Assembly: GCF_026571515.1 (NCBI RefSeq)
Contig: NW_026853286.1
Location: 62,001-126,000, forward strand
DNA from: Ruditapes philippinarum
Lineage: Eukaryota
DNA length: 64,000 nucleotides
Direction: 5' to 3'
The notes beneath the pieces are model-generated. The model worked only from the letters and a program-made list of their open reading frames with translations. It had not been told where the DNA came from and did not search any database. The translations under genes and the position numbers were made by a program. Below are positions 1 to 64,000 of the stretch, piece after piece (positions within the stretch are counted from its first letter, which is position 1; every line of letters begins with the position of its first letter).

Positions 1-2323
1 AAGTACGTCAAATATGATATTGGATATTCTAAATGACCATCATTAAAGCTAGATGATACTGACTTTGTATGTACTGTTCTATATAAGATCAATCAAAGTA
101 ATATTTTATTACTTTTTGTGCATAGTGTACAACTGGTGTAATGTTGCAATAGCATGTGATAACTTCTTCCACTTTATCTGGAACATACGTCGATACGTTA
201 TAGTACATCCCAGACTTTATTCATGCATGTATTATCAATGTATATAAGAATGGCTCTGTTTTTCAACGGATGGGTTGAGTTATTGTCGAAATGCTACTGG
301 TCATCTGAGAAAATATAAGAAAAATAATTTTAACGGCCTGACGTACGTGGATCGACTTTCTTGCAGCCAGAATATGCGGACCATTATTCGTATTGAGCTT
401 CCGTTTACGTAGATTCCATTACAATTGACTATCCGTAAATAATATATCATCGCGAGTTTACCATTTTTGGTCATTTAATAGAAACGTTTAAAACAAACAA
501 TTTGAAGTAAAGTACAAATGAACACGCATTGTTTACATTACGGCAAGTCAAATTCAGGTACGTGACAATTCGGGGGATACTAATTGACGGTCTCCGGTCT
601 TCGACGGTCCCCGGTCTCCAAAGACCGTCGAAGACCGTTAATTGTAGGAGACCGTCGATTAGTAGGTTGTAACACAAATCGACGGTCTCCAGATTATATA
701 CGTAATTAGACAGAATGACCAATAGGCAATAACACTTTTCAGTGATTTATATCAATAGTTTAGAGTGATTAACGGGTATTTTTGATTAAAAAACAAATAG
801 AGTAATAAAAAAATGAAATTTTCAATGGTTATTAATATATTTATAGAATTTAGATGTTGTGTTTGTTCAGTTGTAATTCAACAATGATCAGTTAATTGTC
901 TTAATGAAATAAATACATGTTTGACTTAATATATGTAAAAATATTCACAACAAAAGACCGTCGACGTTAGAACCGTCGATTAATAGGTTATTATACGAGA
1001 TTTATTACATAATTGGAATTTCGAAATAGGTAAAATGTGGTCAATAAGCATTTTTTTTTCTAAAAATAAAATAATCGTTAACATAAACATGTTTTTGGTT
1101 TTCTCCGTGGAAAATTTAATATAATTTGTTGAGAGCGTTCAGTTATTACATTTCGCCAATGGGTAGATGTAAATAAAATAAATAACGGATTTGACTGTTT
1201 GCGAAATGTAATATCCACCCCACACCACGAGGAGGAACTCTCTCGTGGCCCAACCTAACTTTATTAAAATAAAAAATGTGAGATAATGTATTTCAAAAAT
1301 AATTGCACATGAAAAGTTAGAAAAGTAACAAAAATATAATTAAAGAAATTTATTAGAATGGGAAAAAAATCGTCAACTTCTGTCTGGAAATAAAAATATA
1401 AAAACATAAAAAGCCTATTTTTTCCTTAATGCAAAGAAAAACGATGTTTAAAATAATCAAATCTGTTGAATTGACAAATGACCTGTTGAACTGACAAATG
1501 GAAAAGGCAAAATTAATGGTTTACGAAATATACAAAATGCAAATATAAACAAAAAAACACACAATTAAAGGCAATGTAAATAAAATTAAACCAGCTAATA
1601 AATTTCAAATTACGAAGTACATAAGTGAAAATAAAACATAATACACATTTATGCAATCAATTTATGGAATAATGTAAAAAAGTGAGAGAATAGTTTATAA
1701 TAAATTTTGCAATTTTGCACAAGAAAAGTTAAACAAACTACAAAAAAAATATTTCAGAAATTTATTAGAATCGATTTCTTAATAGCACAATTTTGGTTTT
1801 AAAAATCTGTTAATACCAGCTAATGTGAAGAAAATAAACATTACGCCGCCTGTCAATCAAGCTGGCAGGGGTCACAGAGATAAGCTAATCAGCGATCGTT
1901 ATCAGTTTCACGCTAAGATGCCTGCGAAATCCACCATTTTCCTTTCTAAGACAATGGTGCATTAATTGAAAGTATTTTAATTTTCTGTCAATTTAAAGCT
2001 ACAAATCGGTATATTTATTCAGGTATCAAATGTAATGATAGATCGAGAAAGTTAGTTTATAAACAAAAGTCAATAATTATCTACAAATGGAAATAATATC
2101 TTCTGTTGCAGGTACGAAACATTTATCCTGGCTATAACACAATGCTTTTCGCACATAAAACCCGAAAAATGATTTAAGATTTCATTGTCACTAACATAAT
2201 TTTCTGTTTTTGTTTCGCTACTCAATTTCAAAATCTAAGGATCCTAACATAATCATATATTTTTCTACATATAATCTCTATTTGAATTTTTAGATATGAT
2301 GATATTTTGTCAGTTTAGGTATA

Positions 2324-2425
2324 GGTTAAAGTTTACAAGTACGTATTTACAAAATTGAATGTTCAGGAGCGGCACAGCCGCGCGACCAATTTAATTTTGT
2401 AAATACGTACTTATGAATTTTAACC
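2324..2425. repeat. ~100-bp imperfect palindrome (MITE-like core)
   Basis: GGTTAAAGTTTACAAGTACGTATTTACAAAATT ... AATTTTGTAAATACGTACTTATGAATTTTAACC, with central GCGGCACAGCCGC. Confidence 0.55.
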
Positions 2426-4506
2426 GGCTGAGTGTTTAAAATAATTTTTATGAACAGTCGATTTACTAGACTGATTAACAGTTGGCCGATTTACCAAAGT
2501 AAATGTGTTATGATTCATTTGAAATTCTGCAATACTATCGGGCAAAAAATAATTTCAAACACTAAGATGTTCATTGAAGTCAACAAAATATAACACGATC
2601 TTTGCAAAATGCGTCATTAATACATGAATGCAGATATTTTTTACATTTTTAAAATACCATAATACACCTATACATTGAATAATACTATTCAGTAAATCCA
2701 TTAAAAGCATCAAAATTTTATTTATACAAAAATATATAAGCAACATTAGTGGCATAACGTTACAGTTTTGCGAAAACATCGGTACCGTATTTTGTCTAAT
2801 GTTCTAACTGACCAAGTCACGTAAATCAGTGGATCAAAGGATCGATCCTTTCTCTGGCAAAGTACATAAGTGAAAATACAACATGAACATTGTAGACATT
2901 TATGCAATCAATTATGGAATAATGTTAATAGCAAAGAATTATGTATACAGATCGAATATTGCATGGCAAAATATCAATACTATTTCCTGAAAGGTCTTAT
3001 GTTTATTAGACAATTTGCACAAAAAAGTATTTTATAAATAACACATGATACATATACTGTCTCTCCGGATTAGTTAAATACTTCAAAAGATCAGTTATTT
3101 AAGAATTGTAATAAACATATACATAAATATCACATTATATTACATATAAAAATAATAAAGAAGAAGAAAAAGAACATTTTGACTAAAATTACATAGTTTC
3201 TCGTAATAAACATATACACAAATATACAGTACATATTCAATTTAATGTTTATTTGGTTTATTGATATTATTGTTGAATGTTATAAATGAAGATGAAAGTA
3301 ATAATTCTTGTGACACATTTGATTCAAATGTAATTTGATTATCAATGCTGAAAATAAACATGCTTAAAAGCCCATTATGCACCAGAAATGTTTTCATTTA
3401 TATATTTCAGAATCATGACATTTTCCCCACACTTTTATAGTTTCCAACATGTCACTCTTTCGCCAATTACCTGACCTGTCGTCTTCATCGGCTCCTTTTT
3501 TATAGTGTCTTAGTATTTCGTATTTTGTATGGAATTCAAAATATTACCTTTTTACATTTTGCTACTTTTATAACATTTTACATTTAGCGCTATTTTCTTC
3601 AGATGACAAACATTTTGCATGCTCTAAAACTATTATTTAAACGATAAACTAATGTTTGACCTTTCTAAAGAAGTATTTTTGTTTATTTCTGAAGTATATT
3701 GTGCAAAAGCTAACAAGGTTTTGTGCCATACCAGCGTGCCTGTCCATCGCCATGCATATGTTTGTGGGGCAGTTGGTAACATATGTTACCTCTGCTATTT
3801 CCTCAATCATATACATAGCACGAACATTTCAAACATTAGTCCTCAAAGTGGCAATCCGCTCTCAGACATTTGTATTATAAGCATTATTATTTAATATATT
3901 TGTTAAAAAGTGGTAAGTTTATATTTGTTATATTTATTACTACCACAACCTTCGGCTATTTCCGTATGTGTTTGATCGTGCGGAATTGTAATTACGTACG
4001 CGATGTTGTTTGTTTATGTGTACTTCCACTAATTTACTGTCGATGAAAAAAGTAAAGTGCATATTTTGAATTTCAGCTGTATTGTCAATATTTATATATT
4101 TTTTAAAGTAAACATTCAACGTTACTTATAAACTTAAGCCATAAATTAAACTCTGCCCTTTCTAAGCCAGTAAAAATTTATTAATGATCGTTTCATGTAC
4201 ATAAATTAATAACACGAGACCGTCGATTCGTATAGTAACCTACTAATCGACGGTCTCCTACAATCAACGGTCTTTGGAGACATAACCATACCACGAGACC
4301 GTCGATATTTATGAAACTACTAATCGACGGTCTCTCTCCATTGACGGTCTTCGAGAGTCTTTAGAATATATACAATTGTGCGTAAACTAACACATTTTTA
4401 TAGATTTTTAAATTAAAAATATCGAGATTATACTACTTCTTATAATAATAATATAGAGGGAGTTCATGTAACATAAAATCTTAGACCTTAAACAAGAACA
4501 AAAAGA

Positions 4507-4700
4507 GGGGAGCGGTGGCCTAGTGGTTAAGGTGTCTGCCTCTCAACCCAGAGATCATGGGTTCGAGCCCTACTCGGGTCACGACCATGTTTCTCCATAT
4601 GACACCAGTACTGGTTGGTTCCAGGAAGCGGACTCGAAAGTGATTAATATAAGTTGCAAGAACTTGTTTCGCAATCGAGCTTAAATAAATATGTTTAAAC
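4507..4700 (+). mobile_element. tRNA-derived SINE
   Basis: A box TGGCCTAGTGG, B box GGTTCGAGCCC, AT-rich tail and probable TSD CAAAAAGA. The paralogous internal duplicate at ~6120-6185 lacks the insert (empty site). Confidence 0.8.
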
Positions 4701-6776
4701 CAAAAAGAAAAAGGAAAAGAATAAAGAGAGAAAAAACATGGTTTTGCTTATTGACCGGCTAAATTAATTAATAACTATATAATATCCATTAAATTCATGT
4801 ATAATCACGAGACCGTCGATTTGTGTAGTAACCTACTAATCGACGGTCTCCACGAGACCGTCGATATATCAAACCACTGTAGACTATAATCGACGGTCTC
4901 TCCCTGTTGACGGTCTTCGGCGGTCTTAGACAATTGTGTGCAAACTTACAAATTAACATTTTTTTCTGTTTAAATAATTCTGAGTATACTATTATTACTT
5001 ATACAAGTGATAATATTATCGATGAAGTTGATATTTTAAAAAAATACAAATAAAAAACACTCATAAATACAAAAAGGGGAAATCTGGAAAAATAACAATG
5101 ATCTATCAATTAATTGAGTCATCAAAATAAATCATATTAATTATATTATATCATTTTTTTAAGGAATATCTTATTTGCTTTTTTTACAAATCATCAAAAA
5201 AATTGACACAAATAAACTATCGTCTTAGAGAAAATGCTTATTGGCTGGCTACATAAATTAATAACACGAGACCGTCGATTCGTATAGTAACCTACTAATC
5301 GACGGTCTCCTACAACCAACGGTCTTTGGAGACATAACCATACCACGAGACCGTTTCCTGCAGGTAACATTTTTAATGATATATTTCATATAACTATTTT
5401 CAACATTGTTTGGGGGAAAATAAACATTTGTTGACAATAATAAGGTCTTTGGAGACTTGTGAACGTTGAAGACCAGAGACCGGAGAAAGTCGAAAATAAA
5501 ACAATTATTTCTTTTTAAGAAAATGATTACATACCATTGTATGAATAATTCCATGTAAAAAAGGGAAAACACACACGTGTACGCAGAAAATATCACTTTT
5601 TATTATGGCAGCTGCCACTAAGAATGTTTTAATTTTGTAGATTTTCACTGTAAAATTTGAGATACACATGTAGATATTAAAGAAACATTGATAATTTTCA
5701 AATACATCATGCCAGTATTTTCACCTTAAATGGTAAAATAATTATAGTATATTAGAAATATCACGTAATAGTTTTATGTTCTTAATTAGGTGTAATTCGG
5801 ACTAATTGACCCTAGAGGTAAATCCGTAACCTACCGGGCAAACGGTATTTAGCTAGGTTTTCGAAAAGGTCAATTAACCAATCATGTACGGTGTACAGAT
5901 CACATGCTCCTCCATGTACCGAAAACAGGTCACGTGCTCCTCCATGCCTCAAAAATAAAACGCGTACCAATACCCTGCGGGCTTCGGTCCGCAGGGAATA
6001 ATTGCATTGTGCGTAAACTAACACATTTTTATAGATTTTTACATTAAAAAAAAAATCGAGATTATACTACTACTTATAATAATAATATAGAGGGAGTTCA
6101 TGTAACATAAAATCTTGGACCTAAACAAGAAAATAAAAAATAAAAAAAAATAAAAAGGAAAAGAAAAAAAGAGAGAGAAACACATGGACCTTAAACAAGA
6201 AAATAAAAAAATAACAAAAAAAAAAAAAAAAAAAAAAAAACAGAAAAAGGAAAAGATAAAAGAGAGAAAAAACATATACCATGAGACCGTCGATATCTAT
6301 AAACTACAAATCGACGGCCTCTCCCCATTGACGGTCTTCGAATGTCTTTAGAATATATACAAATGTGCATAAACTCACAAATTTATGTATGTACATGTAT
6401 TTTTTAAGCTAAAACATCGAAATTATACTACTGATACTAATTACTACTTTTACTAATGATATAAATAAAAATATTAGACATTAATATTTATTAATAAATT
6501 TAATAGCATTTTATATTCCAATATATTTCATTGTCTTAAAAAAAAAAATATTTTTTTTTTTTTAAAAATGGCATGTAAATTATTTATCTTATTCATTTTT
6601 AAATCGTATTTGCTATTTTACAAATTATAGAAAAAAAATACTGAAATCAATAAATTATCATCTTAGAGAATTTGCTTATTGACCGGCTAAATTAATTAAT
6701 TACTATATAATATCCATTAAATTAATGTATAATCACGAGACCGTCGATTAGTATAGTAACCTGCTAATCAACCGTC

Positions 6777-6921
6777 NNNNNNNNNNNNNNNNNNNNNNNN
6801 NNNNNNNNNNNNNNNNNNNNNNNNNNNNNNNNNNNNNNNNNNNNNNNNNNNNNNNNNNNNNNNNNNNNNNNNNNNNNNNNNNNNNNNNNNNNNNNNNNNN
6901 NNNNNNNNNNNNNNNNNNNNN
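6777..6921. other. Assembly gap (145 N)
   Basis: Run of N inside the repetitive right arm of the 572-7248 element. Confidence 0.99.
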
Positions 6922-9900
6922 NTAAGACCTTGTTATTTCAATATATTTCATTGTTAATTTGTTTATCTAATTTGCTGCATATCAATATCCTTATTTCCCC
7001 ATATTTTTTATATTTTTCCCTTTTTATCTAATCATTTCTTCCCCCACTAATATCCTTAAATATTGACATAAATAAAGTATCGTCGTAAAAAATTGACCTA
7101 TTATTAATTATTTCTAAATTATTCTTATCAATTCATCGCGAGACCGTCGATTTGTGTTATAACCTACTAATCAATCGACGGTCTTCGACGGTCTTTGGAG
7201 ACCGTCAAAGACCGTCGATTTTGTGGAGACCGTCGATTAGTATGCCCCTTGGACACCACACCATAAAAGTAAGCTACACGGATTTTCCTGTCTAAAAATA
7301 AAAATATCGGTCTGAACCTACAATTTTAGCAGAGGTAAGAAGTGAGCGATAGTGGAACATTCGACCGATGCGCAGGAGAGTAGGCAATCACTTAACCGTC
7401 TGTGCTATTGCTATTAATTCTCGTAAAATCAAAAGGGGAGTGAATATTTAAATGAGTGCTATAATGTATTCATAAATGACAGGTCAATCAATGCGGGTCA
7501 ACGAATGAAAATAAAACTGACATAGATCGCGCATAATCATTTAGTTGCAAAAGTTTTGATTGAGATAAGTAACAGAATATATATTTTAATGATTTCTTGA
7601 AGAACTGAAAGATGTTTACTGACTATTAAATCTAACAACAGTGTTGCCGATAAAGTTTCCGTACGTTAAAATGATCGACAGTTAAATGGTCAAACGGTCG
7701 CTAATTAAGTCTCAAGCAAAGGAATAGCCTATGCAAATATAAAAATGATAAATTCAAGTAGTTTTCAGAAAGTTTTAAGATAATTGAAGTGCAGGTGTAA
7801 AAATAAAAGAAAAAATCCCACCTGATTGAAATCCATAATCAAAGCTGTTTGACCAGTTCCGGTGCAATTCCTGCATACAAATTAACAAATTGTCGATATA
7901 AACAAATGTCCCTGATTTTTAACTCCAAACCAAACAATTATTGTAAAAAATCGTCTTTTTGCTCGAGTAAGAAAAATTCTTTATTTATAAGGATTCATGA
8001 TCAGTACTACGGAGTGCTTACCGGAGTGTGGCCACAAATTCCAAAAGGCCCTGCATGAGATATAATATATATATGTGGCCACTTTTTTCAGACAGAATGA
8101 AAAAAACACAGTTACTGATGTATCTCGAGGAATAAAGCTTAATGACATAGCATGGCTACTTGCAGGTCACGTTTCAAGATCTATGGCTAAAACATGTCAG
8201 AAAATTATTTGAATCAGGTGGATTTATTCAATACAGTTACAGATTCTCGACATATTCAAGATATACTTAAGTGTTTCATTTTACTTTGAACAGTTACTTA
8301 CGTGAGGCAATGAACAATAGCATATTTTCATAGATAGATTGTATACATTGTATATTTAGATGATATTAAATATTTATAAACCTCGTAAATACTGGACTTG
8401 GTCAATTTCTACTGTCCAACTTCACCCGTCCACAGACTTCTTAGATATGACCTACTCATTTCAAAATTCTTAGCCGATTTTTAGCTGACGTTCCTCCCGA
8501 AACTTGTATAAGGGCTACTTTTACCCGTGCCGGTTTGGTATAGGGCCGAGTTGGTTTTTTACCTGATAATTCCTCCAGGACCATACAGAATATGGTCTTT
8601 GGAACTGGTCAAATTAAGCTGTTTACGGCGTATATGAGCTAACGTGTATGGTGTCGGGGTGGGAGTGGGTGTAGGGGACAGAGAGCCTTAAATCAAAGCC
8701 GTTAAATATGCAACTTATCGTTCTGATTGATTTATTGCCCTTTGTATATGTCTTATAAGAATACCTCCATATTTTTACATTTACATGTATTTTGATGTGG
8801 TATACTTGAAATCTTATTGTGAATAAGTATGACCATACTTCATAAATTAATATTATCTTTTTGTACCATAAAATTGTACAATAAATTATCATACATGTAT
8901 AGCAAAAATCTTTGCAAGAAATTCACGTTTGTGCAACGTTACACAAATGTTTGTCGATAAAATGTATCAAAAGTAAATCGAATCTTGATGAATTGCCGCA
9001 GATGCAAGCGCTCTTTACCTTATATAGTAGCAGTCTTAGAGATACAAAGTCGGAAAAACACACATCAAACTGTCCAAAATAAGGAAGATGTGAGTGGAAA
9101 CTATTCAAAATAGTCATAAGGTACAATATTTGAATAAGCTTAAAAACAAAAAAACAACAACAAAATCTTTAAATCTGAAATTTTCGCAATAAAATTAAAA
9201 TCCTGCTTCTCAAATAGGTTTACCCTTTTACTTTAAATTAGAAAGTGTTTGCTGTCTTGTTACAAATCAACATGTGAATTAAACGTCTTTAAATATCATT
9301 CCTTTCAGTTCCGGCAATCTGGAAGAGAAGTGGCAATGCAGATAGATGCTATGGAGTGCCGTCTTCCGAATGCCGGGCATGCCAGGAGAGAACACGAGAC
9401 CAGTCACCCACATCAGGATAATATGCATGTACCAGGATCTCGACAGCATTGCTAATGTGCTTTCATCGTCACCGGAAGAAAACTTTGTTTCTAGTTATTT
9501 ATTTTTGCTTATTTGTAATGAGTTTATGTATTAATCGGCCATTTTGGACATCGGGAAGAAAGAAAAACGGTGTTAAGTATGCCAAATATCATGTTAATAG
9601 CGTACGCATGTGATCGTATTCTATTTAAGTCAACGTGCAGAAAATCAAATAATTTTATTACAGATAGTGGGAAGTATGAACCATTTGAAGAAGACTTATA
9701 AAGGATAATATGATAAAGCTGTGAGAAGGAGCGAATTGATGCAAATTATGAAACACCAATCCTGGTGTAACTGAAGAACAAAAGGAGCATAAATGCACTG
9801 TACAGCGAAGGGTACCACATGAATAAGTCGATTTATGGGATTTTCTTCTTTTTTTAACTAAGATCATGGACGGAATAGGATGTTCGCCCGGACAGACGGA

Positions 9901-10789
9901 CGGACGAACGGTTCAATTACACAAATTAAAACCGTTCGGATTCTGTATTCATGTGTGAATTAACCTCTCATGTGGCTTAAAGCATCTCGTAATAATTATC
10001 CCGCTGCTGTCGTGAAACACTATGTCACAGGTCATTTTTTCTTTTTTAGAATATTTCATAACCATACTCTACTTATCACTCTCGTCATTTATTCATCTCG
10101 TACAAATCACTTCATTGTAACACGTTGACGGGCCTCAGTTACTATTAATATCCATAAGTTGCTGGACCACATTGGCTATATCTTAACACTTCAGGAACAA
10201 AATATCCCAACACTTGAGTGTATACAATGGCACAGTCTAAACGCTCACAATAATTATAGAGAAAGAGCGAAACACGGACGATATAAATAGCAGATGGTTA
10301 ATTTGGATAATAATCAAATTGGATATAATGGCACGTGTTTTAATGTACAATAAGATTCCGTGATAATGGAAATCTGATAAATTAAGTTAATAGTGCTTTG
10401 AAAGAATTAAAAAAAAAGATTGAATTTTATGTCACTTTTATTACGTTTTATTATAGATATATTTATATTTTATATGATAATTCATGTTTGTTACTCCATT
10501 ATCCTTCAAAAATAACTTTCTTTGTATAAATATTGCAATAAATGGTAAGGGTAGTTAGACTTCTTACGTCTTCATCTAAAACTATTCTTACGTGCATATA
10601 TAGGACACCCGCGGACGATAAAGAAAGTAAACAGACAAAAAAAACATAAAGTAAAATAACAATGGCGATACAGTTGTAAATGATATATTACAAACGAAAT
10701 ATAATTAAATACTTACATATGTTTACATTTTATTTTGCTGAACAAGCATATATGTCTTGTCAAGACGTGTATAATGACTCATTTAGTGT

Positions 10790-12457
10790 TCTCTTGAAAG
10801 TGGATTTCAACATATAGGCCAGATATATGTATTATGACTCTCAAATGTTGAGATTTCAACACAGACACAAGATATATGTAATATGTCTCTCAAGTGTTGG
10901 GATTTTAACATCTAGACATGATATTTCTATAATGACCCTCAAATGTTGGGATTTCAACATGTAGACCAGATATATGTATTATGTCTCTCAAGTGTTAAGA
11001 TTTAAACATATTGACACGATGTATGTATGAGGTCTCTGAAGTGTTGGGATTTCAACATGCAGACAAGATATATGTATTATATCTCTCAAGTGTTGGGATT
11101 TCAACACATACACATGATATATGTATTACGTCTATCAAGTCTTGGGATTTTAACGTCTAGACAAGATATTTCTATAATGTCCCTCAAGTGTTGGAATTTC
11201 AACATATACAGTAGACATGATATATGTATTATGTCTCTCAAGTGTTGGGATTTTAATGTGTAGACAAGATATTTCTATAATGACCCTCAAGTGTTGGGAT
11301 TTCAACATGAAGACAAGATATAATTATAATTAGTCTCAAATGTTGGGATTTTAACATCTAGACATGACATTTCTATAATGTCCCACAAGTGTTGGGATTT
11401 CAACATGTAAACAAGATATATGTATTATGTCTCTCAAGTCTTGGGATTTTAACGTCCAGACAAGATATTTCTATAATGTCCCTCAAGTGTTGGGATTTCA
11501 ACATATAAACAAGATATATGTATTATGTCTCTCAACTGTTGGGATTTTAACGTCTAAACATGATATTTCTATAATGACCCTCAAGTGTTGGGATTTCAAC
11601 ATATAAACAAGATATATGTATTATGTCACTCAAGTGTTGGGATTTCAACACATACACATGATATATGTATTATGTCTATCAAGTCCTGGGATTTTAACGT
11701 CTAGACAAGATATTTTTATAATGTCCCTCAAGTGTTGGGATATGAACATTTAAACATGATATATGTATTTTGTCTCTTAAGTATTGGGATTTTAATGTGT
11801 AGACAAGATATTTCTATAATGTTTCCCAATTGTTGGGATTTCAACAAATAGACAAGATATATGTATTATGTCTCTAAAGTGTTGGGATTTTAATGTGTAG
11901 ACAAAATATTTCTATAATGACCCTCAAGTGTTGGGATTTCAACATATAGACATGATATATGTATTATCTCTCTCAAGTGTTGGGATTTCAACATATAAAA
12001 AAGATATATGTATTATATCTCTCAAGTGTTGAGATTTAAACATATAGACATGATATTTCTATAAAGACCCTCAAGTGTTGGGATTTCAACATATAAACAA
12101 GATATATGTATTATGTCTCTCAAGTGTTGGGATTTTAACGCCTAAACAAGATATTTCTATAATGACCCTCAAGTGTTGGGATTTCAACATATAGACAAGA
12201 TATATGTATTATGTCTCTCAAGTGTCGGGATTTTAACGTCTAGACAAGATATTTCTATAATGTCCCTCAAGTGTTGGGATTTCAACAAATAGACAAGATA
12301 TATTATATATTAATATTATATAATTAACTATTATGTCTCTCAAATGTTGGATTTCAACATACCGGTATAGACATGATATATGTATTATGTCTCTCAAGTG
12401 TTGGGATTTTAACGTCTAGGCAAGATATTTCTTTAATGACCCTCAAGGATTGGGATG
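10790..12457 (+). repeat. 49-bp satellite array (two largely alternating subtypes, ~98-bp higher-order unit)
   Basis: Unit GACAAGATATATGTATTATGTCTCTCAAGTGTTGGGATTTCAACATATA alternates with the variant ..ATATTTCTATAATGACCCTCAAG..; spacing is 49 bp (e.g. 10891 to 10940). Confidence 0.95.
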
Positions 12458-12542
12458 TCCAACACTTGAGGGTCATTAAACATATATGTTTAGACATTAA
12501 AATCCCAACACTTCAAAGACATAATACATACATACATATATG
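12458..12542 (-). repeat. Same 49-bp satellite in reverse orientation (start of right arm, cut by the Ngaro insertion)
   Basis: CCAACACTTGAGGGTCATT..AATCCCAACACTTCAAAGACATAATACATA is the reverse complement of the unit. Confidence 0.85.
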
Positions 12543-12654
12543 TATTTTATAGATAGATAAAATATTTTATGTCATTGTTGAACAATCAGTAAATCAAACC
12601 GACTCTTAATGTAGGTTAAACTAGTAAATCAAACTGACTCTCAATGTATATTTG

Positions 12655-12782
12655 GCATTGGCCAATCTGAGAGCACCCTTAACGTCACGTGCTCTCTAAC
12701 AACCAATCAATCAACGGCATCGGCCTTTCTGGAAAAAATTTTAGAAGGGAAAAGCACGCTACATCTGCTCTGCTATAATTTT
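12655..12782 (+). promoter_or_regulatory. Candidate Pol II promoter in the A1 repeat
   Basis: Two CCAAT boxes (~12663, ~12703), an ACGTCACGTG CRE/E-box (12682) and TATA-like CTATAATT (12774), ~230 bp upstream of the SGNH ATG. Motif-level evidence only. Confidence 0.4.
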
Positions 12783-13002
12783 AAATTTACAAGTTTTCAC
12801 ACATTGTTACGTCTGGAAGTTAACGGTAAAACGTTACATTCATCCTTCTTTAACTTTTGCATATAAAATCGCTGCAACACGGATGTTCTTAATTTAGGAA
12901 ATTGGATGAGTTTGTATTTTCATTGTGCACAACGAGTGACGTCATCCTTTGAGGCTTTGTGTGATAACAGTGCCTTTGTGATATAACAGTGCCTGATTCA
13001 AT

Positions 13003-13611
13003 ATGGCGGCATCGATCCAGATATTTGGTCATTCCTTTGTTTCCCGTCTGAAATCTTTTCTACGGAATGAACCACATCTTCATTTTAACTTAAACTTAAC
13101 TTCGCTCCCGTTGGTACAATATTCGGGTTATTCAGGAGCTAAGGTGGAAACACTCCGGAGGAATTTTACGGACATTACGGATTTCGCTCCAGATATTGTT
13201 GTACTTTTGATTGGGACAAATGATTTATGTCAACCGGATGTTGACCATGTCAGTGTTTCCGCAGCAATATTAGACTTAATTGATAGTTTACTTTTCTTGG
13301 GAAACGTAAAAAGGGTGATCTGCTGCCAAATATTACACAGACGGCCTTCACAGTCAACACATCATCACGTTGATACAACATGGTTTAATAATCGTGTAGA
13401 TGAGACAAATTACATCTTGTCAACGAACATTCAAGCATTGCCCCATGGCCGTGCCACTTTCTGGCGTTTAAAGGGATTTTGGTCTCCAGAAGCGCAGTCT
13501 CAGGTCTTTGCATTAGATGGGGTACATTTGTCCGTCATGGGTCAAAAGAAGCTGTACTCTAACATCCGTGCTGCAGTGGTTGCCACTTTAAATAATGGTC
13601 TAGAGATATGA
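13003..13611 (+). CDS. SGNH/GDSL-family hydrolase (esterase) ORF of the Ngaro element, 202 aa, intact
   Basis: All four SGNH blocks are present: I FGHSF, II SGAKV, III IGTND, V DGVHL. Confidence 0.9.
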   Translation: MAASIQIFGHSFVSRLKSFLRNEPHLHFNLNLTSLPLVQYSGYSGAKVETLRRNFTDITDFAPDIVVLLIGTNDLCQPDVDHVSVSAAILDLIDSLLFLGNVKRVICCQILHRRPSQSTHHHVDTTWFNNRVDETNYILSTNIQALPHGRATFWRLKGFWSPEAQSQVFALDGVHLSVMGQKKLYSNIRAAVVATLNNGLEI

Positions 13612-14387
13612 AAGATATGTATTCCATTTCATTTTTCTGTTCTAGAAGTTTATGCTTGTAGGGGTCGTCCAAGTCACTTGGATGAACTCATTTTTCCATC
13701 TATTTTCACAAGCTGAATGACAAGTTTAAAGTTTACAAGATTTTACAAATTTGTTTATATGCATACAGTCACCTTTAATAAGGCGATACCTGTGTGATCT
13801 ATGCTTTTATAACTAATTAATAGATATACAGATTGGTATATAACTGTTTGATATAATTCATATTGTTACAGAACAAGCGGTATACAGCTTTTTGGGTAGT
13901 CATTTTCCATTTACATACAGTATTATTGTATAAACTTGTGTATATCTGGATATGTTCATATCCGGGAAAAATGTTCTAATATGTACAAGTTTTGAACACT
14001 TAACAAATTTAACCGCATCAATATTTAGTACTCAATTCAAGGTCAAGCTTGTTAACATATTAGATATATATTATAATGTGTATAATACAAAAATAGGCCT
14101 TTTACCTAAAGGTCAGTTTTGGGTTGGTGTTTCAACATTTGCTTTTCAAGCTCAATTTAATTTTTTTTTGGCTTTTAGCCAAATATACTTTTAGCCATTA
14201 TATTATATTTACTCACGGCCTTTTAAATTAGAGTACAACTTTCTGAAGGTTTTCATCTGAAGCACTTCTTAATCAGTCTGTAAGGTCTCAATTAGTAAAT
14301 TATTAAACAAATACCACGTCTCGACAAGGAAGGGCAGTCAATTAATTTCCGGAAATAACATGCTCGATTTTCCAGTCTAGACTGTGA

Positions 14388-14735
14388 AGTTCCAGACTAT
14401 GTTCTGATGTTACCATGCTTATATATCAATTGCCAGACTATGTTCTGATGTTCCAGACTATGTTCTGATGTTCCAGACTATGTTCTGATGTTCCAGACTA
14501 TTTTCTGATGTTCCAGACTACGTTCTGATGTTCCAGACTACGTTCTGATGTTCCAGACTATGTTTTTATGTTCCAGATTTTATTCTGGGGCTACAACATT
14601 TAGTAATGATTCTCCAGACTATGTTCTGATGTTCCAGACTATGTTCTGATGTATTTATATTTATCTATTGTTTCCAGAATTTTTTCTGATGACGCAGTAT
14701 TTTACTGTTTCCAGACTATGTCTGATGTTCCAGAT
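14388..14735 (+). repeat. 20-bp minisatellite (GTTCCAGACTATGTTCTGAT)n inside the Ngaro element
   Basis: Visible 20-bp periodicity at 14430-14580, with scattered copies to 14735. Confidence 0.9.
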
Positions 14736-14910
14736 TATTTGAATTTATTTATTATTTTGTTTGTCTGATGAAAAATAATATTTTCTACAGGATATAACCA
14801 GAAAAAATAGTGTTGGTTTACTCTGGCTTTTTTCTTTCAGATGAAACGCAATAAACGTTCGGCCACAGTGAGCCATTGTAATATGCCATGCTGTTCTAAT
14901 AGTAATAAAG

Positions 14911-16083
14911 ATGATGTACAGAGTCCGACGACGGCTCATTTGGAAAACAATGGGCAAACTCGCAGGAAAAAGACCAAAAATGATCAAAAGTCACTCAGGG
15001 GTAAAAAAATCCAGTCAAAGCTCAACACAGCAAGCTGCCCAACTAGCAGGGGGAGGTGATATAACTCATAAAAACAAACAGGCTGTAAGCAGATCACACC
15101 AGAAGAGGAAAAGGGGTACAGTCCCTCATCAGTCGCCATCTTCTAATTTCAATCAGGAGGAAAATGACATTCAAGTCCTGCAGGTATCGGAGGATGAAGA
15201 AACCTCAACCTCAGAAAAGTCAACATCCTCAGACGAGGAAGAGAGTGATAATGACGAAGGCTTTATAAATTTCAGGGACATAATATCGTCCCATTCAAAT
15301 TACATTACAGGTAATGCTCTAGAAATGACACAATTTGTCGAACCAGTCTCCACCCCCATTTCGCATTCCATACCAAAGTCGGTCATTAAAAAAATCCAAA
15401 CTAACAAGTTTGTGGACTTCTCTCGCCTTTTGCCAAACATGGCCTTGCCCCAAGCTGAAAATTATTCTTTAACATTAAATGCTAATAACCATTTAAGTTT
15501 GGTACCTAATTCATCTTCCAGAAAAATCCAGTCCATTGAAACATGGACAACAGCCTTTTTAAGGTTTTCAGCCATTTATGCTGCAACTTTTCCCCATGAA
15601 ATGCCTCAATTAATGAAATATGGGGAAATAGTGAGAGATTTGGCCCGTCGGCGTCAAGGTTTGGGATGGTCATTCTATGACAACCAATTTCGCATGTTTC
15701 GCGAAAGGGAGCTAATGCCATGGGACAGGATTCACACAGAATTCTGGGTCATGGCAACCTCTCAACTGGCACCCCATCATAATGGGTCATTTCAGAGTAA
15801 TCGGCCCTTTCGTACAGGGTCCAGTAGGCAATTCAAATCCGGTTATAGTTACAGGAAACCCTCTAAATTCCTTGAAAATACCTGCTGGACCTTCAACAGA
15901 CGAGGTTTATGTCGGGAACCCCGATGCTCCAGGCCTCATGTCTGTGGATTCTGTAGGGGGGCCCACTACGCCGGCCAATGCTCATTTACTAATAAAGACC
16001 AGGCCATTACCTCCAGTCCCTCCTTTAGTCAGGCCACAAAATCTCAAAACACTCCCACAGTCAACCGTATTCCCAAAAAATAA
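14911..16083 (+). CDS. Gag-like ORF of DIRS/Ngaro element (true start uncertain, possibly 14841 with a frameshift)
   Basis: Basic/acidic low-complexity N-terminus, DIRS-gag core (FVDFSRLL, IETWTTAFLRFSAIY, WSFYDNQFR) and C-terminal CCCH+CCHC fingers CWTFNRRGLCREPRCSRPHVCGFCRGAHYAGQC. Confidence 0.88.
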   Translation: MMYRVRRRLIWKTMGKLAGKRPKMIKSHSGVKKSSQSSTQQAAQLAGGGDITHKNKQAVSRSHQKRKRGTVPHQSPSSNFNQEENDIQVLQVSEDEETSTSEKSTSSDEEESDNDEGFINFRDIISSHSNYITGNALEMTQFVEPVSTPISHSIPKSVIKKIQTNKFVDFSRLLPNMALPQAENYSLTLNANNHLSLVPNSSSRKIQSIETWTTAFLRFSAIYAATFPHEMPQLMKYGEIVRDLARRRQGLGWSFYDNQFRMFRERELMPWDRIHTEFWVMATSQLAPHHNGSFQSNRPFRTGSSRQFKSGYSYRKPSKFLENTCWTFNRRGLCREPRCSRPHVCGFCRGAHYAGQCSFTNKDQAITSSPSFSQATKSQNTPTVNRIPKK

Positions 16084-17649
16084 GGTTGGCCAGGTTACTA
16101 CACCAGTTAAGGTTTCTGTTTTGTCTACATACTTGCAAGGTTACCCAAACCGGAAATACTTAATTAATGGTTTCACAATAGGTTTTAAGCTAGGTTACAT
16201 TGGTCCTCGTCAATCTACATCATGCTCCAATCTAAAGTCCTGTTCAGAACTTCCCGATGTGGTTTTACAAAAGCTTCAAGCAGAAATCTACGCAAAACGC
16301 ATTAAAGGTCCTTTTCATGAAAGGCCTTTTCCTAATTTCCATATCAGCCCAATTGGCTTAGTTCCAAAGAAAACTGTCGGCGACTTTCGTCTTATTCACC
16401 ATTTAAGCCATCCAAAAGGTTCATCAATAAACGACCACATAGACCCAAACCTAGCTACGGTTAAATATGCCTCTTTTGATGATGCGGTAGCAACTCTGTT
16501 AAAATATGGCCCTGGTTGTTTCTTTGCAAAGACTGATATTCACAATGCTTTCAGGTTAATACCTCGGATCATGAGCTTTTAGGGTTTAGCTTTCAAGGTA
16601 AATATTACTATGATACATGCCTCCCGATGGGGTCATCTAGTTCATGTTCCATTTTCGAAGCTTTTAGCACTTCTCTTCAATGGATTGCTACCAACAAGTT
16701 AAAAATTCCTCACATTGTCCACATATTGGACGATTTTTCTTTCTTTGGTCATGATTTTAAGGCTTGTCAAGGTCATCTAGATCAATTTCTTAACCTCTGT
16801 AAAGTCATGGGTGTCCCAATAAAACAAGAGAAAACCGAGTCAGCCCGTCGAGTCATCGTATTCATGGGCTTAGAACTTGACTCCATAACTATGGAGGCTC
16901 GTCTTCCCCAAGATAAGCTATCTAAGTTAAGGTCTCTATTATTATATCATACAGGTCGTAAAAAAAATAACACTTAAGGATTTACAATCTTTAATTGGTC
17001 TTCTGAAATTTTTGCTGTTCAGTAGTCATACCAGGCCGTTGTTTCTTACGGCGTTTAATCAATTTAACAGTAAAAGTTTCAAAACCTACACATAGGATAA
17101 CTTTGTCAGCCGATAGTCGGCGGGATCTCAAAGCTTGGTTTTTGTTTACCCAACATTTTAATGGCAAAAATGTCCTTCTTAAACAACGGTGGTTATCAAG
17201 TCCCTCATTACATTTACACACTGATGCTGCTGGGTCACTTGGATATGGAGCTATTTTTAACAATAGTTGGTTTTATGGGGAATGGCCAAACCATATGACA
17301 TCATTCCACATCACATTTAAAGAACTTTTTCCTATAGTTTTAGCATTGGAAATCTGGGGTACAATTTTAAAAAACAAATGTATTATCTTACACTCAGATA
17401 ATTATGCTGTAGTTCATATTATCAACAAAACAATCTTGCAAAGATTCTGTTGTTATGAAGTTAGTTCGGCGCTTAGTTTTAACATGCATGCAACATAATA
17501 TTTTGATACAGGCTAAACATATACCAGGAAAGGATAATGTTTTACCAGATCTCCTTTCACGTTTACAGGTCAAACAGTTCCGCCTTTTGGCACCACAAAT
17601 GGACGACCAACCTACCAAAATACCAGAACAGTTGCTGCTTCTTCACTGA
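15782..17649 (+). pseudogene. Reverse transcriptase-RNase H ORF of Ngaro element, frameshifted (pieces 15782-16582, 16627-16977, 17103-17498, 17455-17649)
   Basis: RT motifs ISPIGLVPKK, FRLIHHLS, KTDIHNAFR, LPMGSSSS, HILDDF, FMGLELDS. RNase H motifs HTDAAGSLGYG, ITFKELFPI, HSDNYAVV, HIPGKDNVLPDLLSR. Overlaps the gag 3' end as is typical for DIRS elements. Confidence 0.9.
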
Positions 17650-18591
17650 ACTCTTCGGTCTTACACATACTATTAAAATCCCTGGCACCGTCCACAAGAA
17701 ACAGTTACCGAAATGCTTTCAAACAGTATAGCCGTTTTCATAATACTTACTACACTAAGTTCAAAGGCTCCCTTCTTCCTATTCCAACTTATAAAATGGC
17801 ACAGTTCATTGCAGTATGCCACTGATAGGCCCGGCCTTTAAACCGGCCGACTATATCAACTTGGATATCAGCTTTGTCCTATACTTCATCGTCTTCACAG
17901 GTTAAGAAATCCTTCTAAGGCATTTTCATTATTAAGAAACTGTTATACAGTATTAGGAAAAACTAAGGGTCTCGGACAAACGTCACGGTTTCACTATTCC
18001 TTTGCTTAGGTCATTAATCCAATCTTTGAGCAAAATTACTGCAAATCCATTTACCAAGCTCCTACTGAAAACGATTGTACCTGGTGGCTTTCTATGCCTT
18101 GCTTCGTCTTGGAGAAATTTCAGTCACCAAAACGGGAAAAGGCCAATATTGTTAAACTTGAAATGTTCATTTTTCAATATGATAAGTCTCGGCTCAATAG
18201 TGCCTCCATCCATCTCACTCATTTTAAGCATTCAAAAGGCCAGACAGCCAAAAATTTGTGCTGAGTAGGTCAAAACACAGACAACTTTGTCCTGTACGCA
18301 CATTAGCTTAATTATGTCAGTCAGATCTCCTCGTGTAATGGCCCGTTATTCCGCTTTAGTACGTGGTCACCCGGTACAGCATCTTTCTTTAGGCGTATGC
18401 TAAAACGCTGTCTAGTAGAAAGCGACTAGATCCTACCAAATATACATCTCACCTCTTTTCGAATCGGAGGGCAACCTTAGCACATGACCTGAATTTCTCT
18501 AATACACAAATCCAACAGTTAGGCCGTTGGTCTTCACAAGCATATACCAAAATATCTGCGGCCCAGCCTTTCTAAGGGACCAATCAAATAA
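17650..18591 (+). pseudogene. Tyrosine recombinase ORF of Ngaro element, many indels
   Basis: Reading across frames gives LLKSLAPSTRNSYRNAFKQY, YLVAFYALLRLGEI (catalytic R), HFKHSK, YTSH(S)FRIGG (HxxR) and IQQLGRWSSQAY..YLRP (GRW, catalytic Y). Confidence 0.85.
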
Positions 18592-18720
18592 GGTCCTTTG
18601 TAACAAATTCAAGGATTTCACTTTGGGTACAGACAAGTTCAATACTAATTGTCAAATTAAAAGTATGGCTAGGGCCTATGCATAGTCCACTCTATCCTTA
18701 TTGTACACTTGATAATATTG

Positions 18721-19912
18721 TTGACTGTCTGAGGCAGCAAAGTTTATTGTACAATATACATTTTAGATTGTTATTGTAGTACAACCGGGTTTTACGCGGT
18801 GATATTTTCATACTCAATGACGGTATAGGCATCTACATACTACATAAGTGTTACAATTTCATGTGTCATTACTAGAGCATTATATATATTTATACATCTT
18901 ACTATACATAATTTTATTAAGGAGTGGAGCTCCATGTATGATCTTTATGATAAGCTGCAATTCCCTCAACTGTCTGAGGCAGTGAAGACTTGGAGCACAT
19001 GCTTTGAATAAAATTGTCGCATGATTATATTTAATTATTAAGGCAAAATAGATATCTAAAACTTCTCTCGTATAGATTAAGGAATGTCACTTTACGACTT
19101 ATTTTAACTACGGACTACAGAGGCAGCGAGCCCTAAATTGTCACGTCTTTAATTTTTCTTATTGCCGATATAAAGCTAGTTTCACTCGAACTGTCTGAGG
19201 CAGCGAGCAAACGGTTCAGTTTCAGTAATTTATGGATTAATTGCCTTATTTTAACTTAGACGTCTTGAAACAGCGAGCTATTTGTCACATATTTAAATTT
19301 TATTGATGTTACATTATTACAAAATTGGTCTCATGTTTGGTTGTATTTTATTTTGCCTGATTTTCACTCGATGTCTTTGAGGCAGTGAGCTATTTGTCAC
19401 ATTGTTGTTCATTATATAATACTTACTTCCACTCGACTGTCTGAGGCAGCGAGCAAATTGTCTCAGGTTTTGTAATTTTATTATGTTCATGATATAGTGC
19501 CTTATTTCACTCGACTGTCTGAGGCAGTGAGCTATTTGTCACATGTTTGAAATTTGCATTATGTACATCTTTTGATACTTATTTTTACTTGACTGTCCGA
19601 GGCAGCGAACAAAATGTCTCATATTTGGTAATTTGATTATGTTCATGATATAGTGCCTTATTTCACTCGACTGTCTGAGGCAGCGAGCTATTTGTCACAT
19701 GTTTGAAATTTTATTATGTTCATATTATGATACTTATTTTCACTCAACTGTCTGAGGCAGTGAGCAAATTGTCTTCTGTTTGGTAATTTTAGTATGTTCT
19801 TGATATAGTACCTTATTTCACTCGACTGTCTGAGGCAGTGAGCCATTTGTCACATTTTGAAATTTTATTATGTTCATATAAACTTAATTTCACTGACTTC
19901 GAGAGCGAGCTA
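18721..19912 (+). repeat. Array of ~13 conserved 22-nt hairpins (CTCG-A-CTGTC-TGA-GGCAG-CGAG); last six within alternating ~78-bp units
   Basis: Copies at 18721, 18966, ~19108, 19185, ~19255, 19367, 19432, 19510, 19588, 19666, 19743, 19821, ~19892. Confidence 0.85.
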
Positions 19913-21100
19913 GTGTTTTTCTTGAATTTTTAAAATGTCATTGCCTTTTCTCCAGTTTTATCCTTTTCTTTAAACTTGCTCGGGTTTGGGGCAGCGAAGA
20001 GTATTCCTGTTAGAATTTTTATTTTTTTCAAATTTCATACCCCCGGGGTTTTAAAAAGGTTTTCGATATTTAAATTTTTTTCAAAGTCAATTTTTATATG
20101 CACTCTTATTTTTAAGGGATGGGGACTTATAAAAAATTTTTATCTTTTTCCCCGTTATCGGGGGCACCAGTCCAACAGTTTCCGGGCTTTATTGGGGGTA
20201 TTTGTTCACCCGATTTTTGAAAAATTTATATGTAGTAATTTTGTTTTTTTGGCAAAATAAATTGCCCGTTTCAAATCAATCATGATTTTTTTTAAATTTC
20301 CCCATACACGTCCAATCGGCTTCCCATAAAAAAGAGCCATAAATTTTTTTAGATAGATAAAAATTTTTTGTATGTTTAACAATCAGAAAACAAAAGCTCT
20401 TTAATGTAGGGTTAAACTATAAATCAAAATACTCCAATGTATATTTTCAGCCAAACTGAGGACCCTTAACCACGTGCCTCAAAAACCAAACAATCAACGG
20501 GATCGGCCCTTTTTGGAAAAATTTTTGAAGGGGAAAAACACGCACATTTTTGCTCTGCTTTAATTTTTCCCCCACCTCCCGTTTTCCTCCTCCGCTATGT
20601 TTTTCTCAAGGGTTACCAATAGTCAATATTAATTTTGAAACGATGTTTTGTATTAATTTTAAAATAATTTTTGACAGTTATGCTGTTCCTTTATTAACTA
20701 GAGTCTTAAAATAATTTTTGACAGATTACTGTTCCTTCATTAACTTAGATAAGTATGTTATTGTTGTTGTTGTTTATGTATATTATTGTTAGGCGGTATT
20801 TGTTCACCCAGATATGGGAAAATTATTTTATATGTATGTAATTATGTTGTTTTCGGCAAAATAAATTTGCCCGTTTTGGCGGTATTTGTTCACCCAGATA
20901 TGGGAAAATTATTTTATATGTATGTAATTATGTTGTTTTCGGCAAAATAAATTTGCCCGTTTTCAATCAATCATGATTTTGCTTATGAATTTCCCCATAC
21001 ACAGTCCACAGGGTCAGTGCTTCTCTATAAACAGATGCACATAAATATATATATATATATATAAAACAAAAAACACAGTCCATGAGTTAACTTATTTAAT

Positions 21101-21141
21101 TATTTGCCAACCGGTTTCTCTTATGATCATCAGGGCAAATA
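21101..21141 (-). ncRNA. Minimal type I hammerhead ribozyme in Penelope pseudo-LTR
   Basis: Minus strand reads TATTTGCC-CTGATGA-TC(ATAA)GA-GAAAC(CG)GTT-GGCAAATA: 8-bp stem I, intact core, 2-bp stem II and palindromic ACCGGT stem III. Confidence 0.88.
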
Positions 21142-21208
21142 TGACGTCGTCGCATAGTAACGACGTTTTAGTGTACACATGTGTACGCATAATCTAAAAA
21201 TAGTAACG

Positions 21209-22409
21209 TCATAATATAGTATTAAGTTTTGGATTAGAAACATCAATAAAATAGCGTTCTTTACATAACCTAGCTGAAACGTTTTTACTGTGAAATTTAT
21301 AAAATGGGAAAATACAAAATTTCGGGTCTTTTTTAGAGCATTTATCTAAATGTTCACTTAAAGGTAATTGTCTTGTTGATGGGTCTCTTATCTGCTGAGC
21401 ATGAACAGTTTTTCTGTTTCTGAGTTTGTCGCCTGTTTGGCCTATGTAAAATTCTTTGCAGCCGTTGCAAACTAAAACATATAAAACATTTTCAACAGTA
21501 CAGTCCATATTTTCTTTTGTATGAAATATTTTATCCTGAAGTTTTAAAGAATATCCTTCTATTAAATAATCACAGAGGCCACACCTCTGTTCGTTGCATT
21601 TTTTAACACAGGGTATTATATTGTTGTCTTTAAATTCTGAACTTATTAAAATGCTTTTTAAATTTGGTAATTGTCTTTTGCATTTTATTATGTTGGTGTT
21701 GCTTATTATCTTTTTCATTTTTTCATCATGTGTCAGAATTTCCATGTTTGTTTTAATTATGCCAAACAATTCTCTGATTTTCGGGTTACATGTTGAAATA
21801 TATGGAAGAATTTTGTTTTTTGATTGCTCTTTAACTTGAAGTAAGGTGGTTCGAGGAATCTCCAAAGCTTTTTTAATACCAGTTTTTATAAGTTGAATTG
21901 GAAATTTTCTTTTAATTAAAGTGATGGCGAGTTCCTTAAGTCTAATCTTTAGTATTTCCTTATCCGATACAATCGAGCATATTCTCCTTGCTAGCGAAAA
22001 CGGGATATTTGTTTTAATGTGTTTTGGATGACACGATTTAAAATTTAGATATTGTTTAGAATCGGTACTTTTAAAATATACATCAGTGACTATATATGTT
22101 CGTTTCTTAATAACCATTACATCTAAAAACGGACGTCTGTCTGTACTTTGTTGTTTCTTAAATTGTATATCTTTATGAAGTGAATTAAGTATTTTTTCAA
22201 AATATAATAAATCCGTTAGAGATCTTTGCCAAAATATAAAACAATCATCCAAAAATCTTGTCCAGTTACATTGAATATAATTAGCAAAATCTTCACCTTT
22301 CTGTTTGATAATTTCTGAATACAATTTTTCTTCTAAATAACCTAGTACAAGTGTTGCATATGTTGGAGCAACCTTTGTCCCCATGGCTGTACCTTTTACC
22401 TGTTTATAA
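21209..22409 (-). CDS. Penelope RT/GIY-YIG polyprotein, 5'-truncated open frame
   Basis: Same motifs as the element above. The first ~13 codons of the ORF-track entry are antisense read-through of the inverted piece. Confidence 0.85.
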
Positions 22410-22410
22410 C

Positions 22411-22907
22411 AAAACCAAGTACATTTTACGGACTTCCTAAAATTCATAAAAGTAAGATTATTCCAGAAATATGCAAATCAAAATCCTCTGAATATATTGA
22501 AATACTTAATCCGGAAGACTTAACATTTAGACCTATAGTTGCTGGTCCTCAATGTGAAACTAGCCATTTAAGTTCTTTTCTTGAAAATTTATTAAAACCT
22601 ATTGTGGGAAAAGTGAAAAGTTACTTGAGAGATGATATTGATTTTCTGAATATCATACCAGAGAAAGTTGAAGAAAGTACAACTTTAGTTTCATTTGACA
22701 TAGTTAGTTTGTACACAAATATACCCCATAAACTAGGTTTAGAAGCCATTTCATTTTGGTTAAATAAGTACCCAGAATTAATTACATCTCGTTTTGATAA
22801 GAGCTTTATATTAAATGGCCTTGAAATAATTTTACAAAATAATATTTTTTCATTTAATAATCAATATTATAAACAGGTAAAAGGTACAGCCATGGGGGCA
22901 AAGGTTG
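22411..22907 (+). mobile_element. Penelope RT N-half, inverted relative to the 3' part
   Basis: Plus frame reads KPSTFYGLPKIHK..FRPIVAGP..SYLRDDIDFL..LVSFDIVSLYTNIPH..YKQVKGTAMGAKV. Confidence 0.9.
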
Positions 22908-23630
22908 ACACTGACAAATGGATTATGTGTACTTTATGTCCAAATAAATGGCATTTTTCATGTACAGGTGAACCGACGAAGTTGAGTTAGTGATAAAAAA
23001 CAACTTTGTTTGCCAGTTTTGTGTCCAGTTTGATAATTGATGGTCAATGATTGTGCGTATATGTATGTACTTAATACGCAATATATATACTTCAAATCAT
23101 TTCAAAAGCAATGAACAGGTAACGTTCTTATCAATCAAATATATCCGTGCATGAACTGTATAATTACGAACCTTTTCAGAACTTAAAAGAAACGTGATTT
23201 TTACTTCGAAAATGATTTGTTTTATTTATTATATTTGAACATCGGCCCTCGAATTCTTTCATTAGTTGAATGTCATTTTATTGTCTTATACTGAAAATTG
23301 GAATTATATTTAATGATTGAATATGGTTTATAAAATCTTAATCTAATTGCACAGTAAAACAATAAATGTTTCATGTTCTCTTTTCAATTTTTAAAAACAA
23401 ATTGGAGTATGTCGAAATTAGACGAAACATGTCGAAATTATACGACGATATCTATGTTCGTAAGAGAGATATTGCAAATCAAACAAGACATTCTTGTTCG
23501 TTTACATAATCAAGAAGTATTCCCAAAATGTTAGTTTCACATTCGGGTTAAAATCGGATCTTGTAATATCGACACCTAAACATTTGTGAGCAAAATTCTC
23601 TTAAAGTGTCGAAATTACCCGATGTTACTC
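22908..23630 (+). mobile_element. 3' fragment of a Tc1/mariner-pogo-like DNA transposon (PHD-finger C-terminus + right TIR)
   Basis: WIMCTLCPNKWHFSCTG...FVCQFC PHD-like remnant, repeated GTCGAAATTA motifs (23411, 23432, 23608) and an end ..GAAATTACCCGATGTTACTC|TA. Confidence 0.55.
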
Positions 23631-23719
23631 TAATTAAATAAGTTAAGTCATTAACTCATGGACTGTGTTTTTTGTTTTATTTATATGTGACTTTTTTTCC
23701 GGCACTTGTTTTCATTTTT

Positions 23720-23721
<2 letters not shown>
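23631..23721 (+). mobile_element. Second Penelope pseudo-LTR terminus (plus orientation)
   Basis: TAATTAAATAAGTTAA..AACTCATGGACTGTGTTTTTTGTTTTAT is the reverse complement of 21062-21102 and is followed by (TA)n. Confidence 0.75.

Positions 23722-23794
<73 letters not shown>
23722..23794. repeat. (TA)n microsatellite
   Basis: Direct read; a shorter (TA)n lies at 21045-21063. Confidence 0.95.
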
Positions 23795-23795
<1 letters not shown>

Positions 23796-24960
23796 TAAAA
23801 TCCCAACATCATAATACAAATATCTTATCCAGACTTTCAAATCCCAACACTTGAGAGACATAGTACATATATCTTGTCTATATGTTGAAATCCCAACACT
23901 TGAGAGACATAATACATATATATCTTGTCTATATGTTGAAATCCCAACACTTGGGGTTCATACTTGAGAGACATAGTACATTAATCTTGTCTATATGTTG
24001 AAATCCCAACACTTGAGGGTCATTATACAAATATCTTGTGTAGACATTAAAATCCCAACACTTGAGAGACATAATACATATATCTTGTCTATGTGTTGAA
24101 ATAACAACATTTGAGAGACATAGTACATATATTTTGTCTTTATGTTGAAATCCCCACACTTGAGAGACAAAATACATATATCTTGTCTATATGTTGAAAA
24201 TCCAACACTTGAGGGTCATAATACAAAGATCTTATCCAGACGTTAAAATCCCAACACTTGAGAGACATAATACATTTATCTTGTCTATATGTTGAAATCC
24301 CAACACTTGAGGGCTAATATACAAATATTTTGTCTAGACATTAAAATCTCATTGCTTGAGAGACGTAGTACATATATCTTGTCTATATGTTGAAATCCCA
24401 ACACTTGAGAGACATAATACATATATCTTGTCTATATGTTAAAATCCCAACACTTGGGGTTCATACTACAAACATCTTATCCAGACGTGAAAATTCCAAC
24501 ACTTGAGAGACAAAATACATACATTTTGTCTCTGTGTTGAAATAACAACATTTGAGAGACATAGTACATATATCTTGTCTATATGTTGAAATCCCAACAT
24601 TTGAGACTCATAATACATATATCTTGTCTACATGTTGAAAATCCAACACTTGAGGGTCATAATACAAATATCTTATCCAGACGTTGAAATCCCAACACTT
24701 GAGAGACATAATACATATATCTTGTCTATATGTTGAAATCCCAACACTTGAGGGTCATTATACAAATATCTTATATAGACGTTAAAATCCCAACGCTTGA
24801 AAGACATAATACATATATCATGTCTATATGTTGAAATCCCAACACTTGAGAGTCATAATACATATATTCTGTCGATATGGCGAAATCCTAACACTTGAGA
24901 GTGATAAAAATATCTACTTTGTTTTTATGTTGAAATAAAAACTTTGAGAGTCATAATACA
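23795..24960 (-). repeat. 49-bp satellite, reverse orientation (continuation of right arm)
   Basis: Units TGTTGAAATCCCAACACTTGAGAGACATAATACATATATCTTGTCTATA are the reverse complement of the 10790-12457 units. Confidence 0.95.
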
Positions 24961-24974
24961 TGTACTAACTAGTA

Positions 24975-25342
24975 TGTCACGGTTCAGAACTGATCACTAT
25001 TAAGGGGAATTGGTGTGATAAGCGGCCGGATAGCTCAGTCGGTAGAGCCGCGATACGGTACGTATTCCGAGGTTATCGGGTTCCTGTCCCGGCCAGACTG
25101 CACATTTTTCTCGCCTTGTGACATTTGGGGCCCAACAGGGGATACAGTGATGGTATAAACTCCGAGTTTAATTTCACATTGTTGTCTGTACCCATTTCAA
25201 TATAGCGGAGGAGTATAAAAATGTGCAGGCTGATCGGGACTCGAACCCGGAACCCCGATTGGAATACTATACCGCGGCTGTACCGATTGAGCTGTCCATC
25301 TGCTTACCCAATATTTCCCCTAAATAGTTTTGAACCGTGACA
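24975..25342. mobile_element. Twin inverted tRNA-containing mini-LTR element (TRIM-like with Pol III boxes)
   Basis: LTR1 24975-25123 runs TGTCAC..GTGACA and contains tRNA-Lys-like GGATAGCTCAGTCGGTAGAGC. It is followed by PBS-like TGGGGCCCAACAGGGG. A related copy lies on the minus strand from 25342 to ~25197 with B box GGTTCGAGTCCC. Confidence 0.7.
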
Positions 25343-25851
25343 AGATGTACATGTCAAAAATTGGAATAATTTCTATTTAATATATGTCTGTGTTTTCTTT
25401 AAATATATATAAAAACAATACTTTATAAGTTATTTTAACGTCACAAAACCTTTCGTATGATTAAAAGGTGGACACAATGGCCATTCTGTTGTAACAAAAT
25501 TTAGGGATTAAAACCAATTCCGGTAACATTCATCGCGCAATATAATGTCTGCTTTCATTTCACATGTATAACAATGCTATTTTAAAATCACAATGATTAT
25601 CATAATAATCTAATATCATATACATAGCTAAAAGCAATGTTTTTTTTTTGCGGAGCTTTCCCTTTGCTGTCTTTGCAGTATTATTTGCACTTGTTGCATA
25701 AATATTTTATGTTTAAAAATGAACATACTAATAAGATGTATGAGGTTACGGGAAATTCGTGATGAGGTCAACTTCGTGAATTTTAAATAATGATACTTCT
25801 AAAATGTAAAATAATTTATTATCATAGTTATAAGCATAGTATTACTGCAAT

Positions 25852-25885
25852 CAGGGTCTTTCAAATATCTATTTGAAAGACCCTG
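25852..25885. mobile_element. 34-bp perfect-hairpin micro-element with 7-bp TSD
   Basis: CAGGGTCTTTCAAATA-TC-TATTTGAAAGACCCTG flanked by CTGCAAT on both sides. Confidence 0.65.
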
Positions 25886-26077
25886 CTGCAATTTAAGGTA
25901 TTAAGTAAGATTTATAAAGCAATATGGCGCGTTGTCGTGAATTGTTTATTTATGTTGTAATATAAGTAAATAAAGCAGATTCTACATCTCCCGAAAAAAG
26001 ATATAGTAGAAAATGCTTAAATGATTTTTGCCACAATTACCTTCATATTTTATACGGTCATCAAATTCAACGTGTGA

Positions 26078-26291
26078 GAAACTGCTGACCAGTTAAACAT
26101 ATAATAAAAACTACTGCCCAGTTAAACGTATGGTAGAATCTGCTGACCAATTAAACTTATTATAAAAAGTGCTAACCAATTAGATATATAAAATATATTA
26201 TATTTTTCCGCAGTTTCCATTTAACTGGCCAGCAGTTTCCTATTTATTCTCTAGCGTCAGCTAATTCGTCAGCGGTTTAGTTTACAGCGGT
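26078..26291. repeat. MITE remnant with repeated ACTGCTGACCAGTTAAA motifs in both orientations
   Basis: Four forward copies at 26081-26205; reverse copies TTTAACTGGCCAGCAGT (26220) and TAATTCGTCAGCGGT (26262). Confidence 0.45.
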
Positions 26292-26647
26292 ATTTCCTCA
26301 AGTGTTGGGATTTTATCACGCGTATGTTTACCTTAACTGTTAGATTATAGTCATTTTTCCAAACTATATGGCCTTGGCAATAAAAGGGGATTTCCTTTTT
26401 TTGGGAAGGGAGACAAATACGTTTGTTTTACTTAATTATTGATTTAGTAAATGCGTAGTATTTCCCCTTGGAAGTTTTGAGGAGATTCTGCTCTATTTTC
26501 TGTCAGAGGTAATAACATTCCCCCCCCCCCACATATTCGAGATAAGTTCTGGCTTCCATGACTTTAAATGTCTCTTTTATTATGAAAGTAAATATTAGCA
26601 ATACTACTGATATCTCTTTAGCTACATACATGTATATACACGTATAT

Positions 26648-26787
26648 TAGTCCAACTAATTGTACTGCGCGACGAGATATTGTGCTATTTTTGTGTCTGG
26701 GCAATATCTCGCCTCTTAAAGCGAGATTCTGCCCCAGAACGAAAATATCTCAGAATCAAGCTTTGGCACGTCAATATATTTTGACTA
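26648..26787. mobile_element. MITE with TAGTC..GACTA ends and 8-10 bp TSD
   Basis: ACACGTATAT at 26638-26647 and 26788-26797; internal GAGATATTG..CAATATCTC palindrome. Confidence 0.6.
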
Positions 26788-27016
26788 ACACGTATATGTA
26801 CCTCGACGAAGACAGTAAAAATCGTCTGCCAAAAAACGGTCATACTGTATGTAAATATTAGATATATAAATATTAGAATATTTTGAAATTTTCTGAAAAC
26901 TCAGTCGTAAAAATGGTGCAGAGAAGAGAAACGAAGTCGACATGCCTGAACCCGGACAGTATTTGTTAGTTTAGTTTATACAAATTTGTTTTAGTTCGAT
27001 TGTGCTGGAAGCTGTA

Positions 27017-27182
27017 AGCTTATTGAAATACTCTCGAATCCGTTCCTGGAACCAACCAGCACTAACTATGACTGTAAAGTTTCTTGCTCAAGGAAACAAC
27101 GGTTTGCCCCTAACAGGGTTTGAACCCGCGCAGTCAGCAGTCTTTTGATTACTAGACCGTTAATCACTCGGCCACGCCGCCA
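27017..27182 (-). mobile_element. tRNA-derived SINE with CCTTGAGCAAG central domain
   Basis: Minus strand: A box TGGCCGAGTGA, B box GGTTCAAACCC, then GTTTCCTTGAGCAAGAAACTT. Paralogue at ~34515-34668; related fragments at ~33490-33585 and ~41030-41120. Confidence 0.75.
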
Positions 27183-27254
27183 CTCCAGTATTTGTTAGAC
27201 AACCGTCATGAGAGTGCAGTAGCGATTCAACTCACAATCCCTGGTTTGAAACGC

Positions 27255-27770
27255 AGGCACTTAACCACTAGAAGGCGTGATGTAAATGGATGTAAAGCGG
27301 TGTAATAAGGTGTTTGTGGAGAAATGATGTGTAAGTGAAAGACAGAGTGGTGTTTGGTGTAAGTTTAGGGAGTAAATGAAAAGTGGCGTAAGCGGAGGAG
27401 GAATAATAATATTATAAGAAGAAAACTCGTGTTAGTTTACAAAAAAGAGGCGTTAGTTACTTCGTTAATTTCTACATGTACGTAAATAAAGTGTTGTAAA
27501 TAAATGAAGAGTGGTGTAACTTATTGCGGGAAGAATGGTGTTAGTTGGGGTAAGAATGGTGTCATCACATGTAAAGTGAAGTCAGTTGAGGAAGAGAGGT
27601 ATTAGTGTAAGATAAGTGTAACTTGTAGGTAAATGTAGTGCTGTAAAAATGAAGAGTTGTGTGATAAGGAAGATAGGTACGTGTCACTAGCGAAAGCGTG
27701 GTGGTTACTTGGGGATAAATGAAGTTATTTGGAGAAAAATGGTTTTAGTAGGAAAAAGTGATATTAAAGG
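27255..27770 (+). repeat. Degenerate G/T-skewed minisatellite (GTGATGTAAGT..GAAGAGTG-like)
   Basis: Strong C depletion with recurrent GTGTAAG/GAAGAGTG motifs; shorter in the paralogue (34760-34900). Confidence 0.5.
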
Positions 27771-27847
27771 GGCAGCGACGCGTGCTATATGTTTTGCTTA
27801 ATCTATTTTCCAAGATGGAGAAGATTTAAAGACGTTTCGCACATAAA

Positions 27848-28367
27848 TATAGTGGCTGATTTGGTACGCTTTTGTGCGTCGCGTTGGCGCTACAGAGGCT
27901 TGGGGGTCAGATCCTGCCCCCCCCCCCCCCCAAAAAAAAAAAAACAAAAAAAAAAACGTGATACCCCCCCTGTAAAAACTCTTGATAGTTTTGATAGATT
28001 GTTTACAGGGGCGTATCACGTTTGGGGCAGGATCTGACCCCCAAGAGTCTGTGGTTGGCGCTATCGACAACATGACAAAGCGCCAAACGGCGCGTTGTCG
28101 CGCTGTCGTCCTGTCTCTAGCGCATTGTCGTGCGGCGTGTTGTCGCGATGTCACATTGTCGCTCGGTTCATATTGAAGGATTGGCTTATAAGCCAAGCGA
28201 CAGGGCGACATCGCGACAACGCGCCGCATGACAACGCACCGTTTGGCGAGCCGCGCTAGAGACAGGACAACAAGACGAAAGTCCGACAAAGCGCCGTTTG
28301 GCGCTATGTCGTGTTGTCGCTAGCGCCAACCACAGACGCACAAAAGCGTGCCAAATCAGCCACTATA
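27848..28367. mobile_element. Non-autonomous DNA transposon, IS3EU-type (TAY..RTA ends, 6-bp TSD)
   Basis: TIR TATAGTGGCTGATTTGGYACGCTTTTGTGCGTC and TSD CATAAA; the paralogous empty site at ~34970 has a single CATAAA. Confidence 0.8.
27892..28052. mobile_element. Nested hairpin MITE (9-10 bp TSD, MULE-like) inside the left TIR of the 27848 element
   Basis: ACAGAGGCTTGGGGGTCAGATCCTGCCCC .. GGGGCAGGATCTGACCCCCAAGAGTCTGT; flanks CGTTGGCGCT / GGTTGGCGCT. Confidence 0.7.
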
Positions 28368-29077
28368 CATAAAGTAATGCAAGGCAAAATCTGCACCGAG
28401 CAAAGTAACCTTCTTGTGTAACCTTTCGAAAAAAAAAGATCTCTTATTACGGAAGATTATTTGAATCTTTTTCAATAATGATAAGAAGGTAACAATAAGC
28501 TGTATTCAAAGTTCGTAGAAATGAATTATATTAAAGTAGGTTATTGGTTTACTTAGGAAATTAACATGTTGAAGTGGGTTAAGATAATGTCAATATTAAA
28601 GCTGCATGCCTCCAGATGAGTCAAACTATTGCAAGAAAATCAAACGTGAGAAAAATGCAATAAGATTTTAGGGAAAGTAAAAAGATTCATGTAATAATGT
28701 TATATGCGATTAATGACGGATTTTGCAATGTTTATCTCCATACTTTGACTGCGTGACTTACGCAGTAAGGGCTATTTTTGTATATCTGGATGGTGAAGGG
28801 GGGGGGGGGGGGGGGAGCAATGTCCAAAGATACTTTTTTGACAAATGTCCCTGATTCGATGAAACCCTCAAATTGTTTTTTAAAATAAGGCTCTATGATG
28901 GTAATTCAATAAATACACAGGTCACATGTGTAAGAATATATTACAAGATAAAATTTTCGCTTAAATTTCCTCTACAGAGGTGAAACAAATTATGGTCCTT
29001 CCCGTAGTAAAAATATTTAAATGTCTTATTAGAGTCACATAGGTGTCATAAAGGATGCGAAGGAATTCTTCGATTTA

Positions 29078-29165
29078 CTACGTGCGTACGCGATAGCTGG
29101 TACGTGCGCACGCGATAGCTGGTACGTGTGCATTCGATAGCTGGTACGTGCGCACGCGATAGCTA
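29078..29165 (+). repeat. 22-bp tandem repeat x4 (TACGTGCGCACGCGATAGCTGG)
   Basis: Direct read; the paralogue at ~37022 has a single partial unit. Confidence 0.85.
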
Positions 29166-30750
29166 ACAGTTTGTTGAGCCAATCTGTGTGTGTTAGCTAA
29201 TATTTAACGCCCACGCTCTCGGGATTTTACATTACTCATCATTTAAGTATCTCGAAACATCTACTGACTTACCAGAAAGATCATTGTGTTCTGCTAAAAA
29301 AATAACACTTCTAAAAACCTTTGTTTGGTTAACTGCTCATATTTACGCAACACATTTTTATTCAATTTACGTCTAAAGGGGATTTTTATTATTATTATTG
29401 ATAGCCACTTGTAAAACAATATCTCTCACTTCTTTAATTTGTGAACAATTTATTTTGTTCTTATTAATTTTTTCAAGATTTCCAAGAAGATGTACATGTA
29501 CGCCTTATCAAATATTAAGATTTTCCAGAAAAAAAACCCCACACAATTAAGTCATTTATGCGCTTGGTTTCATTGCTGAAGTCTAATTAAACGCTGATAG
29601 TTACATGTACTTCCTATTTAGTTCCTATTATAAAAAATATGACATGATTAAATAAGAAGGGCTTAAAGGCTCATTATGCCTCAGAAATGCTTTTATTTTA
29701 CAAAAGCGTTTTAATGTCAAGTAACCAAATGTTACTCATCGGCCAACTACTAGAACCATGTCTTCATCTGTTGTTTTTTGGCAATAAGTACAGTTATAGC
29801 GAATGAGTTTATTTTGAACTGAAGTCAAAATACCATTTTGATTACATTTTGTTTCTCTTATGACAAATTATATCACATTTATGTCTTTTTCTTCACGTAA
29901 CAAGTATCTTATATTCTCTCAAATCATTATTGAAACATTATAAAAATTCATTTTTTGCCATTGGCTACAGAAGTGAAAATCTATTTGAGCCGTCCCATGC
30001 GATTTCCAACATAGTGGTCAAATTTGACATTTTACTCTTTTTTTTCAAAGATTATCAAAATGCTTTCTTTTCTGAATTAGTTTACATAAAGCAGGACAGG
30101 ATTTCTGAATCATTTTATATAAAGCAGGACTTTTGCAACAACTTGAAGCGTCTGACGCACACATCCACTACACTAACTATTGTCTCTCAATAATATATTG
30201 TTTAGAGGGTCTTTTATATAAAAGACTGATATCCATTCCTTGTTCTCCTTGTTTTATTTAAATTAAAGTGTGTATTCCAATTCATCTTCGTATCAGAAAC
30301 GGCAGAAATACTTGTAAAACATCTTGACACTGGAAATAAAATAACAATCAAAAGAATACATGTAACAATTTTTTAATTATTTTAAGTAAGTAAGCCCTGT
30401 GAGTGTTTTCTGTTGCAATGTCAATATGCAAAGTGCCGTTTGAATATTCCTTGAAATTTTGTTCAAGAGATTTACAAAAAGAATTTCACCACAATACTTT
30501 TGCTAACAATAGAGCACTTGTCAATGTTTGTGGTTAAATCCACATACATATATAGTAATATCTTATCTTAGCTGAACGGCATTCTTCGCTACTCACTGTT
30601 TGAAGAAGGTGACACGTAATTTAAACACATATTTGCTAAGTTTACAAAAAATAATCTTAACTACTCTTTATTTATATGGATGTGTTAACTCTAATGATAC
30701 TGCTGAGACAATACAAACAGGTTAATAGATAAATTAAATAAACAATAGAA

Positions 30751-32491
30751 ATGGAAGTTACTGGACGTAAAGAGTCTTCTAGGTCTGCTATATTTTGTCG
30801 TCCATGTCAGCGTGATGATGAAACAGTACACGCGGAGGGTTATTGTGAGACTTGTAATGAATTTATTTGCTCATCATGCATTACGGCACACCGGAAGTTG
30901 GCAAGCACAAAAAGTCACATGATTAAATCCAGAGATGAGATGTCGACATATCAGGCTGAAAGCGATCCATGCACTGAACTCTGTGATGTTCATGTAAACG
31001 AAATAGTGAAAGTTTTATTGCCAGCAGCACGACAGCGTTTGTTGTGGAGATTGTATGGTACTTAATCATACCTCTTGCAATGTTTAAAGCTTGTTTCAGA
31101 TGTTTCAAGTAACTATGACAACAGCGACGATCTTTTGCGAATCAAACCCCCACAAAAGAAGAAACTTGATTTTTTTTTCAAATCTCAGAAAGAAACATTG
31201 CATCGTGCGAAAAAGAAATAAAAGGCAGTCTGGAAACAGCTGAAAAAATAAAAAACCAATACCATATCAGAGAAATTAAACGATTCCGTAAAGAAATTGA
31301 AAGACTACCTGAACAAAATGGAAGAAGACCTGTTACAAAAGGTTGATGAAATGAGATGCCAGCGATTTCTCAACACAGGCGAAAGCTTCAGGATCAATGT
31401 CCAAGGCATTGGCTCGTGACAAATTGAAGATTTTGAAAATAAACTAGATAAGTGTAAAGACAAGGTCAATTCTTTGTTTGTGGCATCTAAAAGCGTTAGA
31501 GAAAAGTCTTCATAATTGTCTGAAAAAAAATGAATGAGGAAATTTCATCCAAAAGTAAAATAAAACATTCAAATTCATACCCTCTGAATATATCAAACAA
31601 TTTGAAAAACACGCAACGAATGCCTTGGCAAAATTAATATACAAGTGAAGAGATTCGCGGGACAATGCAAGGGTTACTTTTATTGGCACGAGAACATGCT
31701 TTGTACAGAAACTAAACAATAAAGCGAAACATGACAGAGACTGTTTCATAAAGGATATGGCAGTCATGTCTGAAGAATGAAATTCTGCGTGCAGATTGGA
31801 AAAAACAGCTCATTGAAGGTTTTAAATCATAGAAAAAAGGCAAAATCACATCAAACACTGCAGTTGTCAACTTCTCCCGCTGGAGTCACTACAATTACCC
31901 CCTCATCAGCTGCCAGCCACTTTACCAATGAAAAAACAAAATCTTGTTCCTGACAACACAAAGTGGATTGACTAAAAGTCATAAAATATCTGTTCGATAT
32001 GGATGCGCAGGGAATAGATCATCGCGATGGTATATTGGCTGTTACTTTTGCGAACCTCCTCTGTTATGGTGATGGACACGAAAGGTCAAATTCTCCTGAA
32101 TCTCGTGGATAAAAAATCGACTGAAACTTTCCCACGATATATATCCCTGAGTAACAACAATAAGAGTATGCTAGTGTCTGACTTGGATAACGAAGTCGTG
32201 TATGAAATTAACCTCAAAGGAGAGCTGCAAGCTACAAATAAAAGTGTAAAGATGGGCAAACCTCTAGGCATAACAGTTACCAACTGTGGATGTGCTGTTG
32301 TTTGTTATCGAGGTAAAAGCGAAAAAGCCGGACTGATTGTACCTGAAACAAGGATAATACTGCCTTTCTCCCTGGATAATGTACTTATACCATGCTCTAT
32401 CCTGATTTCCGAAGAACAACGCAAGTTGTTTATCAGTGAACATGAAACATCAGCAGACTGCAATTTCATAAAAATGTTTTACAACAAGTAA
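30751..32491 (+). pseudogene. RING-less TRIM-like gene copy 1 (B-box1, B-box2, coiled coil, beta-propeller); frameshifted as assembled
   Basis: Near-identical to 38166-39854 at both ends. Many 1-nt indels, mostly A-run expansions, between 31010 and 32060 may be sequencing error. Confidence 0.8.
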
Positions 32492-32999
32492 AGTGATTTT
32501 TATCACATAAAAAGTTGGTTTTTTTTTATAATATTCAATGTATTAAGTATTCCGTCGGTCATTTTGAGGTTTTTGTATTTTGTCTTTATGTAGAATATTT
32601 TAGATAGTCTCAGAATGTGTATGCGTGTAACATTTGTAGTTAAGTTATGATCTATATATTTAAACAGTACTGTACATGTATTACGGTTGATTCTTTCCGT
32701 TAACACATAAACACTTTATTTTCAATTTTATTATCTTCCGGACTTCATGCCATGTAATTAGTTTCGTATTACAAACAATTATGTGAATAACTTTAGATAT
32801 GTTTTTCATAAAACAGTTGAATGACGAATGTATGTACTTCTAAATCACGTAAAAAAGAACCCACAAAGTTCAACCAACACTTGTCAAATAAATAAAAGAT
32901 AAAAATTTGTTTGTCTACATTTTTTGTGTTAGTTAGTTAGTTGTTTATGTAACTTGCTAGGAATATTGCTTATGGCAATCTGGTGGCCTTATTATGTTG

Positions 33000-33318
33000 T
33001 GTGCAGGCTTAATTATCTCGCTCATACCACCTAGTAACTCTTGCGCACGACAGTGTCTCGTGCTCACCACTTAATTATGTCGTACACACGACTTAGTAAC
33101 TCATATGCACGACATAATGTTTTTTGTGCATGACTTAATTATCTTATGCGCACGAATAGTAAATAGTGAGCTCGGCAGTATCTCTTGTGAACGACTTAAT
33201 TATTTCGTGCAAACGGTTTGATTATCTCGTCAGCACGATTTAGTAATTCCTGCTTATGACATAGTATCTCGTGTGCACGAGATACATAAAACACACACGT
33301 CACTTCTGCGCCACCGTA
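33000..33318. mobile_element. Right arm of non-autonomous DNA transposon with ~22-bp TCGTGCGCACGA subterminal repeats
   Basis: Repeats CTCGTGCGCACGACTTAATTAT/..TAGTAA ending in CACGTCACTTCTGCGCCACCGTA (TAC..GTA type end); paralogue at 40465-40847. Confidence 0.6.
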
Positions 33319-35216
33319 TGTACCAAATATTACAAACAATATTTGAATGTATGAACGACACACAAAATCGCCTTTAGGACGCAAGCCAGGTTGTCATTCT
33401 CACGAATGATCTTTGATTTATACAGAATTATACAGAATTTATTTTCGTTCGATTGTGAAGGAAGCAATGAACTTATAGACACACGCTACATTCCATTTCT
33501 GGACCCAACCACTATTGAGCAATGAATGTAAGATTTCTTGCTCAAGGAAACAACGGCTTGCCCCTGACGGGATTTGAACTAGACATCCTCAGAATGAATT
33601 ATCTTTAAATAAATACGAAAAATGAGCAAAACATGACGTATTTGTGAAAAATTGAAACCAATCTGACATTGTTATGAAGATGAAATATTAATAATGGTGT
33701 GAAAACTGTAAAGAGAGAACCATGCATTATACATGTATTTAGATCCCACTAAAGAGAACATGGTGCATGTCTCTCATGAGCCGGGTAGAAGGTAAAATGT
33801 AACATGGTATTCTGTTGTTTTTTGTCGTTACTTTTTTCTTTCCTTCCCCCCCCCCCCTTCTTTTTCCTGAATTCTCGAATAATTCCTTTTAGTACTGAAG
33901 TGTGTGATAAAGTTTAAGAGGGCATTTAATTAGAGAAAACATCAGTCGAATTAAAACATTAAACTACTGGTAACTTTAAAATGACATTTTAATAAATGTT
34001 TGAACAATAAGTACGATATTTTGCTACATGTTTTACTAGGTCGAATAACGAGCTCAATATCCTCCATGGGCATTTTTAACCTCTATTTGTATCAATCCGC
34101 ACAAAAATATATTTAAATGTCAGCTGTTTAATTCATTTTGCCATAAGAATTTTCCTTTACGGACTGGCAGTGTTAAAAATTACTTTCATTTAAAATCAAA
34201 CTCAGTAATAATTATGGCATAAACATTGCTATAATTGTCGAGAAAAACGTAAAGACCTGATAATAAGTTATATAATTATCATTAAAACGGCTCTTGTACT
34301 TTGTACGTCACATAATCATACTGCATTACTGTCAAAATCGTCTGCCAAATAAAAGGGCACAAAACGGTCATATGTAAATGCTAGGATATTTTGAAATTTT
34401 CTGAAAACTCAGTCGAAGAAATGGTGCAGAGAAGAGAAACGGAGTTGACATGCCTGAACCCGGACAGTATTGTTAGTTTAGTTCATACAAATTTGTTCAA
34501 GTTCGATTGTGCTGGTTGAAACACTCCCAAATTCGTTCCTGGAACTAAACAGTACTAAGCAATGAATGTAACGTTTCTTGCTCATGAAACAGTGGCTTGG
34601 CCCTGACGGTCAGCAGTCCTTAGATTACTAGACCGACGCATAAACCACTCGGCCACGTACGCCGCCACTCCAGTATTTGTTAGGCAACCGTCATGACAGT
34701 GCAGTAGGGATTCAACTCACAATCCCTGGTTTGAAACGCAGACACTTAACCACTAGAAGGCGTGATGTAAATGGATGTAAATTGGCGTTAGCTGTTCAAG
34801 AGTTGTGTGAAGTTACTTGGAGAAGAGTAGTGTTATAAGGAAAAAGTGACGATACTTGGAGAAGAGTGGTTTTATAAGGAAAAAGTGATGTAAGTAGAGG
34901 CAGCGACGCGTCCTATATGTTTTGCTTAAATCCAGTTTTCAAAGATAGAGAATATCTAAAGACGTTTCGCACATAAAGGAATGCAATCGTATTTATTGAA
35001 GGCAAAATCTGTCCTGAAAAGTTTGCACTGAGCTCTGTTATCATTCGAAAAAAATCTCTTATTACGGAAGAAATTTGAAATCATTTTCAATAACGATAAG
35101 AAGGTAACAATAAGCTGTATTCAAAGTTCTTAGAAATGAATTATATTAAAGTAGGTTATTGGTTTACTTAGGAAATTAACATATTGAAGTGGGTTAAGAT
35201 GGTGTCAACATTATAA

Positions 35217-35511
35217 AGATGCATGCCTCCAGATGAGCCAAACTATTGCAAGAAAATCAAACTTGAGAAAAATGCACTAAGAATTTAGGGAAAGTAAAAA
35301 GATTCATGTTGTAATGGTACATGCGATTTATGACTGATTTTGCAATGTTTAACGCGTAAGGGCTATTTTTGTATATTTTGACCTCGTTTTGATAATCTAT
35401 ATACGTAGATTGCAAGTGCCGCTTGCAATATTAAAATTACTATGTTTCTTCACTTCACAATGTTTTGCATACTTTAAACCAAAAATAGCATGAATCTGGA
35501 GGCAGGCTGCT
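35217..35511. mobile_element. Kolobok-type MITE (TTAA target)
   Basis: AGATGCATGCCTCCAGAT .. ATCTGGAGGCAGGCTGCT|TTAA; the paralogous left end TTAA|AGCTGCATGCCTCCAGAT is at 28596. Confidence 0.6.
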
Positions 35512-36895
35512 TTAAGCGTTTTCTTCGACCTTTAATTGTAGTAAATAAAAAGAAATTATGTCCTTTGATCTAGAACGTAATTAAGGGTACTAAGAGTTAA
35601 TACAGAATGAGACCTATATGTTATTTCCGCTTAATCAGTTTCTGTCTAATAAGATCTTTAGATAATTTCATGTTAATGTCGCGTCGTATCAGTAGCGTTG
35701 AATTCCCGCTGTCTACCAACATCTCGTGCGAAAACCACTACAACAAGGTCAGTTTTGGTAACACGGTATACGGACATTTGCCCCAGCACATTTGCCCCCC
35801 CCCCCCTTCACACTACAACATACTCTAAAAATTGAATTAATTGAATTATCCCCAGTCAGGTCATTTGTTAAACACACACTGAGCATATTTTCAAATAGGC
35901 AGAGGTGAGCAAGTATCCACCTTTATATTTTCCACTGGTTGTTGAAGGGGGGGGGGGGGGGGGCAAATGTCTAAAGATACTTTTTTTTGACTGGGGACGA
36001 GTGTCCAGGGGACAAATGTCTCCGATTCAATTAAAACTTGCTCGAACATGTTTCTAAAAAAAGCTCTATTAAGGTATTCAATGAATATAGAGGTCACACC
36101 AGTAAGAATATATTAAAAGATAAATTCCTCGTTTTGATAATCTATATACGTAGATTGGAAGTGCCGCTTGCAATATTAAAATTACTATATTTCTGCACTT
36201 CACAATATTTTTGCATTTAAATACATTTCCAAACTTTAAACAAAAAATAGCATGAATCTGGAGGCAGGCTGCTTTAAGCGTTTTCTTCGACCTTATATTA
36301 TAGTAAATAAAAAGAAATTATGTCCTTTGATCTAGAACGTAAGGGTACTAAGAGTTAGGTACTAAGAGTTAATACAGAATGAGACCTATGTGTTATTTCC
36401 GTTTAATCAGTTTCTGTCTAATAAGTTCTTTAGATAATTTCATGTTTATGTCGCGTCGTATCAGTAGCGTTGAATTCCCGCTGTCTACCAACATCTCGTG
36501 CGAAAACCACAAACAACAAGGTCAGTTTTGGTAACACGGTATACGGACAGTCCCCCCCAGCACATTTCCCCCCCCCCCCCCTTTACACTACACAGACTCT
36601 AAAATTAAATTAATTGAATTATCCCCAATTTGGTCATTTGTTAAACACACACTGAGCATATTTTCAAACAGGCAGAGGTGAGCAAGTGTCCACCTTTATA
36701 TTTCCACTGGATGGTGAAGGGGGGTGGGGGCAAATGTCTAAATATACTTTTTTTGACTGGGGACGAGTGTCCAGGGGACAAATGTCCCTGATTCCATGAA
36801 ACTTGCTCGACATGTTTCTAAAAAAAGGCTCTATGAAGGTATTCAATGAATATAGAGGTCACACCAGTAAGAATATATTAAAAGATAGATTCCTC
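35383..36895 (+). repeat. Local ~750-bp tandem duplication (35383-36127 / 36128-36895)
   Basis: Both copies start CTCGTTTTGATAATCTATATACGTAGATTG and end AAGAATATATTAAAAGATARATTC. Confidence 0.9.
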
Positions 36896-37067
36896 TGTTT
36901 TCGCTTAATTTTCCTCTTCAGATGTTATACAATTATGGTCCTTACCGTAGTAAAACATTTAAAAGTATTAGTAGAATCACATATAGGCGGCATAAAGGAT
37001 GCGAAGGAATTCTTTGATTTACTGCGTGCGCACGCGACACATGAAGCTATTAACGCTAACGCTCTCG

Positions 37068-37172
37068 TATGGTGGCTGATTTGTGCCATTCGTGTTTTCG
37101 CCCCGAGACCCCGCCAAGCGAAAAGTCGAGAATTAATAATTTAAAATGTCGGGGGCGCCAAGCGAATACGCG
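37068..37172 (+). mobile_element. Left-end fragment of an element related to the 27848 IS3EU-type MITE
   Basis: Starts TATGGTGGCTGATTTG (cf. TATAGTGGCTGATTTG); absent from unit 1. Confidence 0.5.
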
Positions 37173-38165
37173 CTTATTATTACTCATTGGCCAACTACAA
37201 GAACCATGTTTTCATCTGCTTGTTGGCAAAAAGTACAGTTATAGTGATATTGTTAAATTTGTATGAAAGTCAAAATATTTCTTTGTTTACAGTTTGCTAC
37301 TTTTAAGACAAATTATTTCACATTTATGTCTTTTTCTTCACGTATTTTCACGTAACAAGTATCTTATATTCCCTAAAACCATTATTGAAACATTATAAAA
37401 TTCATGTTTGCCATTTGCTAAAAAAGTAAAAATATATTTGAGCGGTCACATGAAATTTCCAACATAGTGGTCAACTTTGACATTTTACTTTTTTCAAAGA
37501 TTATCAAAATGCATTCTTTCCATTTTATATAAAGCAGGATGGGATTTCAACAACTTAAAGCGTCTTACGCGCACATCCACTACACTTTACAATTGTCTCT
37601 TAATCATTTACTCTTTTTTTTGAGGGTCCTTTATATAAAACAATGATATACATGTGATATGAAATCTTCCTTCTTCTATTTGCATTAAAGTGTATATTCC
37701 AATTTATCTTCGTATCAGCAACGGCAGAAATACTAAATAATAAATTAGCAATCAAAAGAATACATGTAACAATTGCTTAATTATTTTAAGTAAGTAAGCC
37801 CTGGGAGTGTTTTCTGTTGCAAGGTCAATATGCCAAGTGCCGTTTGATTATTCCTTGAAATTTTGTTCAAGAGATTTACAAAAAGAATTTCACCACAATA
37901 CATTTGCTAACAATAGAGCACTTGTCAATGTCTGTGGTTAAATCTCAAGTACACCATCATGCACATACATATATAGTTATATCTTATATTAGCTGAACGG
38001 CATTCTTCGCTATTCACTGTTTGAAGAAGGGGACACGTAATTAAAGCACATATTTGCTAAACAAAAAAATCTTAACTATTCTTTATTTTTATGGATGTGT
38101 TTACTCTAACGATACTGCTGAGACAATTAAAACAGGTTAATAAGTAAATAAAATAAACAATAGGA

Positions 38166-39854
38166 ATGGAAGTTGCTGGACGTAATGAGTCTTCCAGGCC
38201 TGCTATATTGTGTCGTCCATGTCAGCGTGATGATGAAACAGTTCATGCGGAGGGTTATTGTGAGGCTTGTAAAGAATTTCTATGCTCATCATGCATTTCG
38301 GCACATCGGAAGTTGGTCATCACAAAAAGTCACATGATTAAATCCAGAGATGAAATGCCGACATATCAGGCTGAAAGCGATCCATGCACTGAGCTCTGTG
38401 ATGTTCATAAAAACGAAATAGTAAAGTTTTATTGCCAGCAGCACGACAGCGTTGGTTGTGGAGATTGTATGGTACTTCAACATACCTCTTGCAATGTAAA
38501 GCTTGTTTCGGATGTTTCAAGTAACTATGACAACAGCGGCGATCTTTTGGGAATCAAACACAGAATTGATCATCTTAGAAAGAACATTGCATCGTGCGAA
38601 AAAGAAATAAAAGGCAGTCTGGAAACAGCTGAAAAAATAAAAACCAATACCATCAGAGAAATTAAACGTTTCCGTAAAGAAATTGAAGACTACCTGAACA
38701 AAATTGAAGAAGATCTGTTACAAAAGGTTGATAAGATGAGTGCTAGCGATTTCTCAACACAGCGAAAGCTTCAGGATCAATGCAAGGCATTGGCTCGTGA
38801 CATTGAAGAATTTCAAAATAAACTAGATAAGTGTAAAGACAAGGTCAATTCTTTGTTTGTGGCATCTAAAAGCGTTAGAGAAAGACTTCATAAGTGTCAA
38901 AAAATGAATGAGGAAATTTCATCCAAAAGTAAAATAAACACATTCAAATTCATACCCTCTGAATATATCAACAATTTGAAAACACGCAACGAATGCCTTG
39001 GCAATCTTAATATACAAGTGAAGAGATTCGCGGGACAATGCAAGGGTACTTTTATTGGCACGAGGACATGCTTTGTACAGAAACTAAGCATTAAAGCGAA
39101 ACATGACAGAGACTGTCACATAATTGGTATGGCAGCCATATCTGAAGATGAAATTCTGTGTGCAGATTGGAACAACAGCTCATTGAAGGTTTTAAATCAT
39201 AGAGAAGGCAAAATCACATCAACATTGCAGTTGGAAACTATTCCCGCTGGAGTCACAAAAATTACCCCCTCGTTAGCTGCAGCCATTTTACCAATCAAAG
39301 GCAAAATCTTGTTCCTGACAACACAAAGTGGATTGATTAAAAGTCATAAAACATCTGTTCGACATGCATGCATGGGAATAGATCATCGCGATGGTATAAT
39401 GGCTGTTACTTTTTGGAATCCTCCCGCTGTTCAGGTGATGGACACGAAAGGTCAAATTCTCCTTGATCTCGTGGATACAAGTATACTGGAGTATCCGCAA
39501 TTTATATCCCTGACTAACAATAATAAGAGTATTCTAGTGTCAGACTTGGGTACCAAAGCCGTGTATGAATTTAACCTCAAGGGAGAGCTGCAAGCTACAA
39601 ATAAAAGTGTAAAGATGGGCAAACCGGCAGGCATAACAGTTACCAACTGTGGATGTGCTGTTGTTTGTTATATAGGTAATAGCGATAAAGCCGGACTGAT
39701 TGTACCTGAAACAAGGAAAATACTGCCTTTCTCCCTGGATAATGTGATACTAACATTGTCTATCCTGATTTCTGAAGAACAACGCAAGTTGTTTATCAGT
39801 GAACATGAAACATCAAAAGACTGCAATTTCATAAAAATGTTTGACTACAAGTAA
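38166..39854 (+). CDS. RING-less TRIM-like protein: tandem B-box zinc fingers, coiled coil, degenerate NHL-like beta-propeller; 562 aa, single coding exon
   Basis: B-box1 CRPC..AEGYCEACKEFLCSSCISAHRKL..SH and B-box2 CDVH..FYCQQHDSVGCGDC..HTSC, a heptad-rich helix, then propeller blades (CADWNNSSLKV, PAGVT, CMGID, VSDLG, PAGIT). Likely UTR-intron acceptor AACAG|G ~30 nt upstream. Confidence 0.92.
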   Translation: MEVAGRNESSRPAILCRPCQRDDETVHAEGYCEACKEFLCSSCISAHRKLVITKSHMIKSRDEMPTYQAESDPCTELCDVHKNEIVKFYCQQHDSVGCGDCMVLQHTSCNVKLVSDVSSNYDNSGDLLGIKHRIDHLRKNIASCEKEIKGSLETAEKIKTNTIREIKRFRKEIEDYLNKIEEDLLQKVDKMSASDFSTQRKLQDQCKALARDIEEFQNKLDKCKDKVNSLFVASKSVRERLHKCQKMNEEISSKSKINTFKFIPSEYINNLKTRNECLGNLNIQVKRFAGQCKGTFIGTRTCFVQKLSIKAKHDRDCHIIGMAAISEDEILCADWNNSSLKVLNHREGKITSTLQLETIPAGVTKITPSLAAAILPIKGKILFLTTQSGLIKSHKTSVRHACMGIDHRDGIMAVTFWNPPAVQVMDTKGQILLDLVDTSILEYPQFISLTNNNKSILVSDLGTKAVYEFNLKGELQATNKSVKMGKPAGITVTNCGCAVVCYIGNSDKAGLIVPETRKILPFSLDNVILTLSILISEEQRKLFISEHETSKDCNFIKMFDYK

Positions 39855-41278
39855 AGTGATTTTTATCTCATAAAAAGTTAGGTTTTTTTTTATAATAAAC
39901 AATGTATTAAATATTCTTTCGGTCATTTTTAGGTTATTGTATTTTGTCTTTATGTAGAATATTTAAGACAGTCTCACAATGTGCAAGGTTATAACATATG
40001 AAAGAAACAAAGAACAATTTATATGTTATGATTTATACATTTAAACAGTACTGTACATGTGTTACGGTTGCATATTTCTGTTAAGACATAAATACTTCAT
40101 TTTCAAGTTAATTATCTTCCTAACTTCATGTCATGTAATTAGTTTCGTATTAGAAACAATTATGTGAAAAACTATAGATATGTTTTTTCATAAAACAATT
40201 GAATGACGTCGACGAATGTATGTAAAAAGAACCCACAAAGTTCAACCAACACTTGTCAAATAAATAAAAGATAATAATTTGTTTGTCTACATTTTTTGTG
40301 TTAGTAAGTTGATGAGATAGTTTAGTTTAGTTAGTTAGTTACTTAGTTACTTATTTAGTTATGTAAATCTTTGTTGAATCAACAACTTGAGGATAAATAA
40401 GCCATTGTTTATGGAACGTGCCAGGAATATTGCTCATGGCAATCTGATGACCTTATTATGTTGTGCGCAGACTTAATTATCTCGTTCACACCACACAGTA
40501 ACTCGTGCGCACGACTTGATTACCTTTGTGCATCACTTAGTAACTCGTGCGCACGACATAGTGTCTCGTGCTCACCACTTAATTATATCGTACACAGTCT
40601 CGTGCTCACCACTTAATTATGTCGTACACACGACTAAGTAACTCATGTGCACGACATAATGTCTTTTGCGCATGACTTAATTATCTCATGCGCAAGAATA
40701 GTAAATAGTGAGCTCGACAGTATATCGTGTGCACGACTTAATTATTTTGTGCAAACGGCTTGAAGATCTCGTGAGCACGATTTAGTAATTCCTGCTTATG
40801 ACATAATATAATACATAAAAAAACACACGTCACTTCTGTGTCACCGACACAACATATGTACCAAATATTAAAAACAATATTTTAATGTATGAACGACACA
40901 CAAAATCGCCTTTAGGACGCAAGCCAGGTTGTCATTCTCACGAATGATCTTTGATTTATACAGAATTATACAGATTTTATTTTCGTTCGATTGTGAAGGA
41001 AGCAATGAACTTATAGACACACGCTACATTCCATTCCTGGACCCAACCACTATTGAGCAATGAATGTAAGATTTCTTGCTCAAAGAAACAACGGCTTGCC
41101 TCTGACGGGATTTGAACTAAACATCCTCAGAATGAGTTATCTTTAAATACAAAGGAAAAATGAGAAATACATGACGTACTTGTGAAAAATTGAAACCAAT
41201 CTGACATTGTTATGAAGATGAAATATTAATAATGGTGTGAAAACTGTAAAGAGAGAACCATGCACTTATACATGTATT

Positions 41279-44200
41279 GGAATTATAAGTGAAAATGATG
41301 TTATATGTTTAAGTGAGTCTTGGACGAATAAAAGCTCAGTTATTGATCTTAATGGATATGACAAACCGATTCATTCTTATAGACGATTTCAGCATAGACG
41401 TGCTAAGCGCTCCAGCGGTGGACTTATCATTTATATAAAAAATTCCATAAGAAAAGGTGTTAAAATGGTTAAAAATGATATTGATTGTCTGGTATGGTTG
41501 AAATTTGATAAATCGTTCTTTCACATAGAAAATGACATTTATTTAGCAGTTGTATACATTGCACCAGAACATTCCCCGATTCATGATAGGTACGATGAAG
41601 ATATTTATAGGCACATTGAAAATGATATAAATATATTTAGCAATAAAGGAAAAATATTCAATTACTGGAGACACTAATTCGCGCATTGGCCAGAAAGTGA
41701 TTATATATAACATATGATAGACATATAGGACAAACAGATATTTATACGATTGACCCATATTTGCCACGGACTTCTTGTGATTTTGGTTCAAATCGCTTTG
41801 GCGATCGTTTACTTGACCTTTGTAAATCAACCAATTTTCGGGTAGTTAATGGTAGATTGTATAGAGATAAAGGCATAGGCAAATTTACCTGTATGACATA
41901 TAACGGGGAAAGCGTGGTCGATTATCTGGTGACGTCACAGTTAAACTTTCAAGATTTAGCCGATTTTTATGTGCATGATTTCAATGAATTTTCTAACCAT
42001 GCCCCGATATCATTTTCATTCAAAGTTAACTCGATTCCAAGTACGATAAAAAAGGAGCCAACTATTTCTTATAAATGGAAACCATCACAAAGGGATGCAT
42101 TTATAAATGACGTATCACATGATATACAAAACATAGAAACTATTTTACAAGAGCAAATAAACAACGGAGAATAGTACCGATACATTAACTAAGACTTTCA
42201 CGGACTTTTTAAACGATAAAGGCAAAAACAGTACTTTGAAACTAAATCAGTTGCACGAAATAATTATTTTGTGCATAATGACTCAAATCTGAAGAAATGG
42301 TTTAGTGATGAATGTAAATTAAAGAGAGATAGTTATTTACAGGCAATTGATGACTATAATTTAGAAAAAAACGAAAGCACTAGAAATATCCTGCATGAAA
42401 AGAAACGTGATTACAAAAACACTTGTAAAAAGCATAAAAGAAGCTTTAATAAAAATGTTGGTAAAAAAATGAATGATATGAGAAGAAAAAATCCACGAGA
42501 GTTTTGGAAAACATTTAAAAAGAAATCTTCAAATCCAAATGGTGAAAATATAACTGTTGAAGAATTTTATGATCATTTCAAAAACTTGTCTTCTAATACA
42601 ATGCTTAGTGAAAATATGGAATGTAATGACTTTTTGTCGCAATTTGATACAGCCCCAGACTCCTATGGAAGTTCCTTCGCTGAACTGGATCAACCAATCA
42701 CAAAAGAGGAAATAATATCCGCCACCAAGAAACTCGGTTGTAATAAGGCGTGTTCATTAGACAATATCCTATATGAATATTTCAAAGAAAGTGTATTTGT
42801 AACGGCACGTTCAATTGAATTATTGTTTAACCACATATTAAATGCAAAAGTGTTTCCTCGTAGCTGGTCAACAGGAGTAATCATACCAATATATAAAAAA
42901 GGTGATTCGTCTGACCCGAATAATTATAGAGGAATAACATTGATCAGCTGTTTTGCTAAATTGTTTACAGTTATTATAAATGAACGATTGAAACGTTGGG
43001 CTGATAACACGGAAACTTTGACAGACGCACAATTCGGTTTTAAACCGAATTACGGTACTATTGATCCTATCTTTATATTAAATGCTTTAATAAAGAGACA
43101 ATTTATAACGAAAAATAAGCTCTTTCGTTGTTTTGTGGATTATAAAAAGGCGTATGACTTAATCGACAGAAATTACCTTTGGTATAAGCTCATAAAGACC
43201 GGGGTGGACGGAAAACTGTTCTCTATTATACGGTCAATGTACGAAGATGTTAAACTATGTGTAAGACATTTAAATAGTTTGTCAGATTTTTTCAGCTGTG
43301 ATGTAGGTCTCTTTCAAGGGGAGATCACCTCGCCGGTCATGTTCTTTATATTTTTGAATGATATTGAAATGTTTTTTACAAGAAGACCCAAATGCTTGCA
43401 TTACACTAGACCAGATATCTATATATTTGTTGTTGTTTGCGGAGGATGCCGTTCTTTTTTTCTGAATCCAAAGAACGTCAACTAAACAATATAAATAATT
43501 TACAATTGTATTGCAAAAAATGGAATTTAACTGTAAATGTTGATAAAACTAAAATTGTTGTTTTTAGAAAAGGTGGGCAATTAAGTAGAGAGTTCAAATG
43601 GTCATATGATGGAATTGATATAGAAATTGTTCAAAACTTCAATTATTTAGGAATTGTATTTTCTAGTGGCGGTTCATTTGTACCAGCAACAAATACCCTT
43701 AGTGGAAAAGGCTTAAGGGCAATGAACTCTTTACTTAACATTACAAAAGAGTTAGATATATCTATAGAAATAATGTTCAATTTGTTCGATGCGTATGTTT
43801 TATCTATTTTGAATTATAATTGTGAAGTATGGGGCTTTAATAAAGCAGAAAATATTGAACGTTTGCAAAGAAAATTTTGTAAATGGTTATTAAATGTTAA
43901 AATGTCAACAATACTCTATCATTGTATTCTGAACTAGGTAGATTTCCTCTGTATATTGAAAGATATGTTAGGATAGCAAAATATTGGCTAAAGTTACACG
44001 GCGATAAGAGTCAAAACTGTATTTTAACAACTATTCTAAGTTCTCAAAGAAATGATATATCAAATAACTCAAATGTTGTCAACTGGTCATCAAAAGTTCG
44101 AGACATGTTACAAAACGCTGGATTTGCCGAAGTATGGTTATATCCAGAATCGGTTAATATTAAAATTTTTATACCAGTATTCAGATCACGTCTCAGGGAT

Positions 44201-44845
44201 ATATATGTAACCCAATGGCGAGCAGACATGGCGTTATGCTCTTCCTTGCAAATGTATTCAAATGTTAAAGTTAAATATGAAAGGTCTATTTATCTTAAAT
44301 TATTAGAAAATGCAAAATACAGATCAGTTCTTGCAAAAATTAGATTAAGTTCCCATAAACTACATATTGAATCTGGAAGACACAGGGGTATTGAAAGAAG
44401 TCAGAGAAAATGCACATTATGTACGTCCGGGGATATAGAGGATGAATTTCATTTTATATTAATATGTCCAATTTATAGTGATTTTAGAAGTATGTACATT
44501 TCGAGATACTTTACTGTTAATCCTAGTGTTTATAAATTCATACAATTGTTAAACGCAGATAGAAAATTGGTTATTAGAAAATTAGCATTATTTTGTATTA
44601 AAGCATTTGAAAGACGAGACAATTTGGTAGATTAGCATATCAATATGATATTATTAATGTAGAAATTTATTTTTGGCATTCTCAATCAATATGTTAGCTA
44701 TGTCATAATATTTGAATATAACTGATTGAATTTGTTATGATATGATTCTTGACGCATGCATTGTAATAATTATACATGTATATGTATGTTATGATGATGG
44801 GTGTTGAGCCCAAGTCAGAAATAAAGTATATGTTCTGTTCTGTTC
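41279..44845 (+). mobile_element. 5'-truncated non-LTR retrotransposon (APE-RT-zinc finger; RTE-X-like), frameshifted
   Basis: APE motifs ICLSESW, SGGLIIY, GDTNSR, SVVDY, SNHAPI. RT motifs PNNYRGITLISCFAKLF, QFGF, FVDYKKAYD, GLFQGEITSP, NYLG. C-terminal RLSSHKLHIESGR..CTLC..EDEFHFILICP. 3' tail AATAAA..(TGTTC)3, TSD TGTATT, and an empty site at ~33735. Confidence 0.92.
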
Positions 44846-45512
44846 TGTATTTAGATCCCACCAAAGAAAAAATGGTGCATGTCTCTCATGAGCCGGGTAG
44901 AAGGTAAAATGTAACATGGTATTCTGTTGTTTTTTGTCGTTACTTTTTTCTTTCCTCCCCCCCCTTCTTTTTCCTGAATTCTCGAATAATTCCTTTTAGT
45001 ACTGAAGTGTGTGATAAAGTTTAAGAGGGGATTTAATTAGAGAAAACATCAGTCGAATTAAAAACATTAAACTACTGGTAACTTTAAATTGACATTTTAA
45101 TAAATGTTTGAACAATAAGTACGATATTTTGCTTCATGTTTTACTAGGTCGAATAACGAGCTCAATATCCTCCATGGGCATTTTTAACCTCTATTTGTAT
45201 CAATCCGCACAAAAATATATTTAAATGTCAGCTGTTTAATTTATTTTGTCATAAGAATTTTCCTTTCTGGACTGGCAGTGTTAAAAATTACTTTCATTTA
45301 AAATCAAACTCAGTAATAATTATGTTCTCTAGAAAAACGAATAGACATGATAATGTTATATAATTATCATTAATACGGCTCTTGTACTTTGTACGTCACC
45401 GAATTTGAACTTGAAAGTCGAGTGGTGAGGAATAGATACGGGATTACATCATATCAACGTATTTAACATATTTCAAAGGCGGGTGTACTGGATACAGGTT
45501 GCAAATATTTCA

Positions 45513-47192
45513 ATGGACGTTCCCGGTAGAAAAGAATTGGAAGCATCCGACAATGACGAATCGATTGTCCAATGCCAGCCATATCAAGGAGACAGCGATG
45601 CTGTGCAATCAGAGATGTGCTGTAAGTTTTGTAATGAGTTTATATGTGCATCATGTATCAAGGCACACAGGAAGTTTGTCGGGACGAAGAATCACAAAGA
45701 CAAATTGTCAAAAAGTCTGGATCAAACCGACGATTTCACGGAGTTCTGCGATGTCCATGAGAACGAGATAGTAAAGTTTTACTGTAAAGATCATGATAGC
45801 GTTAGATGTGGAGATTGCATTGTTCTAAATCATGCTTCTTGCAAGGTTCAGCTCGTGTCAAACGTATCCAGTAACTATGGCGACTGTGACGAACTTTTAG
45901 AAATCAAACATAGAATTGACAATCTTAGAAAAAATCTTGCTTCCTGTATGGAAGAAATAAAACGCAGTCTTAAAACCGCTGAGGAAATAAAGACAGATGC
46001 TATCAGAGAAATTAAACAGTTCCGCCAGGAAATTGACAACTATCTGAACAAAATGGAAGCAGATATTTTACAAAAAGTTGATGAAGTGAATGCTAAAGAT
46101 GTCTGTTCACAGGAAAAGCTTCAAGATCAATGCAAGACACTGACTGCTGAAATTGAAGAATTTCAAAATAAACTTGAACTGTGTAAAGACAACAGTTTAT
46201 TTGTCACATCTAAACGCGCACTGGAAAGACTGCAGAAATTCCATGAAATGAATGAGGAAATTTCAGCTAAAAGTCAAATAAACGCCTTTAAATTTAAATC
46301 ATCTGAATATATAAATGCATTACAAATACGAAACAGATGCCTTGGCAATCTGAGTACACAAATACAGAGATTTTCTGGACTTTGTAAAAGAACTCTTATT
46401 GGGTCAAAGGCACAATTCGTACAGAAATTTAACATGCAGGGCAAAAAAGAGACAGACTGTTTCATAACAGGAATGACGATTATATCAGAAACTGAAATTA
46501 TGTGTGCGGATAAGAGCTCATTAAAAGTCTTAGATCATAGAAAGGGTAAAGCAACATCCATATTGAAATTGTCAAGTCTTCCCGCTGACGTTACAACTAT
46601 AAATTCTTAATATGCTGCAACAACTTTACCGAATGAAGGCAAAATATTGTTTGTGATTACACAAAGTGGGCTGACTAAAAGTCACAGTCTGGATGTCAGG
46701 AAAGGATGTATGGGCATAGATCATCGTAATGGTATGATGGCAGTGTCGTTCACTAAACCTTCCGCTGTTCAGGTTATAAACATGGATGGACAAATTATTC
46801 ATGCAGTGAAAGAAACAAGCGTACTAAAATCGCCATTATATGTGTCCATCAGTGACGATAATAAAAACATGTTTGTATCTGACATAGGAAACGAAGCTGT
46901 ACATGAATTTACCATCAAGGGAGTGCTGAAAGATACGACAAAAAGTGAGGAGATGGGATCGCCATTAGGCTCGACAGTTACCAACTGTGGATGTGCTGTT
47001 GTTTGTTATCCAGGTAAAGGCGATAAAGTTGGACTTATTGTATCTGGTACAAGAAAAATACTGCCTTTCTACCTGCAAAATGTACTAAAACCGGCCTCTA
47101 TTCTGATTTCTGAAGAACAAAACAAAATGTTTATCAGTGAACATTTGAAATCAGCAGACTGCAATTTCATAAAAATATTTGACTTAAAGTAA
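45513..47192 (+). pseudogene. RING-less TRIM-like gene copy 3, older paralogue with one in-frame stop (TAA 46608-46610)
   Basis: ORFs 45483-46610 and 46647-47192 are in the same frame and have the same domain order as copy 2. The first B-box Cys pair is altered (CQPY). ATG at 45513 follows the acceptor TACAG|G. Confidence 0.85.
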
Positions 47193-48487
47193 CGTCATTG
47201 GTCATGAAAAATATTTTAGTAAGTTGAGCCTACCAAAAATCTTCCTAGGGAAACACTTTTATTAGAAGTATGTTTATAAACAGGAGTTCAAGTATAGAGG
47301 ATTTTTCTTAATTCTTTAAAGATAGTATTGATAAAAAGCTTACATATTTAACAGCAACGTCGAGTTCTAAGAAACATAATGGTTGGCATAAATGATAATA
47401 ATAATTCGGTAAAAAATCATGATTAGAAATATGTACGACAATCATAACCAATTTAAAAACGCCCTATGATAACCGAATCCGAATTATTTTCAACAGGTAT
47501 ACATTTTGTACTTTCGGTTTTAATATGATAAATCATAAGTATATAACCTAAATTTACGTTGACTTTAAATACATAACTAGTTAATTTGGAATAAACTTAG
47601 TTAAACTACTGTCTGTTTATGTTTTTGTATCTGTTTAGTTCCTTTGCATAGGTTTTTCCGAAATACCAAATCCGTTCTGTGTATTCTCACTATTGTTTAC
47701 GAAGTTTGACGAAAAGGGCCGAGAAGTTGAATTGTCAAATTTCTATAGTTACGGGTGTTATGACATACACGGTAAGTCTCGTTACCGCCTAATGCCCCCC
47801 CCCCCGGATATTCCGATTCGAACCGGAACATATGACAAATATTATAAATATTTTTATAGAATTAAAAGAAGCAGGAAAAAACATGTTTGTTTTTTGTTAC
47901 TAAACTTTGCATCGTTTAATGATCACAAATATAGTTAGTTACTTTAGCAACCTCTAAACTCAAAGTAATCTTCACAAAATCAAAATCTATACATTCCACA
48001 GACACTAGGGGTGTGGAGCTCCAAACGCCTTAAAATCCAAATAAAATGTCTATTTATCAGCCCCAACACATATACAAATATCAATAAAACTTAATTAAAG
48101 CTGTTTAATTTGAAAAAAAAATCATATTTCAACGTCACTTTTTTTTTTCAAAACAGCTTACTTCAAGTTTTATAGATATATATATGATACGAATATGTCC
48201 TGGGATTGGCAAAAACATTGTATCCATTTTATTCAGATTTTAGGGCGTTTGGAGGGTCTGTGATACATTCGGAATGCTTCGAATGGACTTCTAGAAGTTT
48301 AATATCGTCACATAAGAAGCTGAACATACTTAACTTTGTCTTAGGATCAGTAGAATATTTCGTGGTTACATTATGTACAGTACTAAAAAAAATAGACTCC
48401 AACATTTGAGAACTTGTAACAACTACATTGTATATTAAAGTATTTTTTCGTGTTCAGGACATTAAAGATAAAGCTATAATTATAATT

Positions 48488-48724
48488 GAGCCGCGTCAAG
48501 ACAAAACCAACATAGTGGGTTTGCCACCAGCATGGATCCAGACCAGCCTGCGCATCCGCGCAGTCTGATAAGGATCCATGCTGTTCGCTATCAGTTTCTC
48601 TACTTGTAATAGGATTTATGTAAGCGAACAGCATGGATCCTGATCAGACTGCGCGGATGCGCAGGCTGGCCTGGATCCATGCTGGTCGCAAACCCATTAT
48701 GTTGGTTTTGTCATGACGCGGCTC
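48488..48724. mobile_element. Palindromic MITE (GAG..CTC ends, AWWT flanks; Sola-like)
   Basis: ~110-bp arms GAGCCGCGTCA.GACAAAACCAACAT..GGATCCATGCTGTTCGCT; same family as 53063-53286. Confidence 0.8.
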
Positions 48725-48954
48725 ATATAATGTCTCCTTGTTGTTAACTATAACATTAGATCCTTCTTTATTGAAACAGTTTTTCGAGTATAATAATTCA
48801 TCACAGTGTTAAGATCAGTGCCACTGGAGAAAATGATTTATCCGCCCATTTATTTTAAAAACACTCGGTTGTTCAATATTTTTTGGAAGACTAACGTGGG
48901 AGTTATTCTCATCAGTGATGTGTAGTAATTGCAAATTAATACGCATGCTTTTTT

Positions 48955-49220
48955 GTTGAGTTTTAAGTGACGTCGATACTGTAATGGCCATATGGCGACT
49001 TTCTAGCTTTATTGGTGGATTAACATCTCAGATTCCCTCCATACATTATTTCAGCACTATCAGGTACTCGATTAAAATCACCGACGTTCCGTTTGCTTAG
49101 AACTTTATAGCTTGCTTACTCACATAGAAGAATTCAAAGTTCCCGGTGGGATTCATACCACAAAGGCGAGGGTCAAGTATATTAAGTCAACGACCTCAAC
49201 TATTCAGCCACGGACGCCCC
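48955..49220 (-). mobile_element. Degenerate tRNA-derived SINE
   Basis: Minus-strand head GGGGCGTCCGTGGCTGAATAGTTGAGGTCGTTGACTT with a degenerate B box and an A-rich tail. Confidence 0.6.
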
Positions 49221-49438
49221 ATTTTATTTCTCTATTTTTATGTGATAAATATAGTAGAAAATAACCAAGTTGAACTTAATTATAACTATTAATATGCAAA
49301 CATTTATATATATATAATTACATATGTACATTTTATTCCAACAGAGGAAAAAAATCAACAACACAACAACAGATTTATAAACATGGTTTATAATACATGT
49401 AATTACATGTATATAACGCCAGATCTGTGTTTTCTATG

Positions 49439-52400
49439 TCACCACCATTTTTCGTATTTTATTCTTTGCTTGGCAATGTTTAGCTGTAAAAGTGATAATT
49501 CTACATCTTCAATCATATGTGAAGGTCCACATATATAAACACATGTATTTTCCTTTCGTAGCCAGTTGAAACTTTTGTCTAAATCACCTGTCTGTATTCT
49601 TTTATCTAAACAGAAAGAAGATAAGTTTCTGTAGTTTTGTTAAACAAACAGAGCCTTAGTTTTTCTACAACAAAGATGTATCGTTAATATGCCATTGTTA
49701 ATTGTATATAATTTTTAGAAAAACTATATAACCTATTAAATGATTCAACCGAGTGAAGGACAAAAGCTCTCCCATCTAAAAATGACAGGGCAGATAAAAT
49801 CTCTCTCAAGAAAATGCCATCGTTATATCTTGAAAAAATTAGAAGAAGAAAAAGAGTACGCATAATTCCTCTTTGGTGTTTCTCATTTTTACAATCATGC
49901 TCTTGTGCTAAGGTTTAAATATCTACAGATTAATATACTCGTATCTAAATACATGTATACCAAAACCTAAAAATTTGTCAGCAGATTTCAAAAGTATTAA
50001 AAGAAAACTACTACTAAAGAAAACCATTTACATTTCTGAAGGGTGACTTAATTTACTTTAAATGCGTAAAAATTATTTGGCATTGCAAAAGAGAGCAGAC
50101 GTCCTTGAAATTTACGACATTGGCTGACTAACAACTAACACCATTGTTTACGAAAGTTTCAAAATATTTTGACAACATACTAAGTAAAAGGACATCTCCA
50201 ATTTTGTGGGTTGTTTCCTTCTCACGAGTCACGTGGAACTGGCAATTAATGTGTTCATTATTGTTCTGTATTATGTTCAGTTGCTCCTACAATTAAAGTT
50301 TGAAACTTCAGAAAACTGCACAGTTCATTTGATTATCAGTTAATTGAGCATGCTACCGTCCATTACTTCAAGGTACTAATAATTGTGAGAAAAAAATTAA
50401 AAACGTTTAACCTCATTTCATCATATTTCTTCCATTCAAATGAAAATAAGAATTTAAGTTAACAGTTGCATCTTCTAGTTTTTTATGCAGTGTACCTCAG
50501 TTCTGGGCCAGAATATCAACTCTGTCCCAGCTCAGTGCTAATTTTTATTTATTTGGTTTTGTTTTTTTACTTCAATTTTAACATTTTTTGGTCATATCTC
50601 GACCATCAGTCCACCTAACCAGCGTTCCTTGTCTAATAGAGAGAAAATACATGTGGCTCCTAGCCACAAGTTAGTTGTATATACAATAGAATGCAAGATT
50701 GTTCAAATAGTGCGATAATTTTGTAAATCTAGCATTAGTTCTTCAGTTTCCATGGCAATGCTATCTTCAATGACTATAACCTACAAATGTTTCTTGTCTG
50801 TGACAGTACACTATAGAGAATGCTGTCTCATATATATGCATGTATAGAAAGAATACTACGTCAAAATTATCATTACGTAGCGAGATGCACCTTTTCTATA
50901 AGTTGTAGCGTTGACTTCCGGCATTCAGAAATTACACAACGTTATTGAAGAACCAGTGCAATCTTTTGATTATTTAAAGTCTACACGATAAAAGCCATCC
51001 CTTTTTGCTTAACCTTTTCCTTCATAAAGTCCACGTGTTTTAACGGGTTTTTGTCCCCCCCCCCTTTTTTTTGAGGCCTCAAACAGTGAAAATATGCCCT
51101 ATTTAGGCCCCAAACACTGTTTTCGTTTGACAAATGTTGTAAAAAAAAGAGATCACTTTTCGGCGCGCTCCCTATCAAAATGATACATAAGGGGGTTGCC
51201 AGAAGGGGGTCTGTTTAGGGGGTTTGAAGGAGGCAGCAGGTCCCCCTCATCGCCAAGAACATTTTGGACATGTGCTAGGCTAAAAATGGCCTCAGATCAA
51301 TCCTAAGGTAATGTGTAACCAACGCTGAAAAGCCTTTCACTCTTTCTCAATGCATTGAGAAGTTGCAGCACTTTGAAATCAGTTTTGATGGAAAAAACAA
51401 TGCAAAATAGTGATTTTTCGCAATTTTGAGACGTCCCCCCATTGCAAAGGTAACAGGAAATTTAAGTTACAGAGGTTATGGTTCAGTCAACATTTGTGCC
51501 AAGTTTTTAATCAGTATTGAAGCATTTTTCATAGTTTTATAGCAGTTTGAACTTGTAACAGGAGGCTTTTTAATGAAAACAGCCATTTTTCACAATACAT
51601 GTTTGCTCATGTGGTAAAAGGTTAAACATAGTAAGGATTAGAAAACCTTGAATGAATCTTAAGTAGAATATATAAACAGAGAATAAATAACATGTTATCT
51701 TTGTGTCTGATATAAACTATACACAATTAAAATGTACACACCTTGAAAACTAATTCATCAGTGGTCCTTGCACTAAAAAGCAGCTTAACTTTTCCACTGA
51801 ACCTAGAAGAGCTGTCCCCCTTATTCAAATCAGCCACTTCATTGATAATACTGTATACTGGATTTATACCTACACCTCCAGCTATGAGGAGTAAATCAAC
51901 ATCTTTCTGAACAGCTGGGTCAAAGAAAAAGTCTCCCCCAACTCGTATCTTTACTTGTTCTCTCACTTTACACTAGAAAACAGAATATGTTACCATGTCT
52001 TTAAACAAATCAAACAAACATAAAAGACCAAGCAATCTAAAAAACATTAAAGTTTCACGAAAAACTGCAAAAAAAATAAATAAAAAAAAAAATATTGATA
52101 TGAAATATATTCTACTAAAAAATCTCGTTTTTGGTTTGATTCATTTGTATTTGAGCGTGAAATCAAATAGCATAAAACAGATGAGATGTTGCCTCCAAGA
52201 AACTATCAAACTCAATCTGCTCTGTATCATGATAAAAAATGCATTACTTTTTTATGGACAGGAATTAGTAAAGTAGAACCTGCATGCTTTCATATACATC
52301 GAAAAAAATCCCAGCATTCACATTACACACCTTTACCCGTTAAAATACATAATTTATATTCTATTTTTTTTAACTACCAAAAATGATATTTTGATAGTTG

Positions 52401-54990
52401 GTAGGACAATGTGTTTGAGTTGAGATTAACAAAAATGGACTTCATACAGTACTACTGGCATGTACTCAGTTAGAATGGGGTCACAAGTTTGATAAAAATC
52501 CCAAGTGTTATTAATTCTTGACTAGAGTATGTGGTAACTACCTAAGTAAAATTTCAAAACCTTGAATAGAAATCAAACTCTTTTTCATGAAATTGTTGAA
52601 AAAATATATATAAGCTACCTTCAGGGCATAATCAGGCTTAAAAAAATAAGTCAGATATTCATTAGCAATTTAAATGTACAGAGTGCACTTGGAAATATGA
52701 AATCAATCTTTTTTTTTAAAAAAGCTGATCTGTAAGCCACCATATGGGCATAATCAGGGCATAATCAGACCCTAAAAAGTTATTTCTAAATCAGTTTTTC
52801 CTAAGCCAATTACCTTGGTATGTACCCAATAAGCAGGGGGATGTTCACTATATTTCACTGCTAAGTCTAGACATTGGTCTTCCGTCAATCTAAGAGGGGA
52901 ACTACACATGGAAAATCCACCAATCGTCTCCACACCAGGAATAAACATGTCAACCCTAAGATACAGAGAGAAAAAAAAAGTTTATGTTTATATTTTGATA
53001 ACCACTTTGTGTGAGATGGAAGCACGGCTGTATTTAAAGTTGTAATGGAAGGCAAAAAAAATGAGCCGCGTCATGACAAAACCAACAGTGCGTTTGCGAC
53101 CAGCATGGATCCAGACCAGCCTGCGCGTCTGATCAGGATCCATGCTGTTCGCTATCGGTTTCTCTACTTGTTATAGAGTTTGTAAGCGAACAGCATGGAT
53201 CCTGATCAGACTGCGCAGGTGCGCAGGCTGGTCTGGATCCATGCTGGTCGCAAACCCATTATGTTGGTTTTGTTGTGACACGGCTCAAATCTTTTTCTCA
53301 CATACATGTTGTATGTTGCAAACTCATACAACCATTTCATTAGTGTTCAAAGCTGAATTCAGATCAAGTCTTTCTGGGGTTAAATTCTAAGGAACAACAA
53401 ACAGTTCACAATGTTTCAGTGACAGAAAAATGGTAAAAGATTAAATTTCGTTAAAAGTTTACTAAATAACTGCATTGAAAAATTGTTAGTTTTTGTAAAA
53501 TTCCTTTGAATATTTTCTAGAGCTTGAATTTAATTAATTGTTTTTGTATCACAAGGAATTTCATGGCACAACAATTTTATCGTGATCATTCATTGTATAT
53601 CACAATAAGTATTCTAATCTTTATTAATGTGTATTTCTGTTGATTATACATAAATTTTACACAAATAATCAATGTCAACAGCAAGGAAAAAGTTTGCAAG
53701 AGTTAAATTCAGCCCTGTCTTGTTCAAATTGTATTGTGTTTTCACAGATTAAATCCCTTGAACACAAATATAAGAGGAAAATTCTGTGATAAAGGAACAA
53801 ACAAACAAACAAATTTTACCATTGCCCTGCTTTAAAACTGAACTGTTTGTCTTCAACCTTTAGAGTCAGTGATTTAACAGTCTTTGATTCCTCCCTCATT
53901 CCTACAACAGTTGCCAAGGAAACAACCTGAAATAAACAAGAGTCGGTTAAGGCGAGTGATGCTCCCCGAATAGGTTTTAGACATCATAGAGAAGTAGTTT
54001 GTCCATAAAGTGTTTACCAAATTGCTGGAAAAGGTAACAACTGTTTAAATCAATAAAAATGTATTTCTTGTTGATACCTCTTGTGGTTTCAGAGTTATGT
54101 AACGGACAATAATGTAAAAATGAAAAAGGTCAATTAATTACTCAAAAATTTGGCAAGGGGCTTAGGCAGAGTTACTGTTTTTGTGCCAATGAGATCTATC
54201 TACCTAATGTGTTTCTTGTTGATACCTCTCAGTGATTTTTTTTTTTTTCACTGTATTTTATAGCCGAATAAAGGCTGTTTCCCCTAGCCAAAAATAGGTA
54301 TATTTTCCCCTAAAAATGCCTCAGGCTCTTCTTTACCAGAACCATGACTTAATATCATCTGACCAATATCAGAAGACAGAAATCTGTCCCTATAGTCAGC
54401 CTCTGCTATATGCAATGCATGTTCAATTAAATTGAAATTAATTTTTTTTTCCATAAAATGTGTGGGTAAATCCCATTTTCAGTTGTTGGAATTTGATTTC
54501 AGGTTTTACCTTTTTCTACTTTATGGCGCTATATTTTCCCCTTCAGAAAGCCACAGGTTGTTTTAAAAATTGGGAAAAAAAAATCGCTGCCTCTTGTAGT
54601 ATTTCTGAGTTAAGTCCTGGACAAAATGTAATAATTATTTTTTAATGTGCATGCTTAATTCACAGTCTATGTTGTATGGTCATTGTATGAGTCTCAATCT
54701 ATTTTTAGATTGGGAAAATCCAATTCAGCCAGTGAATATGATTCTACGCCCAGTAAATTATATAATTTTACAATTTGTTCTGTTGACTACTGTTTGGACC
54801 ATTTAGACTGCAGCTATTTTTAGATAAAAAAATATATGGAAGTGTATTTAACTATTTTTGACCACTATGACATATGTACTTTGAATATGTAGATATAAAC
54901 AATACTGAACAGATAATTTAACCAAGGGCAATTTGTACCTCACTCCTGGCACTGTCAGCTGTTCTGTCAATGTGATCACTATTCATCTGT
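49439..54990 (-). CDS. OXNAD1: Oxidoreductase NAD-binding domain-containing protein 1; exons (-) 54990-54939, 53926-53820, 52955-52814, 51972-51742, 50286-50181, 49605-49439; first coding exon not resolved
   Basis: All introns are GT-AG and phase-consistent. Translation: [17 protein letters not shown]|[15 protein letters not shown]|[37 protein letters not shown]|[49 protein letters not shown]|[14 protein letters not shown]..|[21 protein letters not shown]. Confidence 0.95.
53063..53286. mobile_element. Palindromic Sola-like MITE in OXNAD1 intron
   Basis: Same family as 48488-48724; perfect 4-bp TSD AAAT. Confidence 0.82.
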
Positions 54991-56078
54991 CTGAAATACA
55001 ACAACAACAACAACATACTCAGTGATATAATATGCTGCCTTGTTTCACTAAAACAACATAACTTTAAATAATAACAAAAAATAACTGAACTGTAGAAAAA
55101 TTATTGTTTACAAGCAAAATATTAATAGTCCCTGACTTTGGGGCATAATTATAATGAATTATTAACAATTCACCACAGTGAAATAATGATTGGCCACAGA
55201 AGAATTAAAGCAATTATTATTGCCTTAACCCAAGGAGAGGGAAAAAACTTTTTAAAATTAATTTTACAAGGAAAATGGCAATGTGTTTACTGTTAATATA
55301 AAGCCTCTAGTTTGAAATATAATCAGATTTTCAATTTATCAAAGAGTAGCATAATAATCCGAAATAATAGGAGTAAATTTACAATAAATATTATGTTAAA
55401 ATGAAAGAAATTGATTAAAAATGTAAAACAATGGGCATATCTCTAAGTCTAATTTTAACGATTAAGCCTAACATATATTTACATTGTTCTTGAAATATTT
55501 AATTCTAGTTTAATTCTCTTTATAATTGTGACACATGTACCTGAGAGAAATAAAGTTATCTGTCTGCCTGTCTATAAATCTGTAATTGACTTGCAATAAA
55601 TATTCATTAAAGTTGTTTTGACATTCACCCTTTCCACATTAAACAATAACACAAAATGGTGACAATTAATGAATATCATAAACTGATATATTTGGAAACG
55701 ACTCTACAATGTAGTTACAACATATCAATCTGATTAAATTTAGTTCCTAAATAACATAATGCTTCTATTTCTATCGATATATGAATTGAACTTAATTTAG
55801 ATCCAGCCTGTGACATAAGATAAAGTTCTCTGTTTGACTATAGAAACTTGTCTTGTGTCTCAGATCCAAAATAAAGTATCTATCTATCTACCTATCATTC
55901 TATGACCAAATAAGGACAAATTGCAGACGCCACAATTTTGAAAATAAGATGGATAAGGTAATTCTACCTAAATGAATGAAAATTCCCGATGAAAAGATTC
56001 TTTTAAATGTAACGTTACTTAAAACATTCCCTGACATAAAACATTGCAAATCGTTTCATAATTTCCCGCCACACAGAA

Positions 56079-56220
56079 CTTACCGGAACCACTAGTGATA
56101 AAGTTATCTTTATTAAAAAGAGTCACGTCAATAGAGTTATATCCCTTTGTTATTTTTTTTTTTTTGGTAAGATTGTTTTAATCAAAGGAAAGTTTGTTTG
56201 ATAAAACATCCTCGTAAGTT
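56079..56220. promoter_or_regulatory. Candidate bidirectional promoter / divergent first exons of OXNAD1 and ALDH9A1
   Basis: A minus-strand donor CCG|GTAAGT (exon end 56084) and a plus-strand donor CTC|GTAAGT (GT at 56214) face outward 130 bp apart, with CRE/ATF-like GTCACGTCA at 56122. Confidence 0.5.
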
Positions 56221-56923
56221 TTTATTTATCTTAACATGTAAATGTAGTTCCTTCAGTTTACTCGATAAATAAGAGCATGACACTTGTTTGAACACGATAT
56301 TTTCAACTCAATTCATTCATAAGTGGCAATGTTTTTCGGATAGTCCGCAAGCGGGCAGACGATTTATTTAACTATGTCAATTCTTTATCAAATACTTTAA
56401 TTACTATATTACTTTAATGACCATGGCACTGAAACGAATATCAATTTTAAAAATTATAATGAATATAATCATTATATTAGGGGATCTTTAAATTGTTAAG
56501 ACTATTAAGAGTAAAGTTAAAATTAATTGTCAACAAAATGCAGCATGTGTAACAAAAAGAAGTGTTTATCTGTGATCTACATTTTAATGTACATGTGATT
56601 TGAGACCAAAAAATTAAGTAGTGCAGCAAGATAGCACAACAAATTGTGCACACAAGGGTTTTTTTATATAACGGACAGTCGCCTGTGTAGTCTCAATATT
56701 TCGACGGCAAGACAGACCGATTTTTATAATCTGATATTTCATAGATGTGTCGCAAAGGGTGACGCATCATCTATATAAAAAAAGCCCTAAAACGCACAAT
56801 TTGTTAGGCTTTCGCCTGTGGTGAAATTAAACAAAAACAGATATCTGTGTACTTTATTCAGTTAATAAGTTGTTGTTGTTTTTTTTCAGTTCATTGTTTT
56901 TGCTATAATACAAATTATCATGA

Positions 56924-57575
56924 GTGGCGCAATAGCTCAGTTGTTTAAACCACTTATTATTCCTGATGTCCCAGGTTTCAATCCTGGGTTACACAATTGG
57001 AATTTTTTCAGAGACACTTTCAGTAGTTTCCCACTAAGGCTCCCTCGTTTACATTTTTTTGTAAACGTTTACACGACTGCTAAGAACCGAAAACGATACC
57101 GTTTTAAACGGTGGGTACCTCTATGTACTATATACACCATGTAATTTGAGTTGCCAAATGATGTCTATCTTTCTATTTTTTAATACATGTACAAATAAAG
57201 AATGTGCAAGGCTCATCACAATTGAGTCAGCACACATTTTTTTTCATTGTAACCCCATTTTTTTACCAAAAATGTATTATGTCAACGAGCAATTTTGCAC
57301 GGTAATGCTGTGTTGAGGGTTGTAAACACCCATTTTCCCGTTTGTTTACTTTGGAATAAACCCACTAGAATTGATAAAATCCATGATTACAGGCAATTGA
57401 TTAAAGAAATTTTGTAAGACAGTATGGTCATTTCGATTAAACGGTAAACAATATCGTAAACGTTTATGAATGAAAATCGAAACGAATCCGTTTAAACGTG
57501 TAATTGTTGGGGCCTTAGTTCCCACCTACCTAGAGGTGAACTGGTATTGAGGAATCAGTATCAGTGCTATACACT
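56924..57575 (+). mobile_element. Degenerate tRNA-derived SINE split by a hAT-type MITE
   Basis: A box TAGCTCAGTTG and B-like GGTTTCAATCC; the body appears to resume after the MITE. Confidence 0.45.
57035..57517. mobile_element. hAT-type MITE
   Basis: Ends TAAGGCTCC..GGGGCCTTA; 8-bp TSD TTTCCCAC/GTTCCCAC. Confidence 0.6.
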
Positions 57576-59304
57576 GTACAAGAACCAAGGGGTCTATTCA
57601 TTAAGAGCTAGGGACTGGTTCCCGGATTCCCTTGTATCTCATAGCTGCAGGGTTGTCATTAACATTTTTTGCAGAAGGTTTGTTTTGAACTTGAGGGGGT
57701 CATTTCTGTCTTTATCATGCATAACAAAGAGTGTTTTCTTAATTTTGAGACAGCCCATAATGCATTTGAGACAGGCATTTTGGCCTCCTGCCGCCTCTTA
57801 ATGACAACCTTGTAGCTGTCTCTTTCATGTATACAATGTATACCTGCTTAGAGTGATCATAAACGATTTTAAAGCAGTATGATGTAGAAGAAGTAGAAAT
57901 TAAGTTTTATTTTCTTTAATATCTTTATTTGATCTCATTTATTATTGTTATTTATATGTCATTGAGCATAACTCTTAATTGATTGGAAATTAATGGTCGT
58001 TATACTATTCTAATTCAGTTGGTAAAATTGGTTTTGGTCAGCTTGCAGTCAAAATATTGTGACTATGCTGCAAGAATGTGAAAAATATCAGGGTTTAAAA
58101 GATGCTAAATTTTCTAAACAAGAGCAAACAAATCCTGCAGATAGCAACATAAATTTGTGAAATTATTTTGCATGCATACATTTTCAGTGGATTTTATTTC
58201 ATTATATCAAATTTTAGTAAAATATTATTATTATGGTGCTTATCATGAGGTTTTGGAATTAATCATATTTACAGAATGTCAAGGGGTTATATGAAAGTCA
58301 GGTTAAACTGTACCTGTTTATGTTGTACATTATTCACTGGCGATCATCTTAAAGATAAATGTGTTTTATCAGGTCAACCTACTTAAGCAAACCTTAATTC
58401 TGATAGTTGAAATAGATAGCCTATATGAAACTGTTAAGTTTAAATACTATTAAGTATACATGTATATGAAAGATTTAATTCAATATCTGATCAATCTCTT
58501 GTTTGTTGACCAGTCCTCACTGTATCAGTGACGTTTAAAACCAAAATAGAACCAGAATAGTTATTAGGCTTATTTCTTAAAGGAACTTAAAAATACATTC
58601 CCCATTAAAAAAAAATCTCAAAAGACAAAAGTTTAATTTTGAAATAATGTAATTAAATTCTCAAATATTTACTATTAAGATATAAATAATAACACCAGTT
58701 GACTAAAACATACAATTGTGAACTCTCACTATTTAAGAGGGAGACTCACTCTTTCTCCTGTCAAATTTCTGAATATTTTCTAAGAATAAAGGGTGTTTGT
58801 TTAATAAAAAAAAGAATCTCCCTCTTTTTCATTTCAAAATTTCCTTCTATGTCTATTGTCAATTACCAAATCTCCCTCTTTTTAAAGTTAATTCTCTTGA
58901 AACATTGAAAAAAGTTAACATGTATGCTAAAAATGAAAAATTAATAGTCCCTAATTTATTTGGCTTCAGTTATTTTTTGTATGATAGTAGATAACTTAAG
59001 GGATCATGCTTCATGATTGATAGATTTTTAGTTTGTCCCAATGGTTTGCATCCTGTCCTTGGTCATTGAGATAGAAATTTATGATACAGTTATTTATTTC
59101 ATCCAGGTGAAAATGTGTATGACACGCAATGTAAATGGCAACATAAGAGGTTGTTATAATTATGTTGAACTAGTGAGTAGTGTGAAAGGTCTCCCTGGTG
59201 CTGAGTGACCAGTGGTAAGACATAAAATGAGTTAACATGACAATGGTGTTAGAAAGCTACATTAAAAAAAAATTTTTTTACTGTTTCAGCATCATTGACA
59301 GAAC

Positions 59305-59485
59305 ATGGCATGTTTAGTACGGAACAGACCATTATATTTAGCACTTATAACAAAGAGATGTTGCCACACCGCAGTTGCAAAGTCACCAGTTGTTACACAG
59401 CCACTTAACTTTCTAGATGGACAAAGAGTGGAGCCTTTGAACAATGATAAACAACAACAATTTCCTCTTATATACCCTGCCACAG
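59305..59485 (+). CDS. ALDH9A1: First coding exon of 4-trimethylaminobutyraldehyde dehydrogenase (ALDH9A1-like); gene continues beyond window
   Basis: Acceptor TTTCAG at 59289 and donor CAG|GTAAAT at 59485. An Arg-rich acid-free presequence is followed by VVTQPLNFLDGQRVEP....YPATG, matching the ALDH9A1 N-terminus VVSQPLNYRGGARVEP...EPATG. Confidence 0.8.
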
Positions 59486-62400
59486 GTAAATGTTGAATAT
59501 ATGAAGATGACATAGAACTTCCCAGTGCAATAAAAATGTCTTTGTTATCCCTATATCTGCTGGTTGATTAGTCTTTGCCACCAGTATAGAACTGTTCACT
59601 TAGTCTCTTAGACCAAGCCATATTGTTGGTAGCTGTGTAATTTGATACTGAAATTTCATAAACTTAGAACGGATTATTCCAAATTCAGAGCAGAATAAAG
59701 TCATTACACAAATTCATCAAAATAAGATTATGAGTCGAGACACTAGAAAACATTTTAAAATTGCAACCTTGCCATCCTTCCGCACAAACCAACTAATTAT
59801 AATGATGAACAGAAATATTTAATTAAAGTTATTCAACACCTTTCTTAAGTTTATTAATGTTTTTGGAAGACATTTACTAATCTTTTTTATCACACAGCCG
59901 TGCCGATTTTGCGACTCCGTAAATATGGTATTGCACGGCCGTGCATATATTTTGATGTGATGTCATTAGCGTTATACAAACATAGTGTAAAGACGCGCTA
60001 AATGTAAGCGTTATACTAAAGACGCGTCAATGAAAAATGACTCTTATTTCACTTTAAACGGTCTTTATAGTCTAGTAAAAATAAAATATGACCCAGAACT
60101 AATTGCAAAAGTTTTGAATCTTTGTTCATTGAATAGGTCTGGTATATGTATATGTCAGAAAAAAAGTTGCACATATAACTCTGTGCACAACTTTTTTTAC
60201 AAGCGTTCAAAGTTCACGAATTTTAACTTTATATTTTAAGACCCGAACTGTACACCATACACGCGGTTTTTTCCTATGACGTAACAATTTTACGTAGGCA
60301 CGCGCGTCATTGAAAACTTGTCATATGATTTCGTGAAACTTCCGTCGAAACATAAATATCATTTTTCATCAAAAATAGCATTTAGATGGCAAAGGTAAGT
60401 TTGTTTTGTGTATTTTACATTTACTTTTATCATTTATGCCTTTTTACTTTCACAATAAGTGCCATAGTTAAATATAACTACGATTTTATGTTAAATATTT
60501 TTGGAAATAAACAGCAAACCAATATCACCAGTAAATGTTAGTAGATTTGATTTAAATAAACGATCTATATATATTTATAAGAAAACGATGTTAATAAGAC
60601 ATATTTAATATGAAAACTTTGTATTTTCGACATTATATTGTTACTTTGAAATGAACAAATTTCACGATTTTTTAATCTACGGAAGACAAAACGGGACATA
60701 ATTTACGTCGTGAATATGCATTATTTTATTATAACAAGGTATTTTTATTGTACTGTCGGGGACCATCAAACGAACACTTTTTGAACAATTTTCCGTACAA
60801 ATTTCATAATTTCTAACCTAGAGACCTTAAAATTTGACACAGTTCAGCTAGGTTCTTCTCCTAACTAACAAACTAGTTTGTTTATTTCTGATTGTATTGA
60901 CACTTATATCTGAGGCTCCACAAGGAGGGTATCAAAATTACCTAACTTGTCTACACTACAGTACCATGTGTCCGGACAGATATGTACATCACGTGGGGTG
61001 TTTTGATTTTAGATTTTTAACATGATATACAATATTTCAGCAACAAATGCTGAAGTTTTGGATATTCTATTGTTTACTCTGCAAATGATTATAGCTCGTA
61101 TATGAGGTCAGGCAATGCTTTCTTGACCCCCAAATTTCAACGTCAACATTCTAGAAATAGACAATAAAAATATTACCATTTACGTTGGTGAAATAAATTT
61201 ATTTACTTAATTTGACTGACAACCACTGAACAAAGAAAATACTAAATAAAGCATTTTCGGGACCGTCCGGGTTTGGTGGTTGTCTGGTTTTGGTGGTCCC
61301 AAACCAGTATATAAAACAATATTCAGATTTACATGTACGTATATATAAATTTATATTTAGATATATATTTTGCATTATTTAACACGTAAATGTACATAAA
61401 TAAAATCAATACTTAATTTCAGATAGGGCATCCATGATTAACACACCAATGGTCATATGATGATTATCTAATGTTCAGCTGTCTCTTGTATCAAGGTGAG
61501 TCATACTTTAAGTATTATCTATGCACAATTTCTATCTATAATATATGAACAATGTTTGTTTTAACTTGTCCTTTGATTAAATATGCTATTATGTGAAATG
61601 GACCACACCAGTAGCTTTTCATAGGAAATTTGCAAAATCGCTCCCGAGCTTTCATACTACATGATTGCCAGGAACATACAATACATTCCATATATGTTCA
61701 CCTTCATCGGTCTGTTGTGATTGTATAACTTACTGATTTAATATTTTAAAAATGCAAAGTATAACATAGTACGGATATTTTTTGTTATTGCCTACATTTA
61801 ACACCTATGGAAAGTAATGCCGAATATTCAAATTGGCATTGGCCAAATGACGTCACGCTTTATTAATCAAAGTGGAAATATGAAATGAACGATTATGTCA
61901 TTTGAGTATCGGTTCATGCAAAATATACTTGTTTCTTTTAAATACAAAGTTAATATGCTAATATAAATATATGCTAAATTCATACATGATTTCTCACAAA
62001 ATATGTCTTTTATTTCTATAGATGATACAAGCCACATTACCAAACCCTGCTGATGGAACAAACAACGATATGAAGGGCGTTGCATTTCGGTATGTTTATA
62101 CTGACTTCTGTATATTAAATTAATAAAAACTCATGACAATTTCTCTGTAAATATACACATGCTTGCCATTAAGTTTTCGGACAAAGGTTTAATGTATGTT
62201 AAATGCAGGGAAATAACATAGGCTATTTAAGGTAGGCTGAAATAAATGCACATTTTATACTGAATATTTCTATACTGAATATTTTTTCCAGAAAACCGTT
62301 GTGCATTTCTGATTTCGGGATCTACAAATAAATATCAACATGGCAACAGGTATATTTTGTTTTTACCAATGTCAGATGGTTTATACATTCATCATGTTCC

Positions 62401-62589
62401 CATGTGTCGATATTGGTCTGAATAGTAAGAAAATCAATACACAAACATATATAAAATAACATATTTCATAAGTTATATACATGTATGATGTATATTCATA
62501 TTTTACACTACATAATACTATTGTTACTGTGAAATAATGCATATACAAAATAATAATATATACAGATCTGTAGATTTAAAATATGCTTT

Positions 62590-63556
62590 CAGATTCTACA
62601 ACGTGCGTATTTTGTGCGCAGGATATCCAGAATAGGTCCCAATTGTCACTCTCAGAGAGAAGGGAAGCAACAGTGTTAACCATGCTAGCGATCTGAGGAA
62701 TTCAAGTATACAAGTATACGAACAATTACAGGCCAAATTGTGCACCAAGACTGTAGAAGGGATTTTATTCACAATAGAAACATTTCAAGTAGTCCCAATG
62801 TTAAGTGTAACCAAGTTAAAAGACCTTTAAGATCAAATGCTAATTTTGCTTTTAAGTGTAATTGCTTGTTCTATGGTAAGCCTGCTAAAATTGCATCTGG
62901 TAAACGTAGATGTTCATCCTGGTAGAAGTTTTGATTTTCAGGAAACACATCGTCGGAACCCACGGCACATTTAATATTATTACCGATACATATATACGGT
63001 AAATAGCCTGGGTAACCGAGGATGCAGGAAACAATACAACTCAAATGTTCTGAGAGAAACAATCTGTGGGGAAATGTTGTATTTAACAGACTGTTGTCAG
63101 TTTTGGATTTTCGTCAGATTCGAAGAATGTATATTTCAGATAAGACAATGAAAACCCAAATAGTTTGGCATATATATTCAAAAGACACCAAAATGTGATT
63201 GGAATAAAGATTTGTTATCTCCTACCATTCCTGCACGCTTTCTCTGGTTGCGACAGTTCGTTAAAATAATGTGTAAAAATGAAGTGTTCCGGCAAAATGC
63301 TGCAATATTTCATTCTTCAACAAACAAAGAAGAAATTATTACAGGTGGTGAAAATGCCATGAGGATATTATATGATGGAGCTAGGGAGATAAGTTTGAAC
63401 AGACTGAGATTTCACAAATTTGTAAGTAAAACCATGTCAAGTTCATCTGTTATTCAAGTTCAAAGCAATCCGCCTACGTCTGATGCTGCGGGGCAACACT
63501 CTATACCGTCATATTTTCAAACACAAACATGGATTGGAAATGATAAATTTAACTAA
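62590..63556 (+). mobile_element. Internally deleted, degenerate Academ-like transposase relic in ALDH9A1 intron
   Basis: N-terminal motifs CVFC..IVTLREKG, VHQDCRRDF, FAFKCNCLF and CSERNNLWGNVVFNRL are joined to C-terminal GENAMRILY..SLNRLRF..PPTSDAAGQHS..YFQTQTW. Element ends not defined. Confidence 0.6.
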
Positions 63557-64000
63557 ATGAACCTGAATTATTCAACATTTATCTAAAACATAATTTACAA
63601 TACACATGTATGTCCATTTTAATTCATATGAATACAGTTGACATAATTTACAAAGTACTTCTTCATGCATAAATATGTTATTATGTATTGTTTTTACTGT
63701 AAATATACATGGAATGGATGATTTGCTGCTTATATATCGGAATTTGACTGGTTAAAAATTTTAACATAAAGTGGGTGGGGTAATTTGACACCAGTTTGTC
63801 ATAGAATTGCCCACCAAAATTTTTTTTTAATTTTAAATGCATAAATTTTTGTATCAACATGGACAAAAATTTGTTTGTATGAAGTTTGCATGTAATAAAT
63901 ATGTTTAACTTATATATAGAAGTGTTTTTTTAGTATCATCGGAAATTAACAAATTACGCCGATTTTATAACTGAAATTTAAGGGTGTCAACTTGAAAGCC

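Follow-up and report, generated by a model that had tools for sequence, protein, structure and literature searches.

In retroviruses the unspliced RNA serves for gag-pol, whereas env is read from RNA spliced via a 5′ donor, and the Gag proteins of Ngaro retrotransposons bear a zinc finger. Ngaro elements are recognized by split direct repeats in the arrangement A1-[ORFs]-B1-A2-B2, in which the tyrosine recombinase (YR) is followed by the internal repeats (PMC4157794, PMC8547959), and are without a methyltransferase (PMC4157794, PMC3266345); the Gag zinc finger is itself a classifying feature (PMC4157794). Many carry no hydrolase (PMC7192593). In DIRS-53_XT and DIRS-54_XT of Xenopus, an SGNH hydrolase of no proven function is the one ORF added to gag-RT/RH-YR, again without methyltransferase, and it lies after the YR, with all ORFs overlapping (PMC9210276). 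The initial annotation of the locus studied here had given just this downstream position for the SGNH genes of some Ngaro elements.

Esterases also occur in CR1/L2/RTE-X non-LTR and Penelope-like elements. In zebrafish ZfL2-1, the esterase is a domain of the multidomain coiled-coil protein ORF1p (PDB 4C1B), encoded by an element without gag or YR, and ORF1p is dispensable in HeLa assays (PMC3905857). In the bdelloid LTR element Vesta, a GDSL ORF3 with intact catalytic residues is a stand-alone accessory ORF of a gag-pol element; it occupies the place of env, downstream of pol, and forms a separate transcription unit according to what the paper says of ORF3s in general (PMC5408684).

We analyzed a window of 64,000 nt from Ruditapes philippinarum and found a Ngaro-like element without methyltransferase on the forward strand at 12546..21048 (Table 1). 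It resembles the Xenopus elements in its A1...B1-A2-B2 repeats and their size (236 and 152 bp in Xenopus). Unlike theirs, its SGNH gene precedes gag, is 1.2 kb away from it, overlaps no other ORF and lies in a spliced intron; it is neither 3′ of the YR nor overlapping with it. As in Vesta, the accessory ORF stands alone; there, however, it is the spliced product, whereas here splicing removes it, and the window element has a tyrosine recombinase as its integrase.

Table 1. Features of the Ngaro-like element, in window coordinates
Feature	Position	Strand	Remarks
Repeat A1 (split direct repeat)	12546..12783	+	Self-BLAST match to A2; holds CCAAT boxes and E-box
Noncoding first exon, end part	12784..12825	+	No ATG in 12700-12825; donor ACG/GTAAAA
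GT-AG intron	12826..14840	+	2,015 nt; holds the whole SGNH gene; contig joint
Candidate internal esterase promoter	12862..13002	+	TATA-like 12862, CRE TGACGTCA 12937-12944; putative function
SGNH/GDSL hydrolase ORF	13003..13611	+	Stand-alone, 202 aa, unbroken; Pfam Lipase_GDSL_2
20-nt tandem array in intron	14385..14738	+	Has acceptor-like unit
gag-like ORF	14841..16083	+	ATG right after splice acceptor; a single frame break, around 15000-15060, in this copy
pol (RT and RNase H)	15716..17649	+	Overlaps gag and YR; three frame breaks; no methyltransferase; end read by eye
Tyrosine recombinase	17538..18591	+	Several broken pieces; end approximate
3′ array	18724..19879	+	Nine copies of 14-nt core; last six in 78/156-nt tandem
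Repeat B1	20192..20344	+	Self-BLAST
Repeat A2	20345..20567	+	80.6% to A1 in assembly, many homopolymer indels
Repeat B2	20876..21048	+	TA run at end; exact 86-nt duplication (20792-20963) in front

Repeats, genes, and class membership

The split direct repeats of Ngaro are present in the window element, although the Ngaro norm is identical copies and those of the assembly reach only 78-84% (self-BLAST: A1, 12545-12782, against A2, 20345-20567, 80.6%; B1, from 20192, against B2, 20876-21065, 78-84%). Contigs from two sequencing runs, X2 and X19, match A1 over 12552-12783 without a difference (232/232 nt) and then continue into the sequence that follows A2. The mismatch between the repeat copies may therefore reflect an assembly error or decay of the window copy.

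Between the repeats, a gag-like ORF, RT/RNase H and YR follow in the Ngaro order on one strand, the YR being broken, with a weak Pfam match to a SAM-like N-domain (Phage_int_SAM_4, E 0.02, below cut-off) and catalytic boxes, H-x-x-R and GRW...Y, read by eye in separate frames. The predicted Gag has a K/R-rich, Cys-bearing N terminus and CCCH and CCHC-like finger motifs, which were found in all three copies tested (the window, L003 and L010). Its pol is 62.5% (RT) and 66% (RH) identical to a Dreissena RT. Neither the window pieces nor the unbroken 637-aa pol of locus L003 gave a Pfam match to a methyltransferase, and the RNase H passes straight into the overlapping YR frame. A PAT-like identity would call for a methyltransferase along with split direct repeats and is not favored, none having been found, though a PAT lineage can lose the enzyme and mimic Ngaro (PMC4157794). 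A DIRS1-like identity was rejected: inverted terminal repeats and an internal complementary region are missing, and inverted matches within 12301-21300 occur only in flanking satellite. The left flank of the element consists of satellite.

The initial annotation had also pointed to a 3′ hairpin array. The array is real, and each unit is able to form a small hairpin, but folding did not exceed that of shuffled sequences (z of +0.2 to –1.4 for six units and –1.8 for the array) and no Rfam family matched; reading it as a ribozyme or structured RNA was therefore rejected, and no role for it is supported.

The SGNH gene and its recurrence in relatives

An intact 202-aa SGNH ORF between A1 and gag, 1.2-1.3 kb ahead of gag-RT-RH-YR, had been reported in the initial annotation, and both statements hold. 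The ORF is unbroken and matches Lipase_GDSL_2 above the family cut-off (E 2.8e-9), and 1,229 nt separate its stop from the gag ATG, with all genes on one strand. It is the sole whole ORF of the window copy, gag, pol and YR all being frame-broken. The protein has the catalytic residues S11, G45, N73, D172 and H175; among 23 aligned proteins of 33-94% identity, at least 90% retain D172 and the other four are invariant. The domain begins at residue 4, leaving no leader, and the predicted structure (pLDDT 93.5) has the SGNH fold with Z of about 20. With Ser, Gly, Asn and His in their four blocks and a modeled alpha/beta fold, the product appears to be an SGNH/GDSL hydrolase. Its best sequence match among solved structures is the ZfL2-1 esterase (E 1.1e-6), which shares the catalytic set and the 5′ position. 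In contrast to that multidomain protein, the window SGNH is a lone 202-aa protein, and the profile of its family has Leu at both transposon-specific residues of the LINE esterase, H191 and S228 (PMC3905857).

The esterase is under purifying selection. Eight of the 11 listed substitutions are synonymous against an expected fraction of 0.23 (p 0.0007; best 40 of 147 rows), and the dN/dS comparison suggested in the initial annotation gave 0.25 between L006 and L007. Between families, synonymous sites are saturated and amino-acid sites are not, which left dN/dS computable for 3 of 21 pairs. There are also multicopy clusters, one of 7 and one of 14 members, the majority named from Dreissena. Two neighboring Dreissena tags, DPMN_107010 (SGNH) and DPMN_107009 (RT), establish linkage without fixing the order.

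The gene order recurs in relatives, as the initial annotation had proposed to check. SGNH followed by gag was found at 8 of 14 related loci (a gag match 3′ of SGNH at seven, plus a gag start in L006), and gag, pol or YR upstream of SGNH at none of the 14. Oyster and clam gene models fuse the two genes: in XP_062601113 (Saccostrea) SGNH is followed by gag, which matches that of the window at E 6e-35, and in KAL4238778 (Mactra) by a gag-like N terminus (E 2e-4). A weak search for longer SGNH proteins gave no fused form, a 479-aa SGNH-gag gene model having been found separately, and scans of viral contig and genome contig collections gave no relatives. SGNH upstream of gag is supported as a distinct architecture, conserved in several families and different from that of Xenopus (PMC9210276), in line with the initial annotation. 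A literature search, with Repbase and key reviews outside it, found no 5′ or intronic Ngaro esterase.

In a tree of RT/RH sequences, containing unlabeled or bivalve-named relatives only (P0034 and P0144 left out), the five SGNH-linked rows fall within one 18-row branch (99/97), whose other 13 rows are of unspecified layout; among themselves the five do not form one side of a branch, and the tree neither shows nor excludes their single origin. We rejected a permuted tandem or circular form, in which SGNH would really lie 3′ of the YR of an upstream copy: the ORF is 220 nt inside from A1, satellite makes up the left flank, and at none of the four loci with more than 1.5 kb upstream were gag, pol or YR matched there, the YR queries being broken pieces of limited sensitivity.

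Splicing and promoter motifs

The analysis covered 4 of 24 listed runs, of which X2 is tentatively taken as RNA. In contigs of X2 and X19, from two separate studies, the gag ATG at 14841 comes immediately after 12825, with GT..AG at the cut +1 of the joint (12824>14840). The joint has depth 12 in X2 (short side 29 nt) and 27.1 in X19 (side 71 nt). In X2 the depths tally: the spliced form has 12 and the unspliced form 6.7, while the sequence upstream has 18.6 and that downstream 19.8. Unspliced contigs cross the donor into the SGNH ORF (X2, 12796-14462; X19, 12772-13028), possibly as DNA carry-over. The joint is absent from X13, a probable DNA run with depth about 190, in which one 746-nt contig spans the end of A1 and the SGNH ORF at depth 192.7, other listed contigs have 148-206, and depth is even across intron and exons; this evidence comes from assembled contigs only, in which low-frequency variants are lost, and DNA copies without the intron could be missed if they are rare. 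Run X24 was rejected as RNA evidence: of the six loose ends listed, five begin or end at GATC, 61% of the aligned reads continue into dissimilar sequence, and the two strands are read alike. The run resembles Hi-C data, and the missing joint in it says nothing either way.

The acceptor, a polypyrimidine tract and CAG, ends exactly at the gag ATG in the window and in four other families. Five of seven identified gag starts passed the acceptor test, compared with 5 of the 143 remaining ATGs in the spacers, although at three of the seven loci the choice of start was not independent of the acceptor; L003 and L004 failed and L011 was not scorable. The donor of the window element is a weak one, and for relatives there are candidate donors only. 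An array resembling the 20-nt one occurs in the corresponding spacer of L011. We are highly confident of the gene order and the splice. Since the SGNH ORF sits in the removed intron, the spliced message yields gag first rather than the esterase; the initial annotation had the esterase as promoter-proximal product, which is right for its place on the DNA and wrong for the gag-pol-YR message, from which it is spliced out.

The initial annotation had placed the SGNH ORF after A1 and its promoter motifs. CCAAT boxes (12662, 12703) and an E-box (12686) are inside A1, and judging from these motifs A1 is likely the promoter of the element; the TATA-like motif at 12862 and the CRE at 12937 lie 3′ of A1. 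Two short upstream ORFs (ATG 12883 and ATG 12906) precede the SGNH start, whose context is AATATGGCGGC. A CRE half-site occurs within 80 nt of the SGNH start at 6 of 11 loci, compared with 70 among 799 bins of the window, CRE and TCTCGCGAGA-type motifs are dense in these 80 nt in several families, and the context A-N-ATGGCG is found at 6 of 11 loci. In mammals, AAGATGGC is the TISU/YY1 core of short-leader mRNAs (PMC2518114). On these motifs, an intronic promoter of the esterase's own is slightly favored.

Explanations for an intronic esterase

The reading that we consider probable is a Ngaro-like element with SGNH in a 2-kb intron that precedes gag. Its gag-pol-YR message would likely be the spliced RNA, and its copied genome the unspliced RNA. 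Like retroviruses it would combine unspliced genome RNA with a message spliced via a 5′ donor, but inverted, gag-pol-YR being on the spliced RNA. Transcription would start in A1, and splicing would take out the esterase ORF and the two short ORFs upstream of it, which would otherwise hide the gag start. Reverse transcription may favor unspliced RNA, because X13 has even depth and no joint. The esterase would be made as a free protein of 22 kDa, with the second, intronic promoter and a very short leader as its most likely source, and would work in trans as an accessory factor. If the LINE ORF1 esterase is a guide, it might most plausibly bind or trim membrane lipids or acetyl esters during germ-line particle transport, a lipid or membrane role that we advance tentatively, with doubt outweighing belief. 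The initial annotation had gone further, to a particle-forming or membrane-interacting lineage: no analysis supported either, and the membrane idea went no further than the analogy with the zebrafish LINE esterase (PMC3905857), which has two transposon-specific residues that this family does not conserve.

The esterase could instead lack a promoter and be translated as the first long ORF of unspliced genomic RNA, an inverted retroviral scheme in which splicing sets the esterase-to-Gag ratio. This fits the unspliced X2 and X19 contigs that run into the ORF, its strong start context and the only AATAAA/ATTAAA between the SGNH stop and the acceptor, at 14302; given the two ATGs ahead of the ORF on such RNA and the crowding of CRE and TCTCGCGAGA-type motifs ahead of the start in several families, we regard it as unlikely. 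That the esterase is a passenger, captured once into the 5′ intron without aiding transposition, or retained solely because of some effect on the host side, would agree with its removal from the main message, the dispensability of ZfL2-1 ORF1p in HeLa (PMC3905857) and the many hydrolase-free Ngaro elements (PMC7192593). Catalytic residues invariant across 33-94% identity, amino-acid sites unsaturated where synonymous sites are saturated, and the multicopy clusters of 7 and 14 members speak against it and make it very improbable; selection must act while the element spreads. Slimmer still is the chance that the joint is a genomic deletion class of esterase-less copies or an assembly artifact between repeats. 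Contigs are its only evidence, with 29 nt on the short side in X2, and internal deletions do occur in related families (L006, L012 and L013), but the GT..AG ends, the polypyrimidine tract, the exact landing on the gag ATG, the identical joint in two studies, its absence from X13 at depth about 190 and the acceptor shared by four other families all oppose it.

More broadly, the locus may represent a bivalve-wide Ngaro lineage of an undescribed layout and reversed retroviral logic, with Gag-Pol-YR spliced and an intron, bearing a selected esterase gene with its own promoter and probably the signal by which unspliced RNA is chosen for copying, kept at each retrotransposition; the esterase would then be a separately regulated accessory factor found at two Ngaro positions. 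We give this a chance just short of even. Gene expression of YR retrotransposons is almost untested outside Dictyostelium, and this lineage offers RNA-level evidence of regulated splicing in an animal YR element, raising the question of how a retrotransposon keeps an intron though the spliced RNA has both ends. As a small, free-standing, well-folded member of a transcribed multicopy family, the esterase can be assayed and altered apart from gag and pol. A class of multicopy "SGNH domain" gene models in bivalve annotations is explained as transposon genes.

Structure of the element and its esterase

Self-comparison placed the repeats of the element in split-repeat order (A1/A2 and B1/B2; see table), with the SGNH hydrolase ORF, gag, RT, RNase H and the tyrosine recombinase (YR) between them, so that the SGNH ORF lies within the element as the initial annotation had proposed. 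Given the split repeats, a zinc-finger gag, RT/RH, YR and no methyltransferase domain found in the element, it is Ngaro-like by structure. All of gag, pol and YR are frame-broken in the window copy. Because the examined sequencing runs share indels relative to the window at several breaks in pol and YR, these are errors of the window assembly or lesions of the window copy. The element ends (12546, 21040) fall in a TA run; the left ends of several related families (L006, 6653-6668; L013, L007, L009 and L012) have in common an inverted core, TT(T/C)ATG-N4-CATAAA, whose form suggests a recombinase site.

The SGNH ORF proved intact, as first described: it scores above the cut-offs of two Pfam families, Lipase_GDSL_2 (E 2.8e-9) and Lipase_GDSL, and S11, G45, N73 and H175 are invariant, with D172 present in at least 90%, in an alignment of 23 proteins (27 matches less four partial or aberrant ones). 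The AlphaFold model of the protein (pLDDT 93.5) matched SGNH hydrolases, with Foldseek E 3e-10 and TM 0.74 to PAF acetylhydrolase and, in a further comparison, Z 20.3 (178 residues, rmsd 2.6). The best solved structure by sequence was a LINE ORF1 esterase, 4C1B (E 1.1e-6). The esterase is under selection. The proposed dN/dS comparison gave 0.25 between loci L006 and L007, and of the 11 substitutions listed within the ORF, 8 were synonymous where a fraction of 0.23 was expected (p 0.0007; among 40 of 147 rows listed for the whole stretch). Between families, pS was 0.73-0.91 and pN 0.30-0.44.

In an ENA protein of 2,341 aa (P0156), the family profile matches six SGNH-like stretches whose catalytic residues look degenerate; the protein may be a domesticated relative. 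A second set of stand-alone SGNH proteins, more distantly related, lies below about E 1e-38 (1,777 matches at E up to 1e-10), its nearest clusters in the Atlas being from Mollusca and Cnidaria.

Features of the window
Feature	Position	Description	Basis
A1	12545-12782	matches A2, 20345-20567	self-comparison
B1	from 20192	matches B2, 20876-21065	self-comparison
Intron	12826-14840	donor ACG/GTAAAA, cut after ACG; acceptor TTTTTTCTTTCAG/ATG	joint in X2, X19
SGNH ORF	13003-13611	202 aa, unbroken	
Spacer array	14385-14738	tandem, between SGNH and gag	
Penelope-like pieces	21209-22477 (-); 22346-22990 (+)	RT and GIY-YIG (E 2.2e-5), over the two pieces	
49-nt satellite	10717-12530; 23761-24996	inverted, about 80% alike	
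TRIM-like genes	32018-32491; 38157-39854; 45429-47192	B-box/coiled-coil/NHL	by eye
Broken LINE	41222-44635	endonuclease, RT	
MITE-like element	48514-48689; 53087-53251	short inverted repeats, two copies	

An intron around the esterase gene

Over half of the element's words were present in 20 of the 24 listed sequencing runs, mostly RNA or guessed RNA, and four runs were examined in detail: X2 (guessed RNA), X19 (RNA on record, from another study), X13 and X24. Both X19 and X2 join position 12824 to 14840, skipping 2,015 nt, and the intron boundaries follow from the GT..AG ends found at cut +1. Exon 2 opens with the gag ATG. Depths in X2 for spliced (12) and unspliced (6.7) forms add up to those of the flanks (18.6 and 19.8). 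Run X13 lacks the joint, and one of its contigs crosses the acceptor unspliced. Run X24, listed as RNA-Seq, was ruled out as RNA evidence: its loose ends lie at GATC and both strands are alike, a Hi-C-like pattern that makes it uninformative. By the joint in X2 and X19, an intron of the gag-pol-YR message encloses the whole esterase gene. The earlier view of the esterase as the promoter-proximal product thus holds for the DNA, where it precedes gag, but not for this message, from which it is spliced out.

Judged from related sequences, the acceptor at the gag ATG is conserved. We required YAG with at least 9 pyrimidines in the 12 upstream positions, 0-5 nt before the gag ATG; five of the seven identified gag starts passed (window, L001, L010, L012 and L013), compared with 5 of 143 other spacer ATGs. 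Where the gag start was set independently of the acceptor, by taking the ATG that comes first in the open gag frame, three of four loci passed. The acceptor of L004, TTTTTCAG/ATG, falls below the pyrimidine threshold, and L003 has AT at the position where its sibling L012 has AG. Locus L011, which holds an array of acceptor-like units, was left unscored and excluded from the background. Candidate donors read AAG/GTGA 170-205 nt upstream of the SGNH ATG in L007, L009 and L013; the window donor lies 177 nt upstream. The tandem arrays in the SGNH-gag spacer of the window and of L011 (about 1100-1900) have a unit of acceptor-like TTCCAG followed by (A/G)CTATG, and could be decoy acceptors or a signal on the unspliced RNA.

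Recurrence of the gene order

Scanning metagenome contigs with the SGNH alignment yielded 14 loci, seven of which (L001, L003, L004, L010, L011, L012 and L013) have a same-strand gag match downstream; in L006 gag begins as it does in L013 and then runs into an internal deletion. The order therefore occurs in 8 of 14 loci, representing six families with 41-55% SGNH identity from four data sets. The remaining six gave no match in the 26 to about 1,020 nt available downstream. No locus has gag, pol or YR upstream of SGNH, with more than 1.5 kb of upstream sequence in four only. The same order appears in a Saccostrea gene model (XP_062601113, matching the window gag at E 6e-35) and, more weakly, in a Mactra model with a gag-like N-terminus (KAL4238778; E 2e-4). 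In Dreissena, SGNH clusters are multi-copy and one SGNH tag adjoins an RT tag. The host of the window element is itself a mollusc and probably a bivalve. The comparison with relatives that the initial annotation had called for thus bears out the arrangement, and the SGNH-before-gag order is not a one-off. In X13, which we take for a DNA run from its size and even depth, a single contig joins the end of A1 to the SGNH ORF at depth 192.7 (other listed element contigs, 148-206); depth is not copy number, but there is no sign that most copies miss the ORF.

Internally deleted copies in L006 (9113-9680), L012 and L013 keep the SGNH ORF, whole in L006 and broken in the other two, and the acceptor-gag start, with pol largely or wholly lost; they are possible non-autonomous derivatives.

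The published account of amphibian Ngaro elements (PMC9210276) places their SGNH genes after and overlapping YR, in agreement with the initial annotation. Rotifer LTR elements carry stand-alone GDSL ORFs 3' of pol (PMC5408684), whereas SGNH here precedes gag. For YR elements, the literature searched, which did not include Repbase, yielded neither a hydrolase gene placed 5' or in an intron nor a gag message made by splicing. Repbase includes mollusc DIRS entries, which may show the SGNH-then-gag order, and introns have reportedly been seen in Rhizopus DIRS elements. The architecture is real, conserved and transcribed: an SGNH-bearing variant of a Ngaro-like element with the esterase nested in a 5' intron, new by the literature searched.

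Expression, function and surroundings

A1 contains two CCAAT boxes and an E-box, and several relatives have like motifs 200-380 nt ahead of the SGNH start; transcription likely begins in A1. Splicing would place the gag ATG beside an ATG-free leader. The unspliced RNA would have to be the template of new copies, since the intron would otherwise be lost, and some selection for it is implied, as spliced RNA also keeps both ends. For the esterase, we favor production from a second promoter within the intron. Of 11 loci, six have a CRE half-site within 80 nt of the SGNH start (compared with 70 of 799 background bins), four have TCGCGAGA there and six have the start context A-N-ATGGCG; the loci counted include siblings. 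TISU, the YY1-bound start context that marks human mRNAs with very short leaders, has AAGATGGC as its core (PMC2518114). Alternatively, the esterase could be translated from the unspliced RNA by ribosomes that get past two short ORFs ahead of it; the contigs fit both this and the intronic promoter that we favor.

Of all the steps in this scheme, we are least sure of what the protein does. It may act on lipids or membranes, a plausible role by analogy with the esterase of the zebrafish LINE ZfL2-1, the source of 4C1B, which slowly hydrolyzes short esters and binds acidic phospholipids (PMC3905857). Both are basic (pI 7.8-9.5 in the seven proteins tested of the present family), whereas the SGNH protein here is a lone domain without the two transposon-specific residues of ZfL2-1. 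The 3' hairpin array, previously taken to support a particle-forming lineage, adds nothing to that argument because it gave no excess folding and no Rfam match.

Directly to the right of the element are the two Penelope-like pieces in opposite orientations, and the 49-nt satellite flanks the combined block. Farther along the window, the three related TRIM-like genes lie about 7.35 kb apart, with the broken LINE between the second and third.

Follow-up and report, generated by a model that had tools for sequence, protein, structure and literature searches.

Repeated bulged hairpins behind the recombinase gene of a wide lineage of Ngaro retrotransposons

Introduction

An array of small hairpins in a Ngaro element of the Manila clam, Ruditapes philippinarum, bears on the question of how retrotransposons with a tyrosine recombinase select and prime their RNA. 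The element lies in a 64-kb stretch of genomic DNA, here called the window, and positions are counted from its first letter. A first-pass annotation, made from the letters of the window alone, had described a repeated hairpin with a bulged A and had proposed a multivalent array for Gag binding, packaging or processing. It had added the caveat that the changes seen in the stems are also those that CpG decay produces. The locus raises two questions: is the hairpin a selected structure, and what might it do?

The element that carries the array

In the Ngaro superfamily of the DIRS order, the reading frames stand between split direct repeats in the layout A1-ORFs-B1-A2-B2 (available text of PMC9210276 and PMC8547959). 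The clam element has the same layout, enclosing genes in the order SGNH-Gag-RT/RH-YR, where YR is the tyrosine recombinase (Table 1). The YR directly follows the RNase H (RH), and no Pfam match to a methylase domain was found after the RNase H in the ORFs of the window or in the intact RT/RH ORF of the related locus L013. Split direct repeats, a Gag-like ORF, RT/RH and YR in that order and the absence of a methylase are the marks of Ngaro, and the first pass had assigned the element correctly. Together with an SGNH ORF, they are shared with the superfamily as far as the available text describes it.

An intact natural protein of this YR family, P0044, gives a weak match to Phage_integrase (E=2.3e-4). 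The protein cluster holds two NCBI proteins of Ruditapes philippinarum together with close relatives from Dreissena, Mya and Mercenaria. The element is present in 20 of the 24 public runs listed.

The SGNH ORF stands 5' of Gag in the window and in the long relatives, which share the order SGNH-Gag-RT-RH-YR, whereas in amphibian Ngaro elements it comes after the YR (PMC9210276, available text). The 5' position is seen throughout the lineage (window 12997-13611 and loci L005-L069). In collapsed assemblies, such as L046, the ORF appears after the YR because A1 equals A2. Self-BLAST of 22 related loci found no full set of A and B repeats; a few of these loci have end overlaps or an SGNH behind the YR, as expected from collapsed repeats.

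The sequence of the window is not free of errors. Three independent contig sets share the same differences from it at 19101-19116, which implies errors in the window, and the hairpin copy near 19109 is therefore probably less decayed than it looks. Since many small differences are common to the three sets, the frameshifts and the decay in the element are partly assembly error. Almost no public contigs match 20094-20549 at 85% likeness. The low identity between A1 and A2 and between B1 and B2 coincides with this poor-quality stretch; the part of B1 at 20192-20314 aligns with 20876-21008 of B2 at 84%.

Table 1. Features of the Ngaro element and its hairpin array in the window
Feature	Position	Strand	Remarks
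A1 repeat, 5' end of the element	12545..12782	+	80% identical to 20345-20567
SGNH/GDSL hydrolase ORF, 5' of Gag	12997..13611	+	Pfam PF13472, E=2.9e-9
ORF1 (Gag-like), terminal CCCH plus CCHC zinc fingers from residue 338	14872..16083	+	motif alignment
RT and RNase H, frameshifted in the window	15716..17649	+	Pfam RVT_1, RT_RNaseH
Tyrosine recombinase, with frameshifts that are in part, at least, assembly error	17538..18592	+	
Hairpin 1	18720..18741	+	isolated, AT-rich flanks; rank 3 in model R2
Hairpin 2	18965..18986	+	isolated; rank 28 of 28 in model R2
Decayed-looking copy	19109..19130	+	8/22 mismatches; probably touched by sequence errors of the window
Hairpin 3	19185..19207	+	2-nt bulge; rank 9 in model R2
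Two decayed copies	19256..19390	+	at about 19256 and 19368
Six alternating 78-bp units	19406..19879	+	one intact hairpin each
Intact hairpins of the units	19432, 19510, 19588, 19666, 19743, 19821	+	six of the top seven of model R2
Two decayed copies	19888..20000	+	in a low-quality stretch
B1 repeat	20192..20345	+	AATAAA at 20256 in a short hairpin; 84% to B2
A2 repeat	20345..20567	+	80% identical to A1
B2 repeat	20789..21045	+	86-bp duplication; AATAAA at 20860 and 20946

Several other repeats surround the element. A Penelope-like element (RT plus GIY-YIG) lies on the - strand at 21209-22990, directly after B2, and contains an inverted piece at 22346-22990. Another short inverted piece, at 12376-12533, abuts A1. 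The Ngaro and Penelope-like elements are flanked by 49-bp satellite arrays in opposite orientation (10802-12540 and 23810-24961). Between SGNH and Gag, the window has a 20-bp tandem array (14385-14738), and unrelated tandem arrays occupy the same interval in 4 of 14 relatives checked. Translations also show three B-box/TRIM-like gene copies (32018-32491, 38157-39854 and 45429-47192) and, at 41222-44635, a LINE-like element whose frames encode an endonuclease and an RT.

The array in the window

The array spans 18720-20000, between the recombinase stop and repeat B1, starting about 130 nt past the stop and ending before B1. Nine copies of a 14-nt core lie on the + strand with no more than one mismatch (18724, 18969, 19190, 19436, 19514, 19592, 19670, 19747 and 19825). 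When up to three mismatches are allowed, the window contains 16 matches, compared with 1.5 expected from shuffles. Five weaker hairpin copies lie near 19109, 19256, 19368, 19888 and 19977, so that the earlier count of about 13 copies corresponds to nine intact plus four or five decayed ones. Neither the core pattern nor the covariance model R2 (see below) found hairpin copies elsewhere in the window. A coding role for the array was considered and rejected, the longest stop-free stretch being 89 amino acids.

The first two copies had been described as sitting in unrelated flanks, with the hairpin alone conserved. This is what the comparison gives: between hairpins 1-2 and the tandem copies, the core is 99% identical and the flanks 30%. 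The alternating 78-bp units of the earlier description also reappear, as a tandem region of period 156 with 87% matches. Across the six units, identity is 91% in the 22-nt hairpin and 70% in the spacers. These units arose recently, by local expansion within an array of scattered hairpins that is itself older.

The lower-stem variants listed in the first pass are all present, within one base of where they had been placed. Its caveat was also well founded, since every lower-stem change inside the window is of the CpG type. Four variant states are seen, and five of the eight possible CpG-decay states would keep both pairs anyway. A test in which stem arms are exchanged between copies gives p 0.03-0.08 in the window alone, which is not significant by itself. 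Because all of the changes are CpG-type, the window alone proves little and cannot settle whether the structure is selected.

The array in related elements

Relatives were collected by a YR alignment search of metagenome contigs, and the best 80 of 371 confirmed stretches were used. The 80 loci and the window form 52 families, of which nine were excluded for having less than 350 nt of 3' sequence, leaving 43. A fixed descriptor found repeated hairpins with a bulge on the 5' side (at least two like copies) right after the YR in 19 of the 43 families; the same descriptor fitted none of the 43 on the reverse strand and none in the YR gene. Its mirror form, with the bulge on the 3' side, also fits six of the 43. 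A shuffle control of the descriptor is weak, as shuffling destroys the repeats themselves.

With anchors picked by hand from outputs that allowed G.U pairs, 32 families with 139 distinct copies were obtained, and 31 of the 32 have at least two copies. The arrays hold 2-10 copies, upstream of B1-A2-B2. In these families, the first copy follows the YR at a median distance of 89 nt, and the median spacing is 98 nt. About nine families with at least 400 nt of 3' sequence lack the array (L018, L037, L049, L054, L059, L063, L065, L070 and L080), so it is not universal. Its absence from related elements, which the first pass had said would speak against the idea, is contradicted by the repeated hairpins in many families.

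The conserved architecture consists of a variable lower stem, a bulge of 1-2 nt on the 5' side, a 4-bp upper stem and a loop of 4-6 nt. This modifies the first description. The hairpin itself stands, while the proposed CUGUC-UGA-GGCAG form, a 5-bp stem with a triloop, gives way to the 4-bp upper stem and larger loop. Likewise, the bulged A never varies among the copies of the window and of three close relatives, nor do one G-C pair and a U.G pair, whereas the bulge has 2 nt in most of the distant families (103 of all 139 copies have 2 nt and 31 have 1 nt). The loop ends in G in 119 of the 139 copies. The core sequence of the window is absent from the 3' ends of all relatives examined.

In a YR tree built from the relatives found, the window falls in a clade (support 100/99) with bivalve proteins and loci L001-L004, and all four metagenome loci of this clade have repeated hairpins. 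The types of loop and bulge follow the tree and differ strongly between clades. A distant clade is probably cnidarian, judging from a single record: the YR of L013 shares 66% identity with a cluster that includes a coral protein (Porites evermanni). One locus, L030, loses the array about 70 nt after the YR, where unrelated sequence begins; its sisters L028, L031 and L042 keep six hairpins. Searches of viral contigs by pattern or protein gave nothing, and phage records gave only chance matches of 40 nt.

Repeat B contains a second conserved feature, a G-rich box able to pair with a C-run and followed by AATAAA. It was seen in both B repeats of the window (20192-20345 and 20789-21045) and in L003, L004, L010, L016, L017, L026, L035 and L073; in the window, L003 and L004 the AATAAA lies within a short hairpin. 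Forty families were examined for the order of box and array, and most are undecided; in all nine that show both, the box comes after the last hairpin copy. A first pattern for this poly(A) box was found in 8 of 36.

Covariation

If the hairpin is selected for its shape, the two arms of a copy should pair better with each other than with the arms of other copies. In the arm-swap test, copies were picked by sequence only, and the arms of the lower stem were exchanged within each family. Of 38 families, 26 showed better pairing of own arms and 6 of swapped arms (p=1e-4). A stricter version, which chose registers and filtered families by the pairing of swapped arms, left 21 families and gave no significant difference (p=0.43 and 0.09); its lower stems had 25 G.U against 22 A.C pairs. 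Because this filter drops the families that covary most, it was replaced by a test whose register does not change under permutation and which applies no family filter. Over all 43 families with a repeat, this test counted 4.47 vs 4.11 Watson-Crick pairs of 8, with 31 families vs 7 in favour of own arms (p=5e-5), and the result holds without the window.

The pairs themselves can be followed in 17 copies from the window, L001, L003 and L004, which were chosen with the shape of the window's hairpin in mind. RNAalifold returns the same structure for them, 97.8% of the cells pair, and six of the eight pairs change on both sides. These changes include transversions, such as U-A to A-U and G-C to U-A. 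When the register is slid, only 24-52% pair. Another alignment, A5, with 33 copies, has a covariation score of 0.52 vs 0.17, but it was preselected for three lower pairs and those columns are circular.

The first pass had suggested a covariance model from related species as a check. Model R2 was made from the nine non-window copies of L001, L003 and L004 and run over both strands of the 64 kb. Seven hairpins of the window come first among its 28 hits (E 0.005-0.3); the eighth ranks ninth and the ninth comes last. Model R1, built on the distant clade, recovers none of the hairpins of the window, which indicates that across clades the shape is shared and not the letters. In the loci, R1 has 126 hits under E 0.1, all on the + strand within 800 nt after the YR; as these are mostly training copies or near-identical loci, they were not counted as independent.

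The hairpin is a selected structure and not a product of CpG decay, since related elements carry it with compensatory changes, transversions included. The covariation, the greater conservation of hairpins than of spacers in the units and the recurrence in relatives are each the opposite of what the first pass had named as grounds for rejecting its proposal. By the comparison of these sequences, the array is real and selected, a cis-acting hairpin array of a wide Ngaro lineage.

Which molecule folds

G.U pairs on one strand are A.C mismatches on the other and can indicate which strand forms the hairpin. On the + strand of the 139 copies, there are 57 G.U vs 14 A.C at lower pairs 1-4 and 49 vs 4 at upper pairs 1-3, against a background G.U share of 0.62. 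G.U exceeds A.C at every lower position from 1 to 6 and at upper positions 1, 2 and 4. With families as the unit, the count is 19 vs 6 in favour of G.U (p=0.11 against background), and given this value and the hand-picked anchors, the strand signal is suggestive. At least three stem variants occur in public contigs; the three listed (18970, 19526 and 19839) all keep pairing on the + strand.

Folding energy picks no strand, and the antisense strand folds three of the upper pairs as well or better (0.54-0.99). In their local context, five of the nine sense hairpins pair with a probability of only 0.25-0.44. The YR and the array are covered at similar depth by contigs from two runs, one listed as RNA and the other guessed to be RNA, and one contig piece spans 17700-19675, though contigs are not proof of transcription. 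Another run, X24, recorded as RNA-Seq and the one run of raw reads, has 89 of them on 17700-21100; their loose ends coincide with GATC sites, the pattern of DNA libraries made by proximity ligation. As the run behaves like GATC-ligated DNA, it was left unused for strand, ends and expression. The G.U excess and the position of the array before a poly(A)-like signal suggest that the array likely folds in the sense RNA of the element.

Possible functions

The reading that we favour is a tentative one, with a chance close to even. The conserved hairpins, kept in shape without their sequence, would fold in the sense RNA between the YR stop and the first terminal repeat. There the Gag-like ORF1 protein, with its zinc fingers, would find several places to dock, and its binding would select the element's own RNA for copying. 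Repetition of the hairpin would give cooperative loading, and the lineage-specific loop would give self-recognition among co-resident families.

ORF1 is the first candidate for the binder because it keeps a CCCH-CCHC pair, and for Gag proteins and some YR elements the CCHC box is reported to be the finger that packages RNA (PMC6681497, available text). All eight metal ligands of the pair are invariant in 9 of 9 ORF1 proteins, eight of which were picked by the pattern or are the window's own. The core of ORF1 (15298-16002) gives a confident model (pLDDT 79), with a helical domain followed by the finger pair. No capsid fold was matched by Foldseek at E<=0.001 (best VIA Z 4.7), and no solved relative of ORF1 was found by sequence or fold. 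Since there is no capsid match, "packaging" may mean a ribonucleoprotein and not a particle. In the available text of PMC8547959, the Gag role of ORF1 rests on synteny.

A further step, possible but less probable than the docking itself, is that marine-invertebrate Ngaro elements use a lineage-coded RNA address, in which the shape of the hairpins is common to the group and the letters of loop and bulge are read by the cognate CCCH-CCHC ORF1. Self-recognition through the loop has its model in the tails of LINEs, in which the stem is recognised in a general way and the loop in a specific one.

These same tails suggest another model, which we consider unlikely: the RT, or its flanking region, would recognise the hairpins to select its template or to start cDNA synthesis. 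In UnaL2 and ZfL2-1/2 of the L2 clade, a single 3' stem-loop is bound by ORF2 for target-primed synthesis (PMC1636434 and PMC4176376, available text). The clam array resembles it as a small, bulged stem-loop in 3' untranslated sequence; the combination of a general stem with a lineage-specific loop also occurs in zebrafish LINEs (PMC4176376), and the bulge is required in UnaL2 (PMC1636434). A model of this kind would suit an order for which the available text of PMC7192593, including its account of DIRS-1, knows no primer. The LINE tail, however, is one stem-loop at the 3' end of the RNA, whereas here a YR element carries 2-10 copies upstream of B1-A2-B2, and priming inside the array would presumably leave the terminal repeats uncopied. 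Slightly less probable is a role for the host, one of whose RNA-binding proteins would bind the hairpins and control the stability, localisation or translation of the element's RNA. A 3' untranslated position and repetition would suit host regulatory elements, and most loops end in G. This fits poorly with loop and bulge letters that track the element's YR tree, and Rfam holds no match for the window or eight relatives.

The remaining explanations place the hairpin in DNA or deny it a function. An improbable one is that the hairpins act in single-stranded cDNA, as sites for the recombinase, for second-strand synthesis or for circle formation. The cDNA of DIRS-1 is largely single-stranded (PMC7192593, available text), the antisense strand folds three upper pairs well, and the strand test by family is weak. 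Yet G.U exceeds A.C on the + strand, opposite to first-strand cDNA, and the bulge lies on the 5' side of that strand (19 vs 0 families). Least probable by far is the amplification in the tail of a neutral sequence, repeated in tandem and subject to CpG decay, or of a captured Helentron-type (HINE) end. It would account for the CpG-type changes in the window and for the six copies that are plain tandem units, and the 5-nt left arm of one oyster HINE 3' palindrome equals the window's upper arm (PMC7492417 supplement, in the part available). Against it stand the recurrence of one shape at one position in many families whose spacers are unrelated, the transversion swaps, the confinement of the copies to this one place in the window, the lack of a HINE-type microsatellite at 18000-21500 and the coverage of the array at YR depth in the family sequence of four public runs (three contig sets). 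The relatives largely refute this explanation, which is unlikely on present sequence evidence.

Relation to known RNA structures

Retroviral packaging signals are dissimilar hairpins in the 5' leader that are bound by the zinc knuckles of Gag. The clam array is like them in having several short hairpins, G-rich loops and a CCHC finger in a Gag-like protein. It is unlike them in that its hairpins are like copies in the 3' part of the element, and in that the fingers of ORF1 form a CCCH-CCHC pair, in a protein where no capsid fold was detected. The operators of MS2 and PP7 and the HIV TAR element also consist of a lower stem, a 5' bulge, a short upper stem and a small loop; the likeness to the clam hairpin is one of shape only, and the element revealed no protein related to their binders.

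Rfam contains no match to the array (E<=5) or to the 3' regions of the eight relatives (E<=1). No description of such an array was found in the literature searched; original Ngaro papers, Repbase and bioRxiv supplements may mention such repeats. For Ngaro, the available text of PMC9210276 and PMC8547959 does not mention a hairpin array, nor does that of PMC3783388 describe one. The array is apparently undescribed.

Significance

Binding and deletion tests gain a concrete target in a small hairpin that is repeated, covaries and keeps its position in dozens of families. The differences between lineages amount to a natural swap experiment, and the array can be used to recognise the 3' part of these elements by its structure. 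If the reading as a lineage-coded RNA address is true, the DIRS order would have its first signal for packaging or template selection. The lineages would then hold a natural library of orthogonal hairpin-protein pairs comparable to those of MS2 and PP7.
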